Notes under the pieces: model-generated | What the model was told of the DNA's origin: nothing | Seen by the model: only the letters and a program-made list of their open reading frames with translations | Databases searched by the model: none | Shown: piece by piece, positions 1 through 64,000 of the stretch | Layout of the letters: every line of letters begins with the position of its first letter | Position numbering within the stretch: the first letter of the stretch is position 1 | Assembly (NCBI GenBank): GCA_038065075.1 | Contig: JBBTRQ010000001.1 | Span: forward strand, 2,823 to 66,822 | DNA length: 64,000 nt | Origin: Patescibacteria group bacterium | GTDB lineage: Bacteria > Patescibacteriota > Patescibacteriia > UBA9934 > GWF2-40-263 | Direction: 5' to 3' | Translations under genes and position numbers: made by a program

Positions 1-3000
1 GTTGAAATCTCCACACAGACCCGAGTCGCAGGACGTACTGCTCGTACACACGTCACTGGCATCCGAAGCGCTCGCGCAGACTCCGCTGGCGTTACACGCG
101 CCCGAGCCATACGACGGAGTGACAAAGTACGCATCACATTGCGTATCGACAATACAGGTCTCGCCCGCATCATCGAAATCCGTACAAATATCCCCTACAC
201 CGCAGGCCGCGCCACCGCCGCCGCAGGTTCCCGTGTCGCAATCTGCATCAGTCGTACAGATTGTTCCGTCCGAGCACAGCGCTCCCTCCCAATCTTCATA
301 ATCGCCATCACATTCCTCCGAGCCGTTCACGCGACCATCGCCGCAAATAAGTCCTGGGGATGTGCAATTATAGGCACAAGCATCCGTCGCGTTGTACTGG
401 CCATTGGAAACCGCGCACTCGGCGGCCAGATTGAGGTACGCCCAGCTTGCCGTGTCCGCGATCACACTCGAGTAGTTGGATGTCGTTCCGCAATCGCACT
501 GTTCACTGGAGGCCAAGTATCCGTCACCACAGTAGATGGCATCACCCGCGCCACACTCATCATCGCAATGACCGTAGGTTCCATTGAGCGAACCGTCGTC
601 GCAGGTCTCACCCGTTTCGACAACGCCGTTGCCACACTCATAGGCGCTGCATGATGATGTGTTGGTCGTATCCCAGTAACACTGATTCGACGAATTGATC
701 GCACAGGCGTACGTCGTTGTGCCGCTCGCACACGTTCCACCCGTTCCGCACTGGGCATCACTCTCGCACCCTTCATCGCCGTCATACGTATCGTCATCTG
801 GATTTACGCACACCGTACACGTTGCGCCGGTCGTAGTATCACCAAGTTCACAGGTTTCACTCGCTCCTTGTGTTCCGTCACCGCACAACGAGGAGTCTCC
901 CCATGTGCTTCCGTCACAGAATACCGGCGTGGCCGAGAATCCTGAAAGGGCGGAAGCCGGCGCATAGTCTGTCGGATACTCTACGTACACCGTCACCTCA
1001 TCGGAAAGCTCTGTATCAAGCGCGTAGCCCCATGTGTACTCGCCCCCGTCAGACTCGAGCACCGCGTACAGTTTGTATGCCTCCCCTCCCACGCTCTGGT
1101 ATCCATAGAGGTGCGAGTTCTCTGGACAGATAAACGACCCCTCTTCTCCGTTCCAGCAAGAAGCAGAGTCGTATCCGTCTTCCGAACAGTCATAAAACTC
1201 GTTCACCGGATCGCTCGGAAGCGCCGTGCCTAAGTCGTTCCCTAACGACGCACTCCAGGAACTCCAGATAGAGTTAGACAACGCGGGCACAAATGTTCCA
1301 GACTGCACCTCGGGGAATCCCGCCATGCACTCCTCCTCCCCTGGACAATTATAATCTGTATCACAGGACTGTCCCTTTGTGACCGAGCAGTGACCGTTGG
1401 CGTCGCCATACTCGTCAATCGTCGTCGCTATATCGACCACGTCCAAGAGACGCGTCATGTCACGCGTGAGCTTTCCCTTCTGGGCGTCACACATGATCGA
1501 GCTGTCCTCGAATGCCTCATAGCAATCCCCATCCCACTCGCATGTCACGTATTCTCCCGAGGTGTCATCATCACTCTCGTAATACAGTTCATAACTCAAC
1601 GTCGTTTCATCCTGGCACAAGTTGATATCCGTCACCTCGTCCGTGTTGCCGTTGAAGCGCCAGTTCGCGAGAAGCTGATTAAAAATTTCCTGCGCGTCAT
1701 CGCTGGCGTCCTCGTTGTAAGAGACGATGTAGATGTTGGGATAGATGGTTGTCCCACTCACATTCGCGGCCGCGGCATACAGCGTGTTGCCGGCTGAGAC
1801 GGCTGGATATCCGTCGAGTTCTGTTTCCGAAAAGGTGCCGGTAAACTCCTGTCCCTCAACCCAGGCACTGGGAGTTAAATACGATCCATTTCCTAAACAC
1901 GATTCGCCTGATGGACAATCTGAGTCGGCGCTACAAGAGGTGGAAGTTGTCGTCGAACAGAAGGAAACGTTGGGGATGACGCGTACACCGATCGCATCAC
2001 TGGAATCTTCCACTTTAAAAATGAGTTCCTGAAGAATGCCAGAAGATGCGAGAGATGTGACATCGATCGGATCCTCGAGTGCTGGCAGGTCATCCTCGGT
2101 TCCTGTCTCACCGGCATCGCGGCAGTAATAGAATGAAAAGTTACTCGGCAAAACATCTTCCAGATACGGGAAATCAAGCGTCGTCGATTCAAGCGACGGC
2201 CACGGGTTCTCACAAACGAGGGCGGTCACCTCGAGGAGCCCCGTGACGGTGCGCGCGGCGATCGCGGGGATGGCGGCGCTCGTGGCAGTCGCGGGGATCG
2301 CGGCAACGGCGACGGTTGTCGGTTCAAAGAGTTCATCAGTCGTGATGGTCGCGGTCGCAAAGACTTGCTCTCGGCCGGAGGCACCGCTTGCGGTGTAATT
2401 GCGTGTCGTGTCCTGCGGCGTCTCAGGCGCGGAGGCGACCACGTCTGTTTCTCCCGCGTCCGTCAACGAGGATGCCCACCCCCACTCCCACGCGTAGAGC
2501 TCTGGCAACGGCGCGATCTCTTCATACCCTCCCGCGCGGTAACTCTGGGGGGTGGCGATGAAGGCGTGCTCCTCGCCGGTTGCGCTAAACAGCCCCACGC
2601 TTGCACCCTCGTTGACGCTCACGTCAACATTCCCGAGATCCTCCAGGGTGACTCGATCCAGATCGCAAACCTCCGAACCCACGGCAAACGTGCGGACGAA
2701 TTGCGCGCTACCGCACGCGTCTCCCAGGCACAGGGTCACGTCCGAAGGCGTAAGCATGCCATCCTTATTTTCATCGTGGCCAACGTTGTCCGCGACGACC
2801 ACCAAGCGATAGACGGCGTTCTCCTCCAGAAGCTGGCCGTAGGCAAGTGCCACGCGCGCGGTTCCGGCTTGCGCGTCGACAATCGTCTGGGAATACGTCA
2901 CCGGCACATGGCAAGCAAACGTCGAGGAAGCCGACGCGTCGTTTCCAAACAGACCCATCACGAACCGCTTGAACCAATGCCATAGGCGCATGGCCGAACT

Positions 3001-6000
3001 GGACTCGGGCGGGAGCGCCGCGCCGACGTAGCCTGTGGGACAGTCGGTGATCTCGTCCACCGCTTCCTGCGCCCCGTCGCCGTTCCCGTCCACGCTCACC
3101 AAGTCCAAATAGAGATTCGCGTGAAATTCGTTTTGCTGGATGATGCCATCGCCGTCGGTGAGCTCGACCACGCCGTCCTGATCGTTGTCCTGCGTTGAGT
3201 CAAACGTGGCGGCGTCCATGAACTCGCTGAACTCCACCCAGACGGCCGTGTTACGGCACAAGCCGTTGGCCGTGTCTGTCTCAAACGCCGCGAGGTTGTC
3301 CGTCGGACTGACGGTTCCCAGCGTGGGGCGCGCAAAACAGCAAGACTCCGCGCCGCAACCCAGTGCGGCTCCGCCACAAGAGTCATTGGTGGTACAAGCG
3401 CATTGCAGGCGCAGCGTGGCATCGTCGGTCACGTCTTCGTCGACCGTGACGGATATGGTGGAGACCGCGTAGCCGGTTGTCTCGTTGACTTCCCTGGGAG
3501 CGCCCGGCGCCACTTGGGCGACGGAATACGAGCCCGCAGAGAACACTGAGGAAGCGGGCGCGTCACATTCCTCGCCCACGCCTTGTGCGTTGCCGTCTCC
3601 GCAAAAGGACGGAATCGAGTATAGGTAGGAGGAGCCCGACCACAAACAGCGGTTGCCACAGCCTTCCTCCCCGTCGCACTCCTCGCCCAGATCAAGGTCA
3701 GTGTTGCCGCAACAGTTGGGCGACGCGGAAGTGGGGCACGAGGGCGTTCCCTCCCACAGGCAGGAGCTTGAACAACCGTCAGGCGCCACGAGCGTGGAAG
3801 AAGCCAGCGCCGTGGGAATGGGATCGCAATCCTCTCCCGGCTCAACGACCTGGTTGCCGCAGATGGCGTAGACGTTCTCTTCCGACTCCGACCCTTCCAA
3901 CAGACATCGGTTCGAACAGCCGTCGCCGGAAATCGCGTTGCCGTCGTCGCAGTCCTCGCCGCCGGTATTGCTCGCCCAGTCACGCGGGCCCGCGTCCCCG
4001 CACGTCGCCCCCACCAAGAGCGATCCTTCGTTCTTGCAGATGGAAGAACAGCCGTCGCCGCTGGCGAGATTTCCGTCGTCGCAGTCCTCGCCGCCGGTCT
4101 CGATCGTCCACTGGCGAATCCCGTCCCCGCAGCAGCCGATTCCCGTCAGTTCGCACGTGTCGCCCACCGCGTAGGTACAATCCGAATCCTGACCGTTGCA
4201 AGAGTCGCCCGTGATCGAACACGACCCAACGCAGGAAAGGGAGTCGCATTGGGTGAAGCTCCCGCAGGCCTCATCGGCATCGGCAAAATCTTCGCATTGA
4301 CCCGACGTCGAACAGGCTCCGCTGTCACATTCGCTGTCAAGCGCGCAGGCCTGGTTCACATCCGCGGCGGAAGCGCACACCGCTTCCGCGCAGACTTCCT
4401 CGCACGAGGCATCATTCACGCACGGCGCGTCGGATTCTTCGCAGGCCAAGGGGCATTGGGCATGCTCCTCAAACACGCCTTCATTCAAACAGTTCTGCGA
4501 ACAGCCGTCGCCTGGCAATGTGGCGCCGTCATCGCACTCCTCCGGCGCCTCCACGCTTCCGTTACCGCACACGCCGTCTTCCACGCTCACCGTCGAGCCG
4601 GCGTTGAGACAGGCCGCCGTGCAGTACGCCGGGAGCGTGCCGGCAAGCTCAATGGCGCCGCCCAAAATCATGTAGGCGACGACCTCGTCGTTATTGAGAG
4701 CCAAGCTGGCGGCCGCGCCAACGGCGTTGGGCGTATCCGTGGCCGTCCAGGCTTCCCATGCGTAATCGCCCGCCTGAAGCGTCTGGCCTTGTGCGGAACA
4801 CTCATCAGGCTCGCCCAAAGCCGTGGCCGCAAACTCGGCGCGCGCGCCGACATAGCCCAGGGTGGCAAGGGCGGGATCGATCTCCACCGAGTCAATCGAA
4901 CAGCTGACCGCATCGTTCTTGGTGCGGAAGATCCAAGAAAAGTCTCCGGGGAAGTACCGGTTCTCATCCGTGCCATAATTGGAGCCCGACTGTGCAAGCG
5001 CGATGCCCGTTTGGGAGACAACGGCGTCGCCGTCCACGACCACGCGGTACCACGTGTTGGGATCCATCGTCAGCGGGGGGGCAAACAGAATCGAGAACCG
5101 GCGCGTGGTCGCGCTATACCCGATGGCGCTCACTAAATCCACATCGTCAAGACCGGACGTCTCGCACAGCGAATTCAAACACTCGTACAGCGTGATACTG
5201 TTCTCCCCGATCGTGGCCTCGTCCATGACCGTGTTGAACTCGCCCCATGGCAAGGCGTTGACGCAGGCCGCGGTACACCGCGGGAAGTAATCGTCGATTT
5301 TCGGGTCGAGGAAATTGATCGTGAGATCGCCCGTGCCGGACGGATCGTTCACCGCGTTGGTGACCGTAGCGGTAATGAGAGCCGGATCGTTCGCGGGCGT
5401 CTCCGCTTGGGCGTTCACGACGTTCGCGCAGATCCCGATCCCGGGCGCGGACACGGGGATCAACGCGCCGTCAAAATCCGATTCCCAGTCAAGCGCGTAG
5501 CCGGCGCAGGAAAGCGCCACGCACCGGTCGTTTTGGGCGGTGAGCTGGGCGGAGTAGTCCACGTCCGCTTGTTGGGTCTGCGTGTACTCATTTGGCCGGA
5601 CGTTCACGTCCCCCACCTCGCAGGGAGTGTTCACGGCGCTGGTGGTAAAGTCCCATTCGTAATCCTCTTCCAAATAGCCGCCCGCGGCGCTCCGGATTTG
5701 ATCCGCGCCCTGCAGACTCACGCGGTACCAAGTGTCGGTTGCGAGGCTACCGACAATGGGCGTCCATGAAAACCCGGTCACGTCCGGGACGACGCTACCG
5801 GGCACCAAGACCCAATTTTTGCATGCGCCTTCTTGCGCGAGCAGACACGTTTCATCGGGATTCTCACAATCGAAATCGCTCGAGCACTCCGCGGCCGCGA
5901 ACGAACAGACTTCCAGCGCGCTCGTTTCCTCTGCGAGCGTGAAGGTCTGCGCGCACGCGCGCACCAACACGGTGGAAGCGTTCATGGTCGGTTTCACCAT

Positions 6001-8961
6001 CGTCATGTTGAACTCGGCCTCCACCGCGGCGTTCACGCATACGTCCTGCGGATCGCTCCACCCCTCCCAGGGGCTGGGTGAGACACCCGTTCCCGTGCAC
6101 TGGACGAGCACGTGCGGGGTGTTGGGTGTGATTCCCGTGGTGATCATGAAGGCGTAGTGGGCCTCAACCTCAGTCACGTCCTCACATGACGTCGAACACG
6201 CTCCGTTGGAACAACAGCTCTCTCCTTCGGCACACAAATCCGCATCCTCCCGACAGTCGCCGACGGTAAAGGTGATCGAATTGGAGGAGTATCCGTTTTC
6301 CGCTTCCTCAACGTACACAGGACCGGTCACGGCCTCGTCGGGCACGACAACGGAAGAAATCTCGTCATTCTCCCACAACGTGAAGCCGGCTTCTTGAATA
6401 CGATAAAACGTCACGGTTCCGTCGTCGGTTCCAAAATTTTCACCGTAAATTGTCACCTCAACTTCCGCCGGCGCGCTCGATGGATCAATGTCACAGATGG
6501 CCGGTCCCGGGGTGTCGTCCAAAACGACGAAATCTGTCGCGTCCGATTCCTGCCCGTCCGCGCGCTCAAGCGTGAGCGCGTGGGTTACGGCTTCGATCGC
6601 GTCCAAGCTTTCTGTTTGATAGACCTCCGGAACCTTCACGGTTACGTACGTGTCATGCCAGAAATCGTCCCCACACGCGTCCGGAAAATCGGTGTCGCCC
6701 AGGGCGGTATAGCCCAAGGACTCATTCTCAAAAAAGATTGATCCGGTTGTCGTTCCAAATCCTGTTCCGTACACGGTGATGTATTGTCCAGCTGGCCCCC
6801 AGTTCAGCGCGTCCTCACACGTCGCTCCCTCGCCACAGTCATCGTCATCGCCACAGTGCACATTGTCGTCGGAACACGCCTTCCAACCGGAATCGACCGA
6901 GGAGATGACTGGACTCGAGGAACTCGAAACATCGACTGCCGTGAACGTGACCTTATTTGATCCCACACGCACAGACTCGCAACTTCCGCCCTCGTCGCCA
7001 CAATCATCGTCGTCGCCGCAATACTTGAGCGTCTCGGAACACCACGACGTCGCGCAACTCTCACCTGTCTCGGTGTCACAATCCTCATCGTCTGAGCAGG
7101 TCGTCGCCGTTGCCTCGCCATCGGAGGTGATACAAACGTAGTCGCCTGTAAACACCTGCGTAAGATACGTTCCCGAGTTTACGTTGGGAACAACGACATC
7201 GAGTTGGTCGTCAGACCAAGAAATGTACGAGCTCGCTTCGTAGTTTGTAAAATAGAACGTCGACGAACCTTGGGTCTCGCCGAAACTGTTGCCGTACACA
7301 TCGATCGAAGAGCCGTAATCATCTTCATCAGGGTCAAGCAAACACACGCCCGGACGTTCAATCGCGTTGACATCGAAGTCTGCAATCGACGGGCCATAGT
7401 CGTCGTCGGTGCGCTCGGTCTCGTCGTCCGATGTTGTGACAGAAACAGGGCCATCCACGGCGGCGCTTGGAACCTGAACAATGATCTGCGAATCCGACCA
7501 CTGCGTGGAAGCGTTACATTCGTACGCACTCAGTTCAACTTCATCTCCCGATTCCGTTCCTAGGAACGCAATAACACCTTCGTCTTCTCCAAAGCCCTCA
7601 CCGGAAATCGTGATCAGATTTCCCCCAGCGCCGTCTCCTGGCGACACGCCTTCAATCTTCGGAGTCGTCACGCAGGAACCGTCCACACATTGGCCGCTGG
7701 CGCACTCCGCGTCTTCCGTACACTCATCGCCGTCACAGGAGCCGCAGTAGTACGCGCTCGTGGAGTCGCCACCGCAGTCGATTTCCTCCTCACCCAAATC
7801 TTCGTCGAGGACTTCGTTGTTACAGTTGGCGGCACGCAAAACGATGCTTACGCGGGAGGCGGTATCCGTATTCCCCGCGCAATCGTATCCGGTCGCCCAC
7901 ACGTCATATTCCTCGTTGGTGGTGTAGCCTTCCGTATCCCATTCTTCTGCCGAGTCGGTGAAAAATGCATTCTCGACGCTCGCGCCTGTCACGGCTCCCG
8001 TGGATGAGAAGTCTACTCCCGAGGAGTAGATCGCCTCGTCATCATCGATCACATAAAAATCGACGGTCGAAACACCACTGTCATCTGTCGTAAGTACCTG
8101 AAGCATTTCGATCGATCCCGCGTAGAGACTCTCCCCGTCTTCTGGCGCGTCCATCGTGACGCTTGGATCGTCGATATCGACCTCGGTCCCGGTTGTGAAA
8201 CCAAAGGTGCAGGGATAGGTCGTCGTGCACGTCAGGGATGAGCCGGCTGAGGACTCGACCACGCTCGAATCTACATCAATCGTGTACTCCGACGACGCAT
8301 CGAAACAAAACTCTGTCTCGTACGGGCTGTCACAGGCCTGGGATGGTGTGAATGTCACGGTGCGGCCGGACGTCGAAAACGTTCCGACCACGGGACTGCC
8401 ACCAGAGTCGGCAACCACGATTCCCTCCTCCACGCTGTCAGAATCGACACTCTTGGAAAAAACAAATTGAAGCTGGAGGTTTTGGAGAGACTCGGCACAT
8501 TCTGTATTGACTGAGCTCAGATAAAACACCGAACTGCTACTGCTATCCGAGTAGGAACTCGAGTTTGAACTGCTTCCAGAAATATCCGTCCCGGTCGCGT
8601 CCACGAGCGCCCCCAGCACAAACGACACAATGGCGAAGCTCGCAAACACCAACAGCAGACCGATGATGGCGTTTGTGATGATACCCTTGGCTTTCTTCAA
8701 CCGCTCTGGATTCCCTCCGGCGGTCATGTACACAAATCCTCCGTAAACCATGAACGCAACAGTCACGACTCCCACGAACGTAATGGCCGTGCGGATGAGT
8801 CGGGCAATAATGACCGTGATGGTGGCGTCGGTCGAAAACCCGGCCGTTTCCGCAAACGACTCCATGTCCACATCCTGTGCAAACGCCGGCACGGCGACAA
8901 AAACCCCGGCACTGAGGATCAGTGCAAGTAGGAAGCTGTGGATGTAACGATTCATCTTCAT
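1..8961 (-). CDS. giant secreted/cell-surface protein, 5' end complete and 3' end beyond window start (>=2987 aa in window); N-terminal signal peptide plus TrbC/VirB2-like (T4SS pilin-like) two-helix module, then Cys/Asp/Gly-rich adhesin-like region with myxo-type cysteine-rich repeats (CGDG..GEDCDDGN..SGDGCS..C), IPT/TIG-like repeats (xYGxxFG) and Ser/Thr-rich linkers
   Basis: Manual translation of the minus strand from ATG at 8959-8961 gives MKMNRYIHSFLLALILSAGVFVAVPAFAQD... Frame checked stop-free at several sampled places down to nt 1 (no TTA/CTA/TCA in + triplets starting at 3k+1). It is absent from the ORF track because it has no in-window stop. All other-frame ORFs in 1-8900 are short and are interpreted as spurious high-GC antisense/out-of-frame ORFs. 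Confidence 0.6.
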   Translation of the reverse strand, partial: MKMNRYIHSFLLALILSAGVFVAVPAFAQDVDMESFAETAGFSTDATITVIIARLIRTAITFVGVVTVAFMVYGGFVYMTAGGNPERLKKAKGIITNAIIGLLLVFASFAIVSFVLGALVDATGTDISGSSSNSSSYSDSSSSSVFYLSSVNTECAESLQNLQLQFVFSKSVDSDSVEEGIVVADSGGSPVVGTFSTSGRTVTFTPSQACDSPYETEFCFDASSEYTIDVDSSVVESSAGSSLTCTTTYPCTFGFTTGTEVDIDDPSVTMDAPEDGESLYAGSIEMLQVLTTDDSGVSTVDFYVIDDDEAIYSSGVDFSSTGAVTGASVENAFFTDSAEEWDTEGYTTNEEYDVWATGYDCAGNTDTASRVSIVLRAANCNNEVLDEDLGEEEIDCGGDSTSAYYCGSCDGDECTEDAECASGQCVDGSCVTTPKIEGVSPGDGAGGNLITISGEGFGEDEGVIAFLGTESGDEVELSAYECNASTQWSDSQIIVQVPSAAVDGPVSVTTSDDETERTDDDYGPSIADFDVNAIERPGVCLLDPDEDDYGSSIDVYGNSFGETQGSSTFYFTNYEASSYISWSDDQLDVVVPNVNSGTYLTQVFTGDYVCITSDGEATATTCSDDEDCDTETGESCATSWCSETLKYCGDDDDCGDEGGSCESVRVGSNKVTFTAVDVSSSSSPVISSVDSGWKACSDDNVHCGDDDDCGEGATCEDALNWGPAGQYITVYGTGFGTTTGSIFFENESLGYTALGDTDFPDACGDDFWHDTYVTVKVPEVYQTESLDAIEAVTHALTLERADGQESDATDFVVLDDTPGPAICDIDPSSAPAEVEVTIYGENFGTDDGTVTFYRIQEAGFTLWENDEISSVVVPDEAVTGPVYVEEAENGYSSNSITFTVGDCREDADLCAEGESCCSNGACSTSCEDVTEVEAHYAFMITTGITPNTPHVLVQCTGTGVSPSPWEGWSDPQDVCVNAAVEAEFNMTMVKPTMNASTVLVRACAQTFTLAEETSALEVCSFAAAECSSDFDCENPDETCLLAQEGACKNWVLVPGSVVPDVTGFSWTPIVGSLATDTWYRVSLQGADQIRSAAGGYLEEDYEWDFTTSAVNTPCEVGDVNVRPNEYTQTQQADVDYSAQLTAQNDRCVALSCAGYALDWESDFDGALIPVSAPGIGICANVVNAQAETPANDPALITATVTNAVNDPSGTGDLTINFLDPKIDDYFPRCTAACVNALPWGEFNTVMDEATIGENSITLYECLNSLCETSGLDDVDLVSAIGYSATTRRFSILFAPPLTMDPNTWYRVVVDGDAVVSQTGIALAQSGSNYGTDENRYFPGDFSWIFRTKNDAVSCSIDSVEIDPALATLGYVGARAEFAATALGEPDECSAQGQTLQAGDYAWEAWTATDTPNAVGAAASLALNNDEVVAYMILGGAIELAGTLPAYCTAACLNAGSTVSVEDGVCGNGSVEAPEECDDGATLPGDGCSQNCLNEGVFEEHAQCPLACEESDAPCVNDASCEEVCAEAVCASAADVNQACALDSECDSGACSTSGQCEDFADADEACGSFTQCDSLSCVGSCSITGDSCNGQDSDCTYAVGDTCELTGIGCCGDGIRQWTIETGGEDCDDGNLASGDGCSSICKNEGSLLVGATCGDAGPRDWASNTGGEDCDDGNAISGDGCSNRCLLEGSESEENVYAICGNQVVEPGEDCDPIPTALASSTLVAPDGCSSSCLWEGTPSCPTSASPNCCGNTDLDLGEECDGEEGCGNRCLWSGSSYLYSIPSFCGDGNAQGVGEECDAPASSVFSAGSYSVAQVAPGAPREVNETTGYAVSTISVTVDEDVTDDATLRLQCACTTNDSCGGAALGCGAESCCFARPTLGTVSPTDNLAAFETDTANGLCRNTAVWVEFSEFMDAATFDSTQDNDQDGVVELTDGDGIIQQNEFHANLYLDLVSVDGNGDGAQEAVDEITDCPTGYVGAALPPESSSAMRLWHWFKRFVMGLFGNDASASSTFACHVPVTYSQTIVDAQAGTARVALAYGQLLEENAVYRLVVVADNVGHDENKDGMLTPSDVTLCLGDACGSAQFVRTFAVGSEVCDLDRVTLEDLGNVDVSVNEGASVGLFSATGEEHAFIATPQSYRAGGYEEIAPLPELYAWEWGWASSLTDAGETDVVASAPETPQDTTRNYTASGASGREQVFATATITTDELFEPTTVAVAAIPATATSAAIPAIAARTVTGLLEVTALVCENPWPSLESTTLDFPYLEDVLPSNFSFYYCRDAGETGTEDDLPALEDPIDVTSLASSGILQELIFKVEDSSDAIGVRVIPNVSFCSTTTSTSCSADSDCPSGESCLGNGSYLTPSAWVEGQEFTGTFSETELDGYPAVSAGNTLYAAAANVSGTTIYPNIYIVSYNEDASDDAQEIFNQLLANWRFNGNTDEVTDINLCQDETTLSYELYYESDDDTSGEYVTCEWDGDCYEAFEDSSIMCDAQKGKLTRDMTRLLDVVDIATTIDEYGDANGHCSVTKGQSCDTDYNCPGEEECMAGFPEVQSGTFVPALSNSIWSSWSASLGNDLGTALPSDPVNEFYDCSEDGYDSASCWNGEEGSFICPENSHLYGYQSVGGEAYKLYAVLESDGGEYTWGYALDTELSDEVTVYVEYPTDYAPASALSGFSATPVFCDGSTWGDSSLCGDGTQGASETCELGDTTTGATCTVCVNPDDDTYDGDEGCESDAQCGTGGTCASGTTTYACAINSSNQCYWDTTNTSSCSAYECGNGVVETGETCDDGSLNGTYGHCDDECGAGDAIYCGDGYLASSEQCDCGTTSNYSSVIADTASWAYLNLAAECAVSNGQYNATDACAYNCTSPGLICGDGRVNGSEECDGDYEDWEGALCSDGTICTTDADCDTGTCGGGGAACGVGDICTDFDDAGETCIVDTQCDAYFVTPSYGSGACNASGVCASASDASDVCTSSTSCDSGLCGDFN

Positions 8962-8966
8962 GTTTT

Positions 8967-8994
8967 GGTAGCCGCAAGCTTTAGCTTGCGTGCG
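8967..8994. repeat. palindromic repeat family 2 copy (GGTAGCC-GCAAGC-TTTA-GCTTGC-GTGCG), intergenic between the two pilin-like genes
   Basis: Same architecture as copies at 13467-13524 and 24991-25018. Confidence 0.6.
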
Positions 8995-8996
8995 TT

Positions 8997-10904
8997 CTAC
9001 AGTTCCGTCTCCGTGTTATCTGGGAGCGTCTCATCTTCCGCCGCCGCTTCTTGTTCCTCTGTCTGACATGCGCTTGCGGAAGAAATCCCGTTACAGCAGT
9101 AAGGTTGGTCTTCGTCTCTTCCTTCCGTGCAGTTCGATCCCGGGCCGATCGCCGGGTACATGCAGATCTGGTACGCGCTCTTGATCCCCTCGCTCAAGAC
9201 CGGCCAGTAGTCCCAGCCGCCAAGGTCTGTACTTACGAGCGTCGGATGCTCGATCAGTACGGTCGTGCGCTCTTCCACATCGTCATTGGACTTGCGGATC
9301 GCGAACCAAAATTCGTAATACGGATCAGGCCACAGGGACACACTGCTCGTATTCACCGTCGAAGACTTCAGATAGCTGTTGAACGTGACCTCCACGTCGG
9401 CGCTGGTACTGATCTCATCCTCCTCTATCTCGGGGTCGAGACCACCCGTAATAATCTGCGGCACGGTGTCTTCAATCTCGTCGTTGGTCGTGAAGCTCCA
9501 CTCGTAATTATCGTTGTCGCCAGCATCTTCACACTCGATGGTGTCTGACTCAGATCCACAAATGGTTCCCGCGACTTCCGGATCATAATCATTGTCGCCA
9601 TCCAGCGAATTGGCGGCCGCGTCCACGACTCCATCAAACGTGTATCCCGTTGGCTCTGCTTGAGGAATCTCTTCCTCGTTCAATGTTGCCGCTTTGGCCA
9701 TGGCCGAGATGAGCTGGTTGGTCGGGAGACAGTAAATGGTGTCCCCACACGGGTCTTCTCCACACGCGTCGGTCGTCGTGAAACTGATCGTGCGATACGC
9801 ATTGCTGATCTCAAACGTGCCTTCAACGTTGGCGAGTGCCGCATCGAGAACTTCAATGTTCGTGAATAGAGGCTCCTCGCCGATGATGTAGGAACCTGTA
9901 GTCGCAACTGGATCCATGGCCTCGCTGAAATTGATCTCGACGGTCACGTTGCGTGGCTCGTCCGCATCCGCCGCCGGAACAATGCTGGTCACATACGGTG
10001 GTGTCAGGTCGATTTCTGTAGAAACTTCAAACGTCCAGGAGTACCCACTCGCGTACGCACCGGAAAACGCGGCCGTGCCAGATGCCCGCTCAATGTCGGT
10101 TGTGAGCGACACGGTGTAATTTGTGTCTTGTTCGGATGAGCCGAGATACTCGACGGGATCAAAGACGAAAATCTCAAAGCCCTCATCGTGGGTCACGACC
10201 ACCTCATCGGAGGCAAGAGCCGATCCCGGACCCTCATCCGTTGGATAGATAACAACGGAATCGGTATTGAGATCCGTGGAGTCAGGATCCTCATCGTATC
10301 CGGAAATCATGGACGCAGGATTGATCGCCTCCTTGAACGTCACGAAGATTCTGGTGTTGCGAGGGATCTCGGTAGCGTCACGCTCGGGATAGTGGTCGTC
10401 GAGAATACCGCCGCCCAGTGAACCGGAAAGCGGCTCCGAATACGCGTCGGCCACGGCGGCGGACGAGCCGGTGAATGCCGCGTCCAACAGACGGTTCAAA
10501 ATGAACGTGGCGATCGAATAGGCGGAAAAAATGATAATGAGGCCGATGATGGACTGCTGGAAAATCTTCTTAGCTTTCTTGATCGGCTCTGGTTCCCCAC
10601 GAGCCAGCAAGTAGAGAAACCCCGCATAGATGATGACGCAGACAAAGATGATGCCGACCAAGGTCAGAGCCACGCGAATGACGCGCGCGATGATGATGGC
10701 GATCGAATCTTGTGAAAGGGTAGAGGCGTCCGCAAACTGTTCGAAGGAGGTGTCTTGCGCGAGGGCAGGAAACGCCACCGCGAAGAATCCAACAACGCAA
10801 AACGCCACGATCAAAACAATGAGCGCGCGTGCAAAAGGTCTAAATGGGTGCGCGAGAGGTCGATGCATGTTGGGACGCCTGCGCGTGCCTCTATTGTATC
10901 GCAT
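8997..10904 (-). CDS. secreted surface protein, 635 aa: signal peptide (..AFPALAQD) plus TrbC/VirB2-like pilin module paralogous to the giant gene N-terminus, followed by bacterial Ig-like/Big-type extracellular domains and an acidic C-terminus
   Basis: ORF track. The N-terminal 150 aa align motif by motif with the giant gene N-terminus (..IIAR.IR.A.T.VG....V..Y.GF.Y...G.PE..KKAK.I....IIGL...F). Possible alternative start at Met13. Confidence 0.6.
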   Translation of the reverse strand: MRYNRGTRRRPNMHRPLAHPFRPFARALIVLIVAFCVVGFFAVAFPALAQDTSFEQFADASTLSQDSIAIIIARVIRVALTLVGIIFVCVIIYAGFLYLLARGEPEPIKKAKKIFQQSIIGLIIIFSAYSIATFILNRLLDAAFTGSSAAVADAYSEPLSGSLGGGILDDHYPERDATEIPRNTRIFVTFKEAINPASMISGYDEDPDSTDLNTDSVVIYPTDEGPGSALASDEVVVTHDEGFEIFVFDPVEYLGSSEQDTNYTVSLTTDIERASGTAAFSGAYASGYSWTFEVSTEIDLTPPYVTSIVPAADADEPRNVTVEINFSEAMDPVATTGSYIIGEEPLFTNIEVLDAALANVEGTFEISNAYRTISFTTTDACGEDPCGDTIYCLPTNQLISAMAKAATLNEEEIPQAEPTGYTFDGVVDAAANSLDGDNDYDPEVAGTICGSESDTIECEDAGDNDNYEWSFTTNDEIEDTVPQIITGGLDPEIEEDEISTSADVEVTFNSYLKSSTVNTSSVSLWPDPYYEFWFAIRKSNDDVEERTTVLIEHPTLVSTDLGGWDYWPVLSEGIKSAYQICMYPAIGPGSNCTEGRDEDQPYCCNGISSASACQTEEQEAAAEDETLPDNTETEL

Positions 10905-10981
10905 TTCTCTTCAATGGTCGCTCAAAATATGTGGACAAAACAAAAAGAGCGAGCCTTGCGCCCGCTCTTTCTCTTGAATGA

Positions 10982-11734
10982 TTATCCGATCTCCTGCAGA
11001 ACAAGCGTGCTGATGCCAAAGAGGCCGGCAACGATCAGGGTGGCGAAGATGCCGTACGTCATCTTGGTGAGGGCGTCCGTATGCAAGTCATCGCGATTGG
11101 AGGCGATCATGTAAGCAAACCCGCCTTGTAGGATCAACGTAATCGCCGCAACGCCCAGCCAAAGCATAAGCACACGAACGATCCTCAACATAAACTCCGC
11201 GTAGGCAGGACCGCTTGAAAATGTCTCGATAAGCGGAACCGCGGCAAGAGCCTCGTGCGAGAAACTCAGTCCTACAACCACGAGCACGAACCCAGCCAAG
11301 AGCGATCCCACAATGTCCTTCACGCGAGATCCATCCGCGCGCCCGGCGACGGCGGCCATGGCCGCTCCCATCACCTTGCCCATATCGGCCTTGCTGGTCG
11401 CGCCGCTTTTTTCCACGACCTCCTTCACGATCCGCGCAAGCTCTTCGTCGCTCATCTGAGTGGGAAGATACTGTTCCAAGACGCCGATCTCCACCTGGAC
11501 ACTCACAGCCAAATCTTCTCTCCCGCCAGCCTTAAAGGACTCAATGGAATCCTTGAGCTGTTTGACCTGCGTCTTCACCACGTCCTGGACTTCCGCGTCC
11601 GAGAGTTCGTGTTGCACGTCGATCTTTTTATTCTTCATGGCAGAAAGCAACAAACGCAACGTGGAAAGCGTTGCGCTGTCTTTGGCTTTCATGGCAGCCT
11701 TCATGTTTTCTGTAATCTTCTCTGCCAGGGACAT
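10982..11734 (-). CDS. yqeY: GatB/YqeY-domain protein (aa 1-150, full-length match to YqeY) fused to a C-terminal TM segment plus TrbC/VirB2-like pilin module (aa 150-250)
   Basis: N-terminal half matches the YqeY consensus through ..SKADMGKVMGA...G.ADG; the C-terminal 100 aa match the paralogous pilin module (..RIVRVLMLWLGVAAITLILQGGFAYMIASNRDD..YGIFATLIVAGLF). Conserved rpsU-yqeY gene order. Confidence 0.65.
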   Translation of the reverse strand: MSLAEKITENMKAAMKAKDSATLSTLRLLLSAMKNKKIDVQHELSDAEVQDVVKTQVKQLKDSIESFKAGGREDLAVSVQVEIGVLEQYLPTQMSDEELARIVKEVVEKSGATSKADMGKVMGAAMAAVAGRADGSRVKDIVGSLLAGFVLVVVGLSFSHEALAAVPLIETFSSGPAYAEFMLRIVRVLMLWLGVAAITLILQGGFAYMIASNRDDLHTDALTKMTYGIFATLIVAGLFGISTLVLQEIG

Positions 11735-11743
11735 AGTCGAGGA

Positions 11744-11992
11744 TTAACGACGAGGGCCGCCCTGTGGACGTACAGTCTCTTCAAGCTGACCCACGCGAAT
11801 GAGATACTCGCGTCGGGCTCGGGCGACGATACGTCGCAGAGCGCTCTTTTTGACCTTCGTCTTATTAGGCTCCTCTACACGGAAACGTGTCTTCCTTACT
11901 TGAAGCATGCTTCCGCTTTGTTGGACGCGTCGAGAGAAGCGTCGGTAGAGGCTTTCAAAACTCTCGCCTTTTTTACGTTTAACGTTCACCAC
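11744..11992 (-). CDS. rpsU: 30S ribosomal protein S21
   Basis: 82 aa, basic, ..ESLYRRFSRRVQQSG...ARRE.. bS21-like. Confidence 0.75.
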   Translation of the reverse strand: MVNVKRKKGESFESLYRRFSRRVQQSGSMLQVRKTRFRVEEPNKTKVKKSALRRIVARARREYLIRVGQLEETVRPQGGPRR

Positions 11993-12022
11993 AGGATTTC
12001 CTTATCTATTATTTGGGAAGAA

Positions 12023-13456
12023 TTAAGCGATTGGATTTTGCGGAATGTTAGGGATTTTGTCAAGTTCTTCGTGCAGAAGCTTGCGCTTTACCAATCCCAC
12101 CACCTTTTTGACATCGACAATTTCCTGAGCCCCTGATTCCATGTCTCGAATGATGATGGTCCCATCAAGCACCTCTTTTTGACCCAAGATGAGGGTGAGT
12201 TCGACACCCATCTTGTTGGCAGCCTCGAGTTGGCCTTTCAGGGCATTCTTTCCAAACGCCTCCGCAACGGGTATGCCAGACTGGCGAAACTCCTCAAACA
12301 GTTTAAGGCCTACGCGTCGTGACGCATCCCCGAGCTGGGCGAAAAACACTTTTGCTGGTGGACGCTCCGGGGGGTTGATCCCCTTTGCTTCAAGCGCGCG
12401 AGCGATGCGCTCGATCCCCAGAGCAAACCCACAGGCGGGCGTAGGTCGGCCGCCAAGAAGTTCAACCAGACCGTCATATCGTCCACCCCCGCCCAAGGCA
12501 CTTTGTGAAAAATCTCCCACGTCTTCTTGAAGCGTGTACTCAAATACGGTGTGCGTGTAGTAGTCGAGTCCGCGAACGAGGTAAGGGTTAAGCTGATAAG
12601 GCACTTCAACCTCTTCGAGGAATTCCAAGACTTTCATGAAGTGTTCCTTACTCTTCTCGTCGAGCCAATCCAGAATCTGCGGCGCGCCCTGCAAGAGTTC
12701 GCGTGTCACTTCTTCTTTACTATCTAGGATGCGCAGAGGGTTCTTCTGCAAGCGACGTTTGTCGTCCTCGGAAAGTTTACTGCGATGTTGACGGAAGTAG
12801 GCCACCAGCTCGGTCAAGTACGCCACACGGCACTCAGACGTACCAATCGAGTTGATCTCGACCTTCACGTCCAGTCCAAGCTGTTTAAAAATCTGGTACC
12901 CGATGACGATAAGCTGGGCGTCCACAATAGACTCGTCCACGCCAAAGCTCTCAAATCCCGCCTGATAAAACTGACGATAGCGTCCAGCTTGCGGGCGATC
13001 GTGACGGAACATGGGTCCTAAGTACCACATCTTTACCGGCTGAGGACGATCGAGCATCCCGTGGCTGATGTAGGCACGCGCGGCACTGGCCGTCGCTTCG
13101 GGACGCAAAGCCACGGAGCGGTTTGAAGGATCGGTAAACACATACATCTCTTTCTCGACGATATCAGTCCCTTTCCCGATCGTGCGCTGGAACAAATCCG
13201 AGCGCTCCAGAATCGGAAGATCGATACGGTCAAAACTGTAGGACTCAGCAATGGACCGAATGGTGTCGCGCACTAAATTCCATCTTCCCTGCTCCTCTGG
13301 AAGGATGTCTCGAAATCCGCGTAAAAGCTCAAACGTCTTCCCGGATTTTCCTTCGCCTTCCTCCTCAACGCCCTCTTTCTTTGGCTCCTCCTTTGGTGGC
13401 GTCATTTTTTTCGAGGCTATCTCCTTTGCTGGAGCTTTTGATTTTTTCGGGAACAT
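12023..13456 (-). CDS. hisS: histidine--tRNA ligase with Lys/Glu-rich N-terminal extension
   Basis: Class II HisRS motifs (FELLRGFRDILPEE, GGGRYDGLVELLGG, CGFALGIERI). Confidence 0.9.
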   Translation of the reverse strand: MFPKKSKAPAKEIASKKMTPPKEEPKKEGVEEEGEGKSGKTFELLRGFRDILPEEQGRWNLVRDTIRSIAESYSFDRIDLPILERSDLFQRTIGKGTDIVEKEMYVFTDPSNRSVALRPEATASAARAYISHGMLDRPQPVKMWYLGPMFRHDRPQAGRYRQFYQAGFESFGVDESIVDAQLIVIGYQIFKQLGLDVKVEINSIGTSECRVAYLTELVAYFRQHRSKLSEDDKRRLQKNPLRILDSKEEVTRELLQGAPQILDWLDEKSKEHFMKVLEFLEEVEVPYQLNPYLVRGLDYYTHTVFEYTLQEDVGDFSQSALGGGGRYDGLVELLGGRPTPACGFALGIERIARALEAKGINPPERPPAKVFFAQLGDASRRVGLKLFEEFRQSGIPVAEAFGKNALKGQLEAANKMGVELTLILGQKEVLDGTIIIRDMESGAQEIVDVKKVVGLVKRKLLHEELDKIPNIPQNPIA

Positions 13457-13466
13457 ATGTTTCTTG

Positions 13467-13524
13467 GTAGCCCCAGGCTTTAGCCTGGGTGCAGCCGCAG
13501 CCCAGGCTAAAGCCTGGGACTACC
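13467..13524. repeat. palindromic repeat family 2, two inverted copies (GGTAGCC-CCAGGC-TTTA-GCCTGG-GTGCAGC / mirror) in the lepB-hisS spacer, 11 nt upstream of the hisS start
   Basis: Perfect nested hairpins seen in sequence. Confidence 0.65.
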
Positions 13525-13552
13525 TCATCGGGTGCAGTCGCAACCCGGTTGA

Positions 13553-14158
13553 CTACAAATTATAACTGGGAAGATCGAACGTGCCGATGCGAGAGAACGG
13601 AAGGCCGCGAACCCAGACGCGTCCGATGACGTCATCGCGGGTGATGGCGCCGAAACTGCGGGAGTCCAGGCTGGAGTCGCGGTTGTCACCAAACATGTAG
13701 TACTCATTATCCCCGAGGGTCACCCGAACCTTGCCGGTCGTCGACTCCTCTAGGTATGCCTCTTCGAGCACCAAACCGTTTGGATGCTCTGTGTTATAGA
13801 CCATGACGTTCCCGCCGGTCACTTCTATCGTCTCGCCAGGGAGTCCCACCACACGCTTGATGAAATACTGGCTGCGATCGCGTGGATATTTGAAGACGAC
13901 GATCTCTCCACGAAATGGATTACGGAAACGATAGGTGAGCTCGTCGATGATGAGATACTCTTGATCGTAGAAATTTGGTTCCATGCTTGCCCCTTTAACG
14001 TAGAACGGCTGGATGAGGAAGTATCGGATGGGAATGATGATGGCGCTGGAGATGATCACGATCTGGACGATCTCGAACAAAAAGGACAGCACAGCGCCCC
14101 CCACAGGCCCAAACCGATCGTAGAGTTTATCTTCAAAAGCCGAAAAACGTGAGGACAT
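13553..14158 (-). CDS. lepB: signal peptidase I
   Basis: S26 motifs GASMEPNF, YFIKRVVGLPGE, GDNRDSSLDSR. Confidence 0.85.
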   Translation of the reverse strand: MSSRFSAFEDKLYDRFGPVGGAVLSFLFEIVQIVIISSAIIIPIRYFLIQPFYVKGASMEPNFYDQEYLIIDELTYRFRNPFRGEIVVFKYPRDRSQYFIKRVVGLPGETIEVTGGNVMVYNTEHPNGLVLEEAYLEESTTGKVRVTLGDNEYYMFGDNRDSSLDSRSFGAITRDDVIGRVWVRGLPFSRIGTFDLPSYNL

Positions 14159-14255
14159 AAAGATGTGTACAGCGTATCAAGAAAATCAGACCGGGGCAAT
14201 AGATCACCACGAAAAAACAAAACGGATGCTTAGTCCGTTTTGATCTTGCGAATAT

Positions 14256-14570
14256 CTATTTATTTATCCACTCAAGCATTCGATTGAGTGCCGACTTGGG
14301 AGCCAGTTGCAAATACCCTTGCGGAAGATTATAGCCAGGTACTGTGTAACCTGGTGGTGATGTATAGCCGCCCGGGGTGGTGTATCCAGGTGTTCCATAA
14401 CCGGGAACGAGGCTTCCACCAAACAAACTTCCACCTGAGCGGTTCTTGAGTGAAACAGCTCCCGCGGCTGCCGCGGCCGCTAAGACAACCACCAGACCAA
14501 CGGCTACGGCCGTCCGTGTCGAACTAGTTACCTGCGTCTTCGTCATAGATATCAAATGAAGTGAATTCAT
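14256..14570 (-). CDS. small secreted/membrane protein with PGY/TPGG tyrosine-glycine-proline repeats
   Basis: ORF track; N-terminal hydrophobic segment plus GYTTPGGYTSPPGYTVPGYNLPQGY low-complexity. Overlaps the start of the upstream gene, so start uncertain. Confidence 0.35.
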   Translation of the reverse strand: MNSLHLISMTKTQVTSSTRTAVAVGLVVVLAAAAAAGAVSLKNRSGGSLFGGSLVPGYGTPGYTTPGGYTSPPGYTVPGYNLPQGYLQLAPKSALNRMLEWINK

Positions 14571-16614
14571 AAATGGTCATGCCCTCCTGATTCAATAGAC
14601 GATCAGCTCCTTCCTCCAGCTCCGCAAGAAGCTCCGGCGTCCACGCCCAATAGGCTGGCGCGGCAAAGTAGATGCGACGAACACCTGTCTCTTGAGCCAT
14701 TCGCAAGTAGGCTTCCTGAGAGGGCCCTTCATAGATCGTCGAGGTGTAGAGCCCGTAGAGTGATCCCCCTGTAGGGATAGCATACCAGAGAATCTCTTGA
14801 CCTTCATACCGATAGGTGTGGGCAAAACCAAACTCCTGAATAGCCGCCGCGCTCATGAGTTGGTGAGAAAGCACCAGATAAGGTTCGCCCTGACTCGCTT
14901 CCTCAATCAAATGGACTCCTTCGACATCGACAGCACTAACACCTGGAGAGAAGAACGGATACTTCAGGTTGTACTGCGGATAGGAAAAAAACCAAACGAC
15001 CACGACCAGAAGCGCCAGGAGAAACACCCTCCCAAACTCGAATCGGTGCAGACGTGCGAACACAACGACAAGGGGTGGAAGTGCAAACGTATAAAGAGCC
15101 TGCAGGAGACGAAGAGCGAACTCGAGCTGTTCATGCTGGATGATCCCTTCAAACGTGAACAGCGTCGACGCTCCCCAAATCGTCAGGAGGAGTCCAAGGG
15201 AAAACGTCAGGTGCCCTCGTGCGTTCGCGCGAACCGACGTACATGCGCATACAACGACCAACGATGTGAGGAACACCACGATGGGCAACCAATATCGGAA
15301 GTCATACAGGAAATCGAGTGCCCAGGGAATATACGGATACGGACCCCAGTAGGGACTCGCGAACAATCGGAAGAAGTCTGGAAGTTTTGTGACGAGCAGA
15401 CGGAGGCTACCACCGAGGTTCGTGTGCGATGCAATGGCTAGCATCGCGGGAACGGTGAGACCGACGAGCAGGACAGCGGCGGCGATGAACGCTATCCTCG
15501 CCAAAAAACTCTGCCGACCGACCACGAGGCGCTCGAAGAACAAAAAGACGAGAAGCGGCACAGCCAAGAGCGGATGGAACAGGACAGCGGCGACGAGTGC
15601 GAGCATGACCGACGCAAAACAAACTCGTGGTGCGCGAGCAACCCACGGATATGCCACCATAAAACCCAGGAATAGAACATACGTGACCGTGAACGGAACG
15701 GTGAATGTCGCCAGCATGAAGGGAATCGCAAGGATCCCGATCCACCACATGCGGGCCTGGCGTCGTGTAAGTCCCCACCCATGCTCGAACCCAAGGGTAG
15801 CCATGATTGGCAACCAAAGGCTCTCCACAACCGGCACGAGCCAGATGTCGATGAGCTTCACACTCAAGCCAGTCAGATGATGCAACGCGGCGACGATGAC
15901 GTACTGGCCGCTGTAGAGGAGTCGAACGGGCTCGACGACTCCTGTCTGCACGAGTGCCTCCTCAGCCGCGCGGTGCAGGAAGGGATCAAAGCCAAAGCCG
16001 ATGGCATACACGATCGCGGAAACGCTCAATGCGCTGAATGTCACAAACATCCATCCAATGAGCGGAACATCATCATCCCGCTCGCGTGCCGCAAGGATAG
16101 CCGAAACGATCGCGACGAACAGCAGAACAAAAGGCTCAGGACCAAACAGATTCCACGGGCTCACCAGAGGGATGTCTGTGCGCGCCAAGACCATGAGGCT
16201 AATGAGTAGCAGGCTTGCCAGAAGGCTGATGGCGCTGAAGAGCCAGGGTTGATTGCGTTCAATGCTCGGACACGGAAAAAAGCACATAACCCGACCTGAC
16301 CCCACGAGCAAACATCCGATGGTCACGAGCCAGAGGGTGAGCAGAATCATCCTCTCGTCCAAACGACCAACCGAGAGGTAAAGCCCGACCAAAAAAATCG
16401 TCGAGGTACCAAACACGGCCAGGGAACCAACAACAAGGCGCTCCCAAACATCCCTCCCAAAAACGGCCACGCGGCCAATCAAGACGACAACGCAACCAAA
16501 AAAGAGGAGGCTTCCAACCACCCCTATCCACCACATTCCAACACCCACGTTCATGCTCAAAATCACGCTGGCAACCAAAAGCACGATCCGTGGAGGATCC
16601 CAACGCATACTCAC
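14524..16614 (-). CDS. polytopic membrane protein (>=14 TM helices) with C-terminal extracytoplasmic domain; function unknown (glycosyltransferase-C-like topology)
   Basis: ORF track, hydrophobicity pattern. Confidence 0.5.
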   Translation of the reverse strand: MSMRWDPPRIVLLVASVILSMNVGVGMWWIGVVGSLLFFGCVVVLIGRVAVFGRDVWERLVVGSLAVFGTSTIFLVGLYLSVGRLDERMILLTLWLVTIGCLLVGSGRVMCFFPCPSIERNQPWLFSAISLLASLLLISLMVLARTDIPLVSPWNLFGPEPFVLLFVAIVSAILAARERDDDVPLIGWMFVTFSALSVSAIVYAIGFGFDPFLHRAAEEALVQTGVVEPVRLLYSGQYVIVAALHHLTGLSVKLIDIWLVPVVESLWLPIMATLGFEHGWGLTRRQARMWWIGILAIPFMLATFTVPFTVTYVLFLGFMVAYPWVARAPRVCFASVMLALVAAVLFHPLLAVPLLVFLFFERLVVGRQSFLARIAFIAAAVLLVGLTVPAMLAIASHTNLGGSLRLLVTKLPDFFRLFASPYWGPYPYIPWALDFLYDFRYWLPIVVFLTSLVVVCACTSVRANARGHLTFSLGLLLTIWGASTLFTFEGIIQHEQLEFALRLLQALYTFALPPLVVVFARLHRFEFGRVFLLALLVVVVWFFSYPQYNLKYPFFSPGVSAVDVEGVHLIEEASQGEPYLVLSHQLMSAAAIQEFGFAHTYRYEGQEILWYAIPTGGSLYGLYTSTIYEGPSQEAYLRMAQETGVRRIYFAAPAYWAWTPELLAELEEGADRLLNQEGMTIYEFTSFDIYDEDAGN

Positions 16615-17570
16615 GACTGTTTATCCCCCACCCAATCGTCAACAACCTCCTGAATGTCTCTGGCGGTCACACAGTCCTCGCATGTCTTAGCCGCGGCGTG
16701 CACGAGTCCTAGCGGGACACCGTGCCCGCGTCGTGAAAATTCAATCGCCACCTTGGCAGACGCCTCATCCATTACATCGATTGCCTTATCCGGAAGGAAT
16801 CGATTTTTGATTCGTTCATTCGAAAGCCGCACCGCTTCTTCAAGTGCTTCATCTTCAATCTTCACCTTATGGAACGTCTCATAGGCTGGGCGAATATGCT
16901 TGAGCATAGCCAACGCTTCCTGCGGGGTCGGTTCATCAACCGTCACGGGCTGGAATCGACGATCGAGCGGTTGGTCTTTTTGAATTGTACGCTCGTACTC
17001 CGCCCAGGTTGTCGCACCAATAACTTGAACCTCCCCACGAGCCAGCACAGGCTTGAAAACATCAGACACGTTGAGCGATCCCTCGGCACCCGAAAGCTGA
17101 TCGAGCATATGCACTTCGTCGATGAACAAGATCGCGCGACCTTGCATGCCTTGAAGTTCTGCTAACATCCGACGAAGCCGCGACTCCATCTCACCGCGAT
17201 ACTTGGTATCAGAAACAATCGAAGTCAAATCCAATGAGAGCAGCTGCTTATCCTTGAGTCCCTCGGGAACATCCCCGCTTGCTATACGACCGGCGAGCCC
17301 TTCGACAATGGCGGACTTCCCAACACCGGGCTGTCCGATAAGCAAAGGATTGTTCTTGGTTTTGCGCATGAGGATGTGGATCATGCGTTCAATCTCTTCC
17401 TCACGGCCAAAGAACAACTCCAGCTTATGCTCGCGAGCGAGCTGAGTAAGATCCTTTGAAAACGATCCAAACGAAGCTGGCTTTTTGGACGAAGGCCGGC
17501 GAAAGAAGACGAAGAATCCTCCCGCCGCAACCAAGATGAGAACCAGAACAAACAAGAGAGAGTCAGACAT
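16611..17570 (-). CDS. membrane-anchored AAA+ ATPase resembling the first nucleotide-binding domain of ClpA/ClpB/ClpC
   Basis: N-terminal TM helix; Walker A GQPGVGKSAIVEGLA, ..YRGEMESRLRRML.., ILFIDEVH. Confidence 0.7.
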   Translation of the reverse strand: MSDSLLFVLVLILVAAGGFFVFFRRPSSKKPASFGSFSKDLTQLAREHKLELFFGREEEIERMIHILMRKTKNNPLLIGQPGVGKSAIVEGLAGRIASGDVPEGLKDKQLLSLDLTSIVSDTKYRGEMESRLRRMLAELQGMQGRAILFIDEVHMLDQLSGAEGSLNVSDVFKPVLARGEVQVIGATTWAEYERTIQKDQPLDRRFQPVTVDEPTPQEALAMLKHIRPAYETFHKVKIEDEALEEAVRLSNERIKNRFLPDKAIDVMDEASAKVAIEFSRRGHGVPLGLVHAAAKTCEDCVTARDIQEVVDDWVGDKQS

Positions 17571-17575
17571 ATGAA

Positions 17576-20269
17576 TTACCAGTTACCCAATGATCCACCA
17601 TAGGCTCCAGCGTCAGCCGGAGATCCGTCGACATCGGTTTCAGAAGAATCGATGTCGACACCCGGTGAACCCGGTTGGAGATGGAAGTCGAAGTTAAGAA
17701 TGTCGGTGCTGAGCGTCGGGTCGGTTGTCGTGCCGTCACCGATGTAGAGAGGTTCTGCGTCGATATTTCCGACCCCGCTATCGAAGAGATCCCACGCACC
17801 GTTTGCAGACACGCCCGGAGGAACAGCCCAGAGCAACGAGTAGTCCAAGCTGGAGCTCGCGTATCCCTGCATTTGCAAGTCGTTGTTGTGTGAAGCAATC
17901 AGATGCTCAAAGGATGAGTCCGGCCCAGTGATCGCCGCGATGGTACCGCTGTTGTCGGCAAACGTGAGGTAGTCGACTTCGACTGTTCCGGCTTCCAGCG
18001 GATCGACATTGAGCGCGCTTGGCAGGGTTGGATGATTGGTTCCAACCACGTTGCGAGCAAACACGGCGTTGTGGATGATGCCCTTCTGCGGTTGAAGCGA
18101 AATGCCGGCCGGGGCGTAATGGGAGCTATTGTCGCGTACGTCCATCGCTTCACCTTCGAACTCCCCGCCGAGAATCGACCCAACGCCGTGAGTGATGGCC
18201 GAATTCCCCGTCGCGGTCACCCCAACCATGCTTGTTGATGTGTCCGCCACACCCATCCAGTTGAACTGAAATGCTCCGTGCGCGCCGTGTGAAAGATTGT
18301 TTATAAAGGAAACTTCTTTGAGGCCGGAATCGGTAGCGAGCGAAAGCATCGCACCACCCTCAGCGGAGATATTCCCTTCAAACAAGACATCAACAAACGA
18401 CTGTGTAAGAGAAGCTGTTCGTACAGCGCCGCCCTGCATGGTCGCCTCGTTCCCGATGAAGGATGCCGAGGCAATGTCAAGAACCACTTCCTGCACCGGC
18501 AAATTATTGGACGATCCCCAGATCGCCCCGCCAGCGTTTCCCGCGACGTTATTCGTGAAGGTCGTATGATCCTCAACAGAAAGGTCGCACCCATCAACGG
18601 AAATCGCGCCACCGAAGCCCCAATTGGCGCTCGCGGCCATGTTTCCGTCGAAACTCGATGTGCCCACATCAAACGCGGAAATACCTTGATTATCTACGCA
18701 AGAGAGCGCGCCGCCGTATCCATACCCCGTCGTGCCCGCTTGATTGCCGTTGAATGTGGATCCATCTATGACGACGCTTGTGTCACTCGCATTGACGGCA
18801 ATGGCTCCGCCGTTCGCACGGGCGGAATTGTCTGTGAATACGTTCACCTCAACCAGCACATCAGAATTATCCAAAACGTATATCGCACCGCCATCTTGCC
18901 CAGCGCTATTTTGCGTGAACGTCGACTCGACAACATCTACATTCCCACCGGAGACAAACAACGCTCCGCCTATGCCGGCTTCGTTGCTCTGGAACTGCGA
19001 TGATTCGATGAGCACGTCGGTAATGTTGACGGCGGAAAGAGCGCCGGCGGTGGCGGCCGCATTGTCCGTAAACTGTGCGCGAGCCACGCGAACCACTGTC
19101 TCACCTGAAACCCAAACACCTCCACCGGTTCCAGATGGAGCGGAGTTTTGCGAAAATGTCGAATCTTGAACTTTCAAACTTCCAGATCCCAAGTAATTTG
19201 TATTGTGAAAGATGGCTCCTCCGCCACCGGTCGCGGCCTGGTTGTTTTCAAATATCGCATTCGCGAGGTCTATCGAAATGTCACTACCGTCCGCGTATAT
19301 GGCTCCTCCGGCCTGTTGAGAAATGTTGCCTGTGAAAACGACATTGCGGCCGCTATAGTCCGCCTCTTCCGAGAGATAGATCGCCCCTCCACCCTCTCCA
19401 TATGGCGCGGTCGATGCTTCATTCCCGCTATAGGTCGATCCGACGTCGCTAACCACCGCGGAACCGGCCAAGGAAATGGCCGATCCTCGATTGGCCTCAT
19501 TGGAATCGAACGTATTGTTTTCAAAGGTTGCCTGCACCTCGCCCGTAAGCAGAAAAGCTTTTCCAAGAAGATTGGAAAATGTGGAGTTACGAACAATAAG
19601 TTGGCTTGAGTAGGCGGCAAGCACCCCGACCGCTTCACTGCTCACTGAAGAAAGCCCATCCATGAGTACTCCCACAAGAGTAAGGTTCACCGATGTGTTG
19701 CTCGCGGCAATCGCAAGCGGACCTGAGGTGAATCCGATCCGCTGAATCGTAAGCATGCGCAACGACGTGGGCGCGGCTGACGAATCGTACGGATGCAACA
19801 GAGTAGCGCTTGGATTTTCCCAATGAGTCAATTGGGAACCCGCATCCGAGAAAATCAACACGGGTTCTGTGCCCGTGCCATATGACGTCGACCATGGGGC
19901 AAGATCCAGGTCGATCGTTGTTCCTGTCTGCGTGTACGTAATCGCCCCGCCGCTCGACGATCCTCCACGCAAACAAATCTTGATCACTCCATCCCCATCG
20001 CGGTCGCCGTAGACTTGCGCGTCCGCAAACGCCAAAGACGGGAGCGCGTATTCAAACGGATTCACGGGCGTGGGTCGCACGATATAGTCTGCGGTGAGTA
20101 AGCCCAGGCCACAGACTATGGGCACAGGAGCCACCTTCACTTTCGTTTGCTTTTTCAAAAGGGCGGCACCTGACACGGCCGCAAATCCGCTCACCACCGC
20201 CAAAAAAAAGATAACGGCTGTGGCAACGAATACTTTTGCAAATGTAACGGAACGTGTTTGTGTCGTCAT
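17576..20269 (-). CDS. secreted parallel beta-helix protein with Pmp-like GGA[I/L/V]..FxxN repeats (897 aa)
   Basis: N-terminal signal/TM; about 15 repeats of GGAIY/GGALF followed by F..N(S/Q)A. Confidence 0.6.
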   Translation of the reverse strand: MTTQTRSVTFAKVFVATAVIFFLAVVSGFAAVSGAALLKKQTKVKVAPVPIVCGLGLLTADYIVRPTPVNPFEYALPSLAFADAQVYGDRDGDGVIKICLRGGSSSGGAITYTQTGTTIDLDLAPWSTSYGTGTEPVLIFSDAGSQLTHWENPSATLLHPYDSSAAPTSLRMLTIQRIGFTSGPLAIAASNTSVNLTLVGVLMDGLSSVSSEAVGVLAAYSSQLIVRNSTFSNLLGKAFLLTGEVQATFENNTFDSNEANRGSAISLAGSAVVSDVGSTYSGNEASTAPYGEGGGAIYLSEEADYSGRNVVFTGNISQQAGGAIYADGSDISIDLANAIFENNQAATGGGGAIFHNTNYLGSGSLKVQDSTFSQNSAPSGTGGGVWVSGETVVRVARAQFTDNAAATAGALSAVNITDVLIESSQFQSNEAGIGGALFVSGGNVDVVESTFTQNSAGQDGGAIYVLDNSDVLVEVNVFTDNSARANGGAIAVNASDTSVVIDGSTFNGNQAGTTGYGYGGALSCVDNQGISAFDVGTSSFDGNMAASANWGFGGAISVDGCDLSVEDHTTFTNNVAGNAGGAIWGSSNNLPVQEVVLDIASASFIGNEATMQGGAVRTASLTQSFVDVLFEGNISAEGGAMLSLATDSGLKEVSFINNLSHGAHGAFQFNWMGVADTSTSMVGVTATGNSAITHGVGSILGGEFEGEAMDVRDNSSHYAPAGISLQPQKGIIHNAVFARNVVGTNHPTLPSALNVDPLEAGTVEVDYLTFADNSGTIAAITGPDSSFEHLIASHNNDLQMQGYASSSLDYSLLWAVPPGVSANGAWDLFDSGVGNIDAEPLYIGDGTTTDPTLSTDILNFDFHLQPGSPGVDIDSSETDVDGSPADAGAYGGSLGNW

Positions 20270-20318
20270 AGGATAAAATCAGTATATCAAAAATCCCCAA
20301 GACTAGCTTGGAGATTTT

Positions 20319-20395
20319 TGGTGGGCGTGAGAGGGCTCGAACCTCTGACCTCTGTCGTGTGAGGACAGCGCTCTAACCAACTGAGCTACACGCCC
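20319..20395 (-). tRNA. tRNA-Val (anticodon CAC), CCA encoded
   Basis: Cloverleaf folded by eye from the reverse complement GGGCGTGTAGCTCAGTTGGTTAGAGCGCTGTCCTCACACGACAGAGGTCAGAGGTTCGAGCCCTCTCACGCCCACCA. Confidence 0.85.
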
Positions 20396-20402
20396 GTGAG
20401 GT

Positions 20403-20427
20403 CGAGCGACAGAGTAACACGGTGTGC
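20403..20427 (-). promoter_or_regulatory. conserved 25-nt block 7 nt upstream of tRNA-Val, identical to the block at 24213-24237
   Basis: cgagcgacagagtaacacggtgtgc present at the same spacing upstream of both tRNA-Val genes. Confidence 0.4.
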
Positions 20428-20470
20428 GCCCCCAGTCCTTGAAGTTTCCGGATGATCTGATAAGCTCCGG

Positions 20471-21154
20471 ATGGGTACTCGAACACTGGAGGTTCTCATG
20501 ACCGACAATCGGACATCGGTGGCTCGATTGCTGGACCAGATGTCCAGGGAACGCCTGCAAGCCTTGGATGAACGCCTGGCCAAGCTCGAACGGCCATGGA
20601 TCGAGCGGACGCACGATGCGTTCAAGGCTATCCCTGGTGCGCTTCGGGAGCTTGCGTCCGCGCCGGGCCCGTGGGGAGCCATGGTACTGATAATGCTGGC
20701 TCTGGTGGTCGGCATGCCTCTCATGGATCCAAACACCCGAAGCGCCATTGCCGAAGACTGGGTCATGGTCATGCTGCAACTGGGAGAGATCTTCCTGGCA
20801 CTGATCCTTGCCCTGCTGGTCTTCATGGGTCTGGTACAAGCAATCGATCGCTGGTCTGCGCTGCGCGGCATGGTACGCCGTGGCGAGATCGATCTGGTAC
20901 GAGCGTTTCGCCGCCGACCGGAGGTCTTCCTGCGCGCGCATAATCTGACGCTGCAACGACAGGGTCTGGAGTGGGTGTTGGAGGCGCTGGAGTTCCTTCA
21001 GAGACACCCGGACGCGACCGGCTTCGACGCGGCCGACTTGGACGCGGCCAAGACGCGCACCACGCTCGCGCTCATCCAGATCATCGAACAGATCGACCAT
21101 AACGCAGCGGAGCTTGGCGATCCGCTGCAAAGACGATCTCGACGGCCAGCTTGA
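20471..21154 (+). CDS. hypothetical membrane protein (227 aa), high GC3
   Basis: ORF track; the + frame has TM segments and a coding-like composition, whereas the overlapping minus ORF 20303..21295 is Arg-rich and judged spurious. Confidence 0.4.
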   Translation: MGTRTLEVLMTDNRTSVARLLDQMSRERLQALDERLAKLERPWIERTHDAFKAIPGALRELASAPGPWGAMVLIMLALVVGMPLMDPNTRSAIAEDWVMVMLQLGEIFLALILALLVFMGLVQAIDRWSALRGMVRRGEIDLVRAFRRRPEVFLRAHNLTLQRQGLEWVLEALEFLQRHPDATGFDAADLDAAKTRTTLALIQIIEQIDHNAAELGDPLQRRSRRPA

Positions 21155-21363
21155 TCCCGCCGCTATCGACTGACGCCACGCGACGCCATACGCAAGGCGA
21201 GCTAGCCATCGCCACCTTCCCACCCGGGGAGGTTTTTTATACAAGGCATTTTCAAATTCAATATCGCTGCACGGTATCCGGACGAACAGCAACAATTCGC
21301 GAAACGATACGACAACAAAAAAACGGCTAAGGCGTATCTGGACAACACCAACTCCATACTTCT

Positions 21364-21693
21364 ATGGCTACAAAAAAAGTTCCGAAACAGATAAAAGAGC
21401 TCGTACTGGGATATACCAACCGTGTGGAAAAAGAGATGAGGCTACCTGTCGGCAGTGTCTATGTCTACGGATCCCATGCGAAAGGCACTGCGACAAAGCA
21501 CTCTGATATTGACGTATGTGTTATCTCTCCGACATTCCGTGATCCACTCAAGGCGCTCCAACAGCTACTTGGGTACCGCACCGTCGACGAGGTCATGGCG
21601 GGGATTGAGCCGGTTGGTTTTTCTGCCAAACAATTCAAGCGCGGTGGAATCCTCATTGACGAAATCAAACGGACAGGGATACAGGTTCGATAA
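21364..21693 (+). CDS. nucleotidyltransferase-domain protein (Pol-beta superfamily, MNT antitoxin-like), no adjacent HEPN partner
   Basis: GSHAKGTATKHSDIDVCV motif. Confidence 0.75.
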   Translation: MATKKVPKQIKELVLGYTNRVEKEMRLPVGSVYVYGSHAKGTATKHSDIDVCVISPTFRDPLKALQQLLGYRTVDEVMAGIEPVGFSAKQFKRGGILIDEIKRTGIQVR

Positions 21694-21737
21694 AAAACCC
21701 TCGAACGAAAAACACTCCATGCTAGGTGGAGTGTTTT

Positions 21738-21797
21738 TGGTGGGCGTGAGAGGGCTCGAACCTCTGACCTCTGTCGTGTGAGGACGGCGCTCTAACT
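21738..21797 (-). pseudogene. 3' fragment of tRNA-Val (positions about 17-76 plus CCA), 63/64 identical to the 20319-20378 part of the intact tRNA-Val
   Basis: Direct repeat tttttggtgggcgtgagagggctcgaacctctgacctctgtcgtgtgaggacGgcgctctaac; lacks the 5' acceptor/D-arm strand. Confidence 0.6.
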
Positions 21798-21823
21798 GAT
21801 AAAAAAAGACGCTCAAGTGAGCG

Positions 21824-22927
21824 TCAGCGCGTCGTCCTGGGTCTGCGCGGCGGGAGGACGTTGCCGCCAGGAGCCTGGGTCGTCGCCTCAATTTCATGGT
21901 CGGCGGCATTCGCGGCGACGTTGTGAGTCACGTCGCGCCGAAGTTCGCGTAGCTTCCTATCCAAGTCGTCGCACTGGGGAACGCTCATGAGCAGGCCCAT
22001 CGCGATGGGCTCGATGTCCTTGGGGAAGAATGCATCGAGTTCACCGGCCTGCAGCCGAGCCGTCGAAGTCTGTTCGATGAGCGCAAACGCGCGTTGGCGA
22101 TCCTCATGCGTCTGGCACTCGATGAGACGCGTGGCAAGACGATCACGCAACCCCTGTGCACGCTCCCGGAGCGTCTGCAGATGCATCTGCGCCTCGCTGG
22201 ACGCTCCGGACAGTACTGCCGCCATCTGCTCTTCATTCCTCTTCATCGACACAAGCGCCGCGTCGATGACCCTCAGAGCTTCTCCGGTTTCCCTTAGCGC
22301 CTGGGTGATACTGTCGGGCTTCTTGGGCCGCAAGTTCTCTATGCCGTCGGGGTAGTCCTCAAACAGCGCGCCCCCAAGCCAGGGCGACACGGAGCGCAGA
22401 GCGCTCTGAAGCACCGCCTGGATTTTGAGCACGGCATGCCGTTCGTGCCACAAGCGTATATGTTCTTCCGCGGATTCGATTCCCTCCTGCACCGCCGCCA
22501 GCGTCTTCTGGTGTTCGCCGAGTTGGAGCGTAGGCATCGGAGCTGTGTATCGCTGCTGCAGCTCCGTAAGGAGCGAGCGCAGATCCTTGCACTGCCGCTC
22601 CAGCCGCCGCGCGTTCTGCACTGCCTCTTCCATTGCGCCGTCCACGGGCGAACCATGTCGCCAATCACGGTATCTCTTATCACGCGCCTCTTTCCAGCTC
22701 TCGTACGCGGTGAGGATTCCGAAGAAACACATCCGCAAGACGAAAGCGATCAGGAAGGCGCCTCCAAGACACACGGCCAGCACAACCAAGATCTGAACGG
22801 CCACGATAAGGATGTGGACAAGCGCGCGAACCGCTTCGACCACGAAAATGCCCACGGCCACAACGCACAAGACGGCGAGGAGGCCAATGCACCCATAGAT
22901 GGTGTCGTCTCCCTGGTTGTTGCTCAT
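21824..22927 (-). CDS. membrane-anchored (2 TM) coiled-coil protein, 367 aa, unknown function
   Basis: ORF track; high GC3. Confidence 0.5.
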   Translation of the reverse strand: MSNNQGDDTIYGCIGLLAVLCVVAVGIFVVEAVRALVHILIVAVQILVVLAVCLGGAFLIAFVLRMCFFGILTAYESWKEARDKRYRDWRHGSPVDGAMEEAVQNARRLERQCKDLRSLLTELQQRYTAPMPTLQLGEHQKTLAAVQEGIESAEEHIRLWHERHAVLKIQAVLQSALRSVSPWLGGALFEDYPDGIENLRPKKPDSITQALRETGEALRVIDAALVSMKRNEEQMAAVLSGASSEAQMHLQTLRERAQGLRDRLATRLIECQTHEDRQRAFALIEQTSTARLQAGELDAFFPKDIEPIAMGLLMSVPQCDDLDRKLRELRRDVTHNVAANAADHEIEATTQAPGGNVLPPRRPRTTR

Positions 22928-22962
22928 GGTGAGCTCCTTACGGGAACAATTCCGTATCTTGT

Positions 22963-24003
22963 CTACCGGTTACCGCTCTCGTTGGAACCTCGACGTCGCC
23001 CTCCGATCGCATCGGCAATCGTCTTGCCTAGGAATGCAAGCGTCGGATCCACTCCGGCTCCCGAAAGCTCTTTGACGGCGCAGTGTCCTTCCGCCACGGT
23101 TGAACGGACGCTCTGCCAGGCCACGGATCGAGCAACGAACCCGATCTGCCGAATGTGCTCATTCAGGAGACCTCCGCCGTCCTGCGCCATAAGCCTGTTG
23201 AGCTCTCCAAATCGCGCCGGGGTGAGCTCCACCGACCGGGTAATGCCGGCAGCGCCCAACGCCAGCTGCGCGACGGTCTGCACCCGCCCGCGAATGGCGG
23301 CCTCGGCCTCCATGTTGAGCTCGGTGAGCACAAGCCGTGCCGTCTGCGGCGTCACGTGCCGCTGGTCATCCACCATGACTCCCGCCACCACGCGCAACTG
23401 CGCCTCCATCCTTTCCCCGCCCGGGTTGAGATGCACCGTCACATCGAACTCTTGATCCGATGTATTGATGATAGCCACAGGCTCGCCCAAGTAGGGAAAC
23501 CCTGTGCTGAATCTCCCGCGCTGGAGCGCAGAATCGTTGCTGGCCGTAATCCAGCCGCGATCGCTACCCCTGCGAGCCATGAAACGGTTTATACACACGA
23601 GCTCCTCATTGGGCTGTAGGAGCCTCACCCATGTGAAGTCCGCCGGGCGAACGAACTTGCCGGTGTGGATCTTGAATCCGTGCAGCTTTTCGAAGTCGAC
23701 TGGCTCGGATTTCGAACGGCTCTTCTCGGACAGCTTGAAAGCCGCCAAGCCCACAACGACAACCGCGATGAGCATGCCCGCCAGAATCGGAAGGATCACT
23801 TTCATGAGCATCAACGCAAGCGGGATGCCCAGAACCACCGCGAGCACCCGAACCCAGGGCTTCTTCATCGCCGCGGCCATCGGAGGTGGGAGCTTGATGC
23901 GCTTGGGCGAGTTCACCGGCGCCGCCGTCTTCACAGGAAGATCGCTCTGATCCCGAAGAACCGGGAGCGCTCCTTTGCGTCCTTCTTCATTGTTTCCAGT
24001 CAT
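22963..24003 (-). CDS. single-pass membrane protein with a C-terminal domain weakly resembling SPFH/band-7 (346 aa)
   Basis: ORF track; TM at aa 50-90. Confidence 0.45.
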   Translation of the reverse strand: MTGNNEEGRKGALPVLRDQSDLPVKTAAPVNSPKRIKLPPPMAAAMKKPWVRVLAVVLGIPLALMLMKVILPILAGMLIAVVVVGLAAFKLSEKSRSKSEPVDFEKLHGFKIHTGKFVRPADFTWVRLLQPNEELVCINRFMARRGSDRGWITASNDSALQRGRFSTGFPYLGEPVAIINTSDQEFDVTVHLNPGGERMEAQLRVVAGVMVDDQRHVTPQTARLVLTELNMEAEAAIRGRVQTVAQLALGAAGITRSVELTPARFGELNRLMAQDGGGLLNEHIRQIGFVARSVAWQSVRSTVAEGHCAVKELSGAGVDPTLAFLGKTIADAIGGRRRGSNESGNR

Positions 24004-24128
24004 GATGCACTCTCCTTATGTAAGGAACTTTCCGATCACACATTCACATAAATTCTCGCGTACGTCAATGCATCGTGCATAGCAAAAACCGAACAAGGGA
24101 TCTGTCCGGTTTTGTTGAGTCGATCAGA

Positions 24129-24205
24129 TGGTGGATGTTGGAGGACTCGAACCTCCGACCTCTGTCGTGTGAGGACAGCGCTCTAACCAGCTGAGCTAAA
24201 CATCC
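24129..24205 (-). tRNA. tRNA-Val (anticodon CAC), second copy with a different acceptor/T stem
   Basis: Reverse complement GGATGTTTAGCTCAGCTGGTTAGAGCGCTGTCCTCACACGACAGAGGTCGGAGGTTCGAGTCCTCCAACATCCACCA. Confidence 0.85.
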
Positions 24206-24283
24206 ATATATGCGAGCGACAGAGTAACACGGTGTGCACCCCTTTTCAAGAGCGGGTAGAATCGTTAGAATGAACCAGGAACT

Positions 24284-25978
24284 ATGGTCGAGAAGCCACG
24301 CGTCAATTTACTCAAACGGCATCACACCCCGCGAGCGACGAAACGATCGCCCGCGCTTTTTTTTGGTCGCCGGTTGTTTATCACGTTAGCGGTGTTAGCG
24401 GCGGTCGGCATCATCTTCTCCTCTCAAGTAAGCTCGACCTCCGAAAGCTCCGGCTCCTTCCCTGACTTTTCTCTTTTCTCAGCCATCAAGCATCTTGTAT
24501 CTTCGGGAGACCGGGACCTTGAAGGTGAGGAAGAAGACCGCGTGAATTTCCTTCTCCTGGGCATCGGAGGTGAGGGACACGACGGTCCGCAACTGACTGA
24601 CACCATTATCTTTACGAGTTTTCGTCCTTCCGACGGCGCGGTCGCGATGATGTCGCTCCCCCGCGACATGACGGTTCCCATCCCTAATTATGGGTATCGC
24701 AAAGTGAACCATGCCAATGCCTACGGCGAGATGGACAATCCGGGTTCGGGGCCTGAACTCGCCTCGCAAGTCATCGGGGACGTCTTGGACGAAGAGATCA
24801 ACTATTACCTCCGCATAGACTTTAAGGGCTTTGAAGAATTTGTGGACGCCATCGGCGGCGTGGATGTGTACATCGAAAACGGATTCACCGATTCAAACTA
24901 TCCGATTGAAGGAAAAGAATACGACGAGTGCGGTGACGAACCGTCCGAAACATCCGACCTCTTGGTCGAATCTGACCCAGAAACGACAGAGGTAGCCGCA
25001 GGCTTTAGCCTGCGCGAGTCGCAGGAAGAACCCACCGAGCTCGCGCAGATTCTCGCGATCGACGAAGAGGAAGAAATCCTCGAAGAAGCCCTCGATGAAG
25101 AAAATCTCCCCGAGGTAGTGCCGGACTATTCCTGCCGCTTTGAGTCCATCACCTTTTATGAGGGCTGGACGCACATGGATGGAAGAACCGCGCTCAAGTT
25201 CGCCCGCTCACGACATGGGAACAGCGGTGATGGCTCGGACTTTGCTCGCAGTAAGCGCCAACAAAAAATCATCCTCGCCGTAAAAGACAAAGTGCTGTCG
25301 GCCTCGACCTTTTTGAACCCCTCACGCATCTCCAAGATGATGGACACGCTGAAAGCCAACATCTCGACCAACCTGGACGTGTGGGAGATTGTTCGACTGG
25401 CGGGTGAGTTCAAAAACGTGAGCGCTTCGGAAATCACCAACCATGTCATCGACGCGTCCGACGCTTCCCCGTTGTACGCGACGGTTCTCAACGGCGCGTA
25501 TGTGCTCCTCCCCAAGAACGACGATTGGGAACCGATTCAAAACATCGCTGAACATATTTTCACGCCGGACTCAGAACTCAACACCCAGTTTGCTGATGCC
25601 CCTGAACAGAAACCGAAATTCGTGAAAGTAGAAATCCAAAACGGCACAAACATCACGGGACTGGCGTTCACCACCTCGCAACTGTTGGACGGCCAGGGAT
25701 TTGACGTGGTGAAGGTCGGCAACGCCGTGAGCCGCGACTATGCCCATACGGTCATCTACGATCTCACCAACGGCCAGCGCTCAGATGAACTCAAGGCCTT
25801 GCGTGACTACCTGCAGGCGGACGTGACCTTGTCGGCAACCGGTTGGATGCTTTCCGGCGACGTCGTGCCACAGGAAATTGCATTCTCTTCGGACGATTAC
25901 GAACGATTAGCCACCCAAGAAAACATTGACTTTTTGGTCATTCTGGGAGAGTCTGCGAGCGGCCTGGCACGATACTAA
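24284..25978 (+). CDS. LytR-CpsA-Psr (LCP) family cell-wall polymer ligase with an acidic insertion and a C-terminal LytR_C domain
   Basis: N-terminal TM; LCP motifs (DTIIFTS.., MSLPRDM, YLRIDF.GF, ..KFARSRH.., RQQ); insert aa about 205-275 is Glu/Asp-rich and contains a repeat family 2 copy. Confidence 0.85.
   Translation: MVEKPRVNLLKRHHTPRATKRSPALFFGRRLFITLAVLAAVGIIFSSQVSSTSESSGSFPDFSLFSAIKHLVSSGDRDLEGEEEDRVNFLLLGIGGEGHDGPQLTDTIIFTSFRPSDGAVAMMSLPRDMTVPIPNYGYRKVNHANAYGEMDNPGSGPELASQVIGDVLDEEINYYLRIDFKGFEEFVDAIGGVDVYIENGFTDSNYPIEGKEYDECGDEPSETSDLLVESDPETTEVAAGFSLRESQEEPTELAQILAIDEEEEILEEALDEENLPEVVPDYSCRFESITFYEGWTHMDGRTALKFARSRHGNSGDGSDFARSKRQQKIILAVKDKVLSASTFLNPSRISKMMDTLKANISTNLDVWEIVRLAGEFKNVSASEITNHVIDASDASPLYATVLNGAYVLLPKNDDWEPIQNIAEHIFTPDSELNTQFADAPEQKPKFVKVEIQNGTNITGLAFTTSQLLDGQGFDVVKVGNAVSRDYAHTVIYDLTNGQRSDELKALRDYLQADVTLSATGWMLSGDVVPQEIAFSSDDYERLATQENIDFLVILGESASGLARY
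24991..25018. repeat. palindromic repeat family 2 copy (GGTAGCC-GCAGGC-TTTA-GCCTGC-GCGAG) in-frame inside the LCP gene (encodes ..EVAAGFSLRE..)
   Basis: Sequence identity of architecture with 8967-8994 and 13467-13524. Confidence 0.6.
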
Positions 25979-25987
25979 CCTTTTTTC

Positions 25988-27352
25988 ATGAATACCCATC
26001 CTCCCGTCGTCGCGCTCGTTGGAAGAACGAACGTCGGAAAATCCACCTTGTTCAACCGACTCCTTGAAACCCAAAAGGCGCTGGTTTCGCCTGTCGCCGG
26101 CACCACCCGCGACCGCAATGAGGGCGATTGTCTCTGGCGTGGGCGTGTGATTCGGCTTGTCGACACGGGTGGAATGGACGTGAACATGGGCGACGAGATC
26201 GAAGCCAACATTTTGAAGCAGGCACAATATGCGATCGAACGCGCGGATCTCCTCTTGTTTATTGTCGATGCAAAAGTTGGCGCGATGCCCCAGGAAAAAA
26301 TGCTCGCCTCCACCCTTCGAAAATCCGGTAAACCTGTGATCGTTGTCGCCAACAAGGCCGAGAAGGTCGCGGATCGGTTGAGCGTGGAAAACGCTGAGTG
26401 GAGATTCCAGGGACTCTCTGAACCTATGGCTATTTCCGCCATCCGCGGAATGGGGATTGGGGACTTACTCGATCAGGTGTACGAAAAACTCGAAGCGATG
26501 GGAAAACCCGCCACAGATCCTCGCGAAACCGAAGGGATCAAGGTGGCCGTCATCGGCAAACCAAACGTCGGTAAGTCCACACTCCTCAATGCGATCATTG
26601 GCGAGGAACGTTTTATCACCAGCTCGGTTGCCCACACCACACGCGAACCAAACGACATGTTGCTCACGCGCGGGGACAAGCGCTACATCTTCATCGACAC
26701 CGCCGGCATGCGCAAGCAAGGTAAGGTCAACAAGTCGGGTGGACTGGAGCGTGAAGCGGTGCGTCGCAATGAGTACATCGTCAAAATTGCCGATGTGACC
26801 ATCCTCGTGGTCGACGCGAGCCAACCGCTTGGGGCGCAAGAAAAAACGCTCGCAGGGTTTTTGAAAACTTCAGGTTCAGCGGTGATCGTCGTCGTCAACA
26901 AATGGGACTTGGTGGAAGACAAAAAGACGAACACGATGAATGAGTACCGCGAGTATATCGCCGGCACCATCCCCTTCCTCGCGTGGGCACCGGTCTTATT
27001 CGTCTCCGCGCTCACCAAGCAACGCGTGCAAACGTTGTTCGACGAGATCGACCGCGTCGTCGGTAATCGCTCGATGAAGATTTCAGACCAAGACCTCGCG
27101 GGCTTTCTCAAGGAAGCGCAGACGCGACACGCGCCAATGAAAGGCGCGGGGCAAAGCGTCCCCAAACTTCTGGGATTCAAGCAGACCCGAAGCGAGCCGC
27201 CGGAGTTTGATCTCATCATGAAAGCCAAGCGCACGGACGCCTTGTCTGTGGCCTACATCCGATTTCTGGAGAACCGTCTGCGCGAGAGGTTCAACCTCGT
27301 GGGAACTCCACTACGCATCAACATCCGCATCGCGACATCGGTATCGAAGTAA
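25988..27352 (+). CDS. der: ribosome-associated GTPase Der/EngA (two GTPase domains plus KH-like)
   Basis: GRTNVGKST and GKPNVGKST P-loops, DTGG/DTAG. Confidence 0.9.
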   Translation: MNTHPPVVALVGRTNVGKSTLFNRLLETQKALVSPVAGTTRDRNEGDCLWRGRVIRLVDTGGMDVNMGDEIEANILKQAQYAIERADLLLFIVDAKVGAMPQEKMLASTLRKSGKPVIVVANKAEKVADRLSVENAEWRFQGLSEPMAISAIRGMGIGDLLDQVYEKLEAMGKPATDPRETEGIKVAVIGKPNVGKSTLLNAIIGEERFITSSVAHTTREPNDMLLTRGDKRYIFIDTAGMRKQGKVNKSGGLEREAVRRNEYIVKIADVTILVVDASQPLGAQEKTLAGFLKTSGSAVIVVVNKWDLVEDKKTNTMNEYREYIAGTIPFLAWAPVLFVSALTKQRVQTLFDEIDRVVGNRSMKISDQDLAGFLKEAQTRHAPMKGAGQSVPKLLGFKQTRSEPPEFDLIMKAKRTDALSVAYIRFLENRLRERFNLVGTPLRINIRIATSVSK

Positions 27353-27392
27353 CAAGCAAACTCAAAAGTAGCCACGCACGGCTACTTTTGAT

Positions 27393-27611
27393 TTAGGCTC
27401 GAACCGAAATAGGCAACTCGTTTCGTTTCAAGGACGCACACACAGAGGAAGTGAGACGTCGGGAGGCATCGAGAATCTCGATGCCGACCAATTTCTTTTT
27501 GCTGTTGTAATCAAAGACAATCCCCTCTTCGACCTCATCGCTTTCCTTGTAGACACTCTCGTCGAAGCGGATATAGAGAGCATCTTTCTTGTCGTCGTAG
27601 TGGAATCTCAT
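27393..27611 (-). CDS. DUF2283-family protein (putative antitoxin)
   Basis: M.F.YD...DALYIRF..., ..LVGIEILDAS. Confidence 0.6.
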   Translation of the reverse strand: MRFHYDDKKDALYIRFDESVYKESDEVEEGIVFDYNSKKKLVGIEILDASRRLTSSVCASLKRNELPISVRA

Positions 27612-27859
27612 AAGTATTTTTTTACTTTAGAAGAGACAAAGGCCGTCACAACTTCCATTCGTCTGCCCGATATGACATCATAGACGACGATCAACACGTA
27701 GCGGTTTCTCGTTTCTGGGAGATACCCGATGGCACGGAACCGATCTTTGCTCTGCCGGTGAAGAACCTCTGGCTGTCGGATGACGAGTCGTATCGACGCC
27801 TCAGATAAGCAACGCTCCTTCATCTGTTGCTTCGCATGATCGGAAAATACGATCCTCAT
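27608..27859 (-). CDS. DUF4258-family protein (putative toxin), 4-nt overlap with the downstream DUF2283 gene
   Basis: MRIVFSDHAKQQMKER.. motif. Confidence 0.6.
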   Translation of the reverse strand: MRIVFSDHAKQQMKERCLSEASIRLVIRQPEVLHRQSKDRFRAIGYLPETRNRYVLIVVYDVISGRRMEVVTAFVSSKVKKYL

Positions 27860-27983
27860 ATATGATAGTTTACCAACAAGAGGCGTTGTGTCAATCTGTA
27901 AATAAAAATAAAAGAGCCCCCGGTACGGACGTATCCGTACAAGGGTCTCTTTCGTGGTGATAGCTTAAAGATAAACGATCATA

Positions 27984-28526
27984 GTGAAAAAGTCAAACCA
28001 CTCTATGAAAGCCATCTTCGGCCTTGGCAACCCGGGAAAAGAATACGTTGGGACACGACACAACGTCGGGTTCTTGGTTGTCGATGAGTTGGCTCGCCGA
28101 TATGGTGGCGAATTTGCGAACAAGCGTTCGCTCGAGGCAGAGATCGCGGAAGTCCTGATCGACGAACAACGTGTTCTCCTCGTGAAGCCCCAAACCTTTA
28201 TGAACGTCAGCGGCCGGTCGCTGTCGGCCGTTCTCTCGAAGTATCCGGTGAAACTGGAGGAAGTGGTCGTGGTCTACGATGATGCCGACCTCCCCTTTGG
28301 CGATGTGCGCGAGAAGGCGAGCGGGAGTAGCGCCGGACATCGGGGCATGGAATCAATTCTCTCAACCCTTCCCAAAGGCTCGAGTGTTTCTCGCGTTCGT
28401 GTCGGCATTGGCCGGCCCACGCATCCAGATATCCCACTGGACGAATTCGTTCTCGCAAAATGGACCGCAGACGAACAAAAGCAGATCCCATCCGCCATCG
28501 ACTCGGCGATTGAAAAACTTGTATGA
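27984..28526 (+). CDS. pth: peptidyl-tRNA hydrolase
   Basis: FGLGNPG..Y..TRHNVGF. Confidence 0.9.
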   Translation: MKKSNHSMKAIFGLGNPGKEYVGTRHNVGFLVVDELARRYGGEFANKRSLEAEIAEVLIDEQRVLLVKPQTFMNVSGRSLSAVLSKYPVKLEEVVVVYDDADLPFGDVREKASGSSAGHRGMESILSTLPKGSSVSRVRVGIGRPTHPDIPLDEFVLAKWTADEQKQIPSAIDSAIEKLV

Positions 28527-29605
28527 CCGAGGCCGACCGACCATATTGGGTCGCACTTGCCCAGTTCCGGCCCTTCGGAGCTGTGCGGCTCTCACGGCTT
28601 GCACGTCGCTTTCCAACGATGGAGCGCGCATTTGGGGCGAGCGCGGTGGAGCTTGTCGAAGCCGGGATCGAACCGGAGATCGCCAGCCGTTTTTTACAAG
28701 AACGTATCCACATCAATCCGGAGGAACTCTCTCGCGAGCTTGAGGTCCATGGGGTTCGGCTGGTCACCATTCAAGACGCCATCTATCCACCGCTCCTCAA
28801 AGAAATTTACGATCCACCGGCGGTCCTGTTTGTGCGCGGTGTCCTGCCAGACCCCAACCGCAAACATCTCGCCGTGGTGGGTTCGCGCAAAGCGTCCAAG
28901 TACGGCCTGCGCGTCGTCGACGAACTGATCGAGCCGGTGGCGCGCGCGGGTGTGGTCATCGTGAGTGGCTTGGCGTACGGCATCGACGCGACCGCGCACG
29001 ACGCGGCTCTGCGCGCGGACGGGACGACGATCGCCGTCTTGGGAAGCGGTGTGGATCCTGAGAGTATCTACCCCTCCCATAACCGGGCACTGGCCTCGCG
29101 GATTCTTGCACAGGGTGGCGCTCTGATCTCTGAGTTTCCTCTGCATACCGCCCCGCTCACACAACACTTTCCGATTCGCAACCGTATCATCGCGGGACTC
29201 TGTCACGGCACGCTGGTCGTAGAAGCCGCAATCAAGTCGGGTTCGCTCATCACCGCCCGTTCAGCCATGGACTCCAACCGGGATGTGTACGCGGTTCCAG
29301 GATCCATCCATTCTCTGCTTTCAGAAGGCCCTCACGAGCTCATCAAAAATGGCGCCACGCCCGTGACCAAACCCGAGGACATCTTTGGCATTGAACCGAT
29401 GCCCGAACCTGTCGCGTCCTACCAACCGGTCAACGAAGAAGAAACACTCATCTGGTCGCGCCTGTCGCGCACGCCACTTCACGTCGACGAGCTGATCCGC
29501 TCCACACATCTGCCCACGCCCAAACTCTTGAGCACGCTCACGCTCATGGAAATGAAAGGCGGAATCCGTCACGAGGGAGGACAATTTTATACGCGTCACG
29601 CTTGA
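28523..29605 (+). CDS. dprA: DNA processing protein DprA/Smf
   Basis: VVGSRKAS.YG..V, SGLAYGIDA, Rossmann-like DprA core plus C-terminal wHTH. Confidence 0.85.
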   Translation: MTEADRPYWVALAQFRPFGAVRLSRLARRFPTMERAFGASAVELVEAGIEPEIASRFLQERIHINPEELSRELEVHGVRLVTIQDAIYPPLLKEIYDPPAVLFVRGVLPDPNRKHLAVVGSRKASKYGLRVVDELIEPVARAGVVIVSGLAYGIDATAHDAALRADGTTIAVLGSGVDPESIYPSHNRALASRILAQGGALISEFPLHTAPLTQHFPIRNRIIAGLCHGTLVVEAAIKSGSLITARSAMDSNRDVYAVPGSIHSLLSEGPHELIKNGATPVTKPEDIFGIEPMPEPVASYQPVNEEETLIWSRLSRTPLHVDELIRSTHLPTPKLLSTLTLMEMKGGIRHEGGQFYTRHA

Positions 29606-29629
29606 CGGATTTTCTACAAACCCTTACTA

Positions 29630-31969
29630 ATGGAAGCCATGTCGCACCATCTACTCATCGTCGAGTCACCGACGAAGGCAAAAACCATTTCAAAATACCT
29701 CGGGCAGGACTACAAAGTCCTTTCCTCTTTTGGTCACATCCGCGATCTGCCCAAGAGCAAACTTGGCGTGGATTTGGAGAACCATTTCGCCCCCACGTAC
29801 ACGATTCCCACCAAGAGCAAGAAAGCCGTGACAGAACTCAAAGCCGCGGCAAAGAACGCGGACATGATCTACCTAGCGACGGACGAAGACCGTGAAGGAG
29901 AGGCGATCGCCTGGCACATTCAGGAGGCGCTCAAGCTCAAACCAGAAAACACCCGCCGCATTACGTTTCATGAAATTACCCGCGCGGCCGTTGAGGACGC
30001 TGTGGCACACCCACGCGACATCGACCAGAATCTGGTGAACGCCCAGCAGGCGCGCCGCATTCTGGATCGTTTGGTCGGCTATGAGCTCTCTCCGTTCCTG
30101 TGGCAAAAAATCCGCTATGGTCTCTCGGCGGGACGTGTGCAGTCAGTCGCCATGCGGCTCATTGTCGAGCGCGAACGCGAGCGCCGGGCGTTCAACATCG
30201 AGGAGTACTGGACCGTCGACGCCGAATTCGAAAAATCCAACGTGACCTTCCCTGCGAAGCTTATTGAGGCTGACGGGAAAAAAGTCGACAAGCTCGAAAT
30301 CAAGACACAGGGCGATGCGAAGAGGCTCGTCGAAAAACTCGAGGGTGCTCCAGCAACGGTCATGGCCGTCGAGAAAAAGCTCGTGAAGAAAGCGCCGCCG
30401 ACACCGCTCACCACGTCGACCCTCCAGATCGACGGCAACACCAAATTGGGATTCAGTTCCAAACAAACGATGCGACTCGCGCAGGAGCTCTACGAAACCG
30501 GCCGCATCACCTACATGCGTACCGACTCGATGAACCTGGCGGAGAAATTCCTCGACGAAGCGCAGGCCTACATTCGCACGACCTTCGGCGAAAAGTATGC
30601 CGAAGGCGCACGACGATTCAAGACAAACAAAAAAGGCGCGCAGGAGGCGCACGAAGCGATCCGCCCAACAGAGGTCACGGCGACTCCGGATTCGTTGCGC
30701 TCCACCCTGGAGCCACGCGCCTGGAAACTCTACAATCTCATCTGGAGCCGCACCGTCGCCTCCCAGCTCCCAAGCGCGCAACTCAACCGCACCACGGTGG
30801 ACATTGAGGTCTCCCCCCCTGCCCGAGGGGGGGCTAGGGGGGGTGGGAGGGAGGTTGCTGTATTCCGTGCATCCGGCTCCTCGGTCGCGTTCCCGGGCTT
30901 CATGAAAGTCTACCAGTCGGCGAAAGAAAAAATTCTTCCCGAGCTCGCCAAGGGAGACACCGTCGATACCAAATCAATCATCCCCAACCAACATTTTACT
31001 GAGCCACCCGCACGCTATTCAGACGCAACTCTGGTCAAAGCCCTCGAGGAATTCGGCATCGGTCGCCCATCCACCTACGCCCCGACAATCTCCACGATCA
31101 TCGATCGCGGCTATGTGGAGCGTGACGAGAACAAGAAACTCGCGCCCACGGACATCGCTCTTATTGTCAACGACGTCCTGGTGAACCACTTCCCGCAGAT
31201 CGTCGGCTATGAGTTCACCGCGACGATGGAGAATACGCTCGATGAGATCGCGGAAGGAAAAGTCGAATGGGTTCCGACGCTGGAGGCATTCTACGGCCCG
31301 TTCCATCAAAATTTGGAAGCCAAGACAAAGGAACTCGATCGAGCCGACATCATGCCCGACCGAGTGCTGGGCACGGATCCAGAGAGCGGACTCCCCATCA
31401 CTCTCAAAACGGGTCGCTTCGGCGGATTCGTCCAGGTGGGTGAGTACACAAAGGAGGACAAAAAAGCCGGCAAACCAAAACCTAAGAGCGCCTCACTCCT
31501 CAAAGGCATGAACGTCGAGTCCGTGACGCTTGAGCAGGCCCTCGCCTGTCTCTCCCTTCCCCGCGACGTCGGCGTCAGCGAGAACGGCGAAAAAATCGTC
31601 GCGGCCGTCGGACGGTTTGGTCCGTATGTGAAAGTCGGCGACGTGTACGCGAGCATCAAGGAGCCACTGGATCCCCTGACCATCGATGAGGCAACGGCGC
31701 GAACACTTCTGAAGGAATCTGCCGAGCTCAAAAAGAAAATGGCCACACCCATTGCCGAATTCGGCAATGATCCGGTGAGCGGCGGAGCGATCCTGCTCAA
31801 ACATGGCCGCTTCGGTCCCTACCTCACCGACGGAACCACAAATGCGTCGCTTGGGAAGAAACGCGACCCGGCCGAAGTCACTCGCGAATCTGCCATCGAG
31901 ATCCTGGGAAAAAAACGGGCGATGGAAGCAAAGAACGGAAAGTCAAAATTCAGATCCAAGAAAAAGTAA
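29630..31969 (+). CDS. topA: DNA topoisomerase I with an in-frame Gly/Arg/Pro-rich insertion (SPPARGGARGGGR) derived from a palindromic repeat
   Basis: TOPRIM (SPTKAKTISKYLG), active-site region (TYMRTDS), C-terminal Zn-ribbon-like/GFG repeats. Confidence 0.9.
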   Translation: MEAMSHHLLIVESPTKAKTISKYLGQDYKVLSSFGHIRDLPKSKLGVDLENHFAPTYTIPTKSKKAVTELKAAAKNADMIYLATDEDREGEAIAWHIQEALKLKPENTRRITFHEITRAAVEDAVAHPRDIDQNLVNAQQARRILDRLVGYELSPFLWQKIRYGLSAGRVQSVAMRLIVERERERRAFNIEEYWTVDAEFEKSNVTFPAKLIEADGKKVDKLEIKTQGDAKRLVEKLEGAPATVMAVEKKLVKKAPPTPLTTSTLQIDGNTKLGFSSKQTMRLAQELYETGRITYMRTDSMNLAEKFLDEAQAYIRTTFGEKYAEGARRFKTNKKGAQEAHEAIRPTEVTATPDSLRSTLEPRAWKLYNLIWSRTVASQLPSAQLNRTTVDIEVSPPARGGARGGGREVAVFRASGSSVAFPGFMKVYQSAKEKILPELAKGDTVDTKSIIPNQHFTEPPARYSDATLVKALEEFGIGRPSTYAPTISTIIDRGYVERDENKKLAPTDIALIVNDVLVNHFPQIVGYEFTATMENTLDEIAEGKVEWVPTLEAFYGPFHQNLEAKTKELDRADIMPDRVLGTDPESGLPITLKTGRFGGFVQVGEYTKEDKKAGKPKPKSASLLKGMNVESVTLEQALACLSLPRDVGVSENGEKIVAAVGRFGPYVKVGDVYASIKEPLDPLTIDEATARTLLKESAELKKKMATPIAEFGNDPVSGGAILLKHGRFGPYLTDGTTNASLGKKRDPAEVTRESAIEILGKKRAMEAKNGKSKFRSKKK
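30811..30850. repeat. C7-N7-G7-CTA-G7 palindromic element inserted in-frame in topA
   Basis: ctccccccctgcccgagggggggctagggggggtgggaggg; near-identical architecture to 46659-46692 in asnS. Confidence 0.6.
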
Positions 31970-32002
31970 AACGCCCTGAGCTTGTCGAAGGGCGTTTTAT
32001 TT
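31970..32002. terminator. bidirectional intrinsic terminator between topA(+) and the 32003..32764(-) gene
   Basis: aaaacgccct-gagcttgtcgaa-gggcgtttt-atttttat. Confidence 0.7.
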
Positions 32003-32764
32003 TTATGCGGCCTTAGCCGCTTCGGCCGGTGCCGCGGCTGGAGCTGGTTCTGCTTTTGCCGCTTCTGCGTTTTCTAAATCTTCGAACTCCCCTTCAAGCG
32101 CCGCGGCTACATCCTCGCCCAACACCTCCTTGAGTTTCTTTTGTCGAGTCTTCTTCTTCGCCGCATCGTCCACTTTCTTCTCGGCAGCTTTCTGTGCTTT
32201 GTTATAATCCTCAAATACCTTCTTCGCGAGCTTCTTCCGATCCTCCGCGTTCTTCTTCAAATGCTCGACGAGCGTCTTGTCGATCCCGAGCGACTTGGCG
32301 GACTTATCAATCAACGACACTAATGGGTTCACAAGCCAACGGAGAATCGGGAATTTCTTGTCGATGAGCTTATCAGCCCAGCTGTTCATCTTTTGTCCGA
32401 TCCAGTCCAACGCATGCGCCGCGGTGAATAACACAGGACGACTGGTTTGATATCCAAGATACGTAAAAGCAACCAGAGATCCGCCCATGACCTGAAGCCC
32501 TCCTTTTCCAACCCCCACAGCTATATCTTTGGCTCGAGTCGCAAAGCTGAAAACGGGTTTTTCTTCCTCCTTCTTCTCTTCTCGTGCTGTCACACCCGCC
32601 GCAAGAGCGCGAGCACGAGCCGCCTCGATGGCCGCTGTGTCCGTTGTGGCGATACCTCTGTCTACGGGTGGCGCGACTTCTCTTAATCGATCGCGGCGTC
32701 CTCGTCGCTCGCGACGACCTTCACGCGATCCTTCTGTTCCCCGTTCTCGTGATTCTGTTGCCAT
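32003..32764 (-). CDS. hypothetical protein with Arg/Glu-rich N-terminus and Lys/Ala-rich C-terminus
   Basis: ORF track only. Confidence 0.4.
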   Translation of the reverse strand: MATESRERGTEGSREGRRERRGRRDRLREVAPPVDRGIATTDTAAIEAARARALAAGVTAREEKKEEEKPVFSFATRAKDIAVGVGKGGLQVMGGSLVAFTYLGYQTSRPVLFTAAHALDWIGQKMNSWADKLIDKKFPILRWLVNPLVSLIDKSAKSLGIDKTLVEHLKKNAEDRKKLAKKVFEDYNKAQKAAEKKVDDAAKKKTRQKKLKEVLGEDVAAALEGEFEDLENAEAAKAEPAPAAAPAEAAKAA

Positions 32765-32855
32765 AGTTGATGATTGAATTGCTCAAAATGTAGCACGAAA
32801 ATCCGCTTTCGTCAACGCGATTCTCCCTTTACGGCGGCCCGGTCTGTGAGGTATC

Positions 32856-34364
32856 GTGCATCTCATGAGTGAACTCCCACGCACCTACGACGAGCTCGAA
32901 CGGCTCGTCCAAAAGACGTACAAGAACCCGGATCTCGAAACGTTACGGCGGGCTTTTGCGTTGGCAGATCAGGCACACGCAGGCGAGGTGCGGCTCACGG
33001 GGCATCCCGTCATCAGCCATCCCCTTGCGGTTGCGTATCGCCTGGCAGACATGGGTCTCCACCTCAACGTCGTGACAGCCGGGCTCCTTCATGACGTCGT
33101 CGAGGACTCTCCCGTGACGATCGAAGACCTCAAGGCACAATTTGGAGAAGACATTGCGGGGCTGGTCGAAGCGGTGACCAAGCTCAAGCATGGGATCAAG
33201 TATCGAGGAGCCGAACGCTACGCCGAGAATATGCGCAAGATGTTTTTGGCGATGGCCAGCGACGTGCGCGTCGTCTTCATGAAATTTGCCGACCGACTCC
33301 ACAACCTGGAAACTCTCTACGGTCAGCCTAAACACAAACAGGAACGCATCGCTCGCGAGTCGTTGGAGATTTACGCGCCGATCGCTGGACGATTAGGCAT
33401 GAGCGAATTCAAGGGGGAACTCGAAGATGGGTCGTTCGCCTATCTCCAACCAAAAGAGTTTGAGCGCATGAAAAGTATCATGAACGTGAAAGTCCGCGAG
33501 AAGGGCGCCTATGTCAGCCGCATCATCGATTCGGTCGAGAAGCTCCTCGCTGGAACATCGATTGAAGACTTCCAGGTGCACGGCCGCATCAAACGTCTCT
33601 ACAGTCTCTACAAAAAACTCAACAAGTACCAGGGCGACCTGAGTAAAATTTACGACCTCATCGCCGTGCGTATCATCGTCAGCGACGTTGAGGAGTGCTA
33701 CATGGCCTTGGGACTTCTGCATCAACACTGGCGTCCTGTCCCTGGTCGTATCAAGGACTACATCGCCCAACCCAAACCAAACGGCTACCAGTCGCTCCAC
33801 ACGACCGTATTCACCGAAAACGGCGAGATTGTCGAGTTTCAAATCCGAACGCTCGAGATGCACGAGCTGGCCGAATACGGTATCGCCTCCCACTGGCGCT
33901 ACAAGGAAGGTTCCAACAAACCTGTGCGCAACACGCGCTGGATGGAAGAACTCGCGCAGATCCAAAAAGAACTGCAGAGTAAGAAAGACTTCATGGAGCA
34001 ACTCGAGGTCATGAAGATCGATGTCTTCAAGGACCGGATCTTTGTCTTCACGCCGCAGGGCGATGTCATTGATCTCCCCGAAGGAGCCACGCCCGTTGAC
34101 TTTGCCTACGCCATCCACACCGAGGTCGGCAACAAGTGCACGGCCGCGCGCGTCAATGAGGTCATGCGCAACCTGGATACCACATTGCTGTCTGGCGATA
34201 TCGTCGAGGTCATCACCGACAAAAATCGCCGCGGCCCCAACCCTGACTGGCTCAAGTTCGCCAAGACCCGCCATGCGCGCAATAAAATCAAAGACTCAAC
34301 CCGTCACACGGTGAAAGGCTGGTTCGCGGAAGTGTTGAAAGGAAGGGAGAAGGCGAAGAAATGA
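32856..34364 (+). CDS. rel: short RelA/SpoT-family (p)ppGpp synthetase/hydrolase (HD + synthetase + TGS, no ACT)
   Basis: HD motif HPLAVA...LHDVVED; synthetase RIKRLYSLYKK; TGS VFTPQGDVIDLP. Confidence 0.85.
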   Translation: MHLMSELPRTYDELERLVQKTYKNPDLETLRRAFALADQAHAGEVRLTGHPVISHPLAVAYRLADMGLHLNVVTAGLLHDVVEDSPVTIEDLKAQFGEDIAGLVEAVTKLKHGIKYRGAERYAENMRKMFLAMASDVRVVFMKFADRLHNLETLYGQPKHKQERIARESLEIYAPIAGRLGMSEFKGELEDGSFAYLQPKEFERMKSIMNVKVREKGAYVSRIIDSVEKLLAGTSIEDFQVHGRIKRLYSLYKKLNKYQGDLSKIYDLIAVRIIVSDVEECYMALGLLHQHWRPVPGRIKDYIAQPKPNGYQSLHTTVFTENGEIVEFQIRTLEMHELAEYGIASHWRYKEGSNKPVRNTRWMEELAQIQKELQSKKDFMEQLEVMKIDVFKDRIFVFTPQGDVIDLPEGATPVDFAYAIHTEVGNKCTAARVNEVMRNLDTTLLSGDIVEVITDKNRRGPNPDWLKFAKTRHARNKIKDSTRHTVKGWFAEVLKGREKAKK

Positions 34365-34403
34365 CACGACCACGTCGCGTCATCCCGAGCTTGTCGAGGG
34401 ATC

Positions 34404-35084
34404 TCAAAAAAGAAGCACGTATCCAATCGTCAGGATCGTCGCGTCGACAAGAATGTGACTCAACCAACTCGTGACAAGCGAGTTGGTTTTTTGATACAAT
34501 AGGCACCAACAGGCACCAGCGATCGCAATCGTGAGCCCAAAGAGCAGGGCGATCACGGGCGGAAAAAACTGCCACAAGATCACAACATGATGAGCCGAAA
34601 ATGCCAGTGACCCAAGCGCGATCGCGGTGTTCGTCTTCATGAGCAACCTCAAGCCACCAAAGACAAACCATCGCCAATAGAGCTCCTCAAAAAGAGAATG
34701 AAAGACTGAGAGAAAAATGGCGAATGGGATGTACCAACTCAAGATACCGAATGTCTCTGCAACCCCCTGGAGCGCTGGAACGAAAGAGCGGAAGAAAGGC
34801 TCGAACAGAAAGAACGTGAGAATAATGATCGTGGAGAAAAGAATTCCCGAACAAAGACCAAAAAGAACCCAATTCTTTTTTGAACCTTTATAAACGGCAG
34901 GGCGAAATCCTGCGAGATACCATCCAAGCGGCCAGGCAAGCATGAGAATTTTCGTCGCCGGATAGAGAAACGAGGAATATCCTGGAAGCGCAACGAAGTA
35001 CAGACTCGCACCGGTCAACTGAAACAACAGCATGGGTACGAGGATGAACATGAGAACCGATCTTGATGAAAAGCGCGTCGTCAT
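34404..35084 (-). CDS. CPBP-family intramembrane metalloprotease (CAAX protease/Abi)
   Basis: EELYWRWF.. and ..FSAHHV motifs, 6+ TM. Confidence 0.7.
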   Translation of the reverse strand: MTTRFSSRSVLMFILVPMLLFQLTGASLYFVALPGYSSFLYPATKILMLAWPLGWYLAGFRPAVYKGSKKNWVLFGLCSGILFSTIIILTFFLFEPFFRSFVPALQGVAETFGILSWYIPFAIFLSVFHSLFEELYWRWFVFGGLRLLMKTNTAIALGSLAFSAHHVVILWQFFPPVIALLFGLTIAIAGACWCLLYQKTNSLVTSWLSHILVDATILTIGYVLLF

Positions 35085-35108
35085 AGGAAAAACAGGCTGA
35101 GCCTGTTT

Positions 35109-35969
35109 TTAAAATCCTGATAATCGATCCAGGAGGTCGAGGAGTTCATCCCTCGAGTAAAATGCGATCGAGATATTTCCCTTTCCGCCGGACTCTTTGA
35201 TCTCGACTTTTGTGCCGAGAATCTCGCGTAAACGTTTTTCGTGTGCAAGAAGATTGGGATCTTTCTTTGATGAGGCCTTCGAGGAAGACTTCCGTGGAGC
35301 GGTGACCACCCGAGCTTCTGCCTCGCGCACACTCACGCCACCATTCAACATTGCCTCAAAGAGCGCTTCCCGTTTCACGTCGTTGGACTCGGCCAGGAGC
35401 GTGCGGGCGTGTGACTTCGTGATCTTTCCGTCGCGTAGGGCGTAAAGCATCTCTTCCGGGAGTTCAAGCAGACGCAGGATGTTGGCGACGTTGGAGCGGC
35501 TCTTCCCTACCCGCTTGCCAACTTCCTCTTGCGTGAGGTTGAACTCGTCCACCAACGCCTTGTAGGCGAGCGCCTCTTCAAACGCGTTGAGGTCCTGACG
35601 CTGGATGTTCTCAATGAGCGCGAGCTCGAGTTTTTGTTGCTCGTTGGCGTCACGGACGATCACGGGAACCGTCTTCAGACCCAGCGTGCGAGAAGCTCGC
35701 AGTCGACGCTCTCCGGCGATCAGCTCGTACTTGTTGCCGGCTCGAGTCGCCACGAGCGGCTGCAAAATGCCATGCTCTTTTATCGACGCAATAAGATCCT
35801 CGAGCTCTGCCGGCGAAAAGTGGTGACGCGGCTGACGTGGGTTTTCCACAATGTCACCGACCGGGACTTCAAGAACCTGTGTGCGCGCCTGCGGGATCAC
35901 CTGCTCGGTGATGCTTTGTTTTTGCGGAATCAGGGAACCAAGCCCTCTTCCTAGTGCTGAATGTACCAT
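35109..35969 (-). CDS. parB: chromosome partitioning protein ParB/Spo0J
   Basis: LVATRAGNKYELIAGERRLRAS.., HTH. Confidence 0.85.
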   Translation of the reverse strand: MVHSALGRGLGSLIPQKQSITEQVIPQARTQVLEVPVGDIVENPRQPRHHFSPAELEDLIASIKEHGILQPLVATRAGNKYELIAGERRLRASRTLGLKTVPVIVRDANEQQKLELALIENIQRQDLNAFEEALAYKALVDEFNLTQEEVGKRVGKSRSNVANILRLLELPEEMLYALRDGKITKSHARTLLAESNDVKREALFEAMLNGGVSVREAEARVVTAPRKSSSKASSKKDPNLLAHEKRLREILGTKVEIKESGGKGNISIAFYSRDELLDLLDRLSGF

Positions 35970-35972
35970 ACG

Positions 35973-36746
35973 TTAAATACGTCCCTCCTCGCGGAGTAAA
36001 AATTCGCGTGCCAGACGTTCGTACGCCTTGGCCGCCTTGGATGCCGGGTCATAGCCCAAAATCGTTTTCCCAAAACTCGGTGCCTCCGCCAACCGAATAG
36101 AGCGTGGAATGACTGAACGAAAAATCTTGTCCGGGAAGTAGCGATAGAGTTCCTCGAGGACTTCTTTGGAGAGTCGCGTGCGACCGTCGTACATCGTGAT
36201 GACCGCTCCCATCACCTCCAGGTCTGGTTTGAGATTGTCGCGCACGAGGTTCACGGTGTTGAGAAGCTGTGAGAGACCTTCGAGGGCGAAGTACTCAGCC
36301 TGCACTGGAATCAACACGGAGTCGGCCGCCACAAGGCCGTTGATCGTGAGCATGCCTAGGGAGGGCGGGTTATCGATGAAGATGTAATCGTAATCGTTGC
36401 GGACTTCCAGAAGCGCCTTGCGTAGAAAATGCTCTCGTTCCTCTGCATTGACCAACTCGACGCTGGCGCCAGCAAGGGCTTGCGTTGCCGGCAAGATGCT
36501 TAAGCCCTCATGATCGGTGGGGTGAATGAGGTTGCGCATGGAGTGAGTGCCCACGAGTCCCTCGTACACGCCAGCCGGTAGCGTCTTGTGGTCGATACCC
36601 ACTCCGGAAGTCGCGTTGGCTTGTGGATCCAAGTCGACGAGCAGAATGAACTTTCCGGCAGAAGCTAAAAACGCGGCCAAATTCAAAGCCGTCGTTGTTT
36701 TCCCCACACCTCCTTTTTGATTAACCACGGAAATAATGTGCGCCAT
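35973..36746 (-). CDS. soj: chromosome partitioning ATPase ParA/Soj (likely start at MAHIISV; the ORF-track start at 36854 adds a 36-aa extension)
   Basis: KGGVGKTTTALNLAAFLA deviant Walker A. Confidence 0.85.
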   Translation of the reverse strand: MAHIISVVNQKGGVGKTTTALNLAAFLASAGKFILLVDLDPQANATSGVGIDHKTLPAGVYEGLVGTHSMRNLIHPTDHEGLSILPATQALAGASVELVNAEEREHFLRKALLEVRNDYDYIFIDNPPSLGMLTINGLVAADSVLIPVQAEYFALEGLSQLLNTVNLVRDNLKPDLEVMGAVITMYDGRTRLSKEVLEELYRYFPDKIFRSVIPRSIRLAEAPSFGKTILGYDPASKAAKAYERLAREFLLREEGRI

Positions 36747-36844
36747 AAGGAGTGAGACTATTATACCGCAGACATCTGAGTGCGCATAGGAATTTATTGA
36801 CAAGAGACCTCTCATCGTGTGAACTGGGCCACGGAGAAGCACGC

Positions 36845-37255
36845 ATGAATTCACACGAGCAGTTGAGAACGATCACGGCGGACGCTCGCCACGAGAACGT
36901 CGAGGGCATCGTCCTCACGGTCAACTACCGTCGCGCTTGCTTCATTCACTTCGTCGTCCACGGCGAACTGCGTGAACAGGCTCGCCTCACCTTCCGCAAC
37001 GCCCGAGACCTCCTCATCACGATCCGACAGGAGGCTCATGTCGGCAAGACGGGAACGAACGGCGAGAGCGAAGGTCTGCTCGTCTACCGTCGCACGGCCG
37101 AGTACTGGAAGGTCTTCGTGATCGCCGGTGACGACAGGACGGAAGTGGTTCTGCGCTACATCCCCGGCGATCTGGAGGAAGCCGTCGCCAGGCTGAAGCT
37201 CCCGCGCACGCCTCCCACGCTCAAGGCCTTCGCCAAGATCGACGAAGTCGCTTGA
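36845..37255 (+). CDS. hypothetical protein (136 aa), very high GC3
   Basis: GC3 near 90% in the + frame; the antisense ORF 36851..37258 is judged spurious. Confidence 0.4.
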   Translation: MNSHEQLRTITADARHENVEGIVLTVNYRRACFIHFVVHGELREQARLTFRNARDLLITIRQEAHVGKTGTNGESEGLLVYRRTAEYWKVFVIAGDDRTEVVLRYIPGDLEEAVARLKLPRTPPTLKAFAKIDEVA

Positions 37256-37374
37256 CATCTCACCACGACCGCCCCAGGCGGCCTGTCCCCCGAAGCTTCA
37301 CGCGAAGGGGGATTTTCTCTTTGTGGAAAATTATTGTTTCACTCTTCGACAAAAAAGAAGTATCCTATCTGTGT

Positions 37375-37602
37375 ATGACAAAATCATCATCGCTCCTTAA
37401 CGTGCTTCGCGACGCCGTGGGCGGCGCGGTCGCAGGACTGATCGCGGGTCTGATCCTTGGACTCGCCATTAAGTTCATCAGCATCATCCTTCTTCCGTTT
37501 GATGGAGAAGGACCAGACATGCTCGCCCCGTTCATGGGGATGGGGTTTGGCACCCTCGTGGGCGCGATCCTCGGCGGATTGGCGGGTCTGAAAAACGAAT
37601 AA
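37375..37602 (+). CDS. small glycine-zipper membrane protein
   Basis: GGAVAGLIAGLILGLA...GAILGGLAGL. Confidence 0.35.
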   Translation: MTKSSSLLNVLRDAVGGAVAGLIAGLILGLAIKFISIILLPFDGEGPDMLAPFMGMGFGTLVGAILGGLAGLKNE

Positions 37603-37677
37603 GCAGTACCAAACTCATGCTAGACAGTCGGAATTCTTTTTGATATTCTTTCGTCGCCCATTGATCGAAAGGTGTTT

Positions 37678-37764
37678 GCCGCGGTGGCGGAATTGGTAGA
37701 CGCGCAGGACTCAAAATCCTGTATGGGCAACCATGTGAGGGTTCGATTCCCTCCCGCGGCACCA
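37678..37764 (+). tRNA. tRNA-Leu (anticodon CAA), class II long variable arm
   Basis: GCCGCGGTGGCGGAATTGGTAGACGCGCAGGACTCAAAATCCTG..GAGGGTTCGATTCCCTCCCGCGGCACCA. Confidence 0.85.
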
Positions 37765-37901
37765 AGAAGCCTCAAAAAAGCGATCTGCTCGTGCTTCGGT
37801 CGGAAACTCGTTCGTCGTAGGATTACCTACGTCTCGCGAGCTTTCCTCCCTACAGCACATCGCATCTCATCTTTTTTGAATCTTCTTGTCAGGTACCAGA
37901 T

Positions 37902-37978
37902 GGCTGGGTAGCTCAGTTGGTTAGAGCGTGGGACTCATAAGCCCGAGGTCGTGGGTTCAACTCCCACCCCAGCTACCA
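37902..37978 (+). tRNA. tRNA-Met elongator type (anticodon CAT; could be a lysidine-modified tRNA-Ile2)
   Basis: GGCTGGGTAGCTCAGTTGGTTAGAGC...CTCATAA...GGTTCAACTCCCACCCCAGCTACCA; G1-C72 paired. Confidence 0.8.
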
Positions 37979-37980
37979 AC

Positions 37981-38015
37981 AAAAACACTCGTGAGTGATC
38001 ACGAGTGTTTTTGGT
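37981..38015. terminator. bidirectional intrinsic terminator shared by convergent tRNA-Met(+) and tRNA-fMet(-)
   Basis: aaaaa-CACTCGTG-agtgat-CACGAGTG-ttttt. Confidence 0.7.
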
Positions 38016-38351
38016 TGCGGGGACCGGATTTGAACCGGTGACCTCTTGGTTATGCTTACCACTACAGTTTTCACTGCCTCTGAATTTCATCAGAGTTTGT
38101 AGTCTGGACTTTCCCTTGTCCGTCTTCATTGTGAAGGACGGACCCTACCATCAAGTCTCTACACTTTCCTCTCTTATGTAAGAAAGGCTTAGCTCGGGAT
38201 TACCACCATAGGAGGCTTCCCCGAATTTGATAGGATTCATCCGACCGTTTCTGGTCGGACAGCCCATTGCGATATCAGATGCCATCTACGTTGGTTTCGT
38301 TGCATCCGATCGAATCGAGCCAAGCGAGCTGCCAGGCTGCTCTACCCCGCG
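38012..38351 (-). tRNA. initiator tRNA-fMet (CAT) interrupted in the anticodon loop (after U33) by a 263-nt intron; exons 38318-38351 (34 nt) and 38012-38054 (43 nt incl. CCA)
   Basis: Exons concatenate to CGCGGGGTAGAGCAGCCTGGCAGCTCGCTTGGCT|CATAACCAAGAGGTCACCGGTTCAAATCCGGTCCCCGCAACCA, near-identical to E. coli tRNA-fMet; C1:A72 mismatch and A11:U24 initiator identity elements. Confidence 0.75.
38055..38317 (-). ncRNA. group I-like self-splicing intron (no ORF) within tRNA-fMet
   Basis: 5' exon ends in U, intron ends in G; P/Q/R-like elements (AAATTCGGGGAAGCC, AATCCCGAGC, GTCCAGACTACAAAC); P9-like hairpin ACTACAAACTCTGATGAAATTCAGAGG..CTGTAGTGG. Confidence 0.6.
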
Positions 38352-38411
38352 AGCGCTAGGATAGAGGAGTTTGTCGGATGAGTCAAGAAAATGCTACACT
38401 TCTAGTACGTT

Positions 38412-38876
38412 ATGACTCTCACGACCCACGCGACCCTTGGGGCAGTCATTGGACACGCAACAGGTAGCCCGTTGCTTGCTTTTATTTTCGGGTTCATTTC
38501 ACATTTCTTGATCGACATGATCCCCCACGGAGATACGGGAATTGCGGACAACTACAAAATCCACAAACGCCGACGCAAGCAGGCCTTGGCCTATGTGATG
38601 GTTGATGCGGTCTTCGCGATCTTCTTCGTCCTGCTCTTGGCAAACACGCGCGATATCGAATCCATGCGGGCGTACTCGTGGGGGATCGCCGGAGGCGTCC
38701 TGCCAGATTTACTCGTCGGCATCTACGAGGTCACCAAGACTCGGCTTCTGCGCTGGTTCAACACGCTTCACTTTCTCTTCCACGACTACTTTGTTAAACG
38801 CAAAGGTGATGTGCCGCTCTACTACGCCATCATGGCGCAGATCGTCCTCATCGCGTACTTGCAAACGAAACTCTAA
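38412..38876 (+). CDS. membrane-bound metal-dependent hydrolase (DUF457/YdjM-like)
   Basis: SHFLIDMIPHGD motif, 3-4 TM. Confidence 0.5.
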   Translation: MTLTTHATLGAVIGHATGSPLLAFIFGFISHFLIDMIPHGDTGIADNYKIHKRRRKQALAYVMVDAVFAIFFVLLLANTRDIESMRAYSWGIAGGVLPDLLVGIYEVTKTRLLRWFNTLHFLFHDYFVKRKGDVPLYYAIMAQIVLIAYLQTKL

Positions 38877-38885
38877 ACACACATT

Positions 38886-39278
38886 ATGAAACTCTTTTCC
38901 CGACCGTCAACGACCGCCGAGTGGGTTCTGCGCATAGCGGTGGCTGGCGAATTTATCGGCCACGGCGCGTTTGCTCTGCAAGGCAAAGAAGGTTGGTTTA
39001 AATACTTCACGCCGTTTGGTATCACCGATGAACAGACGATGGTGAACATCCTGTTGGTCGTGGGGATCGTCGATCTCCTCTTGGCGATTCACGTCTTGTT
39101 GCGTCCGGTGCGAGCGCTCGTACTGTGGATGGCGATCTGGGGATTGTGGACGGCCCTCCTGCGCTGGCCGATCGGACCTGATCCGTTCTGGGACTTCGTC
39201 GAACGCTGGGCCAACTGGGGCGCACCACTTGCCTTGCTCCTCTTGATAGGCTGGCCAAAAAAAGGGAAAAACCGGTAA
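38886..39278 (+). CDS. hypothetical 4-TM membrane protein
   Basis: ORF track. Confidence 0.4.
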   Translation: MKLFSRPSTTAEWVLRIAVAGEFIGHGAFALQGKEGWFKYFTPFGITDEQTMVNILLVVGIVDLLLAIHVLLRPVRALVLWMAIWGLWTALLRWPIGPDPFWDFVERWANWGAPLALLLLIGWPKKGKNR

Positions 39279-39308
39279 ACATAAAAACAAAAAAGCTGAT
39301 CGGAGTGA

Positions 39309-40484
39309 TCAGCTTTTTGGTTGCTTCCCAACCTCCTCGAGTATCTTCATCGTCTCCCGCCCCGCGCGTTCCCAGCTAAACTCTGCGGCACGTTTAATCC
39401 CCAGCTCACGGATCTCGCGTACGCCCTCAGGGATAAGCAGACACTGCGTGAGCGCAAAGCTCATCGCTTCAACATCATCAGGATCCACATACACGGCCGC
39501 GTCGCCACCGACTTCTGGGAGCGCGCCGCGATTAGACGCGATCACCGGTGTGCCTACGGCCATCGCCTCCAACAAAGGCAAACCAAACCCTTCATCCCAG
39601 GAGGGATAGAAAAGACACGACGCTCTCGCAAGCAAATTCCACTTTTCTTCCTCGGTCACGGGCCCCAAAAACTGAATCACCCCATTTGGCTCAGCCTCAC
39701 GCCACGCGTGATTGACTGCCACCAGTTCCTCTTCGATCTCTCGCGTATGCCAGCCTTTTTTCCCCGCGACGATAAAGCGCACCAAACCCGCTTGCTCCGG
39801 TCGACCCTCCAAAAATGCATGAAACGCGCGCAAGGCATGGAGCAAATTCTTCCGCGGCTCGATCGTGCCCAAGAACAACACGAAGTCACGGTCGAACGGG
39901 AAACGCGTGCTCGCGTCCGCGCCCTTGAGCGCCTCGTAGGCTTCTGCTAGATCAACTCCTTCATGCACGACATGGACACGCCCAGCCGTCGTAGGAAGAC
40001 GCTCATGGATTTTTTGCTGTGTCGCGCTCGAGACCGCGATCAACTGTGTCGCGTGTTCAAGACTCCGAGGAACAACGACGCGTGTGGAAAAGCTCTGCTC
40101 CGATGGAAACCATTCTGGGTGTTCGTAGATCGCCAGGTCGTGCACGGTCACCACGCTCTTCCCTCGCCACCCTAATGGCAGTTGACCAAACGGCGAGAAC
40201 AGGACGTCGGGACGGTACAGCCAAAAGCGCAGAGGAAGAATCGCGTGCCGCGACACAAAAGACAATTTGGGTCCCCAAGATGGAAGGAGCTTCACGCGAG
40301 CCTCCGTGTGCAAAAGCTCCTGACGACGGACACGACTCATGGCTGGCGGCGTCGAAATAAAAAACTCGTGCGACGAACCGGATCGCAGGAGGGCCATTGC
40401 GATCGACCAGGAGTAATGCTCGATGCCGGCGCCGCGCGAGCCATCCGGCGCGCACAGGGTTGTTCCGTCGATGGCGATTCTCAT
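39309..40484 (-). CDS. glycosyltransferase family 4 (GT1-fold, GT-B)
   Basis: FLGTIEPRKN, E..G..L.EAMA.G.PVIAS. Confidence 0.8.
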   Translation of the reverse strand: MRIAIDGTTLCAPDGSRGAGIEHYSWSIAMALLRSGSSHEFFISTPPAMSRVRRQELLHTEARVKLLPSWGPKLSFVSRHAILPLRFWLYRPDVLFSPFGQLPLGWRGKSVVTVHDLAIYEHPEWFPSEQSFSTRVVVPRSLEHATQLIAVSSATQQKIHERLPTTAGRVHVVHEGVDLAEAYEALKGADASTRFPFDRDFVLFLGTIEPRKNLLHALRAFHAFLEGRPEQAGLVRFIVAGKKGWHTREIEEELVAVNHAWREAEPNGVIQFLGPVTEEEKWNLLARASCLFYPSWDEGFGLPLLEAMAVGTPVIASNRGALPEVGGDAAVYVDPDDVEAMSFALTQCLLIPEGVREIRELGIKRAAEFSWERAGRETMKILEEVGKQPKS

Positions 40485-40993
40485 AGGAGTTGGATGCCGG
40501 AAAACACTCCCAGGCTCACCCCCAAGACTGCGAGTCCGGAAATGAACACACCGGCAATAATCGATGGGACAGCAAGACGCGCGTCAATCTTTAAGAGCAC
40601 TCCCAACAGGCTTGCGCCCCACGCCCCGGTTCCGATCCCTGGGATCACGACGAAAAAGAAAAGAAAGAACGCGCCCCACTTCGAGTAACTCTCGCCGTAG
40701 CGTGTTCTCATGTTTTCAAACCAAGAAACGAGCCAACGATCGATCCAGCGTACATGACGACGCAAAAACTCGAGGCACGCGGGCAGAATCCAAAACAAGA
40801 TGAAAACAGGAAGGCTGTTACCGATGAACGTGTAGATAAATGTCGGGGTCGCGGCCAGATCAAAAACAAACAGCGCCACCGGAATCGCAACACGAGACTC
40901 CGCCACGGGTACGCTCGCCAACAACAGACTCGCGAGCTCGGGCGGAATGCCTGAAAGGGCGTTCACGAGTACATCGATCATAGGGTGTCCCAA
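40481..40993 (-). CDS. small multi-TM membrane protein (possibly small multidrug export-like)
   Basis: ORF track. Confidence 0.4.
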   Translation of the reverse strand: MGHPMIDVLVNALSGIPPELASLLLASVPVAESRVAIPVALFVFDLAATPTFIYTFIGNSLPVFILFWILPACLEFLRRHVRWIDRWLVSWFENMRTRYGESYSKWGAFFLFFFVVIPGIGTGAWGASLLGVLLKIDARLAVPSIIAGVFISGLAVLGVSLGVFSGIQLL

Positions 40994-41955
40994 CCAAAGG
41001 TTTTATACGCCCAGACCGCCAACGACTTCACATCTTGAAAGCGGCCTTCTTTTGTTTCAGCCCCCAGCACGATGACGATAATCTCCCCGCCCTGCTCGTG
41101 CGAGAACATCGTCCCCAGCCCATACCCAGCCTCGGGAAGATACCCGGTCTTACCGCCAAGAATATCGTAGGGAGACTGATCGACGAATGTGCCAAGCAAC
41201 TCGTCCGTGGACTCGATCATGTACGTCCGTCCAGAACTTCCTGTCATCGTGACGCGGGACTGTTGCGTGATCTGCGCAATGGTCTCGTCGCTTAAGATCT
41301 TGTCGAACATGATCGCAAGATCACTCACGACGGAAACATTCTTAGATGAAAGACCTGTCGTATCATCAAACGTCGTGCCCTGCATCCCGAACTCCGCGGC
41401 CGCCTCGTTCATCGAAGCAACAAAGTCGCCATGCGTCATGCCGCTCAAGCGCGCCAGCGCGGCCGTGGAGCTGTTATCACTCCCCACGAGACTCGCCTGC
41501 AAGAGATCACGCACCGTCACCGTCTCCCCAATCGCCAAGTGGAACTGAGCGCCATAACGGATATCCTCTGAGGTTAGCGTTGCGGGAGCGTTGAGGTCGG
41601 GGTTCCCTTGCAAGAACACATAGGCCGTCATGAGCTTCGTGATGGAACCAATCGCTCGCGGCGCGTTTACATTTTTTTCAAACAACACTTCCTTGGAGGC
41701 ACGATCAACGACGATCGCGCTTTGCGCGCTTGTCACGACTCCCATGCTCGCGCTCACCAACTTCACCGGCGCGAGAGACCGATCCGGCGCTTGAGGAAGG
41801 CGATGCGAAATAACGTCGTACGCCTCAAACAGATCAAACGCCCGTGAGGGCGCCTCTGGAAGCACCGCGCGCGTCTGCAGTTCTCCGGCGTCCGCGGGAA
41901 AAAACTGCAGGACGGTCGAGGCAAGGATGAGTTGTGTGAAGAGCTTCACGATCAT
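40978..41955 (-). CDS. D-alanyl-D-alanine carboxypeptidase (serine peptidase S11, PBP5/6-like)
   Basis: SITKLMT (SxxK), SGD, KTG-like motifs. Confidence 0.8.
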   Translation of the reverse strand: MIVKLFTQLILASTVLQFFPADAGELQTRAVLPEAPSRAFDLFEAYDVISHRLPQAPDRSLAPVKLVSASMGVVTSAQSAIVVDRASKEVLFEKNVNAPRAIGSITKLMTAYVFLQGNPDLNAPATLTSEDIRYGAQFHLAIGETVTVRDLLQASLVGSDNSSTAALARLSGMTHGDFVASMNEAAAEFGMQGTTFDDTTGLSSKNVSVVSDLAIMFDKILSDETIAQITQQSRVTMTGSSGRTYMIESTDELLGTFVDQSPYDILGGKTGYLPEAGYGLGTMFSHEQGGEIIVIVLGAETKEGRFQDVKSLAVWAYKTFGWDTL

Positions 41956-42503
41956 ATCTCCTGCGTGTCAGGCTCGCGGCTCAGGAGTTCCGTGACTTTT
42001 TCGTTTGTGCGGAAGGCTTCGTAGTCTGGGAGGGCATCAAGACGGTTCACGCCGATCGCCTGGAGGAACTCGTGGCTGACGCTGTAGACCGGCTGAAGAC
42101 GCTCCTTGTCCTGCTCCTCGAGGATGAAGCCACGGATAAGCAGGTTGCGCAGGATCAGCGAGCAATTCACGCCACGGATCATTTCGATCTCTGGCTTGGT
42201 GATGGGACCACGGTACGCGATGATCGTGAGCGTCTCGAGGCTCGGCCGCGTGAGGGGTCCCGAGGCTTCCTTCTTGAGAAACTTCGCCACTGCCTCCCCC
42301 ACTCCGGCATTGGAGACAAATTGCACGGCGCCGTTTTGTTCCATTAGGTGAATCCCCGACGCTTCAACGTTAAACCGTGCGGCGATATCATCGACGGCTT
42401 CACGGATGACTTCTTCTGAGACGTCCAGATATTTGCGCAAGTCGGAAAGTTTGATCGGCTTTGCCGCGGCAAAAAGCACCGCTTCAATCGTTGTCGTCAC
42501 CAT
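41952..42503 (-). CDS. scpB: segregation and condensation protein B
   Basis: IEAVLFAA..P, two wHTH. Confidence 0.85.
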   Translation of the reverse strand: MVTTTIEAVLFAAAKPIKLSDLRKYLDVSEEVIREAVDDIAARFNVEASGIHLMEQNGAVQFVSNAGVGEAVAKFLKKEASGPLTRPSLETLTIIAYRGPITKPEIEMIRGVNCSLILRNLLIRGFILEEQDKERLQPVYSVSHEFLQAIGVNRLDALPDYEAFRTNEKVTELLSREPDTQEI

Positions 42504-42505
42504 AG

Positions 42506-43225
42506 CTAATCCACACGTGTTATTTCGATTTCATCAAATACTCCCGACTGCACCACCTGTACCGCCCGTTGTTTCACCAGCTCGAGGAGTGCAAGGAAAC
42601 TCACGACCACATCTACTTTCGATTTTCCCGCTTGTGCAATCTGCCGGAAGGTCATCTTGGTGCGCGAGAGGATCGCGTCATGGATTTCACGCAAGCGTTC
42701 CTTCACGGAGATCACTCGCTCCAGCGCCGCGGTCTGAAGTCTGAAGAACGGCTCCAGACGTTTGAGCAGTCCCGCGAAGGCGTCATGTAAATCGTTCTTG
42801 GAAAGATTCGTCACGACCTCGGCGAGTTCAAGCCGCACGATGTCCGGTGTCGCTCGCGCAAGCGACCAAGCCCCACTGTCGAATCGCTCCTCGAGAGTAC
42901 GTGAGGCGTCGACGAATTCTTTGTAGAGTCGGAGCTGGAGCGCGAGGGTCGATGGATCTTCTTCTGGTTCTACTTCGATGGGCAGGATGGCCTGAGATTT
43001 GAGAAGCAACAATTTCGTCGCCACCACCAGAAAATCCGCAAGCTCCTCCGCAGGGACGTCCTGGCTGTTCATGTACTCGAGATACTTCTCGGTCACAGCC
43101 CCAAGCGACACTTCCGTAATCGGGAGATGAGAGGCCTGAATCAACTCCAAAAGCACATGCAGTGGACCATCAAATGTTTCCAGTTTTACCTCAAAGGCCA
43201 TACGTCTATCTATTGTATCAAACAA
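42506..43225 (-). CDS. scpA: segregation and condensation protein A
   Basis: F.V.L..F.GPL.LLL.LI. Confidence 0.8.
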   Translation of the reverse strand: MFDTIDRRMAFEVKLETFDGPLHVLLELIQASHLPITEVSLGAVTEKYLEYMNSQDVPAEELADFLVVATKLLLLKSQAILPIEVEPEEDPSTLALQLRLYKEFVDASRTLEERFDSGAWSLARATPDIVRLELAEVVTNLSKNDLHDAFAGLLKRLEPFFRLQTAALERVISVKERLREIHDAILSRTKMTFRQIAQAGKSKVDVVVSFLALLELVKQRAVQVVQSGVFDEIEITRVD

Positions 43226-43288
43226 ATAGAAAAATAAATGTGGCGCCCCTAAAGGGGCTGTGAAAATTTCATAGGGCCTTTAGGCCCG

Positions 43289-44599
43289 TTACGGTCGTAG
43301 CCGCTGGACATCGCGAGGGAAAATCGTTGCCTCCTTGATGTTCTCCAGACCCAGAATGTTTTGTGTGAGACGTTGCAGGCCCAGTCCCCATCCGCCTTCC
43401 GGAGGAATCCCATACTTGTGCATCATGAGGTAGTCCTCAAACTGAGCGGGGTCGAGACCCTTGTCCTTGATCGCCTGAAGCTGGTCGTCATATTTGTTCA
43501 CGCGCATGCCGCCAGAAATAATCTCGCTGCCAAACCCGATGAGGTCAAAGGTGATCGTGTTGGTCGGATCATTTGGATCGCGAAGCGCGTAGAACGGACG
43601 CTTGCTTGTCGGATAATCGGTGACGATAACAAAGCCACAGTTGTGGTGCTTGGGTCCCCACTCGCGCGAAATCCATTTCTCGGCGCCCGGCGAAAGGTCG
43701 GGCTCGCTGGTTTCATCGACTCCCGTTTCGTCTTTGTATGCTTTGAGCGCGTCCTTAAGTTTGATGCGTGGGAATCGATCTCCCAGCGGTGGAAGCGTTA
43801 CGCCCAGGAGCTCGAGCTCCGACTTACACTCTTCTTCGACGGCCTTGAGCATCTGACGAATCGCGGCCTCGGAGTAAGCAAGCACCTCGTCAAAATCCAC
43901 GAATCCTACCTCGAACTCCAACTGGTTGAACTCCGTGAGGTGACGCGAGGTGGCAAACTTCTCGGCGCGGAAGGAATACGAGACACCATACACACCCTCG
44001 TACACTCCCATCGTAATTTGTTTGTAGAGCTGGGCGGATTGCGTGAGCGTTGCCTCGCGACCGTAATACTCGACACGGAAAAATTCCGCGCCACCTTCGG
44101 AAGCCGCGCCGGCAAGCACGGGGAAGAAAATCTCGGTGAAGCCTTGAGACTCCATGTACTGACGGAAGCCATGCACGATCGCCGCTTGTACGCGAAAGAT
44201 CGCGCGCTGTTTGGGATTGCGCAGGGTGATCACGCGGTTATCCAGAAGCGTGTCGAGTTGAACGTCGACGTCGTCTTTGTTGATCTCGACAGGAACCACG
44301 TCACGCACGGGCGAAAGAACCTCGACCGTTGTCGCCTGGATCTCGACCTCATTCGCGTTTGGATCCTTCGATTGTTTCTTGACGACAGAGCCAGTCACTT
44401 TCAAAACGGTCTCGACCTGGAGGCCTCTGAGACTCTCGAGTTGCTCAGCGCTCAGCACCACTTGTACGAGGCCGGTTCGATCGCGCAAAATCGCGAATCC
44501 GAACTTGGCCATGTCGCGTAGACGATGAAGCCATCCGGCCACGACCACCGTCTCGCCCATTTTTTCTTGTAAGTCACGAACCAATATTCTGTGTTGCAT
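43289..44599 (-). CDS. aspS: aspartate--tRNA ligase, archaeal/eukaryal type (436 aa; likely non-discriminating)
   Basis: QSAQLYKQ motif 2 region, ..FPRDVQRLRP C-terminus typical of archaeal-type AspRS. Confidence 0.8.
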   Translation of the reverse strand: MQHRILVRDLQEKMGETVVVAGWLHRLRDMAKFGFAILRDRTGLVQVVLSAEQLESLRGLQVETVLKVTGSVVKKQSKDPNANEVEIQATTVEVLSPVRDVVPVEINKDDVDVQLDTLLDNRVITLRNPKQRAIFRVQAAIVHGFRQYMESQGFTEIFFPVLAGAASEGGAEFFRVEYYGREATLTQSAQLYKQITMGVYEGVYGVSYSFRAEKFATSRHLTEFNQLEFEVGFVDFDEVLAYSEAAIRQMLKAVEEECKSELELLGVTLPPLGDRFPRIKLKDALKAYKDETGVDETSEPDLSPGAEKWISREWGPKHHNCGFVIVTDYPTSKRPFYALRDPNDPTNTITFDLIGFGSEIISGGMRVNKYDDQLQAIKDKGLDPAQFEDYLMMHKYGIPPEGGWGLGLQRLTQNILGLENIKEATIFPRDVQRLRP

Positions 44600-44612
44600 A
44601 CGCTTTTTAAAT

Positions 44613-45212
44613 TCACTCTACTGGGTAAGGCTGACCGATGAATAAGGTAACCGACTCTGTATCTCCACTGACGGTAAAATAGAAGGTCCCATACTCGCTC
44701 GTTATCGGACTCAAATCAAACTTGAGTGTTTGGGGGCCGATGCCCGCTTCACAAAAATCGTCGTTGGCGTCATGGATCAGTCGAACTCCCGTTTGAGGAG
44801 GAGCCGATTCGGCCCAAAGGCCGTTCCAGTACATGGTGAACTCATGTTCCTGACATCCTCCGCTATATCCTACATTCACGAAAAGCGTGTTCCCTTCGAC
44901 CCAGACAGACTGACCGGTTTCTTCATCGACCATAAAACCAAACGAGTCCATGTGCGAGGGGAGGTCTTCCGTTACGACAACGATTGGCAAAATGGCTGAT
45001 GGTGTTGGTGTATCAACTATCGGCTCGATCGGCACATCTTGACCTGACGGTTCCTCGACGGGCTCATCGACAGCGTTAGCGGGCACAGTGAAATCATCGA
45101 CGACCTCAACCGGCGCCGTCGCGTCCTCAACAGTCTTCCCCCAATACAACGCGGCCATGCCGCCGATGAGGATGATAACGGCGAGGAACAGAAGAGTTTG
45201 AAAGACTTTCAT
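44613..45212 (-). CDS. secreted hypothetical protein
   Basis: Signal peptide, Pro/Glu/Val-rich linker. Confidence 0.45.
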   Translation of the reverse strand: MKVFQTLLFLAVIILIGGMAALYWGKTVEDATAPVEVVDDFTVPANAVDEPVEEPSGQDVPIEPIVDTPTPSAILPIVVVTEDLPSHMDSFGFMVDEETGQSVWVEGNTLFVNVGYSGGCQEHEFTMYWNGLWAESAPPQTGVRLIHDANDDFCEAGIGPQTLKFDLSPITSEYGTFYFTVSGDTESVTLFIGQPYPVE

Positions 45213-45634
45213 AAATTTTTGATGGAAGAAATAGGAATGATCTTTATCGTTTCGCCTGCGCGAGCAATGATCTCTTTGTCCAAGGTGACCAAGGGAAGTT
45301 GAAACTCTACGGCTGTTCCAACGACAATCGCATCCATACCAGCAAGTTTGAGATCTGCGGTTGCATCCAAATATTGAAGGGTTCGGAACGTCGTCAGGTC
45401 TATGAGGCTCAAACCTGAAAATGAAACAAGGCGCATTCCAACGCGCCTTGCCAAACCGGCATCAGATGTTCGACGACTGACAGCGGCAACAACTTCCAAC
45501 AACACCGTAGTCGGAATGACCGCGCTCACCTCACCTGTCTCAATCTTCTCTATAAGGTCAAGGCAGGCCTCAGAATATTTCTCCTGCTCTCGAAACGCAG
45601 CCACAAAAATAGAGCTGTCAACAACCAGTTGCAT
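45209..45634 (-). CDS. vapC: PIN-domain ribonuclease (VapC-like toxin)
   Basis: MQLVVDSSIFVA.. D-x4-S, conserved acidic residues. Confidence 0.75.
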   Translation of the reverse strand: MQLVVDSSIFVAAFREQEKYSEACLDLIEKIETGEVSAVIPTTVLLEVVAAVSRRTSDAGLARRVGMRLVSFSGLSLIDLTTFRTLQYLDATADLKLAGMDAIVVGTAVEFQLPLVTLDKEIIARAGETIKIIPISSIKNL

Positions 45635-45637
45635 ACG

Positions 45638-45796
45638 TTAGGCGTTTCTCTTTCGTTGAGAACGAATCTCGGTTACAGCCGATGCTCCCTTCCAGGCACG
45701 ACTCACTGCCCGACGAAGCGCTTGTAGGCTTTCTTCAGGCTTTTTCAAAGCCTTTTTCTCACGAGGAACGACTCTATAAGCCGTGGAAGTTTTCAT
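45638..45796 (-). CDS. small (52 aa) putative VapB-like antitoxin, not in the ORF track (<60 aa)
   Basis: Manual translation MKTSTAYRVVPREKKALKKPEESLQALRRAVSRAWKGASAVTEIRSQRKRNA; stop lies 4 nt before the vapC start. Confidence 0.45.
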   Translation of the reverse strand: MKTSTAYRVVPREKKALKKPEESLQALRRAVSRAWKGASAVTEIRSQRKRNA

Positions 45797-45894
45797 ACGA
45801 GCATTCGCGTTGATAATATTACCTTCATGCTATAATAATTCGATCCATACGAAAAGGGATCCGAACGGCTAACTACCTAAGGAACCCTTTTCTT

Positions 45895-47259
45895 TTACGG
45901 AGTAATCCGATTAATCATCCTCGGGAACGGAATCGTCTCGCGCACGTGGTGCAATCCGCAGGTCCAGGCGACGATGCGCTCGAGTCCATAGCCGAAGCCG
46001 GAATGTGGAACCGAGCCGTAGCGGCGCAGGTCGAGGTACCAGTCAAAAGGTTTTGGATCGAGATTGTGTTCCGCAATGCGCTTCATAAGGGTCTCGTAGT
46101 CGTCCTCGCGCTGTGAGCCGCCGATGATCTCACCGTAGCCCTCTGGCGCGAGCAAATCGTTATTGAGTACGCGTGTGGGATCAGCTGGATCGCGCTTCAT
46201 GTAGAACGCCTTCACGGCCGCCGGATATTTCTCGACGAAGATCGGTGTCTCGTACTGCTGCGTGAGCCAGGTCTCGTCGTCGGCGCCCAAGTCGTCCATG
46301 TCCCCAATGTCACTTCCGTTGGCACGCAATTTCGCAATCGCCTCGGCGTGCGTGAGATGGACAAATGGCGCTTGGACTTTTTTGAGCGGCTCAACGTCGC
46401 GCTCCAGAACCTTCAGTTCGTACGCACAGTGCTCGAGAACGTCCGCGACGATGCGGCAGATGAGCGCCTCTTGAATCGCCATATTTCCTTCGTGCTCCAC
46501 AAACGCCGCTTCCGCGTCCATCATCCAGAACTCCGTGAGGTGACGACGTGTCTTAGATTTCTCCGCTCGGAACACCGGTCCAAAATCAAACGCTCGACCC
46601 AGACTCATGATCCCCGCCTCCAGATACAGCTGCCCTGACTGCGCGAGGTACGCCTTTCGGCCCCCCTCCTTTTCAAGGAGGGGCTGGGGGTGGTTATCAT
46701 CATCGACGAAGTAATCCATCTCAAACAGCTCGGTCGTGCCCTCACATGAGGTCGGTGTCAAAATCGGTGTGTCGAATTTTACAAATCCGTTTTCGTGGAA
46801 CCACTCGTAGGTGCTGGTGATAATTCGATCGCGGACACGCATCACCGCCCACTGGCTCTCGGCGCGCAACCAGAGGTGACGATTGTCGAGTAAGAAATCT
46901 GGGCCGTGCTCTTTCTTGCCCAATGGGTAATCTTCTTTTGGAATCTGGATCGGCTGAAAAAACGTGCCGGTCAGTTCAAACCCAGACGGTGAACGAGGCT
47001 CGGCTTTCACCACACCGCGCACCGTGACGGACGATTCAAGTTTCAATAAGTCCAATTGGTCCCATTGGTCCGATGGAATCTCGCTCTTGGAGAAAACCAC
47101 CTGCACGCGTCCACTCCCGTCGCGGAACTGTAAAAAGAAAATTTTTCCGCTGGAGCGGAAGTTGTAGCACCAGCCTTTAAGCTCGATCTCTTGACCGACG
47201 TGCTGACTGATTTCAGAAATCATTTTGTTGTGCATAGATTGCTTCGCTGTCGCTCGCAA
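45895..47259 (-). CDS. asnS: asparagine--tRNA ligase (class IIb) with an in-frame repeat-derived insertion (..DDDNHPQPLLEKEGG..)
   Basis: OB-fold N-terminus, KAYLAQSGQLYLE, RHLTEFWMMDAE, FPR C-terminus; the Asn versus Asp call rests on the SGQL/EFWM motifs. Confidence 0.75.
   Translation of the reverse strand: MRATAKQSMHNKMISEISQHVGQEIELKGWCYNFRSSGKIFFLQFRDGSGRVQVVFSKSEIPSDQWDQLDLLKLESSVTVRGVVKAEPRSPSGFELTGTFFQPIQIPKEDYPLGKKEHGPDFLLDNRHLWLRAESQWAVMRVRDRIITSTYEWFHENGFVKFDTPILTPTSCEGTTELFEMDYFVDDDNHPQPLLEKEGGRKAYLAQSGQLYLEAGIMSLGRAFDFGPVFRAEKSKTRRHLTEFWMMDAEAAFVEHEGNMAIQEALICRIVADVLEHCAYELKVLERDVEPLKKVQAPFVHLTHAEAIAKLRANGSDIGDMDDLGADDETWLTQQYETPIFVEKYPAAVKAFYMKRDPADPTRVLNNDLLAPEGYGEIIGGSQREDDYETLMKRIAEHNLDPKPFDWYLDLRRYGSVPHSGFGYGLERIVAWTCGLHHVRETIPFPRMINRITP
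46659..46692. repeat. C-run/N7/G-run/CTG/G5 palindromic element inserted in-frame in asnS
   Basis: ggcccccctccttttcaaggaggggctgggggtgg. Confidence 0.6.
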
Positions 47260-47278
47260 TGACGAGGACTAAAGAAGT

Positions 47279-48055
47279 CTAGCACACGCTACAGGCCGCC
47301 CTCAATGAGCTTGCGGGGATGACCGGAAAATGCGAAATCATGAGGGATTCGACAGCCTCGTGGTAGCCGGCAAGATCCTCGGCCCTGAGATGAGGGCGCA
47401 GATGTGACGCAAACCCTTCTTCGAGTCCAAAACGAACGAGTTTGAGGGCCTCGTCGGTCATAGGGCGAGCCGCGAACCACGTCTCTTGATCGACTCGCGT
47501 ACAGTTCGTGCAGACCACTCCCCCCTTGAGCCCATGCCACTGGTAGGAGCCGGGCGCGATCGTCTGTCGACAACCAAGACAGCGGTTCAGTTGCGGTCGG
47601 TACCCCACGAGCGACAACAGCTTGAGCGAAAACGCGCCGAGCAAAAATCCGGCACGCTCTCGCGAGATGCTTGTGTCTGAATCGAGAAATCCGAGCCAGT
47701 GTTCGATGAGCTCGTAAATGTGCGGATCGGTTTCGTCCGCGCGGGTGCCGATGTCGACTAGGTGCAGAGCGTTTTGTGCCAGGACGAGTCGCGAGAGATC
47801 GTCGTACACTCGACGGAAGCCTCGTCGCCGCTCCACCCCTGCCACGGTCTGGTACGCCCGCCCATGCACCAACAGGAGATCCACTACCGCCACCATCTCC
47901 AGATGCGGCGTGAGTTTTGCCAGCGGCTTATGCCCGCCGCGCGCAAGAAACTCCACCTTGCCATGCTCAGCGGTATAAACCGAATACCACCGGTCGACCT
48001 CTCTATGGTCACGTCGTGAGAGCACGATGCCGGTGGTATGGTAGAGCGAAGCCAT
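47279..48055 (-). CDS. recO: DNA repair protein RecO
   Basis: OB-fold N-terminus plus CLGC....C.NC zinc motif. Confidence 0.8.
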   Translation of the reverse strand: MASLYHTTGIVLSRRDHREVDRWYSVYTAEHGKVEFLARGGHKPLAKLTPHLEMVAVVDLLLVHGRAYQTVAGVERRRGFRRVYDDLSRLVLAQNALHLVDIGTRADETDPHIYELIEHWLGFLDSDTSISRERAGFLLGAFSLKLLSLVGYRPQLNRCLGCRQTIAPGSYQWHGLKGGVVCTNCTRVDQETWFAARPMTDEALKLVRFGLEEGFASHLRPHLRAEDLAGYHEAVESLMISHFPVIPASSLRAACSVC

Positions 48056-49011
48056 TAGTAAGGATACTGATCCTTCAACCGATCAGGGTCGATGGTGCGG
48101 TCAAAGCACACGCGCCCCATGCCGTGTGACCAGACGTCAAAGTTTTCACCCATGTATCCAAAGTCGTACATCATCGGGGTCGCGTAGATATTCTTGTCAG
48201 AGCCATCGGACTCCGTCATGAAGGTCGCACACAACTGGAAGGTTAACTCGCCTGTCACGGTGTACTCATAGGCCTCTGAGGACTCAGGGTCAGCCGGGTT
48301 GCGATAGCCGATGATGTCGTCTTCCATGGCCGCGAGATTCTCAGGCAGAGCCTCTTTATCGCGCCAATAGTCGATGAGGCTGGATTGAATGGTCTGCAGA
48401 TCGGAAACACGAGTCTGATCCAGACGTGCATCCCGTTGCTTTGCTGGACTGCCGACGACAAAGAGGCTGGCGGCAATCGCCACGACAATCACGATGGAAC
48501 TTGCAATGGCCGCCCACATGGTGACTTTCGTCATCTTGGCTGGTTCACGCTTGAGCTCCCAAAGGTAATACCAGAACACCGCGATGGAAACGAGGAGGAC
48601 GGCCAGAACCTTGAGACCAAAGCGAATGCTGATCTCCCCATCAAGATAAGTGTTGATGAGTGTGATGAGGTCGATGATGATCGCGAGCGCGGCCACGAAG
48701 ATCATAAGATGTAAGAGCCACTTGCGGATCCAGATATTTTGCTTGCCCTCATCTGCCCGCAGATCCTTGCCAATAAAAATCGACATGAGAATCATCACCG
48801 GCCAAGAAACGACAAGCGCAGAAATCGCGCCGCGAATCGCTTGGAGCGATCCCTCACGCCACCAGTAGTCCAGCTGATCTGGAAACTGGATGTTGATGTA
48901 CTGGAACAGAAGGGTCAAAAAACTCACCACGCCCACAATGAACATGGCGATGAGCAGAAGGTACGAAAAAACATCTCGGGCGGAGCTTTTTACAGAATGT
49001 TGTGTGGACAT
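48055..49011 (-). CDS. membrane protein (N-terminal multi-TM region, C-terminal extracytoplasmic domain; DUF5671-like)
   Basis: ORF track. Confidence 0.45.
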   Translation of the reverse strand: MSTQHSVKSSARDVFSYLLLIAMFIVGVVSFLTLLFQYINIQFPDQLDYWWREGSLQAIRGAISALVVSWPVMILMSIFIGKDLRADEGKQNIWIRKWLLHLMIFVAALAIIIDLITLINTYLDGEISIRFGLKVLAVLLVSIAVFWYYLWELKREPAKMTKVTMWAAIASSIVIVVAIAASLFVVGSPAKQRDARLDQTRVSDLQTIQSSLIDYWRDKEALPENLAAMEDDIIGYRNPADPESSEAYEYTVTGELTFQLCATFMTESDGSDKNIYATPMMYDFGYMGENFDVWSHGMGRVCFDRTIDPDRLKDQYPY

Positions 49012-49043
49012 ATATATATCTATCAGTATAGCAAAAAACGTCG

Positions 49044-49685
49044 TTACACGTGAGAGAGAATCTCCTCAACCAGACTCTCGTCGAGATCGGTCATATGAGT
49101 GCCATGACCCAGACCGTGACGTTCGATGAGGACGGTCGATGGGTTGAGACGATGAAGTTCGTGCACGCTATCCCACGACGGGCGATCATCGTCGTCACTG
49201 GCAACGAGCACGACTTTCTGGTTCGGTTTGATCGACGTGACCACGTCGTCGGTTTTCACACCGCGATAATCAAGACCTGGCGAGAGGGCAATGGCGAGTG
49301 GAAGACTCGAGTGTTCAGCAAGCGCGCGGATCGCCAGGTTGGCGCCGATCGACGCGCCGATAAGAATCGTGTGCGCGTCGTCGAAGCCGTGTTCTCGAGT
49401 CCATGCGAGCGCCGCCTCAAGGTCAAGTCGCTTCTGTTGCTGCTGCTCTGGCGTAAACGTCTTATAGCCGAGCGTACCACCCATCGTGCTCTCCCCGTGG
49501 CCTCTCATGTCTATCGCCAACGACGCATAACCATGCTCGAGAAGTTTTTTCGCGATCGAATCCCAGCTCTCCTTCGTCGAGGGCATCATGTGCAACAAGA
49601 TGGCGATCTTCTCCTGACCGTCGTGACGATAGATTCCAGCAAGCTCGATGTGGTCTTGGGTCGTGAGTGTGACAGACGAAGTCAT
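49044..49685 (-). CDS. alpha/beta hydrolase (dienelactone hydrolase-like)
   Basis: HG(GES) and IGASIGANLA nucleophile elbow. Confidence 0.7.
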   Translation of the reverse strand: MTSSVTLTTQDHIELAGIYRHDGQEKIAILLHMMPSTKESWDSIAKKLLEHGYASLAIDMRGHGESTMGGTLGYKTFTPEQQQQKRLDLEAALAWTREHGFDDAHTILIGASIGANLAIRALAEHSSLPLAIALSPGLDYRGVKTDDVVTSIKPNQKVVLVASDDDDRPSWDSVHELHRLNPSTVLIERHGLGHGTHMTDLDESLVEEILSHV

Positions 49686-49701
49686 ACAGAAGTTTCAGCA
49701 A

Positions 49702-49980
49702 CTAACGTTTTCGTGGCCCACGCAAGTCACCGAAACGACCTTGTTGGACTCGAATCTCACGGTTAAGAGCGCGCATTTGCTCCCGTAGTTCAAACAGGCG
49801 CGCCTGTAGGATTTCAAGCTCTTCGGGATCCTGTTCGTTTTTGATCTGTATCCCGAGCGAGTCAATTTCTTCGCTCATCGCCTTGAATTGCTCCTCCATC
49901 TTGAGAACTTCGGTTTCTCCAAACATAGCGGAAATCTCTTCCCCGCTCATTGGTGGCTTGTTTTTGTGTTCGTATTCCAT
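49702..49980 (-). CDS. hypothetical coiled-coil protein
   Basis: ORF track. Confidence 0.35.
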   Translation of the reverse strand: MEYEHKNKPPMSGEEISAMFGETEVLKMEEQFKAMSEEIDSLGIQIKNEQDPEELEILQARLFELREQMRALNREIRVQQGRFGDLRGPRKR

Positions 49981-50075
49981 ACGCAGCTATTCTACCAAAT
50001 CCCACGCTTGACGCCCCCCTGTTCTACGATAGCCTCTACGCGGCCACTCCCTTATTTTCTTCCCTCGGAGGTTCC

Positions 50076-50801
50076 GTGTCACTCCACATCAATGCTGACC
50101 CTGGTCAGATCGCTGGCACTGTCCTGTTCCCCGGCGACCCCCTGCGCGCCAAGCGCATCGCCGACGAGGTCCTGCGCGACGTCGTGCAGTACAACACCGT
50201 GCGCGGCATACTCGGATTCACGGGCGTGACCACCATCCCGAACTTCGGCGAAGTCCGCGTGTCGGTACAGGGATCGGGCATGGGAATGCCGTCCTTGTCG
50301 ATCTACGCCAACGAGCTCTTCAACGAGTTCGACGTGGAGACGATCATCCGCGTGGGCACCTGCGGAGGACTGCGGGACGACATGAAGCCGGGAGACCTGG
50401 TCATCGCCCAGGGCGCTTGCTCGGACTCCAACCTCAACCGCCGGCGGTTCAAGGGTCTCGACTTCGCGCCCCTGGCGGACGCCGACCTGTTCATCGCCGC
50501 GGTTCTCGCGGCCCGCGCGCGCGACTGGAAGATCCGCGCCGGCAACATCCTGAGCACCGACCTCTTCTACGCAGACCACGACCCGAACGAGTGGAAGATG
50601 TGGGCGGCCTCGGGCGTGATCGCGGTCGAAATGGAGACGGCGGAGCTGTACACGCTCGCCGCCCGCAAGGGTCGCCGCGCGCTGTCCGTCCTCACGGTCA
50701 GCGACGTCCTCCCCACCCACGAGGCCATGAACGCGCACGAACGCGAGACGAGCTTCCACCGCACGGTGGAGCTCGCCTTGGCCGCCGCCTTCGCGAAGTG
50801 A
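50076..50801 (+). CDS. deoD: purine nucleoside phosphorylase DeoD-type, GTG start with GGAGG RBS, GC3 > 90%
   Basis: Collinear with E. coli DeoD (HINA..G, GDPLRAK.IA, GMGMPS.SIY, IIRVGTCGG, VEMETA). Confidence 0.85.
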   Translation: MSLHINADPGQIAGTVLFPGDPLRAKRIADEVLRDVVQYNTVRGILGFTGVTTIPNFGEVRVSVQGSGMGMPSLSIYANELFNEFDVETIIRVGTCGGLRDDMKPGDLVIAQGACSDSNLNRRRFKGLDFAPLADADLFIAAVLAARARDWKIRAGNILSTDLFYADHDPNEWKMWAASGVIAVEMETAELYTLAARKGRRALSVLTVSDVLPTHEAMNAHERETSFHRTVELALAAAFAK

Positions 50802-50880
50802 TCGACGATCTCCACTGCTGCCCCGATCCTTCACGGACGGGGCGTTTAATTTTGGATAAAATCCAACAAGAATCCCTTCT

Positions 50881-51783
50881 GTGGTAACATACGCGTATAT
50901 GTTTACATCATTTGTTCGTCCGCTTGAGATCGGACTTTTTGCTCTCGTGTTTCTGGGAGTCGGTTGCTCAAGTACCCCGGTCCCTCTGCCGGGAACATGG
51001 AATTTCAATATGGAGGCATCTGCCACCAATCTCTCCGGGAGCGAGTGTGCCACGTCTGGTGGCTTTTCTTCCGGAGGTGAGGCTTCGGTGAACGTGAACG
51101 CACTTGGCGATATCGTAACTATGAATCTCAGCGGACAGACGATTGTCTTTTACGACCACCTTGCTCCTGGAGCTCAGTACAAAACCTATACGCGCACATT
51201 CCCGGTCTTAAACCCGGACGGAACGTCCGGAACAGGAAACGTCTGGTTTGATTTTACGGCCAACGATGAGGAAACACTCTCGGGAACATTGCATTGGAAC
51301 AACTTACGAGGATGTCGCGGAGATTATCCGTTTACCATGACTCTCTTGGAGCTTGAGCTCCCGGATCCTGGCCTGTACGTTCTCTCCGAGGGAACATGGG
51401 ACGTGAACATTGACAGTGTGGCCGACGACTGCGGCGCGGGAGCCGCGGGTATGACCGGCATCCCTGATCAGATCGATCTGAGTAATCCCGTTGATTTGGA
51501 TACCGGCGAGTCCATCACCGATGAACTCCTGCTCGATCCTTGGGGAGTCATCCTTGGTCGAGTGGCGAATACGAATGTCTTCACTCTAGGATCAGGGCCA
51601 AGTTTTGATCCTGGCTTACCACAGGATGCCGATGGGGATGTGAACCTCGACTTTGAAGATGTGACGTTCGATGCCACCATGGAAATGTGGGCCGATGGCC
51701 CTGACTCCGCCCTGGGAACCATCTATGCCTCCGGCGGGGGGTGCAACATCACGATGATGGTCAACATGAGCTTCAGCCCCTAA
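50881..51783 (+). CDS. secreted hypothetical protein
   Basis: N-terminal hydrophobic signal, Gly/Asp/Thr-rich. Confidence 0.45.
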   Translation: MVTYAYMFTSFVRPLEIGLFALVFLGVGCSSTPVPLPGTWNFNMEASATNLSGSECATSGGFSSGGEASVNVNALGDIVTMNLSGQTIVFYDHLAPGAQYKTYTRTFPVLNPDGTSGTGNVWFDFTANDEETLSGTLHWNNLRGCRGDYPFTMTLLELELPDPGLYVLSEGTWDVNIDSVADDCGAGAAGMTGIPDQIDLSNPVDLDTGESITDELLLDPWGVILGRVANTNVFTLGSGPSFDPGLPQDADGDVNLDFEDVTFDATMEMWADGPDSALGTIYASGGGCNITMMVNMSFSP

Positions 51784-51804
51784 AATCCCCCATGAGGGGG
51801 ACTT
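51782..51804. terminator. palindromic repeat family 1 hairpin (aaaaTCCCCCatgaGGGGGActt) between convergent genes
   Basis: Seen in sequence. Confidence 0.55.
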
Positions 51805-51806
51805 GG

Positions 51807-53264
51807 CTACTTGAGAAGCGTGGAGAGATCCAGGGTTTGATCGAAACGAATTTGTCGGACAAATTCCTCGGCGTGACTCACCACCAGCATACATCCTTGG
51901 TAGTCATTGAGTGCCTTGGCGATCACGGGAAGATGCCGAAAGTTAATGTGATTGGTCGGCTCGTCAAAGATAAGCAGTCCGGGTGCTTGAAGCACGAAGC
52001 GCGCAAAACACAGCAAGCCCTTTTGCCCCTCTGAAAGCGCCCCCACGGGAGTCGCCAGCGCGTCCCCGTCCAGCAAGAACTGCGCGCCTGTTCGACGAAT
52101 GGTTTCGTTATCCGGTTGCTCCATGACTTCAGAGAGTGAAGCGTAAGCGGTCTGGGAAAAATTCAATCCAGAAAAATCTTGTCGATAATACCCCACCTTC
52201 ACCCCCGGCGCAATCATCGCTCCCGGTGAATCTCCCTGTGCCAACGATCGCAACAGCGTGCTCTTTCCAATGCCGTTGGGACCCGCAACCAATAGATGCG
52301 TTCCACGACGCAACGACAGATCCACCTCCACATCATGCGCCTCATGGTCGCGGATTACTTTAATGGAACTCAGTCGCACGACCTCTTCGGTAAACGGTTG
52401 CGCGGGAATAGTGAAGTCCTTGATCGTTCGATCATCACGTCGCACATCCACCATGTTCTCTTCTGCTTCCGCGACCTCTTCGCGGAGCTTGCTGGCGAGC
52501 TTGCGCATCTTGCCTCCTTTGTGCGCAAAAAAGTTTACCTTGTCTTTGCGATCTTGAATGGTCTTCAAGAGCTGGGCGTTCTTTGCGCGATCGCGCTCCA
52601 CGCGCGCGGCGATCTCCTCCACCACGTCCGTATAATTTCCGTCGTACTTCTCGACCTTCCCTGTGTAGACATCCAAGTGCAGGACGCCCTCCGTGAAACT
52701 GTTCAAGAAATCGGCATCGTGTGAAATGACCAAGACCGTTTTGGGATACATGATGAGGAACATCGTGAGGTGATCGATCCCCTCGCGGTCAAGATTGTTG
52801 GTCGGCTCGTCGAGCAACAGAATGTCGGGCTCTTGAATGAGCGCGTAGGCCAGGAGAAGTCGCGCCTGCTGACCGCCCGAAAACGATCCCACCAGCTTCT
52901 CCAAGGGCGCGGTCAGATTCACCACCTCCAAAATGTCGGCAATCCGCTTATCAAGATTGTAGGGGACGTCGAGAAACGCTTGTGCAAAGTACTCGCGCAC
53001 GTTCAGAGTCAAACACTCACGCGCCATCACCTGCTTTGCCGTGGCAATGGTCGCGCCCGAAGAAAGATGCACCTGACCATAATCGGGTTTCACCTCGCCC
53101 GTGATGAGTTTAAAGATCGTGCTCTTGCCCGCGCCATTTTGACCCATGAGGGTCAGCTTCGCGTCTTCGCGAACAGAAAAACTCGCCTCATCCAAAATGG
53201 GGCTCTCTGAAATGTATCCGAAGGACACGGTTTCAAAGCGCAAGACGATATTTCCTGATGCCAT
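51807..53264 (-). CDS. ABC-F family ATPase (two ABC domains, no TMD)
   Basis: Two Walker A (GQNGAGKST, GPNGIGKST), two LSGGQ signatures, inter-domain linker. Confidence 0.85.
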   Translation of the reverse strand: MASGNIVLRFETVSFGYISESPILDEASFSVREDAKLTLMGQNGAGKSTIFKLITGEVKPDYGQVHLSSGATIATAKQVMARECLTLNVREYFAQAFLDVPYNLDKRIADILEVVNLTAPLEKLVGSFSGGQQARLLLAYALIQEPDILLLDEPTNNLDREGIDHLTMFLIMYPKTVLVISHDADFLNSFTEGVLHLDVYTGKVEKYDGNYTDVVEEIAARVERDRAKNAQLLKTIQDRKDKVNFFAHKGGKMRKLASKLREEVAEAEENMVDVRRDDRTIKDFTIPAQPFTEEVVRLSSIKVIRDHEAHDVEVDLSLRRGTHLLVAGPNGIGKSTLLRSLAQGDSPGAMIAPGVKVGYYRQDFSGLNFSQTAYASLSEVMEQPDNETIRRTGAQFLLDGDALATPVGALSEGQKGLLCFARFVLQAPGLLIFDEPTNHINFRHLPVIAKALNDYQGCMLVVSHAEEFVRQIRFDQTLDLSTLLK

Positions 53265-53325
53265 AGGCGGACACGATAGCGGATATTTCTCAAAACCTCA
53301 AGAATACGGCATGATAGAGAGAAAT

Positions 53326-54492
53326 ACACATCCTATGAGTCAACGCGCCTCCTTCATCGTTTCCCTGCTTGAATCCGCCGACATTCGTGTAAACGGCTCG
53401 CGGCCGTGGGATCTTCTCGTCCATGACGAGCGGGTGTTTGATCGCACGCTTGCAGAGGGGTCGCTGGGGTTTGGGGAGAGCTACATGGACGGCTGGTGGG
53501 ACTGCGAGGCATTGGATGAAATGCTCACGCGGGTATTTCGGTCCGACATCGACCGTCGCGTTCGAAACTGGCGCACGGCTCTGCGCGTTCTGGGCGCCCG
53601 CGCGCGAAACGCTCAGCGCAAGTCCAAAGCGTTTGAGATCGGTGAACGCCATTACGACGTCGGCAACGATCTCTACAAACAGATGCTCGACCCACGCATG
53701 ACCTACACGTGCGGATACTGGAAGAATGCGAGCGACCTCGCGAGCGCGCAGGAAGCAAAGCTCGACCTCGTGTGTCGCAAGATCGGACTGAAGCCGGGGA
53801 TGCGCGTCCTGGACATCGGATGTGGATGGGGATCGTTCGCCATCTATGCCGCGCAGAAGTACGGCGTGGAAGTCGTGGGTGTCACCGTCTCGAAAGAACA
53901 AGTCGCGCTGGCAACCGAGCGCGGCCGAGGACTGCCGATCGAATTTCGATTGCAGGATTACCGCGACGTGACCGGAACGTTCGATCGTATTGTGTCGCTG
54001 GGAATGTTCGAACACGTCGGCTACAAAAACTATCGAACGTACATGGAAGTGGCTCATCGACTGCTCCCTATCGAAGGACTCTTCTTGCTCCACACCATCG
54101 GCGGTAATCGTTCCGTGCACACCACAGACGCCTGGATCGAAAAGTACATCTTCCCAAACTCGATGCTACCGTCGATCGCGCAGATCGGAAGTTCCACCGA
54201 AGGCCTGTTCGTGATGGAAGACTGGCACAACTTCGGCACCGACTACGACAAGACCCTTCAGTGCTGGTACAAAAACTTTGAGGCCGCCTGGCCGGGACTC
54301 GCCGATCACTACGGCGACCCTTCGACGGAGCTCAGGGTCGGCCTGAGCCAGTCGAAGGCCGAACGCTTCCACCGCATGTGGCGTTTCTATCTTCTCTCCA
54401 GCGCCGCCACCTTCCGCGCGCGAAACAATCAGCTGTGGCAAGTGGTGTTAAGTAAGGACGGGCTCAAGAATAGCTATCAGTCGATACGTTGA
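53326..54492 (+). CDS. cfa: cyclopropane-fatty-acyl-phospholipid synthase (start 53326 or 53301; the track ORF start at 53146 overlaps the ABC-F gene)
   Basis: Collinear with E. coli Cfa: GESYMDGWW, VLDIGCGWG SAM motif, LL..GL..L.H. Confidence 0.8.
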   Translation, partial: THPMSQRASFIVSLLESADIRVNGSRPWDLLVHDERVFDRTLAEGSLGFGESYMDGWWDCEALDEMLTRVFRSDIDRRVRNWRTALRVLGARARNAQRKSKAFEIGERHYDVGNDLYKQMLDPRMTYTCGYWKNASDLASAQEAKLDLVCRKIGLKPGMRVLDIGCGWGSFAIYAAQKYGVEVVGVTVSKEQVALATERGRGLPIEFRLQDYRDVTGTFDRIVSLGMFEHVGYKNYRTYMEVAHRLLPIEGLFLLHTIGGNRSVHTTDAWIEKYIFPNSMLPSIAQIGSSTEGLFVMEDWHNFGTDYDKTLQCWYKNFEAAWPGLADHYGDPSTELRVGLSQSKAERFHRMWRFYLLSSAATFRARNNQLWQVVLSKDGLKNSYQSIR

Positions 54493-54522
54493 CGGCCGTG
54501 AGGGATCCCTTGCGCGGCCGTA

Positions 54523-54551
54523 TTGACATCACTGAGAGATTCGTGAATGAT
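54523..54551 (+). promoter_or_regulatory. sigma70-like promoter (TTGACA-17-AATGAT) and GGGAGG RBS upstream of the tandem-HTH gene
   Basis: Seen in sequence. Confidence 0.4.
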
Positions 54552-54583
54552 CGCTTGGGACAACACTGGCAAACGTCAGGGAG

Positions 54584-55645
54584 GTGATGATGGCCAAACA
54601 CATCAACTGGACACCCGGGATGGATGAGCGGCTCATCGTGCTCAACCGCGAACGCGTGTTCTTCCGTCTCATCGCGGAGGCCCTCGTGGTTCCGCTCGCC
54701 AGCGTGCACCGTCGCGTAAAGGTTCTTGACGCGCGGGGGCTCATCTCCGCGAACGAGGTCAGTCGATACTTCCCTCGCACCAAGCAGACTGTCTTCAAGT
54801 CCAGGGGACCCACCAAGTGGACGCCGGATCGGCTCGCGCGCGTTTCCGAACTCTACCGGAACGGGCACAGCAATGAGCAGATCACGACATTGCTCGGTGA
54901 GACCTGCTCGGCCATTCGAGGCCAGGTGCGCCTGCTGCGCAAACGCGGGGAGCTGCCAAGCGGGCCGCGACCGAGTCGGCACAGTGCACGCCCAAACCGG
55001 CGGATCTTCACCACACAGATGGATGAAACGCTCATCCAACTCCACCCAAGCAAGAGCCGGAATGAAATCGCGCAGGCTCTGGGCGTAACGCCCCGCCAAG
55101 TGACTACGCGTGCCAGCCAACTGCGCAAGCTGGGACATCTAGAGCCCTCGAAGATCGGAGTGGCACAACGCCGCGAAACGATCATCCGCCTGTACCGCGA
55201 TGGCCAGTCCATCGTGCAGATCGCGAAGGCGATCGGATCTACCCCCGGCGCGATTGGTGTCTCCTTGGTCAGATACCGCAAGCAGGGGTGCGTTGGAACC
55301 CGGCCGCGGCCATACACCGCCAACCGTAGCCACAAGGTCGACATGGAAACGGTTGTTGAGATGACATTGAACCACGTCTCCACCGCACAGATAGCGCAGT
55401 ACTTCGGGGCCTCCGAGCACACGATCCTCAAGCACGTCCAGCGGCTCCGCCGCGATGGAACGCTCCCGCGCCCAACGCGCGTCTGGACGAAGGAGCGCAC
55501 GCGACGACTGGTAACGCTCTACGGGAGACGCACGAAGATCCGCGTGATCGCACGCCTGCTGAACGTGAGCGAACGCGCCGTCGCTCACAAGCTCACGCGA
55601 CTGCGGAAGAAAAACCAACTCCCGAGCCGCAACGTCCGCCCGTAA
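54584..55645 (+). CDS. protein of five tandem about 60-aa GcrA-like HTH repeats (353 aa), GTG start
   Basis: Repeats W(T)..R...L..LY..G.S...IA..LG.T..AV..K..RLR..G.LP; high GC3. Confidence 0.5.
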   Translation: MMMAKHINWTPGMDERLIVLNRERVFFRLIAEALVVPLASVHRRVKVLDARGLISANEVSRYFPRTKQTVFKSRGPTKWTPDRLARVSELYRNGHSNEQITTLLGETCSAIRGQVRLLRKRGELPSGPRPSRHSARPNRRIFTTQMDETLIQLHPSKSRNEIAQALGVTPRQVTTRASQLRKLGHLEPSKIGVAQRRETIIRLYRDGQSIVQIAKAIGSTPGAIGVSLVRYRKQGCVGTRPRPYTANRSHKVDMETVVEMTLNHVSTAQIAQYFGASEHTILKHVQRLRRDGTLPRPTRVWTKERTRRLVTLYGRRTKIRVIARLLNVSERAVAHKLTRLRKKNQLPSRNVRP

Positions 55646-55666
55646 CAAGGGCGGTTTTTTGTTGGA
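55635..55666 (+). terminator. intrinsic terminator CCGCCC-gtaacaa-GGGCGG-TTTTTT after the tandem-HTH gene
   Basis: Seen in sequence. Confidence 0.7.
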
Positions 55667-55673
55667 CGTAATC

Positions 55674-55713
55674 CAAACAAACATCCCCCTCGTGTGAGGG
55701 GGATGTTTGTTTG
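55674..55713. repeat. palindromic repeat family 1 copy with a 16-bp perfect stem (caaacaaacaTCCCCCtcgtgtgaGGGGGAtgtttgtttg)
   Basis: Seen in sequence. Confidence 0.6.
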
Positions 55714-55719
55714 TCTTTT

Positions 55720-57342
55720 CTATTTAGCACCGCTGATTAATGTCTTTTCATCTAAAACGGAATCGATAACTCCTTCCTGAAAATAGAACGCCTGAATCTT
55801 TTTAAGCGCGGACAAAAATTCCCGCGTGTACGATTTGAGAAACCGTATTTTTTGCATAGCCATCTCAACTTCCTTTTGTGAAATTCCCATCATTGAGGCA
55901 ACGGAAGTGTTTGTCTTAAATCGCGCCCCGTGAAGAAGAGCCTCCCCCCAAATAGCGTTGAGTTTTTGAATCACGTCTTTGTGGTCTCTGATATATGACT
56001 TCTTGGTGATCAGAACATCGTACAAAATCTGATTTTCTTTTTCTTTGGTTGAGGCCACAATTTTTGCCCCTGAAAGTTCAATAGCTTTTGAAAGCCAGGG
56101 ATCCCATAATACCGCTGCGTCCACATCACCCCGGATCAAAGCTGACCCGATGTCACCCCCAAGCAGAGAAACCTCTTGAACGTCATCCGGAGAAAGGTGG
56201 TGAGCGTGCAAAAGATACCGTAAAAAGAAGTGACTCACGGCCTCACGTTCAATCCCCACTTTTCGTCCTTTCAAGTCCTGCACTCTCTCAATCCCGGGCT
56301 GAGCAATGATGGCGTCTCCCCCGTGTGAGTAGTTGAGTGGAAGAACGATCTGAAGTTCTGGATGTTCGTGAACGGCGCGAACGGCGTAATCCAATGTCAC
56401 GTTCAAGACATCTACCTCATCTCCCAAGAGCATTTCAAGATTCCCAACATTTGAGTCTGTCGAAACTAAGTGCGTTTCCAATCCCTTTTTTTCAAAGATA
56501 CCCTGATCGTGGGCATAGTACCAAGGAGCATTCCCCGACCAAATGAAGAGCCCTAGGTTACAGACCTCGGCCTTGGTTTTTTCCTTGCGCAACGAGGCCT
56601 TTATCGATTCAGCTCGGATCGTATAGACAATGCTCTTCTTCAGTCGGACAAACGCCGGAGAGAAGACCATCTCTGTTGTTCGAGGCCGTGGAAGGTTCAC
56701 GACTATTTCTTGCTGGAGTGCCCCTGTGTCCGCACTGAGAATCAATACCCGATCGGCCAAAAAAATCGCTTCATCGATATCGTGCGTCACAAAGATGATC
56801 GTTTTTTGTTGCTGTCTCCAAAGATCCAGAAGCTGTTCTTGAATTTGAGCTCGTGTTTGAACATCAAGAGCGCCAAATGGTTCATCGAAAAAGATCACCT
56901 CGGTGTTCTGCAACAAGACCCTAGCGATAGCCACTCTCTGACGCATTCCGCCTGACAGCTGACCTGGAAAATAATCCCGGACAGAAAATAGCCCAAGCTG
57001 CTTGAGTGTACTACTGATCAGCCCTTCATCAGCTTGAAGGTTCCCCAGTTGAACATTTTGCCAAACCGTTAACCAAGGAAAATTGGAATACTCTTGCGAA
57101 ACGAATCCAGCTGATTTTTGTGAGAAATACCTGTCTCGAGTCTCTCCGTCGATACGCACCTCTCCTTCACAGTCTGTATCCATTCCAGAAAGACAGCGCA
57201 AAAGCGTGCTCTTCCCTGAACCACTCGAACCCACAATGCAAACGAACTCTCCTTTTTTTACACGAAAAGAAATGTCGTTCAATACGACGCGCCTCCCCGA
57301 TTCTGAATCATACGTTTTTTTGAGTCCAGTCACCTCAATCAT
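55720..57342 (-). CDS. ABC transporter ATP-binding protein (SsuB/TauB/ThiZ-like) fused to a C-terminal NMT1/THI5-like substrate-binding-fold domain
   Basis: Walker A GSSGSGKST, LSGGMRQR, FDEPFGALD; C-terminal 280 aa NMT1-like. Confidence 0.8.
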   Translation of the reverse strand: MIEVTGLKKTYDSESGRRVVLNDISFRVKKGEFVCIVGSSGSGKSTLLRCLSGMDTDCEGEVRIDGETRDRYFSQKSAGFVSQEYSNFPWLTVWQNVQLGNLQADEGLISSTLKQLGLFSVRDYFPGQLSGGMRQRVAIARVLLQNTEVIFFDEPFGALDVQTRAQIQEQLLDLWRQQQKTIIFVTHDIDEAIFLADRVLILSADTGALQQEIVVNLPRPRTTEMVFSPAFVRLKKSIVYTIRAESIKASLRKEKTKAEVCNLGLFIWSGNAPWYYAHDQGIFEKKGLETHLVSTDSNVGNLEMLLGDEVDVLNVTLDYAVRAVHEHPELQIVLPLNYSHGGDAIIAQPGIERVQDLKGRKVGIEREAVSHFFLRYLLHAHHLSPDDVQEVSLLGGDIGSALIRGDVDAAVLWDPWLSKAIELSGAKIVASTKEKENQILYDVLITKKSYIRDHKDVIQKLNAIWGEALLHGARFKTNTSVASMMGISQKEVEMAMQKIRFLKSYTREFLSALKKIQAFYFQEGVIDSVLDEKTLISGAK

Positions 57343-58093
57343 ACTTTCTGTAAGGAAAGAATACGGGATACAACCTCTTAAACACCTGGTCGATCACAAG
57401 TCCAATGATTCCCAGTGTCAGAATCGCAACGTAAACTTTTTCTGTGTTGGAAAACCGTTGTGCCTCTTTGATCACATGTCCGATTCCTGCCTGGGCCGCA
57501 ACAAGTTCCGCGATCACGAGGTAGGTCCAGGCCCATCCCAACGTAATGCGGGCATTGTTGTACAGCTCAGGCAAAATGGCACGCAGCCTAAGAACTCTCA
57601 CTCGCATTCGTGAGAACCCCAATGAAAAAGAGAGGTCGAAGTATCTCGATGGAATGGTGTAGATGTCATCAATAACAAGAAGAATGAGTTGAAAAAATGT
57701 TCCGATAAACAGCAAAGCAATTTTCGATCCTTCTCCTAAACCAAAGAATAAAATCGTTAATGGAATCAACGCGGGAACAGGGAGGTAGCGAATGAAATCG
57801 ATGTACGGTTCAAGTAATCGTTTGACGAATGCAAACTCGGTCATGAGAAGCGCTAGTGGAATCGCGATAACGAACGCTAAAATGAAAGCAGAAAAAACAC
57901 GAAAGACAGAAATCCCAATATCTGATAAAAATTCTTTTTGAACAAACAAATCTAGTGTCGCCAACCAAATTTGCGACGGAGATGGAAGAAAGAGCGAATC
58001 GATCAGTCCCGCTCGCGTCACCCACCACCACACACAAATGAAAAAAAGCAGAGAGACAAGAAACGGCCAGTTCGCTCTCTGCTTTTTATTCAT
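57335..58093 (-). CDS. ABC transporter permease (SsuC/TauC/ThiX-like)
   Basis: 6 TM, EAA-like loop. Confidence 0.8.
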   Translation of the reverse strand: MNKKQRANWPFLVSLLFFICVWWWVTRAGLIDSLFLPSPSQIWLATLDLFVQKEFLSDIGISVFRVFSAFILAFVIAIPLALLMTEFAFVKRLLEPYIDFIRYLPVPALIPLTILFFGLGEGSKIALLFIGTFFQLILLVIDDIYTIPSRYFDLSFSLGFSRMRVRVLRLRAILPELYNNARITLGWAWTYLVIAELVAAQAGIGHVIKEAQRFSNTEKVYVAILTLGIIGLVIDQVFKRLYPVFFPYRKYD

Positions 58094-58110
58094 ACCCCTC
58101 CTTCTATCGT

Positions 58111-59094
58111 TTAGAATGATCGGATGATGGTATCTGTGAGGTGATCCTCAGCACGAATGCGAAGCGTTGCTCCTCCATTAGCTTCAAGGATGTCTCCAAC
58201 GAGCTCGAATGTATCGTAGGCATTGAATTCTGACGATGGATCAAAAAGAACCTTGTTCTCTTCAAGATCTAACCAACTGACACCCGTCTTAAAGTCAGCC
58301 ATTTCTTGTGCGCTCACCTCGAATGCGGTGCCCATAATCTCGTTCGCCTCATCAGGGTTTGACTTCCAGTATTCAACCGCATCAAACCACCCTTGAGCAA
58401 TAGTCCGAAGAACCTCTGGACGTGATTCAACCAGATCTTCAGAGGCGAAGAGAAAGTCCACAATAAGCTTTGGCGTATCCGCACTCGAGACAAGAACTTT
58501 TGCACCGGCAACCTTGCTTGCACTTTCAGAAAGGTAGGGCTCGTAGGTGGCGGCCACATCAAGCTGGCCCGCGACGAAGGCGTTTCCTGCGTCCTGAGAA
58601 GTCACATCTCGAAATTCGACATCATCCAGAGTCATACCCTCTTTATTGAGGAGATACTGCAAAATGAAATGCGGTGGAAATCCAGGTTCCGCACCAACGG
58701 TTTTACCTCGCAGATCCGAAAGCGAGTTAATGCCTTCTCGAACAACGACCCCATCTCCCCCATGGGACTCGTCGACGGCTAAGAAGGCAACCCCAGGTGG
58801 CTCAACCCCTTCCGTGGCTTCAAAAATATCATAGGTTGCTGCGTACATATCGATGTCTCCCGTCTTCATCGCCGCACGAAGATCTCCGATAGATTCAATG
58901 CGAACCAACTCAACAGTGAGATCTGACCCCCATAGCTCCTTTTCTTGTGCGAGATACAAAGGGGCATAGCCCGGGAATGTCACCATTCCAATCTTCACAG
59001 AATCCTTAGATGTTTCTGGGTTCTGAAAGGCAACGACCCCTAACACAACGACGATAACGATTACTAATAAACCGACGAAAAAGTTCTTGTTCAT
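58111..59094 (-). CDS. NMT1/THI5-like periplasmic substrate-binding protein (SsuA/ThiY-like)
   Basis: Signal anchor; NMT1-fold motifs. Confidence 0.75.
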   Translation of the reverse strand: MNKNFFVGLLVIVIVVVLGVVAFQNPETSKDSVKIGMVTFPGYAPLYLAQEKELWGSDLTVELVRIESIGDLRAAMKTGDIDMYAATYDIFEATEGVEPPGVAFLAVDESHGGDGVVVREGINSLSDLRGKTVGAEPGFPPHFILQYLLNKEGMTLDDVEFRDVTSQDAGNAFVAGQLDVAATYEPYLSESASKVAGAKVLVSSADTPKLIVDFLFASEDLVESRPEVLRTIAQGWFDAVEYWKSNPDEANEIMGTAFEVSAQEMADFKTGVSWLDLEENKVLFDPSSEFNAYDTFELVGDILEANGGATLRIRAEDHLTDTIIRSF

Positions 59095-59156
59095 ATTTTT
59101 GTTAGGTGAATTGATTAAATGATAGCATAAGCTTTAATGATTACACATATTTTGTG

Positions 59157-59924
59157 TTACTCTCCCTCGCTCAACGCGAACCACCAACGATCCATCGCAC
59201 CAAGCACCTGGCGAAACCCTCGAGCGAACTCCTCCTGTTTCGCTTCGTTGGTAAGTACGCCCGTCGCGCGCTCACGCAAGAAATCACGGTGACCGACTTC
59301 TAAGTCAACAATGTGGAGAGCAAACCAAGAGCTCATATCCATGGCGTAGGCTTCCTGTGCCGTCTTGATGGTAGGAAGGGCAAACGTTCCATCTTCCTGA
59401 AGGGCGACCTTCTTGATTGGTTCAGGCTTCCCTACCTTTGATGCATAAAGATTGATCGCCGGTCCCACGAGAATCGCAAGTTCAGGAACGGCTGACGCCT
59501 CGAGGGCAAAAGCCTGCCCCAGGGCGAACCAAGGGTTTTCTTTCATCCCATCAAGGACGGTGGCGATGAACTGTTCCGTTGCCCCAGAGCCTTTCACATG
59601 ATCAATATTGAGACTCAGATCTCGCTTCAGACCGTGCTTTAGAATCTGGACGTGGGCAATTCCACCCGTTTCTGAACCGCTCTCCTGTCCCCAGTTCCTC
59701 TCCAATTCCTGATGCACGGGGTGATTCTTTGGAAAATGAGCTGCTGCTCCACGAAGCATCTTCACAATCTCCTCAGGGAAACGCACATACTGACGGATCA
59801 CTTCCCCCAGCACCTCTGTTGGAAGAGAGCCGCTCTTTGCCTTCACAAACACAGGGTTGTTCTTCAAAAAAGTACGGTCAATCATCTCCGTGTTGAGTTG
59901 CTGAAAGAAGAGGCTGTTGGTCAT
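59157..59924 (-). CDS. TenA/PqqC-like heme-oxygenase-fold protein (possible thiaminase II)
   Basis: All-alpha composition, length about 255 aa, operon context with the THI5-like ABC system. Confidence 0.45.
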   Translation of the reverse strand: MTNSLFFQQLNTEMIDRTFLKNNPVFVKAKSGSLPTEVLGEVIRQYVRFPEEIVKMLRGAAAHFPKNHPVHQELERNWGQESGSETGGIAHVQILKHGLKRDLSLNIDHVKGSGATEQFIATVLDGMKENPWFALGQAFALEASAVPELAILVGPAINLYASKVGKPEPIKKVALQEDGTFALPTIKTAQEAYAMDMSSWFALHIVDLEVGHRDFLRERATGVLTNEAKQEEFARGFRQVLGAMDRWWFALSEGE

Positions 59925-60085
59925 ACAAATAATCCCGATGGGTCATGACTTATCCTCATCATCGAGGCAACATTGTAACGCCTTTTCGTATATTTTTCAA
60001 TGTACTTTCATGGTATTCCTATACGGAAACTTGATTATTTAGGTATTTGTTGCTATAATTGTGTATATAGAATCTATACACTTTA

Positions 60086-60840
60086 TGTCTATAAACGACC
60101 GGCTTGGACAAATTGGACTCAATCAGAGCGAGACAAAGGCATACTTGTTTCTTTTGGAACACGGCCTTTCCTCCCCCACGGCCATTGCCAAAGGAGTCGG
60201 GATACAACGGCCAAACGCCTATCAAGTTATCCATTCATTGTTACAACGTGGGCTCATCCTTGAGCAGAAGCAAGGCGGGCGAAGAGCCTACCTCACAGGT
60301 GACCCCGAGGCTCTCCTGATTGGTCTGGAACAAAAAAAGGCGCTGATCGACTCCCTACTACCCGATCTGCGCGGACTTCGGAATTTGCAGAAAAACAAAC
60401 CCACGGTTCAGTACTTCGACGGGCTGTCGCAAATTCAGGACATTTACCTGATGGCGTTGGAATCAGATGAACTCCTCGCTCTGGGATCGACCGACCGGCT
60501 CTATCAGATCATGCCATCCTTCGTTGAGGGTTGGTTGTCAAAGCTCAAAAAGAAAGGCATCGTCCTACACGATATTGTGACGCATGTCTCGAGTAGTGAG
60601 GCGGCGCACAAGATGATCGCCTCGCTTAAGGGGTACTACGATGCGAAGGTTCTGCCCAAGACGAGCGGTGAACTAACAACCGACATCCTTATTTGGGATA
60701 ACCATCTCGCCCTCATTACGCTTGAGGAGCCCTACTTTGGAACAGTGATCACAAACTCATCGCTTGTAAACACCTTCCGTCAGATTCTTAGCATTTTGCG
60801 CAGTGCTCTAGATAAAGTAGAGACATCTGTCCAAACCTAA
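60086..60840 (+). CDS. TrmB-family transcriptional regulator (start at MSINDRLGQ..)
   Basis: N-terminal wHTH ..SETKAYLFLLEHGLSSPTAIAKGVGIQRPNAYQVIHSLLQRGLI. Confidence 0.65.
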
Positions 60841-61122
60841 ATCCCCCTCGTGTGTGAGGTGTGCGCCACATGAGGCGCAAGTGATCTCCGTTCTCACACC
60901 GTCTGCATCCAGTGTGCGTTTCACAGCGCCGGGAATCTCGTCATCAAAACTTGGCCACCCGCAGTGGGCGTCGAATTTATCTGCAGAGCGATACAACGGC
61001 GCGCCGCATTGTCGACACACATACGTCCCTGCCGCTGTTGTGTCGACATACTCACCGCTAAACGGCGCCTCGGTACCTTTGTCGAGGATGACGTACTGTT
61101 CTTCTGGGGTGAGTTCGATCAT
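60808..61122 (-). CDS. msrB: peptide-methionine (R)-S-oxide reductase MsrB with a divergent C-terminus (repeat-derived)
   Basis: Two CxxC zinc pairs, CGWPSF; C-terminal ..HLTHEGDLGLDRCLYFI encoded across a family 1 repeat copy. Confidence 0.75.
   Translation of the reverse strand: MIELTPEEQYVILDKGTEAPFSGEYVDTTAAGTYVCRQCGAPLYRSADKFDAHCGWPSFDDEIPGAVKRTLDADGVRTEITCASCGAHLTHEGDLGLDRCLYFI
60841..60862. repeat. half-degenerate palindromic repeat family 1 copy (aaaTCCCCCtcgtgtgtgagg) embedded in the msrB 3' end / trmB-like stop overlap
   Basis: Compare with 55684-55707. Confidence 0.5.
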
Positions 61123-61240
61123 ATCGATTCAACGTTTTAGAGTGGCTATCACGAAATGTACCAAAGATCACGGGGAACAGGGATCATCTCTCACGTTATC
61201 CCCAGCCTTTCTTATTCTTGCTTGACAGGTCTATCTTGCT

Positions 61241-61258
61241 GTACTAGCGTACTAGTAC
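61241..61258. promoter_or_regulatory. TrpR-type operator GTACTAG-CG-TACTAGTAC (CTAG boxes 8 bp apart) overlapping the promoter (TTGACA at 61223-61228) of the TrpR-like gene
   Basis: Seen in sequence; mirrors the E. coli trp operator ACTAGTTAACTAGT architecture. Confidence 0.55.
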
Positions 61259-61269
61259 ATTGATACTCT

Positions 61270-61605
61270 ATGATTGAAGACTCCTCCTGGCGCCGAGAAC
61301 TTTACGCCCTTCTGAAAATCGCGGGGAAAGACGCCGACCTCTTGAAAGACGTCCTGAATGACCTGCTCACTCCTGAAGAAATCTCCGTTCTGGCACAGCG
61401 GTGGCAGATCGTGAAAGGACTCGCCCAAAACAGGCCACAGCGCGAAATCGCTGAAGAACTCGGAGTCGGTATTGCGACAGTCACACGTGGAGCACGATTA
61501 CTCAAAAAACCTCAAGGCGGCCTACGCCGCATGATCGATATGATCCATTCAACCAAAACCTTCCGAGGACTTCCCAAGTCCTGGCGCGACCAACTCATGG
61601 AATAG
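61270..61605 (+). CDS. TrpR-like YerC/YecD-family DNA-binding protein
   Basis: LLTPEEISVLAQRWQIVKGL..QREIAEELGVGIATVTRG. Confidence 0.75.
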   Translation: MIEDSSWRRELYALLKIAGKDADLLKDVLNDLLTPEEISVLAQRWQIVKGLAQNRPQREIAEELGVGIATVTRGARLLKKPQGGLRRMIDMIHSTKTFRGLPKSWRDQLME

Positions 61606-61680
61606 TCCTTGAGCTAAGGTTTGCGTTTCTAGAACGATCGCCTGACTCATGGGCGGTCGTTTTCTGTTCACGAGGTTCCC

Positions 61681-62265
61681 ATGCACGTTCGTCTTCTCAC
61701 CTCCATCCCCTCCCTCCATGACGCCATCCTCTCCGCCTCGGAGGGGTTCGGCCAGCCCATCGACCAGGCATTGAGTCTGGACGTGGCACAACACCTGGAC
61801 GCCTGCGGCTTCGGCTTCCAGTTCCTGACCGACGAGAACGAGATCGCCGGCTTCACTCTGTTCAAGCACTACGGCTCACTGCTGTACGGCGGCGGCATGA
61901 TGATCCGCCCCGCCTTCCAGAAGTCGGGTCTCGTCCGGCAGGGCATCCTGCTCGCGCAGGAACACACCCACGCCCGCCACTTCGCCTTCCGCACCCAGTC
62001 GCCGCGGATGTGGTCCGCCGGCCGTCGCGTGACCCGGCTGTGGTCGCCCACGCCCGAGCAGGGATTCTTCCACCCCGAGCTCGACGAGGTGCGCTCCATC
62101 GCGGCTGACCTCCTGCACATCAAGCCGACGGTGACGCGCGCGGTGTTCGACCGCCCGCTCTACGGGCAGAAGCCCACGCACCTGAATCCCGCCATCCAGA
62201 CGTGGTGGGACTCGATGTGCGACTTCGACAAAGGCGACATGGTTCTGTGTGTCGGCGCGTTCTAA
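61681..62265 (+). CDS. hypothetical protein, possibly GNAT-fold acyltransferase; GC3 very high
   Basis: ORF track; weak GNAT motif A (RPAFQKSGL). Confidence 0.3.
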   Translation: MHVRLLTSIPSLHDAILSASEGFGQPIDQALSLDVAQHLDACGFGFQFLTDENEIAGFTLFKHYGSLLYGGGMMIRPAFQKSGLVRQGILLAQEHTHARHFAFRTQSPRMWSAGRRVTRLWSPTPEQGFFHPELDEVRSIAADLLHIKPTVTRAVFDRPLYGQKPTHLNPAIQTWWDSMCDFDKGDMVLCVGAF

Positions 62266-62312
62266 CGCCTGTGGGTCGAGGGCTCCGGCTCTCGACCCAC
62301 TCATCTTCTTCT

Positions 62313-63041
62313 ATGAAACTCTATCAATCATCTTCTCCTCGCAAACCGTTCCTCTCGATCGTTGCCTGCCAACACGGCAATGAACCGTTCGGCCGCGAGA
62401 TTATCGAAGCCCTTCGCCCACGACTCGAGGAATTCCCCGGCCTGCAACTCATCGTCGCCAACGAAGAAGCTCTCGCGATCGACCAACGAGGAGTCGAGGG
62501 AGATCTGAATCGTTCCTGTCCTGGTGAACCATTGGGAAATCATGAATCCCGTCTGGCGAATGAAATCCTCGGACACGTCCGAGAAACGCGATACCTTCTA
62601 GACATCCATACATCGGTTTCCTCCTGCGGGTTCCTCGTCCCCATTGTGGCCGAGCTCAATGACGAAACCCGCCAGCTGATCAATCTATTGGAGCCAACAC
62701 GCGTCGTCTGCATTGAGCGTCCACTCTCAGGCACATCACTCATCGGAAATGTGAAAGCAGGTCTCTCTCTCGAATTTCAAAAAAGCCTCGCTGACCAAAC
62801 CGCGATCAAATTGACGACGAAGCTTGTTGAGGATCTCTATGATTGCCGCCGAGCACCAACTCGAGCACGGGACGTCTTCATGGTCACAGGGATTCTGGAG
62901 GCTGACCTTGTGCTTCCCGACACCGCTCGAGACTTTGAGCTCGTCGAGAAACTCGGCCTCTATCCCGTCTTGCTCAAAGACCCAAGCTACATGGGAAACC
63001 AGGGTCTGAAAGCAACAAGAAAAGAGGTGATGAACCTTTGA
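62313..63041 (+). CDS. succinylglutamate desuccinylase/aspartoacylase (AstE/AspA) family zinc hydrolase (start at MKLYQSS; the track start at 62202 overlaps the previous gene)
   Basis: QHGNEPFG, DLNRSCPG, E..D.HT motifs. Confidence 0.7.
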   Translation: MKLYQSSSPRKPFLSIVACQHGNEPFGREIIEALRPRLEEFPGLQLIVANEEALAIDQRGVEGDLNRSCPGEPLGNHESRLANEILGHVRETRYLLDIHTSVSSCGFLVPIVAELNDETRQLINLLEPTRVVCIERPLSGTSLIGNVKAGLSLEFQKSLADQTAIKLTTKLVEDLYDCRRAPTRARDVFMVTGILEADLVLPDTARDFELVEKLGLYPVLLKDPSYMGNQGLKATRKEVMNL

Positions 63042-63046
63042 GTTTC

Positions 63047-63070
63047 AAAAATCCCCCGCGAGGGGGATCT
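63047..63070. terminator. palindromic repeat family 1 hairpin (aaaaaTCCCCCgcgaGGGGGAtct) between convergent genes
   Basis: Seen in sequence. Confidence 0.55.
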
Positions 63071-63359
63071 AGGAAACGGTCACCTTGAGTTTTGCTTCTA
63101 AAGCATCGGCGACTTTGTAAAGGAACCCGACGGTTGGGTTGTATGTCCCGGACTCGAATCGAGAGATTGCCGCCTGCTTGGTGCCGATCATCTGTGCGAG
63201 CTGACCTTGCGTCACACCCTTCTTGAGTCGTCTGTCGATTAACATCTGGATCACGGCAAACTCCGGACCCAGCTCGTCGTAGGCCTTCTTTACGATCTTG
63301 TCTGTCAGGAATTTCTTTTTGAGAGACGTATACGATTTCATACATTTTGAATATAACAC
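63069..63359 (-). CDS. XRE-family HTH protein (HigA-like antitoxin)
   Basis: ..LKKGVTQGQLAQMIGTKQAAISRFESG.. Confidence 0.7.
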   Translation of the reverse strand: MLYSKCMKSYTSLKKKFLTDKIVKKAYDELGPEFAVIQMLIDRRLKKGVTQGQLAQMIGTKQAAISRFESGTYNPTVGFLYKVADALEAKLKVTVS

Positions 63360-63369
63360 ATCTGTTATA

Positions 63370-63528
63370 TCACGTCACCTCGTCACCGACTTTCTTGCTA
63401 TGTGGCATCCCAAGACGGTGACCAAACATCTCAAGCAGATCAAACGTCCGCAACACTTTGGCAATGGTTGCCTTCTCAAGTGATGCGATGAATTGTTCGA
63501 TCTCTTGGTTGAAAAACCGAATCTCCAT
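63370..63528 (-). pseudogene. truncated Gp49/HigB-like RelE/ParE-superfamily toxin (N-terminal about 52 aa only)
   Basis: MEIRFFNQEIEQFIASLEKATIAKVLRTFDLLEMFGHRLGMPHSKKVGD matches the N-terminal half of Gp49-like toxins, then a stop; the ORF-track start at 63579 runs through a repeat hairpin. Confidence 0.5.
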
Positions 63529-63545
63529 AGTTCGTTCATGGTACC

Positions 63546-63574
63546 AAAAATCCCCCCGCGAGGGGGTTTTAAAA
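63546..63574. terminator. palindromic repeat family 1 hairpin (aaaaaTCCCCCCgcgaGGGGGtttt) immediately after the stop of the 63569..63832(-) gene
   Basis: Seen in sequence. Confidence 0.55.
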
Positions 63575-63832
63575 TTCACGATTCACGATCTGACCCTTGG
63601 GCCTTTCTTTCTTTGGAGGAGGCATGACTTGGACATCAATCTTTTCAATCGCCTTTGGACCGATGTTCGACGACTCCAACTCGCTGATCTGCTGAGAAAA
63701 TTCTTCGACGGTCATCTCTTGTGGATCACGACCTGGGATAGTGACCAAGACGCGGGTGTCAGGAGACAACGTATCAAGAAGTCCAAGGACACTTTCTCGT
63801 TTGTACGCAAATATTCCGTCGTGTGTTTCCAT
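63569..63832 (-). CDS. hypothetical protein (87 aa)
   Basis: ORF track only. Confidence 0.3.
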   Translation of the reverse strand: METHDGIFAYKRESVLGLLDTLSPDTRVLVTIPGRDPQEMTVEEFSQQISELESSNIGPKAIEKIDVQVMPPPKKERPKGQIVNREF

Positions 63833-64000
63833 AGGGATTCTTCTAGGCTACCACAAATCTCCTATGAGGGGATCATCGGCAACGGTCGATCTCCAGGAAG
63901 AAGGTAATCAGACGTCTTCCACTGACTCGTTCCGATCGTCACCATGACCGACAAGCGCCTCATGCTTCCGCTGTGTGTGCCAACAGGTCTCTCCCCAGCT

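Follow-up and report, generated by a model that had tools for sequence, protein, structure and literature searches.

Two genes in the window (the whole 64,000-nucleotide stretch of DNA that was analysed) contain short palindromic insertions. The first, asnS, encodes asparaginyl-tRNA synthetase (AsnRS) in an ORF of 454 codons on the minus strand (45895..47259) of a Candidatus Uhrbacteria genome. Translation probably begins at the ATG at 47235, for a product of 446 aa; database protein P0001, also of 446 aa, is 100% identical to it. The ORF aligns with the AsnRS of T. thermophilus (5zg8; E=2e-143) over residues 13-454, and the domain pair PF01336+PF00152 occurs in every homolog. An OB anticodon-binding domain, a class II core and full-length similarity to solved AsnRS structures place the product in class IIb. 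The second host gene, topA (29630..31969, + strand), encodes DNA topoisomerase I, as recognized by PF01751, PF01131 and PF13368 and by comparison with solved TopA structures.

Alignment of the asnS product with 5zg8 leaves a clean gap of 14 residues (VDDDNHPQPLLEKE), flanked by FEMDYF on one side and GGRKAYLAQSG on the other; relative to the AsnRS of P. horikoshii (1x54) the gap is approximately 12 residues. These extra residues lie 25-40 residues upstream of motif 2 (FRAEKSKTRRHLTEFW), the order given in a preliminary description of this DNA. From an alignment of 120 orthologs, loci of species-representative genomes and an AF2 model, we delimited the expanded beta-turn loop as codons V185-R201 (VDDDNHPQPLLEKEGGR; 46657..46707, minus strand). 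The basal state of the turn, seen in other lineages among both the 120 orthologs and the species-representative genomes, is three residues (D-L-G); the latter set, in which close relatives were scarce and every loop was basal, served as outgroup. Distant AsnRS and most Patescibacteria retain this 3-residue turn, and longer versions occur only within one Uhrbacteria subclade. The preliminary description had proposed an in-frame insertion between the two flanking segments and had named conservation of the insert in distant AsnRS as evidence against it; both the gap and the short turn in distant sequences uphold the proposal. The AF2 model renders the insert as coil (pLDDT <50) between the strands MDYF and RKAY, consistent with the surface loop that had been predicted.

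At the nucleotide level, the plus strand at 46659-46693 reads ggCCCCCCTCCttttcaaGGAGGGGctgGGGGtgg; the palindrome is as previously described, except that its end had been placed one base short, at 46692. In the minus-strand reading, a 36-base repeat (AACCACCCCCAGCCCCTCCTTGAAAAGGAGGGGGGC; 46660..46695) encodes N-HPQPLLEKEGG, and thereby 11 (HPQPLLEKEGG) of the 14 extra residues. It has the features of a diverged member of a family defined by C-runs, a YTAG tag and a hairpin. The hairpin arms, CCCCTCC (46663-46669) and GGAGGGG (46677-46683), enclose a loop at 46670-46676 in a strand-neutral structure (46663..46683); the pattern CCCCTCC-N7-GGAGGGG has a single occurrence in the window and none in 100 dinucleotide shuffles. 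Folded as mRNA, the stem grows to 9 bp (-16.2 kcal/mol; z=-1.0 relative to shuffles). Relative to the canonical C7/G7 form, one C:G pair of the stem has become T:A by compensatory change. The tag in this copy is CCAG: a CAG (Gln) codon at 46684..46686 on the minus strand occupies the position of the conserved TAG of the family, which would be a stop in that frame. The asnS genes of loci L001 and L002 have CAA at this position. L002 also carries two C -> T changes, after which the bases concerned still pair, as G:U, in the mRNA-sense strand. Replacement of TAG by CAG exactly in the terminating frame, in a copy that is open and in-frame, indicates that the element is translated rather than bypassed or spliced out.

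In topA, a loop insertion (SPPARGGARGGGREVAV; 30812..30862, + strand) takes the place of a 4-residue beta-turn, whose original residues are replaced rather than split; alignment of the product with 6ozw shows a 13-residue gap at a beta-turn. The insertion contains a canonical element copy (TCCCACCCCCCCTAGCCCCCCCTCGGGCAGGGGGGGA in minus-strand reading, 30812..30848; TCCCCCCCTGCCCGAGGGGGGGCTAGGGGGGGTGG on the plus strand, 30812-30848). This copy is antisense to topA, its orientation relative to the host gene being opposite to that in asnS. It matches the family profile at E=1e-8 and also fits the search probe and the consensus described below. The nearest topA relatives (88-89% identity) have no insert, and locus L089 represents an empty site. 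Both the topA and asnS copies lie at beta-hairpin tips that are tight turns in orthologs, and these two are the only strong sites in the window with the layout "C-run, loop, G-run, CTR, G-run", of which mononucleotide shuffles contain a mean of 0.72. The claim that one element had entered a second essential gene is borne out by the asnS insert of the sister lineage L087: its best non-self match in 1.4 Mb is the topA insert of the window (33 nt, 88%, E=3e-5, opposite orientation).

Searching metagenomes with a 21-nt probe retrieved 32 loci representing 27 distinct copies, and yielded the consensus (CCCACCCC)CCCTAG-CCCCCCCT-[TGGGAA/CGGGCA/TGGAAA]-GGGGGGGA. The element is a GC-rich imperfect palindrome of ~36-40 nt with a stem of 7-9 bp, comprising two C-runs with a YTAG tag between them, a short loop, and one G-run able to pair with either C-run. 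Outside the probed bases, CCCC lies upstream in 22/27 copies and at least five G downstream in 22/27; the CTAG (or TTAG) tag is present in 27/27, a feature that the probe itself demanded. An earlier profile built from five copies had matched elsewhere only terminator-like hairpins, including a pair at locus L010 that flanks a DUF559 gene. Host genes in which Pfam domains span a copy encode SMC, UvrD, a GT4 glycosyltransferase, SufBD, Wzy_C and M48 proteins, besides topA and asnS, and the hosts include Patescibacteria and other phyla. Among ORFs of at least 200 aa, 10 copies follow the orientation of the gene and 12 oppose it. All intragenic copies are open and in-frame, in several reading frames; UvrD, for example, shows a 23-residue gap at its copy when compared with PcrA. 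We set aside statistics of TAG avoidance by frame as circular, since an ORF by definition excludes in-frame stops. Copies also form intergenic clusters, and nested copies were seen: six matches alternate in orientation at L108 (1763-2097), and further clusters occur at L100, L109 and L125. A candidate at L092 was rejected as probably a chance match, lying in a eukaryote-like RRM protein and having no G-run. Density is low, with two copies in the 64-kb window, both intragenic, and none in ~100 kb flanking orthologous loci; viral contigs contained no copy, and no Rfam family was found at the asnS or topA site. Hairpin stability is unexceptional relative to shuffles (z from -0.4 to -2.3), a measure that does not discriminate because runs of C and G pair in any order. 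Comparison of filled and empty sites revealed neither a target-site duplication nor a clean boundary, and the data examined gave no direct sign of ongoing movement, such as presence/absence polymorphism within a population.

Against the family profile the asnS copy scores only marginally (E=0.18), as the top match among sequences outside those used to build the profile. Its assignment to the family is based on three other comparisons of sequence. An ungapped scan of 1.7 Mb with its 33-mer returned no match outside the family at 24/33 or better; it is identical at 30/33 positions to an intergenic copy that retains TAG (L097:325), an apparent intermediate of the same sub-variant, and at 24-27/33 to canonical copies; and L087 carries a canonical copy at the very site of the asnS copy in the window, suggesting positional homology. 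We conclude that the asnS insert probably represents a short REP-like palindromic DNA element, in a copy that has diverged while keeping the frame. DNA insertions of this kind would land more or less anywhere, and in a compact genome selection would eliminate all copies except those that preserve the frame, contain no stop and lie in loops able to accommodate 10-20 extra Pro/Gly-rich residues. Such selection would account for the repeated occupation of certain turns, and for the presence there of more than one palindrome family; for AsnRS the element would have no function.

A possible clue to propagation comes from genes situated between copies. Inverted copies of the element enclose all four DUF559 genes examined (L109, L100, L010 and L125), L125 having served as a prospective test that proved positive; the bracketed ORFs match DUF559 (PF04480) at E=1e-31 to 1e-36. 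In 12 of 120 DUF559 homologs, moreover, the C-terminal tail reads into an element-type peptide. The window contains no DUF559 gene. The center of the element (GGGCTAGGG) contains CTAGG, and sites of the CTAGG type are nicked by Vsr at T:G mismatches. We know of no DUF559 activity on such repeats, and the association was not found in the literature searched. It is a correlation across four loci, some at least of which are probably from other phyla, and repeats could merely accumulate around a selfish DUF559 gene. That a DUF559 (Vsr-like PD-(D/E)XK) endonuclease mobilizes and propagates the family is accordingly offered as a tentative proposal, to which we give somewhat less than even credence. 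A DUF559 gene with its inverted copies would then constitute a REPtron-like unit, DUF559 standing in the place that RAYT holds for classical REPs. Slightly more speculative is the possibility that such units are autonomous and represent a second, mechanistically distinct class of nuclease making and spreading REP-type mini-palindromes across phyla (Patescibacteria and probably Planctomycetes), seeding in-frame loop insertions in essential genes.

Several known systems resemble this element in part. GTAG-tagged REPs (Di Nocera et al. 2013; PMC3733652) share with it a GC-rich imperfect palindrome of 20-40 nt preceded by an xTAG tag, the occurrence of single, inverted-doublet and clustered copies, and some intragenic in-frame copies in genes of DNA replication and repair; the nuclease gene between inverted copies likewise recalls the layout of REPtrons. 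The present element differs from REPs and REPINs in having CTAG/TTAG rather than GTAG as its tag, a C7/G7 homopolymer stem and an extra upstream C-run. REPs typically reach high copy number and are mostly intergenic, and in the DNA covered here, the window and ~100 kb of orthologous flanks, the element is sparse, with all copies in the window intragenic; the gene it brackets encodes DUF559, of the PD-(D/E)XK fold, rather than an HUH tyrosine transposase; and its hosts include Patescibacteria. With Rickettsia palindromic elements (RPEs) it shares in-frame, fold-compatible insertion into coding genes, here at the turn tips of asnS and topA and the gap in UvrD. RPEs were reportedly recognized by Ogata and colleagues in 2000 as selfish elements lying in-frame in essential genes of a reduced genome. 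They are not known outside Rickettsia, and their segments are translated as surface-exposed, function-compatible peptides. RPE-1 measures 100-150 bp, and RPE-4 and RPE-6 are short with a CGTC tag, unlike the 36-40 nt and YTAG tag of this element, which is unrelated to them in sequence and is hosted by Patescibacteria and other phyla; RPEs are discussed in PMC3733652 and PMC1779305. Our literature searches disclosed nothing relevant on the motif or on REPs in Patescibacteria. In its general kind the element resembles REPs and RPEs.

Other short repeats are more distant. The very small dispersed repeats (SDRs) of cyanobacteria, said to have been described by Elhai and colleagues in 2008, are similar in that they measure tens of bases, can form hairpins, insert into one another and now and then lie within genes. 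They differ in sequence and hosts, and are not known to have a nuclease partner. Mitochondrial GC-cluster or double-hairpin elements and the "byp" inserts of Magnusiomyces are likewise short, GC-rich, palindromic mobile inserts in coding genes. Ribosomes skip byps, and their frame need not be kept. Intragenic copies of the present element differ from byps and from the bypass in T4 gene 60 in being without exception in-frame and open, and TAG has given way to CAG or CAA in the one frame that reads it, which argues for translation. The element also departs from MITEs: it consists of one hairpin and has no core flanked by TIRs, no target-site duplication was seen, and the topA turn is replaced.

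We weighed other origins for the asnS insert. The loop is hypervariable, with inserts of 4-33 residues belonging to several unrelated types, and could be an ordinary surface loop in which local slippage in homopolymer runs, or template switching that generates palindromes, produced a compositional coincidence with topA. Some of these inserts are not palindromic: the type [LM]GKGxPExV is encoded by DNA with no palindrome, so that the element is not behind every insert in this loop, and in L123 and L124 the same turn is filled by an unrelated double hairpin, a second palindrome family. The free pairing of C- and G-runs, and the weak folding scores noted above, would also suit a local origin. That reading is largely refuted by dispersal, and we regard it as very improbable: the same 36-40 nt, including the CCCAC and YTAG parts, recur in 27 distinct settings across unrelated genes, and the 33-mer scan recovers family members only, with its closest intergenic match in another genome. 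Alternatively, a single insert may have spread among Uhrbacteria in a short asnS segment, by homologous recombination or gene conversion. In favor of this, near-identical inserts are found in asnS genes with only 74-75% identity overall, and the derived CAR codon and T:A pair that they share suggest common origin. The patchy distribution also fits a dispersed element: relatives at 85-92% identity to the query lack the insert carried by those at 74-75%, and its DNA matches at 33/34 positions in a comparison of genes with 71% overall identity. At four-fold synonymous sites, however, matches number 5/6 in the insert and 10/32 in the flanks (40 codons each side), no higher than the 58/114 in the rest of the gene. 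No flank was co-converted; the flanking synonymous sites are saturated, which argues against a recombination patch, and we consider this explanation improbable. The preliminary inference of a "mobile or recombinogenic" repeat rather than chance thus survives in its first half, given 27 distinct copies in unrelated genes and intergenic clusters, and finds no support in its second.

Movement by a RAYT (an IS200/IS605-type tyrosine transposase) whose gene lies at another place in the genome, which would make this a classical REP/REPIN, is the least improbable of the rivals, although still unlikely. Size, tag-plus-hairpin layout, alternating clusters and intragenic copies in replication/repair genes fit REPs as described (PMC3733652), and the window itself holds a true GTAG-tagged doublet of another family at 13466-13524. 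Against this stand the CTAG/TTAG tag, the identity of the bracketed genes as DUF559, and the absence of a Y1 transposase from precomputed Pfam annotations of ~150 kb of related loci. A selected function, whether of an mRNA or DNA hairpin (in translational pausing, mRNA stability or protein binding) or of a Pro/Gly-rich peptide serving AsnRS or TopA, could account for the compensatory C:G -> T:A changes and the G:U pairs left in L002, which preserve the stem, and for insert nucleotides more conserved than flanking codons. Yet copies occur in either orientation and several frames in unrelated genes, which leaves no single peptide or RNA strand conserved; the closest relatives lack the element in both asnS and topA, and Rfam offers no match. 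We judge such a function as improbable as a recombination patch. Homopolymer C/G runs are error-prone on some platforms, and poly-G/poly-C reads or chimeras might in principle create an artefact of sequencing or assembly. The chance of this is negligible: the insert keeps the frame and has no stop, and versions of it that vary in sequence occupy this site in assemblies made independently and deposited in ENA (Hainich groundwater), NCBI and Logan, and in JGI metagenomes as well.

A diverged copy of a dispersed REP-like element therefore remains our preferred account of the asnS insert. Patescibacteria have genomes of ~1 Mb with almost no intergenic space; there being almost no spare DNA, a selfish repeat would persist only where proteins tolerate added residues. 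The family illustrates how selfish mini-elements may colonize essential genes of ultra-small groundwater bacteria, among them asnS, topA, SMC, UvrD and other core genes. Its copies would map loops that tolerate insertion, and may account for part of the odd lineage-specific insertions in Patescibacteria proteins. The element also serves as a practical marker, and it can cause artefacts in annotation and alignment as well as breaks in assemblies. Should DUF559 prove to drive these repeats, a new class of enzyme would stand behind REP-like elements, and a widespread domain of unknown function would gain a role.

The asparaginyl-tRNA synthetase (AsnRS) gene asnS (45895-47259, minus strand; match to Thermus thermophilus AsnRS 5zg8, E=2e-143) bears at 46659-46693 the plus-strand sequence ggCCCCCCTCCttttcaaGGAGGGGctgGGGGtgg, whose hairpin CCCCTCC-N7-GGAGGGG occurs once in the window and in 0 of 100 dinucleotide shuffles. 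Alignment to 5zg8 leaves a clean 14-residue gap, VDDDNHPQPLLEKE, between the flanks FEMDYF and GGRKAYLAQSG; the gap against Pyrococcus AsnRS 1x54 is similar. The preliminary description of an in-frame palindrome at this site was therefore correct, save that its end, placed at 46692, was one base short. In an AlphaFold model of the product (mean pLDDT 73.5) the insert is a low-confidence coil between the short strands MDYF and RKAY, a predicted beta-hairpin tip upstream of motif 2, in agreement with the surface loop first proposed. The mechanically called ORF starts at TTG (47259; region 47235-47259), and the ATG 8 codons downstream, where the identical database protein P0001 (446 aa) begins, is the more likely start.

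The closest asnS homologs are from Candidatus Uhrbacteria (Patescibacteria). Across 120 aligned orthologs the basal turn is D-L-G; outside one Uhrbacteria subclade it is always 2-4 residues long, so that the insert is not general, and members of that subclade have inserts of 4-33 residues there, which group into several recurrent types unrelated to one another. The type borne by the window, DD[DN][NH]HPQPLLEKEG[GR], is also found in proteins P0034 and P0043, which share just 74-75% identity with the query; at 85-92% identity, relatives have other types or almost no insert, and the P0034/P0043 and query groups lie far apart in a tree built without the loop. The type [LM]GKGxPExV has no palindrome in its DNA. 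Another, AEGEA[EP]LRQ, is encoded in two asnS loci (L123, 574-645; L124, 8823-8894) by an unrelated 72-nt double hairpin, CCGAGC-CAA-GCTCGG plus GGCGAAGC-TCC-GCTTCGCC, with a compensatory C:G to T:A change in hairpin 1 between two distant lineages. In one Uhrbacteria contig (L087, 11409-17868) asnS is followed by another three tRNA-synt_2 (PF00152) genes, where L002, L088 and L090 have one; such local multiplication of class IIb synthetase paralogs is unusual.

The second essential gene that had been said to carry the same element is topA (DNA topoisomerase I; 29630-31969, plus strand), in which a copy at 30812-30848, TCCCCCCCTGCCCGAGGGGGGGCTAGGGGGGGTGG, encodes SPPARGGARGGG. Its kinship with the asnS insert was established through a sister lineage (L087, protein P0004), in which asnS carries the insert ACCCACCCTAGCCCCCCCTTGGGAAGTGGGGGA: in a search of 1.4 Mb with this insert, the top non-self match was the window topA insert, in opposite orientation (33 nt, 88%, ungapped, E=3e-5), and the topA insert of L085 came next. 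One and the same DNA is thus found in either orientation and in different frames of two genes; it is the DNA that is conserved, not the peptide. At this site most topA orthologs, among them four with 88-89% identity, have a turn of 4 residues, and solved TopA structures show a 13-residue gap; inserts of related type occur in a few orthologs (SPLSKGGLRGVAV, SPLPKGGLGGVAV and one of 33 residues). No target-site duplication was seen when empty and filled sites were compared, and at topA the original turn is replaced. In the topA gene of P0146 (L086, 11160-11290) the outer element ends TCCCCCCTGCCCG and AGGGGGGTGGGAG are separated by about 70 nt of other palindromes, CCCGCCCGAACGACCGTTCGACGGTCGGGCGGG among them; the insertion is nested in the hairpin loop of the element and gives the 33-residue protein insert.

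A metagenome search with a degenerate 21-nt probe from the shared core of the element, CCYTAGYCCCCCCTYGGRMAG, matched 32 loci and 27 distinct copies. Outside the probed bases, CCCC lies directly upstream in 22 of the 27 and at least five G directly downstream in 22, and the consensus is (CCCACCCC)CCCTAG-CCCCCCCT-[TGGGAA/CGGGCA/TGGAAA]-GGGGGGGA. Host genes encode SMC, UvrD, GT4 glycosyltransferases, SufBD, a SpoIID-like protein, Wzy_C membrane proteins and an M48 peptidase as well as TopA and AsnRS, and a heparinase-like protein holds three copies. Pfam domains extend across the copies, and the UvrD copy coincides exactly with a 23-residue gap relative to PcrA. In ORFs of at least 200 aa, 10 copies share the orientation of the gene and 12 oppose it. 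Some copies are intergenic, part of them clustered in alternating orientation (L108, L100, L104, L109), and host contigs as a whole range from 35 to 70% GC. Viral contigs held no copy, and Rfam returned no family at the asnS or topA site. A profile built from the 27 copies recovered the topA copy at E=1e-8 and the asnS copy at only E=0.18, the best match among sequences outside profile building. An ungapped scan of 1.7 Mb with the asnS 33-mer gave, at 24/33 or better, nothing but family members; its best match outside asnS (AACCACCCCTAGCCCCTCCTTAAAAAGGAGGGGGAC; L097:325, 30/33) is a short way upstream of the start of a gene, so that dispersal extends to the CCCCTCC/GGAGGGG sub-variant.

The C:G to T:A change in the asnS copy is compensatory, as the two positions pair with each other in the stem. 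At the canonical TAG position the window asnS reads CAG and those of L001 and L002 read CAA, and the intergenic L097 copy retains TAG; alteration exactly in the frame where a stop would result argues, from sequence, that the asnS element is translated rather than bypassed. We judge it probable that the insert of asnS represents a dispersed REP-like mini-palindrome, also present in topA, in a copy that has diverged and is translated.

How the same insert came to be shared can be read in two ways: nearly identical copies were inserted independently, or an old insertion has been under constraint at the nucleotide level. Between the window and L001 the insert core DNA is identical at 33 of 34 positions, in asnS genes 71% identical overall. 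Four-fold synonymous sites agree at 5/6 in the insert, 10/32 in the 40 codons on each side and 58/114 in the rest of the gene; the low flanking identity means that no recombination patch extends beyond the element. Of the earlier proposal of a mobile or recombinogenic repeat rather than chance, dispersal thus stands, with 27 copies in unrelated genes and intergenic DNA, and a recombination patch does not; the first interpretation of the asnS insert was essentially right. For the concentration of inserts at the asnS turn, the simplest explanation is that insertions occur at many sites and persist only where a loop tolerates them; the alternative, suggested by the nested L086 case, is targeting of existing hairpins.

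A candidate partner of the element is an ORF of DUF559, a Vsr-like nuclease family, which lies between inverted copies in L109. By tblastn against all DNA of the analysis, just two other loci, L010 and L100, contained a homolog, in each case again between element copies, and the window contained none; Pfam matched DUF559 at E=1e-31 and 1e-36. Element-type peptides occur in the C-terminal tails of 12 of 120 DUF559 database homologs. As a prospective test we took the contig (L125) of P0249, a homolog lacking this kind of tail: about 60 nt upstream of the gene lies TCCCCCCC-TTACGAA-GGGGGGG-CA-GGGGGGGG, about 55 nt downstream CCCCCCCC-AA-CCCCC-TTTTCTTAA-GGGGGGG, with more copies nearby. The layout of hairpin and G-run, gene, C-run and hairpin was thus present at all four DUF559 loci examined, with a different hairpin sequence and inverse arrangement in L010. 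This is association, not proof of mobilisation, and that DUF559 is the mobilising enzyme is a tentative and rather doubtful proposal. For many close homologs (among P0241-P0360) the only known contigs are 0.5-2 kb long, which is what multi-copy genes with flanking repeats that break assemblies would give; some are annotated as Planctomycetes, so the pair is not confined to Patescibacteria. Tandem arrays of half-elements, repeating about every 33 nt (for example GCTGCATACCCTTCGAAGGGGGGAAGTGATCGG, four times), adjoin the DUF559 genes of L125 (2776-2890) and L100 (480-560, 960-1130), those of L100 lying inside long ORFs and reading as PPLGRGE-type repeats.

The window holds further palindromes. 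A GTAG-tagged inverted doublet of a different family (13466-13524; GGTAG-CCCAGGC-TTTA-GCCTGGG ... CCCAGGC-TAAA-GCCTGGG-ACTACC) is bounded by the start of hisS and the end of a signal-peptidase gene; its hairpin, CCAGGCTWWAGCCTGG, forms a doublet just upstream of asnS in L087, L106 and L110, and occurs in L097, L107, L115 (once inside a UvrD gene) and L117. A similar hairpin, CGCAGGC-TTTA-GCCTGCG (24997-25014), is in frame in a LytR_cpsA_psr-type gene (24284-25978, plus strand), encoding AAGFSLR within an acidic linker. The perfect 18-bp inverted repeat CAAACAAACATCCCCCTC/GAGGGGGATGTTTGTTTG (55674-55713; 4-nt loop), with an inner CCCCCTC/GAGGGGG like the element stem, is probably a terminator. 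A compact C-run, CA, GGGG and CTGGG at 6058-6080 (CCACCCCTCCCAGGGGCTGGGTG), not detected by the family profile, could be a decayed or loop-less remnant. A group I intron match above the Rfam gathering score (38078-38281, minus strand; 56 bits) adjoins tRNA-Leu(CAA) (37678-37764) and tRNA-Met (37902-37978); ARAGORN found no minus-strand tRNA at the match.

REPs are sequences of 20-40 bp tagged GTAG or CGTC that form inverted dimers, flank RAYT (REP-associated transposase) genes as REPtrons, include the short Rickettsia RPEs and, where intragenic and in frame, are enriched in replication and repair genes (Di Nocera et al., PMC3733652). The present element behaves alike, but its tag is YTAG, which fails the GTAG criterion; as, in addition, no RAYT was found among annotated related loci, we class it neither as a GTAG REP nor as an RPE. 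The literature searched had nothing on the motif, on a link of DUF559 to repeats or on REPs of Patescibacteria. Phenomena of this kind are known; what appears to be new is the family, together with its tag, hosts and possible DUF559 partner.

Follow-up and report, generated by a model that had tools for sequence, protein, structure and literature searches.

A conserved hairpin block, probably an intrinsic terminator often fused to a promoter, at gene junctions of a variable island in a groundwater Uhrbacteria genome

Introduction

The attC sites of integrons are 57-141 nt long and are composed of R''/L''-L'/R' arms with RYYYAAC/GTTRRRY core sites, and the array is headed by an IntI integrase. 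Rickettsia palindromic elements (RPE) measure 100-150 nt and are located in frame inside genes. The DNA uptake sequences DUS and USS are strongly over-represented genome-wide as single copies, also inside genes. In Neisseria and Pasteurellaceae such a conserved short word occurs as an inverted pair, which gives rise to a Rho-independent terminator (PMC2397512). Furthermore, a lineage-restricted, terminator-like hairpin known as TRIT has been described in Mycobacterium in the RNIE paper; it is conserved in sequence and structure, is bidirectional for the most part and is closely tied to gene ends, and a dedicated binding factor has been suggested by its authors (PMC3152330). TRIT is present in 147 copies over the M. 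tuberculosis genome, centred approximately 8 nt inside the coding sequence, and was reported to be restricted to Mycobacterium (PMC3152330).

Here we describe a family of short C-run/G-run hairpins in a 64,000-nt stretch of DNA (the window) and its extension, approximately 84 kb of a 389-kb contig in total. The hairpins are hosted by a toxin-antitoxin and defence island of a groundwater Uhrbacteria (CPR) genome. To our knowledge, almost nothing has been established experimentally about the transcription signals of CPR/Patescibacteria.

Results

Sequence, position, orientation, fold energy, conservation and distribution of the hairpin family were read directly from the DNA. The pattern TCCCCC-N4-8-GGGGGA was found to have three exact matches in the window (51786, 55684, and 63052) vs. 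0.03 expected, a number reached in none of 100 shuffles, and a relaxed C4+/G4+ scan of the window gave one further copy at 63552. Along with two decayed copies at the positions reported by the first-pass annotation, these matches confirm its view that the hairpins are real and mutually related. Its placement of the copies was also borne out, i.e., at gene ends, in intergenic gaps and, in one case, abutting the stop codon of the TrmB gene. The features of the window are as follows:

51782..51806, minus strand: copy 1, tagCCAAG-TCCCCC-TCAT-GGGGGA-TTTT; nhmmer E 6.9e-07; -17.8 kcal/mol on the minus strand
55674..55713, no single strand: long-stem variant, CAAACAAACA-TCCCCC-TCGTGTGA-GGGGGA-TGTTTGTTTG; E 0.09 on both strands; direct-repeat families D9, D10 and D13
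60841..60862, minus strand: half copy, CCTCACACACGA-GGGGGAT-TTAGG; nhmmer E 1.9, no stable fold
60808..61122, minus strand: truncated msrB, 104 aa, 3' end lost; SelR profile positions 1-91 of 116 matched
63046..63068, minus strand: copy 4, tag-ATCCCCC-TCGC-GGGGGAT-TTTT-G; nhmmer E 2.2e-07; -17.4 kcal/mol, z -4.6
63526..63571, minus strand: full module, hairpin CCCCC-TCGCG-GGGGG (63552-63567); nhmmer E 2.9e-07
63370..63528, minus strand: HigB/Gp49-like toxin fragment, 52 aa, 3' half lost; 78% identity to residues 1-49 of an intact 103-aa homolog
63830..63877, minus strand: decayed module, hairpin ATCCCC-TCATA-GGAGAT with one mismatch; nhmmer E 1.2; -10 kcal/mol, z -1.8; D1, 67%

On the minus strand the copies share the consensus (A)TCCCCC-TCAT(C/G)-GGGGA-TTTTT. 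The commonest variant, TCCCCC-TCAT-C-GGGGA, has 5-6 stem pairs, a 6-nt loop and a fold energy of about -11 to -13 kcal/mol, which is modest for a terminator. Loop sequence, flanks and a 3' GGTA box are common to the copies, and the spacing between half-sites is 4, 5 or 8 nt. The energies of eight folded copies (51786, 63052, 63552, and five in contig L205) range from -10 to -18 kcal/mol. Most copies have fold z-scores of -2.6 to -4.6, while the copy at 63552 (z -0.4) folds no better than shuffles and that at 63855 is weak. Across 26 distinct copies the conserved block is approximately 26 nt long and sharply bounded, and a 30-nt direct repeat is present eight times in L205. The block is more conserved in sequence than the neighbouring UTRs of homologous cassettes, though part of this conservation is due to the recruitment of copies by the 23-mer used to scan metagenomes. 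The stem is invariant among copies and compensatory changes are absent, so covariation gives no support for an RNA structure. The sequence of the block is also conserved beyond what a simple terminator would require, and a sequence-specific factor or concerted evolution may play a part.

A profile of the family was built from an alignment of 27 copies and searched with nhmmer. Eight strong copies (E<1e-6) were detected between positions 51.8 and 73.8 kb, i.e., up to 10 kb past the end of the window. No copy was found in the core genome at 1-51 kb of the window, in the 10 kb of R-M genes beyond the island or in 1.19 Mb from 80 related CPR genomes. In addition, when L205 (20 kb, 8 copies) was compared with Rfam 15 by cmscan (E<=1), no known RNA family was matched, with the qualification that Rfam 15 may or may not include TRIT. 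The irregular spacing of the copies (0.3-5.4 kb) speaks against a CRISPR-like array. The half-site GGGGGAT was counted 12 times vs. 7.4 +/- 2.7 expected, a value reached by 9 of 100 shuffles, and seven of the 12 occurrences fall within family copies; a DUS-like reading was rejected, as the half-site is not over-represented by itself. Finally, AAATCCCCC-N4-8-GGGGGAT is frequent in phage contigs, and TTT stands on both sides in about a quarter of the matches listed, which shows the bare motif to be a common, apparently terminator-type shape. A tighter pattern gave only four viral matches, all of them plain terminators, and a few C5/G5 hairpins were seen in other CPR genomes.

The first-pass annotation had ascribed to the hairpins a terminator-like role at gene ends, while describing them as lacking T-runs. 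The latter does not hold when the copies are read on the minus strand, where they lead into ATTTT or ATTTTT. The U-tract directly 3' of GGGGGA is TTTT at 51786, TTTTT at 63052, 63552 and all five extension copies, and TGTTTGTTTG at 55684. All eight strong and five decayed copies share the minus-strand orientation, matching that of their upstream genes, and this therefore fits a transcription signal rather than a randomly inserted REP. Among the eight strong copies, the hairpin is separated from the stop codon by 0-10 nt in five and by 55-195 nt in three, and the latter three follow gene remnants. As in intrinsic terminators, a stable GC-rich hairpin with a U-tract directly 3' of it thus follows a stop codon and is co-oriented with the upstream gene. 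The terminator-like role itself is consistent with these observations, as the hairpins resemble terminators in position, orientation, fold and U-run. Three copies (51786, 55684, and 63052) are located in gaps between convergent genes (23, 74, and 27 nt, respectively). These, like two of the eight copies in contig L226, retain the hairpin and the T-run and have neither -10 box nor ATG, and for this reason the hairpin with its T-run is regarded as the core of the unit. Ordinary terminators with diverse stems were found at 1-51 kb of the window, and among the ABC-F orthologues examined in related CPR genomes about one-third, counted by eye, have a canonical but unrelated terminator behind the stop codon.

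Where genes follow one another on the same strand, the T-run continues directly into the extended -10 box GGTAnnnT and an ATG stands approximately 9 nt beyond, so that terminator and predicted promoter form a junction unit of approximately 40 nt. The extended -10 box is carried by the modules at 63552, 63855, 69268, 72768, and 73738. TGnTAnnnT boxes are located within 40 nt upstream of annotated starts in 20 of 66 cases vs. 1.3 expected, most commonly at a distance of 9 nt. Such a short and fixed distance upstream of gene starts is that of an extended -10 promoter, and TGnTAnnnT may be considered the promoter-like box of this genome. The hairpin itself spans about -35 to -20 of the adjoining predicted promoter, which is also where an operator may lie.

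Inspection of the individual copies led to several corrections of gene calls, concerning the HigB start, the truncated msrB and spurious antisense ORFs. Copy 1 consists of hairpin and U-run without the promoter part and occupies the whole 23-nt gap between the stop of an unknown plus-strand gene (51783) and that of the ABC-F gene (51807). The copy at 55674-55713 is a perfect palindrome with an 18-bp stem and a U-rich tail on both strands (-34 and -32 kcal/mol, z about -9.7), and it stands between a multi-HTH gene and a convergent ABC ATPase/NMT1 gene, the former being equipped with a canonical terminator of its own (55636-55660). Copy 4, also devoid of the promoter part, begins immediately past the stop of an HTH_3 (HigA-like) gene, in the 27-nt gap to a convergent AstE/AspA-like gene. 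The hairpin at 63552 starts 2 nt past the stop of an 87-aa gene; next come its T-run (63547-63551) and the extended -10 box TGGTACCAT (63538-63546), and then the ATG (63528-63526) of the truncated HigB-like gene. The start of this gene coincides with the predicted ATG. This copy had been described as overlapping the first codons of the HigB-like gene; comparison with the intact homolog places the true start at ATG 63528, downstream of the hairpin. The decayed module at 63830..63877, 83 nt downstream of the RecQ stop, comprises the hairpin, TTTG, the -10 box TGGTAGCCT (63845-63853) and the ATG (63832) of the 87-aa gene.

The half copy at 60841 shares 14 nt (ATCCCCCTCGTGTG) with the copy at 55684, as well as a 30-nt stretch of 83% identity (D13). 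It keeps the loop, the 3' arm and the flank of a 55684-like copy, while the arm on the msrB side is gone, and on the plus strand it abuts the TrmB stop codon (60838-60840). The truncated msrB ends ..CGAHL|THEGDLGLDRCLYFI* without the catalytic Cys motif; in the relative L222, MsrB is full-length with RHCVNS. The half copy is a deletion scar joined to the truncated msrB. The overlap with msrB C-terminal codons noted by the first-pass annotation does exist, but it is not that of a hairpin inside a working C-terminus. The copies at 63855 and 60841 are weak when taken alone (nhmmer E 1.2 and 1.9, respectively), and their membership rests on context.

The inverted repeats in topA and asnS, previously counted as in-frame members of the family, are not matched by the family profile. 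In topA, the C7/G7 repeat corresponds to 5-6 inserted aa within a variable loop. As for asnS, the match at 43391 is weak and of chance level, and 43246 represents the terminator of the gene, whose stem is a different one. Separately, an RPE-like in-frame element was observed in L186, a different CPR genome, and one may also be present in topA of the window; the family profile does not match it.

The same block was also found between shuffled gene cassettes in related metagenome contigs, e.g., in eight copies in the 10.9-kb L226. The contigs from other samples with the same gene (L205-L212) show no differences at hairpins #4-#6, and over 9.2 kb L227, which comes from a second assembly, matches L205 at 100% identity. 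In L222, a relative with 81-90% amino acid identity, no copies are present at the ABC-F and msrB 3' ends. Across the related CPR loci the comparison was confined to the ABC-F 3' end. ABC-F-anchored synteny over 80 such loci revealed no shared neighbouring genes among the loci examined, including L125 (84% identity), except for weak DUF5671 and MsrB matches (45-51% identity) in L127 and L128.

Discussion

From the features described above we infer termination, promoter activity and the way in which the block has spread. The hairpins probably represent one lineage-specific, sequence-conserved intrinsic terminator, often fused to a promoter, at the gene junctions of a variable island. The Rho-independent terminator would consist of a C/G stem of 5-7 bp, a TCAT- or TCGC-type loop and 4-5 U, read on the minus strand. 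Where the next gene is co-oriented, the U-run would double as the T-rich border on the upstream side of TGGTAnnnT, the extended -10 promoter. At a distance of approximately 9 nt from the ATG, this predicted promoter would give rise to an almost leaderless mRNA. At each same-strand junction one transcription unit would thus end and the next begin, while between converging genes the hairpin and T-run by themselves may stop transcription from one or both sides. The block may have multiplied via duplication, truncation and reshuffling of the cassettes of the island, i.e., toxin-antitoxin, defence and accessory genes.

Compatible with such a terminator and promoter role is a reading in which the 26-nt block is the crossover point for cassette swap, duplication and deletion, either by homologous recombination between copies or by some site-specific enzyme, in the manner of an integron-like array without a recognisable integrase. 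Homologous cassettes (PDDEXK, 94-aa membrane protein, and YgjP-like fragment) follow the block in the source genome, L217/L221, L222, and L226 with differing upstream neighbours, the sequence upstream of 73738 is found again in L218 before another gene, and similarity breaks near the block on both sides. However, these breakpoints were judged by eye on few pairs, and cassettes with their own terminator and promoter would make any conserved repeat look like a junction. Truncated genes and gene remnants abutting copies fill the island, whose cassettes are mostly co-oriented and rich in TA genes, as in chromosomal integron arrays; yet neither an integrase nor another recombinase was found in the 84 kb or in L226, and the block has none of the attC features. 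We therefore consider recombination at the block unlikely as the explanation of the family. The chance that the 26-nt block ATCCCCCTCATCGGGGATTTTTGGTA, beyond being a terminator and promoter, is a specific site for cassette exchange, duplication or deletion in the defence and toxin-antitoxin hot spot of these Uhrbacteria, which lies downstream of DUF5671/RecO, or the target of a dedicated nucleic-acid-binding factor, appears similarly small; if so, it would point to an integron-like cassette system in CPR, with a short terminator-promoter junction and no recognisable integrase. An operator is a rather improbable alternative. The palindrome ATCCCCC-N4-5-GGGGGAT would be bound by a dimeric protein, such as an HTH protein of the island, which would control the extended -10 promoters from the -35 position. 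Genes for HTH_3, CopG, TrmB, TrpR-like and multi-HTH proteins are indeed nearby, the hairpin occupies about -35 to -20 of the promoter, and sequence rather than pairing potential alone is conserved, with compensatory changes absent. On the other hand, approximately one-third of the copies have no adjoining promoter and lie between convergent stop codons, the half-site spacing varies (4, 5, 8 nt), the T-run is conserved together with the palindrome, and a placement directly after stop codons would be unexpected for an operator.

It had also been proposed that the hairpins form an active REP/RPE-like system, i.e., that a RAYT or similar enzyme copies a REP- or MITE-like mobile palindrome into extragenic sites, gene ends being tolerated insertions. 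The family is indeed sequence-conserved, extragenic and lineage-specific, the absence of the ABC-F and msrB 3'-end copies in L222 (81-90% protein identity) indicates that sites turn over quickly, and the long perfect palindrome (55674-55713) seems to be of recent origin. This proposal did not withstand closer analysis and is now very unlikely. No PF01797-type (RAYT), Y1 or other transposase or integrase domain was recorded among the genes at ~6.6-83.7 kb, counted from the start of the window, and no RAYT was found in the ~84 kb. The single orientation is tied to transcription, with no BIME-like alternating clusters, no copy is present in the 51-kb core genome or in the 10 kb of R-M genes, no in-frame copy could be confirmed, and neither target-site duplications nor GTAG-type heads were seen. 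Moreover, several copies have flanking gene remnants in common, namely a u87-like 3' end (three times) and a 50-nt upstream flank (twice); segmental duplication, rather than insertion of just the hairpin, therefore seems to have produced the copies. As for a resemblance of unrelated GC-rich hairpins through chance or convergence on stable stems, unrelated phage contigs do commonly carry C5/G5 terminator hairpins flanked by A and T, and other CPR genomes carry a few. Nevertheless, the copies share loop, flanks and 3' GGTA box, and the three exact matches vs. 0.03 expected stand beside zero profile matches in 1.19 Mb of relatives. Chance resemblance is contradicted by the excess of exact matches, the direct repeats, the specificity of the profile and the conserved block, and its probability is close to nil.

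Under the preferred reading of a conserved terminator, often fused to a promoter, the locus offers a testable picture: GC hairpins with a U-run as terminators, -10 boxes approximately 9 nt before gene starts, and one block reused at every junction of the island. If confirmed, the block could serve as a marker for such islands and for cassette boundaries in metagenomes.

The hairpins resemble canonical bidirectional intrinsic terminators in having a GC-rich hairpin and a U-run just past stop codons, often in short convergent gaps, with an A-run 5', a T-run 3' and energies in the usual range. Canonical terminators, however, differ from gene to gene, whereas here one sequence is present at least eight times in 22 kb and also in other genomes, and is fused to a promoter box. 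With REP/BIME and their RAYT the family shares short imperfect palindromes that are extragenic, repeated and placed at gene 3' ends; it differs in having no alternation, a single island in 84 kb, and a U-run with a promoter box, and no RAYT was found there. RPE are comparable only in the idea of a repeated palindrome, since the copies described here are 16-40 nt long and intergenic, the msrB overlap being a truncation scar. As in DUS, a short conserved word forms a terminator-like hairpin as an inverted pair, and DprA is encoded in the window. As in integron arrays, a hairpin-capable repeat stands at the 3' end of each cassette, the cassettes are mostly co-oriented with many TA genes or genes of unknown function, and their content varies between relatives. 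The block is not of the attC type, as it measures 16-26 nt without AAC/GTT cores, the cassettes carry their own predicted promoters, and no IntI/integrase domain was found in the 84 kb or in L226. Finally, TRIT is likewise a lineage-specific, sequence-conserved terminator family at gene ends, but its sequence is unrelated and it has neither a fused promoter nor a restriction to an island. The hairpins described here would, if confirmed, be the second sequence-conserved terminator after TRIT in mycobacteria, which raises the question of a dedicated reading factor.

Hairpin copies and terminator anatomy

The motif TCCCCC-N4-8-GGGGGA was found three times in the window (51786, 55684 and 63052) against 0.03 matches expected, and no shuffled sequence gave three. 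A relaxed scan added the copy at 63552, while 63855 is a relative with one mismatch and 60841 has 14 nt in common with the 55684 copy (83% identity over 30 nt). The 55684 hairpin (55674-55713) is predicted to form an 18-bp stem of -32 to -34 kcal/mol.

Placement of hairpins in the window
51786: between convergent stop codons, occupying the whole 23-nt gap
55684: inside a 74-nt convergent gap
60841: adjoining the TrmB stop codon
63052: between convergent stop codons, occupying the whole 27-nt gap
63552: beginning 2 nt past a stop codon

Motif counts, relatedness of the copies and positions relative to genes agree, confirming the hairpin family at gene ends that the first-pass annotation had described. 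The same annotation considered the hairpins to be without T-runs. On the plus strand an A-run lies 5' of every copy; read on the minus strand, the copies run ATCCCCC-loop-GGGGGAT, directly followed by TTTT or TTTTT, so T-runs are in fact present. Each copy comes after the stop of a minus-strand gene (ABC-F, HTH_3 (HigA-like), an 87-aa gene and an ABC ATPase), the loops are similar (TCAT, TCATC, TCGC, TCGCG, TCACACGA) and predicted hairpin energies range from -10 to -18 kcal/mol. The hairpins have the anatomy of intrinsic terminators and would be expected to end transcription.

In about one third of the ABC-F orthologues in related CPR genomes (counted by eye) a canonical but unrelated terminator lies directly 3' of the stop codon, and this gene end is therefore an ordinary terminator position. 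Window 1-51 kb contains ordinary terminators with varied stems, e.g., AAAACGCCC...GGGCGTTTT 3' of topA. Two different bidirectional terminators, topA/u253 and relA/rce1-like, have the 11-mer GAGCTTGTCGA as their loop (31978-31988 and 34387-34397) and may belong to another small terminator family; two more occurrences of the 11-mer are in coding sequence (28649 and 30285).

The longer unit: probable terminator and promoter-like box

Alignment of the copies revealed a longer unit, A-TCCCCC-TCAT(C/G)-GGGGA-TTTTT-GG-TA(G/C)nnT, followed after approximately 8-10 nt by ATG. According to the information profile of 26 distinct copies, the conserved block spans about 26 nt and has sharp edges, with random sequence on either side. 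The variants TGGTAGAGT, TGGTAGGAT and TGGTACCAT all match the extended -10 element TGnTAnnnT. In the window and its extension, 20 of 66 such boxes lie no more than 40 nt upstream of an annotated start, compared to 1.3 expected from position alone (approximately 15-fold enrichment), most commonly at a distance of 9 nt. This arrangement is also seen at many ordinary genes of the window, with unrelated hairpins upstream. Given this enrichment, extended -10 promoters seem to be the rule in this Uhrbacteria genome, with leaders that are very short or absent.

The convergent-gene copies (51786, 55684 and 63052) keep hairpin and T-run, while the -10 box and ATG are absent, and the same holds for two of the eight copies on L226, a related contig. 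The core of the unit is thus the hairpin with its T-run. Copies without a promoter between convergent genes are what a terminator predicts, and they argue against the palindrome being a promoter element only.

Two further elements resemble the unit. At 20281-20310 (minus strand), 5' of a gene for an 897-aa beta-helix protein, AAAAATCTCCAAGCTAGTCTTGGGGATTTTTGATATACT comprises a hairpin, T5 and TGnTAnnnT; its outer bases are those of the family and its stem interior is different (profile E 7). At 37286-37313 (plus strand), in a divergent gap between two genes of unknown function, TCCCCC and GGGGGATTTTCTCT enclose a 15-nt loop containing GAAGCTTC; arms and T-run are family-like, but the loop is long and the element lies on the plus strand, away from gene ends.

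The arrangement predicted by the module was checked at one gene. The first residue of the HigB-like product (ATG at 63528) aligns with the start of an intact homolog, the 103-aa Gp49-family protein of L226 (78% identity), which places hairpin 63552 upstream of the gene and not within it. The previously proposed overlap with the first codons is an artefact of calling the longest ORF (63370-63579, with a GTG start). As had been suggested, the toxin gene is decayed: it is truncated to 52 of about 103 aa, and Pfam Gp49 is matched at positions 2-40 of 90.

Distribution and genomic setting

Candidatus Uhrbacteria and other Patescibacteria are the nearest species representatives by ABC-F protein, so the source is an uncultured CPR bacterium. 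G+C content of the window is 55%. The AsnRS protein of the window is also encoded on contig CAYHTY010000001.1 (GCA_964359885.1) and on several Hainich groundwater contigs. Contig L205 corresponds to window 53569-73832 in reverse complement (window coordinate = 73833 minus L205 position) and extends 9.8 kb past the window end; another 9.8 kb comes from L227, which belongs to a second assembly of this strain.

In the 10 kb past the window end we found five further strong copies (window-equivalent 69268, 70276, 71004, 72768 and 73738) and two decayed ones (71982 and 69887). Direct repeats on L205 include a 30-nt unit in eight copies and a 52-nt unit in five. An nhmmer profile built on 27 copies gave eight matches at E<1e-6, which are confined to 51.8-73.8 kb, and weak matches at 55684, 71982, 69887, 63855 and 60841. 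Window 1-51 kb gave no convincing match, the 9.8 kb that follow 73.8 kb carry no copy, and in 1.19 Mb of sequence drawn from 80 related CPR genomes no match had an E-value under 1.6. When metagenomes were scanned with a strict 23-mer, 10 stretches were recovered, originating from Hainich and from three JGI samples. On L226 (10.9 kb) all eight copies are oriented with the genes and separate Fic/DOC, TspO, HTH_3, a YgjP-like fragment, DUF5680, a C39-like peptidase, HigB/HigA and a 94-aa membrane protein.

Variable island and its border
ABC-F to the R-M operon, minus-strand calls: ABC transporter operon; truncated msrB; HigA and HigB fragment; 87-aa gene; RecQ and SNF2 helicases; hydrolase; CopG/BrnT; YgjP fragment; Zeta toxin; PD-(D/E)XK protein
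60808-61122: msrB, 3'-truncated pseudogene ending ..CGAHL-THEGDLGLDRCLYFI*
L227:1-9171 (about 74-84 kb window-equivalent), border: Type I restriction-modification operon (hsdR, hsdM, 940-aa unknown, hsdS) and Bro-N protein

In relatives the core neighbours DUF5671, RecO and ABC-F are the same, while cassette content and order differ; in the related contigs L218 and L222 the part downstream of DUF5671/RecO forms a variable hot spot. PDDEXK, 94-aa protein and YgjP-like cassettes lie 3' of the block in several genomes with differing upstream neighbours, and one upstream flank reappears before a different gene. Remnants of gene 3' ends precede several copies (a u87-like end in three cases, a 50-nt flank in two), so the block appears to have multiplied, at least partly, by segmental duplication and decay. 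It is conserved as sequence, without compensatory stem changes, and more strongly than the adjoining UTRs of homologous cassettes, although this is partly due to how copies were found. Recent spread, concerted evolution, a sequence-specific reader (e.g., a protein) or a role as recombination junction are possible reasons.

The 60841 half copy had been placed in the msrB C-terminus. The overlap is real; it is, however, a deletion scar and not a hairpin within a working protein. The product matches the SelR profile only up to position 91 of 116 and does not have the catalytic Cys motif retained by the L222 homolog (81% identical), which has its full C-terminus and then an unrelated terminator. 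As that homolog is full-length, about 35 codons and the near arm of the hairpin have been lost here. The junction lies at CCTC, common to msrB (CAC CTC) and the hairpin (CCCCCTCAC), suggesting a microhomology deletion; the leftover piece does not fold. The copy 3' of ABC-F is also absent from L222, indicating that copies at core-gene ends are young.

Gene calls elsewhere in the window also deserve mention. Public calls place two minus-strand ORFs without domains (224 and 181 aa) at 54464-55684; they look spurious, one beginning within hairpin 55684, and the plus strand carries a 353-aa ORF (54584-55645) with HTH repeats (HTH_28 at 1e-16) and a canonical terminator of its own. Window 1-8961 (minus strand) is the 3' part of a gene for a 3592-aa product with T4SS_pilin/Big_5/TIG/VWA domains, missing from ORF lists because it crosses the window start. 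Intergenic tRNA-like repeats (GCTCTAACCAACTGAGCTA; 20315-20420, 21734-21775, 24157-24227 and 37908-37918) are probably several tRNA genes or fragments.

Comparison with known repeat systems

The repeat family itself is real, but its reading as an active REP/RPE-like system needs correcting towards a terminator(-promoter) junction. Among the genes of window ~6.6-83.7 kb, none has a recorded Y1 transposase or integrase domain, so the suggested search for a RAYT came back empty over this stretch. Copy orientation never alternates, and within the ~84 kb covered no copy lies outside the island. Nor do the proposed in-frame copies belong to the family: the profile gives no match in topA (30813), and the asnS element at 43246 is that gene's own terminator with a different stem. 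The topA stretch (30813-30843, CCCCCCCTGCCCGAGGGGGGGCTAGGGGGGG) encodes SPPARGGARGGG, which is an insertion of 5-6 aa within a variable loop when compared to a solved mycobacterial TopA (6pcm). Its layout of C-run, 8 nt, G-run, CTA and G-run is common to an element present in six copies, AATCCCCC-nnn-CCCCCTTTAT(C/T)AA(A)GGGGG, in Patescibacteria bacterium DeMMO2_29 (JAGVFQ010000048.1, L186:3050-6173). Two long ORFs (2751-3995 on the minus strand, 4614-6149 on the plus strand) contain these copies, which read in frame ..PPLIKGARGI.. or ..NPPTPPLLKGA..; we interpret them as an RPE-like palindromic insert in another CPR genome.

Regarding DUS-like uptake sequences, GGGGGAT has 12 occurrences (7.4 +/- 2.7 expected), seven of them within family copies, and the idea was rejected. 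The transformation-related gene for DprA (DNA processing protein A; 28523-29605, plus strand), which bears on it, adjoins topA. For attC the block has the wrong length and core sites, and no IntI was found in ~84 kb or on L226; CRISPR is contradicted by irregular spacing (0.3-5.4 kb), and Rfam gave no match in L205. We therefore favour, as the likely reading, a conserved terminator specific to this lineage, which in most cases is fused to an extended -10 promoter. It lies between the defence/TA cassettes of the island and would combine termination with promoter activity and leaderless translation.

Our literature search found no paper joining Patescibacteria with intrinsic terminators. The closest precedents are TRIT and the neisserial DUS pairs. 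TRIT is a mostly bidirectional terminator motif, present 147 times in M. tuberculosis, and its sequence conservation led the authors to suspect an extra factor (PMC3152330). The DUS pairs also serve as Rho-independent terminators (PMC2397512).

Follow-up and report, generated by a model that had tools for sequence, protein, structure and literature searches.

In a 64-kb stretch of DNA (64,000 nucleotides; here called the window) from Candidatus Uhrbacteria (CPR/Patescibacteria), a small groundwater bacterium, one gene encodes a row of helix-turn-helix (HTH) repeats that recall the DNA-binding domain (DBD) of GcrA. What is this protein, where does its gene come from, and what may it do in the cell? 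The initial annotation had proposed five repeats, multivalent DNA binding and acquisition from a phage or plasmid.

The open reading frame is present in the window at 54584..55645 on the plus strand. GTG 54584, the start of the longest frame (353 aa), overlaps the GGGAGG ribosome-binding site (RBS), and ATG 54590 is spaced 5 nt from it. Judged from the sequence, ATG 54590 is most likely the start codon, giving 351 aa rather than the 353 aa given initially, because the RBS spacing, the 351-aa database copies P0001 and P0151 and the start of the orthologue (MSKRIEWT) agree. The product is identical to both copies and is listed at NCBI as MEK7619662.1, "helix-turn-helix domain-containing protein" from a member of the Patescibacteria group. 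The gene is real; it is stand-alone and monocistronic, preceded by a sigma-70-like promoter and a strong RBS and closed by an intrinsic terminator:

54523..54551, plus strand: sigma-70-type promoter-like site, TTGACA (54523-54528), 17 nt, AATGAT (54546-54551); putative function
54579..54584, plus strand: Shine-Dalgarno sequence GGGAGG, as read from the sequence, 5 nt before ATG 54590
54590..55645, plus strand: coding sequence of the six-HTH protein, stop codon TAA at 55643-55645
55636..55660, plus strand: intrinsic terminator, CCGCCC-GTAACAA-GGGCGG followed by TTTTTTG (6 G-C pairs, 7-nt loop, T-run)
55674..55713, no strand assigned: perfect 18-bp inverted repeat (100% complementary) between this gene and the convergent ABC gene

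The promoter-like site matches the consensus at 10 of 12 positions. It is the sole such site in 53000-57500, but 2.2 are expected by chance, and its occurrence once in 4.5 kb is not above chance. A similar geometry was found in an orthologue (L001), where TTGACA-17-TAAGTA ends 37 nt upstream of the start codon (38 nt in the gene studied here) and a GGAGG Shine-Dalgarno sequence lies 4 nt before the GTG start. Thus, the promoter and RBS motifs noted initially are both present, with a similar arrangement in the orthologue, but the promoter motif does not exceed chance. The stop codon falls inside the loop of the terminator hairpin. The inverted repeat further downstream is probably a bidirectional terminator. 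It is of a recurring hairpin type, ATCCCCC...GGGGGAT, also seen as families D4 and D13 at 51781, 60830, 63047 and 63547.

The protein is made of six divergent repeats of approximately 55 aa each (353-aa numbering):

54602..54754, plus strand: HTH repeat 1, residues 7-57; leave-one-out score 13.8 bits (shuffle maximum 7.4)
54812..54964, plus strand: HTH repeat 2, residues 77-127; 33.6 bits; the most GcrA-like and most conserved
55001..55147, plus strand: HTH repeat 3, residues 140-188; 26.5 bits
55154..55303, plus strand: HTH repeat 4, residues 191-240; 26.5 bits
55331..55474, plus strand: HTH repeat 5, residues 250-297; 26.0 bits
55478..55630, plus strand: HTH repeat 6, residues 299-349; 38.9 bits

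Pairwise identity between repeats within the protein is only 14-35%. Each repeat was therefore scored with an HMM built without that repeat and without its orthologue, and 500 composition-matched shuffles served as control. Scores ranged from 13.8 to 38.9 bits; every repeat exceeded its own shuffles, the highest of which reached 9.4 bits. The similarity between the repeats is not low complexity, the outcome that would have spoken against the repeat reading. The tandem GcrA-like HTH repeats proposed at the outset are borne out, with a corrected count of six, one repeat having been missed.

The individual repeats match different HTH models. Repeat 1 (AlphaFold2 [AF2] helices 11-22, 27-34 and 38-50) has MarR_2 as its best Pfam match (21.8 bits) and is 50% identical to repeat 1 of the orthologue P0002. 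Repeat 3 (helices 144-151, 159-166 and 170-183) matched HTH_Crp_2 and HTH_24 below threshold, and repeat 4 alone passed the HTH_28 cutoff (29.9 bits; cutoff, 25). Repeat 5 (helices 254-262, 267-274 and 278-291) shows at most 29% identity to any other repeat. Repeat 6 (helices 303-314, 319-326 and 330-342) has the highest pLDDT of the full model and matched Sigma70_r4_2 with 22.4 bits. Neither repeat 5 nor repeat 6 has a counterpart in the 268-aa orthologues P0002 and P0153.

For the whole protein, curated Pfam cutoffs were exceeded by HTH_28 (61.1 bits; cutoff, 25; 1e-16), HTH_23 (47.8 bits; cutoff, 24.6) and Sigma70_r4_2 (46.6 bits; cutoff, 25.7). Together with the predicted three-helix geometry, these scores place the protein in the generic HTH clan. 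All structural support is prediction, and the full-length AF2 model was built from a single sequence. It contains six helix(12)-helix(8)-turn-helix(13) units with pLDDT of approximately 75-88; between them, pLDDT falls below 50 (pTM of the model, 0.25). This suggests beads on a string: six three-helix units on disordered basic linkers. As expected for such a model, a Foldseek search of the PDB with the full-length protein gave no match at E<=0.001 (best, ~0.08). A single repeat, repeat 2, was modeled with pLDDT 92 and pTM 0.76. It was superimposed by Foldseek on NarL in the NarL/DNA complex 1je8 with 1.7 A across 47 residues, and the HTH domains of NarL, DosR, Lrp and BirA were matched with TM-scores of 0.64-0.73 and probabilities of 0.95-0.99. 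Pfam HTH models, AF2 and Foldseek thus confirm the HTH prediction. The protein is strongly basic (pI 11.74, net charge +46), and each linker holds 2-7 K+R, except the 6-residue linker 3. No further domain was found in the 351 aa with domain-profile libraries including Pfam, NCBIfam and PADLOC. A defence-system reading was rejected because PADLOC matched CARF/Csa3 proteins in their HTH portions only.

Identity is 46-54% between orthologous repeats but only 14-34% between paralogous ones. In the orthologous repeats, the recognition helices are the best conserved part, with 51% of positions invariant compared with 36-38% elsewhere; the value reaches 77% in repeat 2 (10 of 13 positions) and 62% in repeat 4 (8 of 13). 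These statistics are weak because they come from only three orthologous sequences. The pattern suggests that each repeat position may read its own conserved DNA sub-site. The 91-bp region upstream of the gene contains no direct or inverted operator-like repeats, and a MAFFT alignment of the upstream regions of the gene and its orthologue was not convincing. The 10-mer GTCGATACGT, common to both leaders, had 8 matches (4.4 expected); GTCGATACGT is not enriched.

We then asked which known proteins share this architecture. Matches at E<=1e-3 comprised 323 database cluster representatives, in cells and phages; the best 150 of these 323 mostly contain 3-12 module copies with a median spacing of ~55 aa. 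All 49 poly-HTH proteins examined had generic HTH Pfam matches only. Apart from P0002 and P0153, the poly-HTH relatives are at most 34% identical to our protein and differ in both repeat number and extra domains. We found no publication that describes tandem poly-HTH proteins as a class, and we know of no characterized poly-HTH array proteins except T5 D5, Cbp1 and Cbp2.

Cbp1 and Cbp2 are crenarchaeal proteins; Cbp1 coats the repeats of CRISPR arrays and influences how these are transcribed. Like the six-HTH protein, Cbp1 and Cbp2 are built entirely from imperfect tandem HTH repeats of the tri-helical (homeodomain-like) type on basic flexible linkers, but they have two or three repeats instead of six. 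The best sequence match with a solved structure was Cbp2 (2lvs_A; phmmer E 0.004), with two of our repeats aligned to its two repeats, and hhalign gave 94% for the repeat profile against the Cbp2 HTH. In Cbp2, a basic linker that is protected by DNA tethers the two HTH modules on a site of ~25 bp, and its authors name Myb/paired-type proteins as its nearest structural relatives (PMC3597662). Our full-length Foldseek search listed Reb1 (5eyb), paired domains (1pdn and 6pax) and Tc3 (1u78), all non-significant (E >0.09). Eukaryotic Myb, paired (Pax) and Reb1 proteins place two to four tandem tri-helical HTH modules of one chain in adjacent major grooves, an analogy at the level of architecture only; they differ from the six-HTH protein in having extra domains and fewer modules.

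The phage T5 D5 protein is a dsDNA-binding protein. With its 255 aa, it comprises four HTH-like units at a period of ~55-60 residues (Pfam HTH matches at 32-68, 71-100, 144-188 and 204-230). It is annotated as a DNA-binding protein required for replication and late transcription (McCorquodale 1979, cited by PMC12630848). The PHROGs family phrog_323 ("transcriptional regulator, D5-like") was the top family in any library for our protein, with 153.9 bits (E 1.5e-44) in four stretches, a score that is summed over repeats in a library that has no curated cutoff. D5 itself scored 242.8 bits as a full-length member. Direct comparison of the six-HTH protein with D5 was not significant (BLASTP E 0.055; hhalign 20%). 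Thus, the two share the best-scoring family and the period of repeated HTH-like units, but the protein studied here is the more basic of the two and has six units, and its gene is chromosomal and syntenic in a CPR bacterium without phage context.

The gene lies among cfa, ABC-F, ABC importer, RecO and aminoacyl-tRNA synthetase (aaRS) genes. Its orthologues P0002 and P0153 (268 aa, four repeats) are ~45% identical to it (P0002, 47%), and in a related genome the gene of P0002 directly adjoins this same aaRS-RecO-DUF5671-hydrolase block. The flanks of the six-HTH gene vary between relatives. The neighboring RecO, DUF5671 and hydrolase genes are ~55-88% identical between relatives, compared with ~45% for the six-HTH gene, and the repeat number differs among orthologues (four versus six). 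A core nucleoid role fits this fast divergence and the change in repeat number no better than a non-essential or conflict-related role does. By tblastn and a six-frame scan with the repeat HMM, the gene was absent from the equivalent neighborhood of 80 other CPR genomes, and no second copy was detected in the window. A word-index homologue search with the protein returned only itself, and with a two-sequence profile it returned one more four-repeat orthologue; a scan of genome contigs with the alignment of the protein and P0002 revealed no relative.

Several other identities of the protein were weighed against these data. One is a GcrA-type sigma-70 cofactor, a protein that travels with RNA polymerase to read (methylated) promoter DNA; GcrA itself prefers m6A-methylated GANTC sites. 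Between profiles, the GcrA resemblance noted initially holds: when the repeat profile was aligned to the GcrA DBD (residues 2-47), hhalign returned 96.2% (E 2.4e-9) with 36% identity, covering all 45 residues of the domain. Our repeat unit and residues 1-45 of this N-terminal domain are homologous and have in common the pattern W-T-x-E/D-R...L...G.S..QIA..LG....A(V/I)..K(V)..L. The whole protein exceeded the cutoff of Pfam GcrA (PF07750; 33 bits; cutoff, 26.9), whereas among single repeats only repeat 2 matched, below threshold (18.2 bits). In GcrA, however, a single DBD is joined by a long linker to a C-terminal sigma-interacting domain (SID) that contains zinc and has a C-X14-C-X9-C-X2-H motif (PMC5887438), while our protein has six DBD-like modules and no SID; with only two cysteines, it cannot contain one. 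Accordingly, the match spans only positions 2-106 of the 155 in PF07750, that to GcrA in the PDB (7ye1_G) is limited to chain residues 2-67 (DBD and linker), and the NCBIfam model sig70cofacGcrA (NF050816) gave 31.8 bits against a cutoff of 280. The six-HTH protein is not a GcrA because the SID is absent, which effectively refutes the cofactor reading; we regard it as highly improbable. It is also unlikely, if less so, that the protein is dedicated to a single repeated element of the genome. Such a Cbp1-like protein would read one repeat unit elsewhere in the genome with each HTH or HTH pair, and the shared modules on basic linkers, the match to 2lvs_A and the hhalign result argue for it. So do the near-complete alignment of residues 198-340 (three repeats) to positions 6-134 of the 135 in NCBIfam HTH_Cbp1 (NF040595) and the position-specific conservation of recognition helices, which fits a defined composite site. 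The HTH_Cbp1 score is nevertheless far below the family cutoff (32.4 versus 140 bits), the host is a CPR bacterium rather than a crenarchaeon, and the 64-kb window contains no CRISPR array, tandem repeat or interspersed repeat family able to serve as a target. It is very unlikely that the HTH-like bundles form an RNA-binding or protein-scaffolding array instead of binding DNA. The winged-helix repeats of SelB bind SECIS RNA, the full-length model weakly matched SelB WH1-4 and the winged-helix repeats of UFL1/DDRGK1, and extreme basicity is also typical of RNA-binding proteins. These matches, however, reach TM-scores of 0.17-0.27 at E of ~0.08-0.3, the model of one repeat resembles HTH domains bound to DNA, and the profiles point to DNA-binding families only.

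The origin of the gene was considered in the same way. If the gene had come recently from a phage or plasmid, or were what is left of a prophage, its product would be a T5-D5-like cooperative dsDNA binder that switches both transcription and replication of a mobile element. In line with such an origin are the phrog_323 assignment with D5 as full-length member, the variable flanks, the fast evolution and a GC3 of 0.774, which is high against the 32 upstream genes (0.657 +/- 0.058; z = 2.0; two genes higher). In BFVD, which holds many multi-HTH phage proteins, long versions among them, 25 phage proteins, including a D5 protein, matched at E<=1e-3 over 150-400 columns. However, the orthologue adjoins the same gene block and has a GC3 of 0.762, direct similarity to D5 is insignificant, no integrase, transposase or phage gene lies within ~9 kb, and homologous arrays also occur in core chromosomal contexts, e.g., between a topoisomerase gene and the S10 operon. 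Recent acquisition is thus not supported, since the orthologue is syntenic, shares the high GC3 and has a similar promoter, and we consider it improbable. Compositional evidence for horizontal transfer was likewise rejected, given z = 2.0 and the equally high GC3 of the orthologue. The GC3 is high, as first noted, but not alien: the low-GC downstream ABC operon (GC3 0.47-0.48) is the compositional outlier and the main source of the contrast. The comparison with phage genomes suggested initially also yielded little: in 50,697 phage genomes, tblastn detected no more than three marginal matches (E ~6e-4), to a three-HTH Serratia phage protein, and a scan of viral contigs gave none. The link to phrog_323 remains, and it is the multi-HTH architecture, not this particular gene, that is common to phages. 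That the protein derives from the DNA-binding region of an IS630/Tc1-type transposase, by decay or domestication, is scarcely credible. NCBIfam transpos_IS630 (NF033545) aligned residues 196-256 to profile positions 1-60 with 43.9 bits, and Foldseek listed the bipartite HTH domains of Tc3 and Mos1. This score is far below the cutoff of 100, and the match covers only 60 of 299 profile positions; no library revealed a DDE catalytic domain, there are no flanking terminal inverted repeats and no other copies in the window, and three intact orthologues exist.

We therefore return to multivalent binding of double-stranded DNA. With a probability of roughly 0.6, the six-HTH protein would be a multivalent dsDNA binder with an architectural or nucleoid-associated role, or else a broad regulator of transcription, rather than a classical signal-responsive repressor. 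Such a role is the most likely one because the protein has no ligand-sensing, oligomerization or enzymatic domain. The Pfam, AF2, leave-one-out, GcrA-profile and Foldseek results support the multivalent reading made at the outset. The data show the gene structure, the six repeats, their (predicted) HTH fold and positional conservation, the charge, the lineage and the synteny; DNA binding itself, its geometry and the cellular role are inferred. One polypeptide would bind double-stranded DNA through six independently folded modules of the GcrA_N/Cbp/T5-D5 type, each putting its third (recognition) helix into the major groove, while the short linkers, which are disordered and contain much Arg, Lys and Pro, may track the backbone or minor groove. 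The arrangement would be that of the two-module Cbp2 and of paired/Myb proteins. By extrapolation from Cbp2, in which two modules occupy ~25 bp, a six-module chain could span a continuous ~60-75 bp; alternatively, it could bridge separate sites.

The all-HTH array architecture is fairly common and uncharacterized, and the six-HTH protein is a well-defined example of it rather than a surprising new system. The studied all-HTH examples are small (two or three modules in Cbp1/Cbp2, ~4 in T5 D5) among otherwise hundreds of clusters. A broader view, which we hold to be speculative and a long shot, is that GcrA_N-type HTH arrays with 3-12 modules per chain in bacteria and phages are modular position-specific DNA readers in which each module recognizes a short sub-site of its own, with the six-HTH protein as a possible major chromatin organizer of this genome-reduced CPR bacterium. 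If so, gain or loss of modules (four versus six) would adjust which composite target is read and how long it is, making these arrays a prokaryotic counterpart of zinc-finger and Myb arrays. The regulatory repertoire of Patescibacteria is small and poorly understood. If DNA is read module by module, the six-HTH protein would offer a tractable case for the selection of long or clustered sites by multivalent HTH arrays and would be a candidate organizer of the nucleoid or of transcription in these bacteria.

To delineate the repeats of the basic multi-HTH protein encoded on the + strand, we combined manual inspection with a subsequent MAFFT alignment. This yielded six repeats and not the five counted in the initial annotation. 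In 353-aa numbering, they lie at about the following residues:

R1, residues 7-57
R2, residues 77-127
R3, residues 140-188
R4, residues 191-240
R5, residues 250-297
R6, residues 299-349

Pairwise identity among the repeats is low (14-35%). To exclude composition effects, each repeat was scored by an HMM of the other repeats, with its own orthologue left out, and compared with 500 shuffles per repeat. R1 to R6 scored 13.8, 33.6, 26.5, 26.5, 26.0, and 38.9 bits, respectively, and the shuffle maximum was 9.4 bits. Thus, every repeat outscored its shuffles, and the similarity goes beyond composition.

Structure prediction agreed with the HTH assignment. AlphaFold2, run on the single sequence, gave six units, each of the form helix(about 12)-helix(8)-turn-helix(13). 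Confidence was low in the stretches connecting them, and the pTM of the full-length model was 0.25; the model is thus one of beads on a string. When the six repeats were supplied as an alignment, R2 was modeled with a pLDDT of 92. This model superposed on DNA-bound HTH domains, among them NarL/DNA (1je8; 1.7 A over 47 residues), and also on the DosR, LiaR, Lrp, and BirA N-domains. The protein has a pI of 11.74 and a net charge of +46. Its linkers measure 30, 23, 6, 20, and 11 residues; four of the five are basic and contain proline, the exception being the 6-residue linker. No additional domain was found in Pfam, NCBIfam, PHROGs, or PADLOC.

Next to the structural matches stand those at the sequence level. 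The whole protein passes several generic HTH models of Pfam, including HTH_28, HTH_23, and Sigma70_r4_2, and marginally the GcrA model (33 bits; cutoff, 26.9). When the repeats are taken one by one, R4 alone exceeds a cutoff (that of HTH_28), and a GcrA match comes from R2 only (18.2 bits, sub-threshold). Using hhalign, the six-repeat profile was aligned with three candidates:

GcrA DNA-binding domain, residues 2-47: 96.2%, E 2.4e-9, identity 36%
Second HTH of Cbp2: 94%, E 1.4e-7, identity 33%
Phage T5 D5: 20%, E 1e-3, identity 25%

The previously noted resemblance to GcrA_N is therefore borne out at the profile level. GcrA is characterized by a DNA-binding domain (residues 1-45) that a linker connects to a C-terminal domain, which interacts with sigma-70 and carries the zinc motif C-X14-C-X9-C-X2-H (PMC5887438). 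In contrast, our protein matches only the DNA-binding domain and linker part of the GcrA profile, contains just two cysteines, and scores 31.8 against a cutoff of 280 in the NCBIfam GcrA equivalog. GcrA family membership was rejected on these grounds. Judged by its sequence, the protein is built from GcrA_N-like modules, yet is not a GcrA family member.

The top sequence match among solved structures was 2lvs_A, which is Cbp2, a two-HTH CRISPR repeat-binding protein (E 0.004); its two repeats align with two consecutive repeats of our protein. Residues 198-340 cover nearly the whole NCBIfam profile HTH_Cbp1, with 32.4 bits versus a cutoff of 140. The strongest family match in any library was phrog_323, "transcriptional regulator, D5-like", which matched in four stretches (153.9 bits, E 1.5e-44). 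Phage T5 D5 (AAS77164) is a full-length member of phrog_323 (242.8 bits) and has four HTH-like units with a period of about 55-60 residues, but its direct similarity to our protein is not significant. In a BFVD fold search, 25 proteins from phages matched at E<=1e-3, with alignments of about 150-400 columns; one is a D5 protein of a Vibrio phage, and many are uncharacterised. The multi-HTH architecture is thus common to our protein and phages.

The ORF spans 54584..55645 (+ strand). As described in the initial annotation, TTGACA-17 nt-AATGAT (54523-54551) lies just 5' of it, together with a GGGAGG ribosome-binding site (54579-54584). Of the GTG/ATG starts proposed there, GTG 54584 overlaps this site, and ATG 54590, located 5 nt 3' of it, is favored. 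We took ATG 54590 as the probable start because its 351-aa product has the length of the database copies (P0001, P0151, P0152) and its N-terminus aligns with that of the orthologue. In 4.5 kb, promoter-like sites are not above chance (1 observed, 2.2 expected). Despite this, the promoter call is supported by the orthologue on L001, a contig of a related bacterium, where TTGACA-17-TAAGTA ends 37 nt before the start (38 nt in our gene) and GGAGG is present. Two hairpins lie at the 3' end:

55636-55654, G+C-rich hairpin plus T-run, with the stop codon in the hairpin loop
55674-55713, perfect 18-bp hairpin between the gene and the convergent ABC gene

With these elements, the gene forms a self-contained, monocistronic unit. 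Hairpins of the type A(T)CCCCC-nnnn-GGGGGAT recur at gene ends (51781-51805, 55672-55713, 60830-60859, 63047-63071, and 63547-63571) and are probably a lineage-typical family of intrinsic terminators.

Regarding the organism, the neighboring class II aaRS (45898-47259) is 81% identical to a Candidatus Uhrbacteria MAG homologue, and its remaining best matches are from Uhrbacteria and Patescibacteria. The identical multi-HTH protein has been recorded from Hainich groundwater, judging by a contig name, and is also entered at NCBI as MEK7619662.1 ([quoted passage not shown]). Among 5.8 and 1.8 billion sequences, the only orthologues found were P0002 (on L001) and P0153, each of 268 aa and about 45% identical, with four repeats colinear with R1-R4. 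No copy near the aaRS was detected in 80 other CPR genomes.

The initial annotation had suggested a phage or plasmid origin. L001 is colinear with 46514-49685 (aaRS, RecO, DUF5671, and alpha/beta-hydrolase genes; nucleotide identity 75-81%, translated segments roughly 55-88%), and the orthologue directly follows the hydrolase gene. In the window, a 4.9-kb segment (49686-54583) missing from L001 is interposed between the two genes, and the downstream gene also differs. The multi-HTH gene thus resides in this lineage, where it borders a variable region. The segment carries a PNP_UDP_1 phosphorylase gene (GC3 0.84), two ORFs without family, ABC-F, and cfa (cyclopropane-fatty-acyl-phospholipid synthase). 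The GC3 contrast held in part: the value is high (0.774 versus 0.657 +/- 0.058 in 32 upstream genes; z = 2.0), but not alien, the orthologue having 0.762. No integrase, transposase, or phage genes are near the gene, and phage and viral searches were essentially empty. Together with the L001 synteny and the orthologue's GC3, this does not support a recent phage or plasmid acquisition, although phages do share the architecture. The GC3 outlier is the ABC importer operon (55720-59094, - strand; 0.47-0.48, with about 0.66 elsewhere in the window), which may have been acquired horizontally. It encodes a fusion of an ATPase with an NMT1/THI5-like substrate-binding domain, a permease, and, as a protein of its own, a further NMT1-like binding protein.

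Other features of the window were also recorded. Adjoining tRNA-Leu(CAA) and an uninterrupted tRNA-Met(CAU) is a second tRNA-Met(CAU) (38012-38351, - strand), whose anticodon loop carries a 263-nt group I intron. It was missed by default ARAGORN and detected with introns allowed; Rfam Intron_gpI matches 38078-38281 (56.1 bits; gathering score, 50). The region 20319-24242 contains:

20319-20395, - strand, tRNA-Val(CAC)
24129-24205, - strand, tRNA-Val(CAC)

Positions 21738-21851 hold a partial copy (72% identical) of this tRNA together with its flank, and the three ORFs between the tRNA genes have no Pfam family. This arrangement may reflect scars of tRNA-targeted integration. A 194-aa ORF (61681-62265, +) with an extreme GC3 of 0.90 and no match in Pfam or NCBIfam lies downstream of genes for a TrmB-like regulator (60061-60840) and a Trp-repressor-like protein (61270-61605).

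Orthologous repeats are 46-54% identical and paralogous ones 14-34%, indicating that divergence of the repeats greatly predates the species split, with each position retaining its identity. Sharing no more than 34% identity with any other repeat, R5 and R6 are not recent duplicates. Across three sequences, recognition helices are best conserved (51% invariant versus 36-38% for other helices and linkers), reaching 10/13 in R2 and 8/13 in R4. With three sequences, this fit to position-specific DNA reading is suggestive only.

Cbp2 binds a 25-bp repeat using a beads-on-basic-linkers architecture, in which the linker is DNA-protected. Because the modules are homologous to proven DNA-binding HTH domains and the architecture is Cbp2-like, a single chain would most likely bind dsDNA multivalently, in line with the multivalent reading of the initial annotation. 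By extrapolation, it would span as much as about 60-75 bp or, alternatively, bridge separate sites, and it would serve as an architectural protein or a broad regulator. Searches of the window for operators or repeated targets found none.

An exhaustive HMMER search returned 323 cluster representatives at E<=1e-3. According to the repeat HMM, the best 150 mostly have 3-12 modules, a median of about 55 aa apart; the best 49 have generic HTH Pfam matches only. Distant homologues are found in diverse contexts: the gene for the 11-repeat P0003 has a topoisomerase gene on one side and the S10 ribosomal protein operon on the other (L087 3801-8295), and that for the 12-repeat P0005 precedes a further multi-HTH gene, of 215 aa (L085 2959-3606). 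Several Firmicute-like homologues have a non-HTH C-terminal region in common, and in P0006 the region N-terminal of the repeats appears MucR/Ros-like by eye. No published description of such arrays was found in the literature searched. The protein is a six-module CPR example of the tandem-HTH DNA binders, known from Cbp1, Cbp2, and T5 D5, and belongs to a large, unstudied class in the databases.
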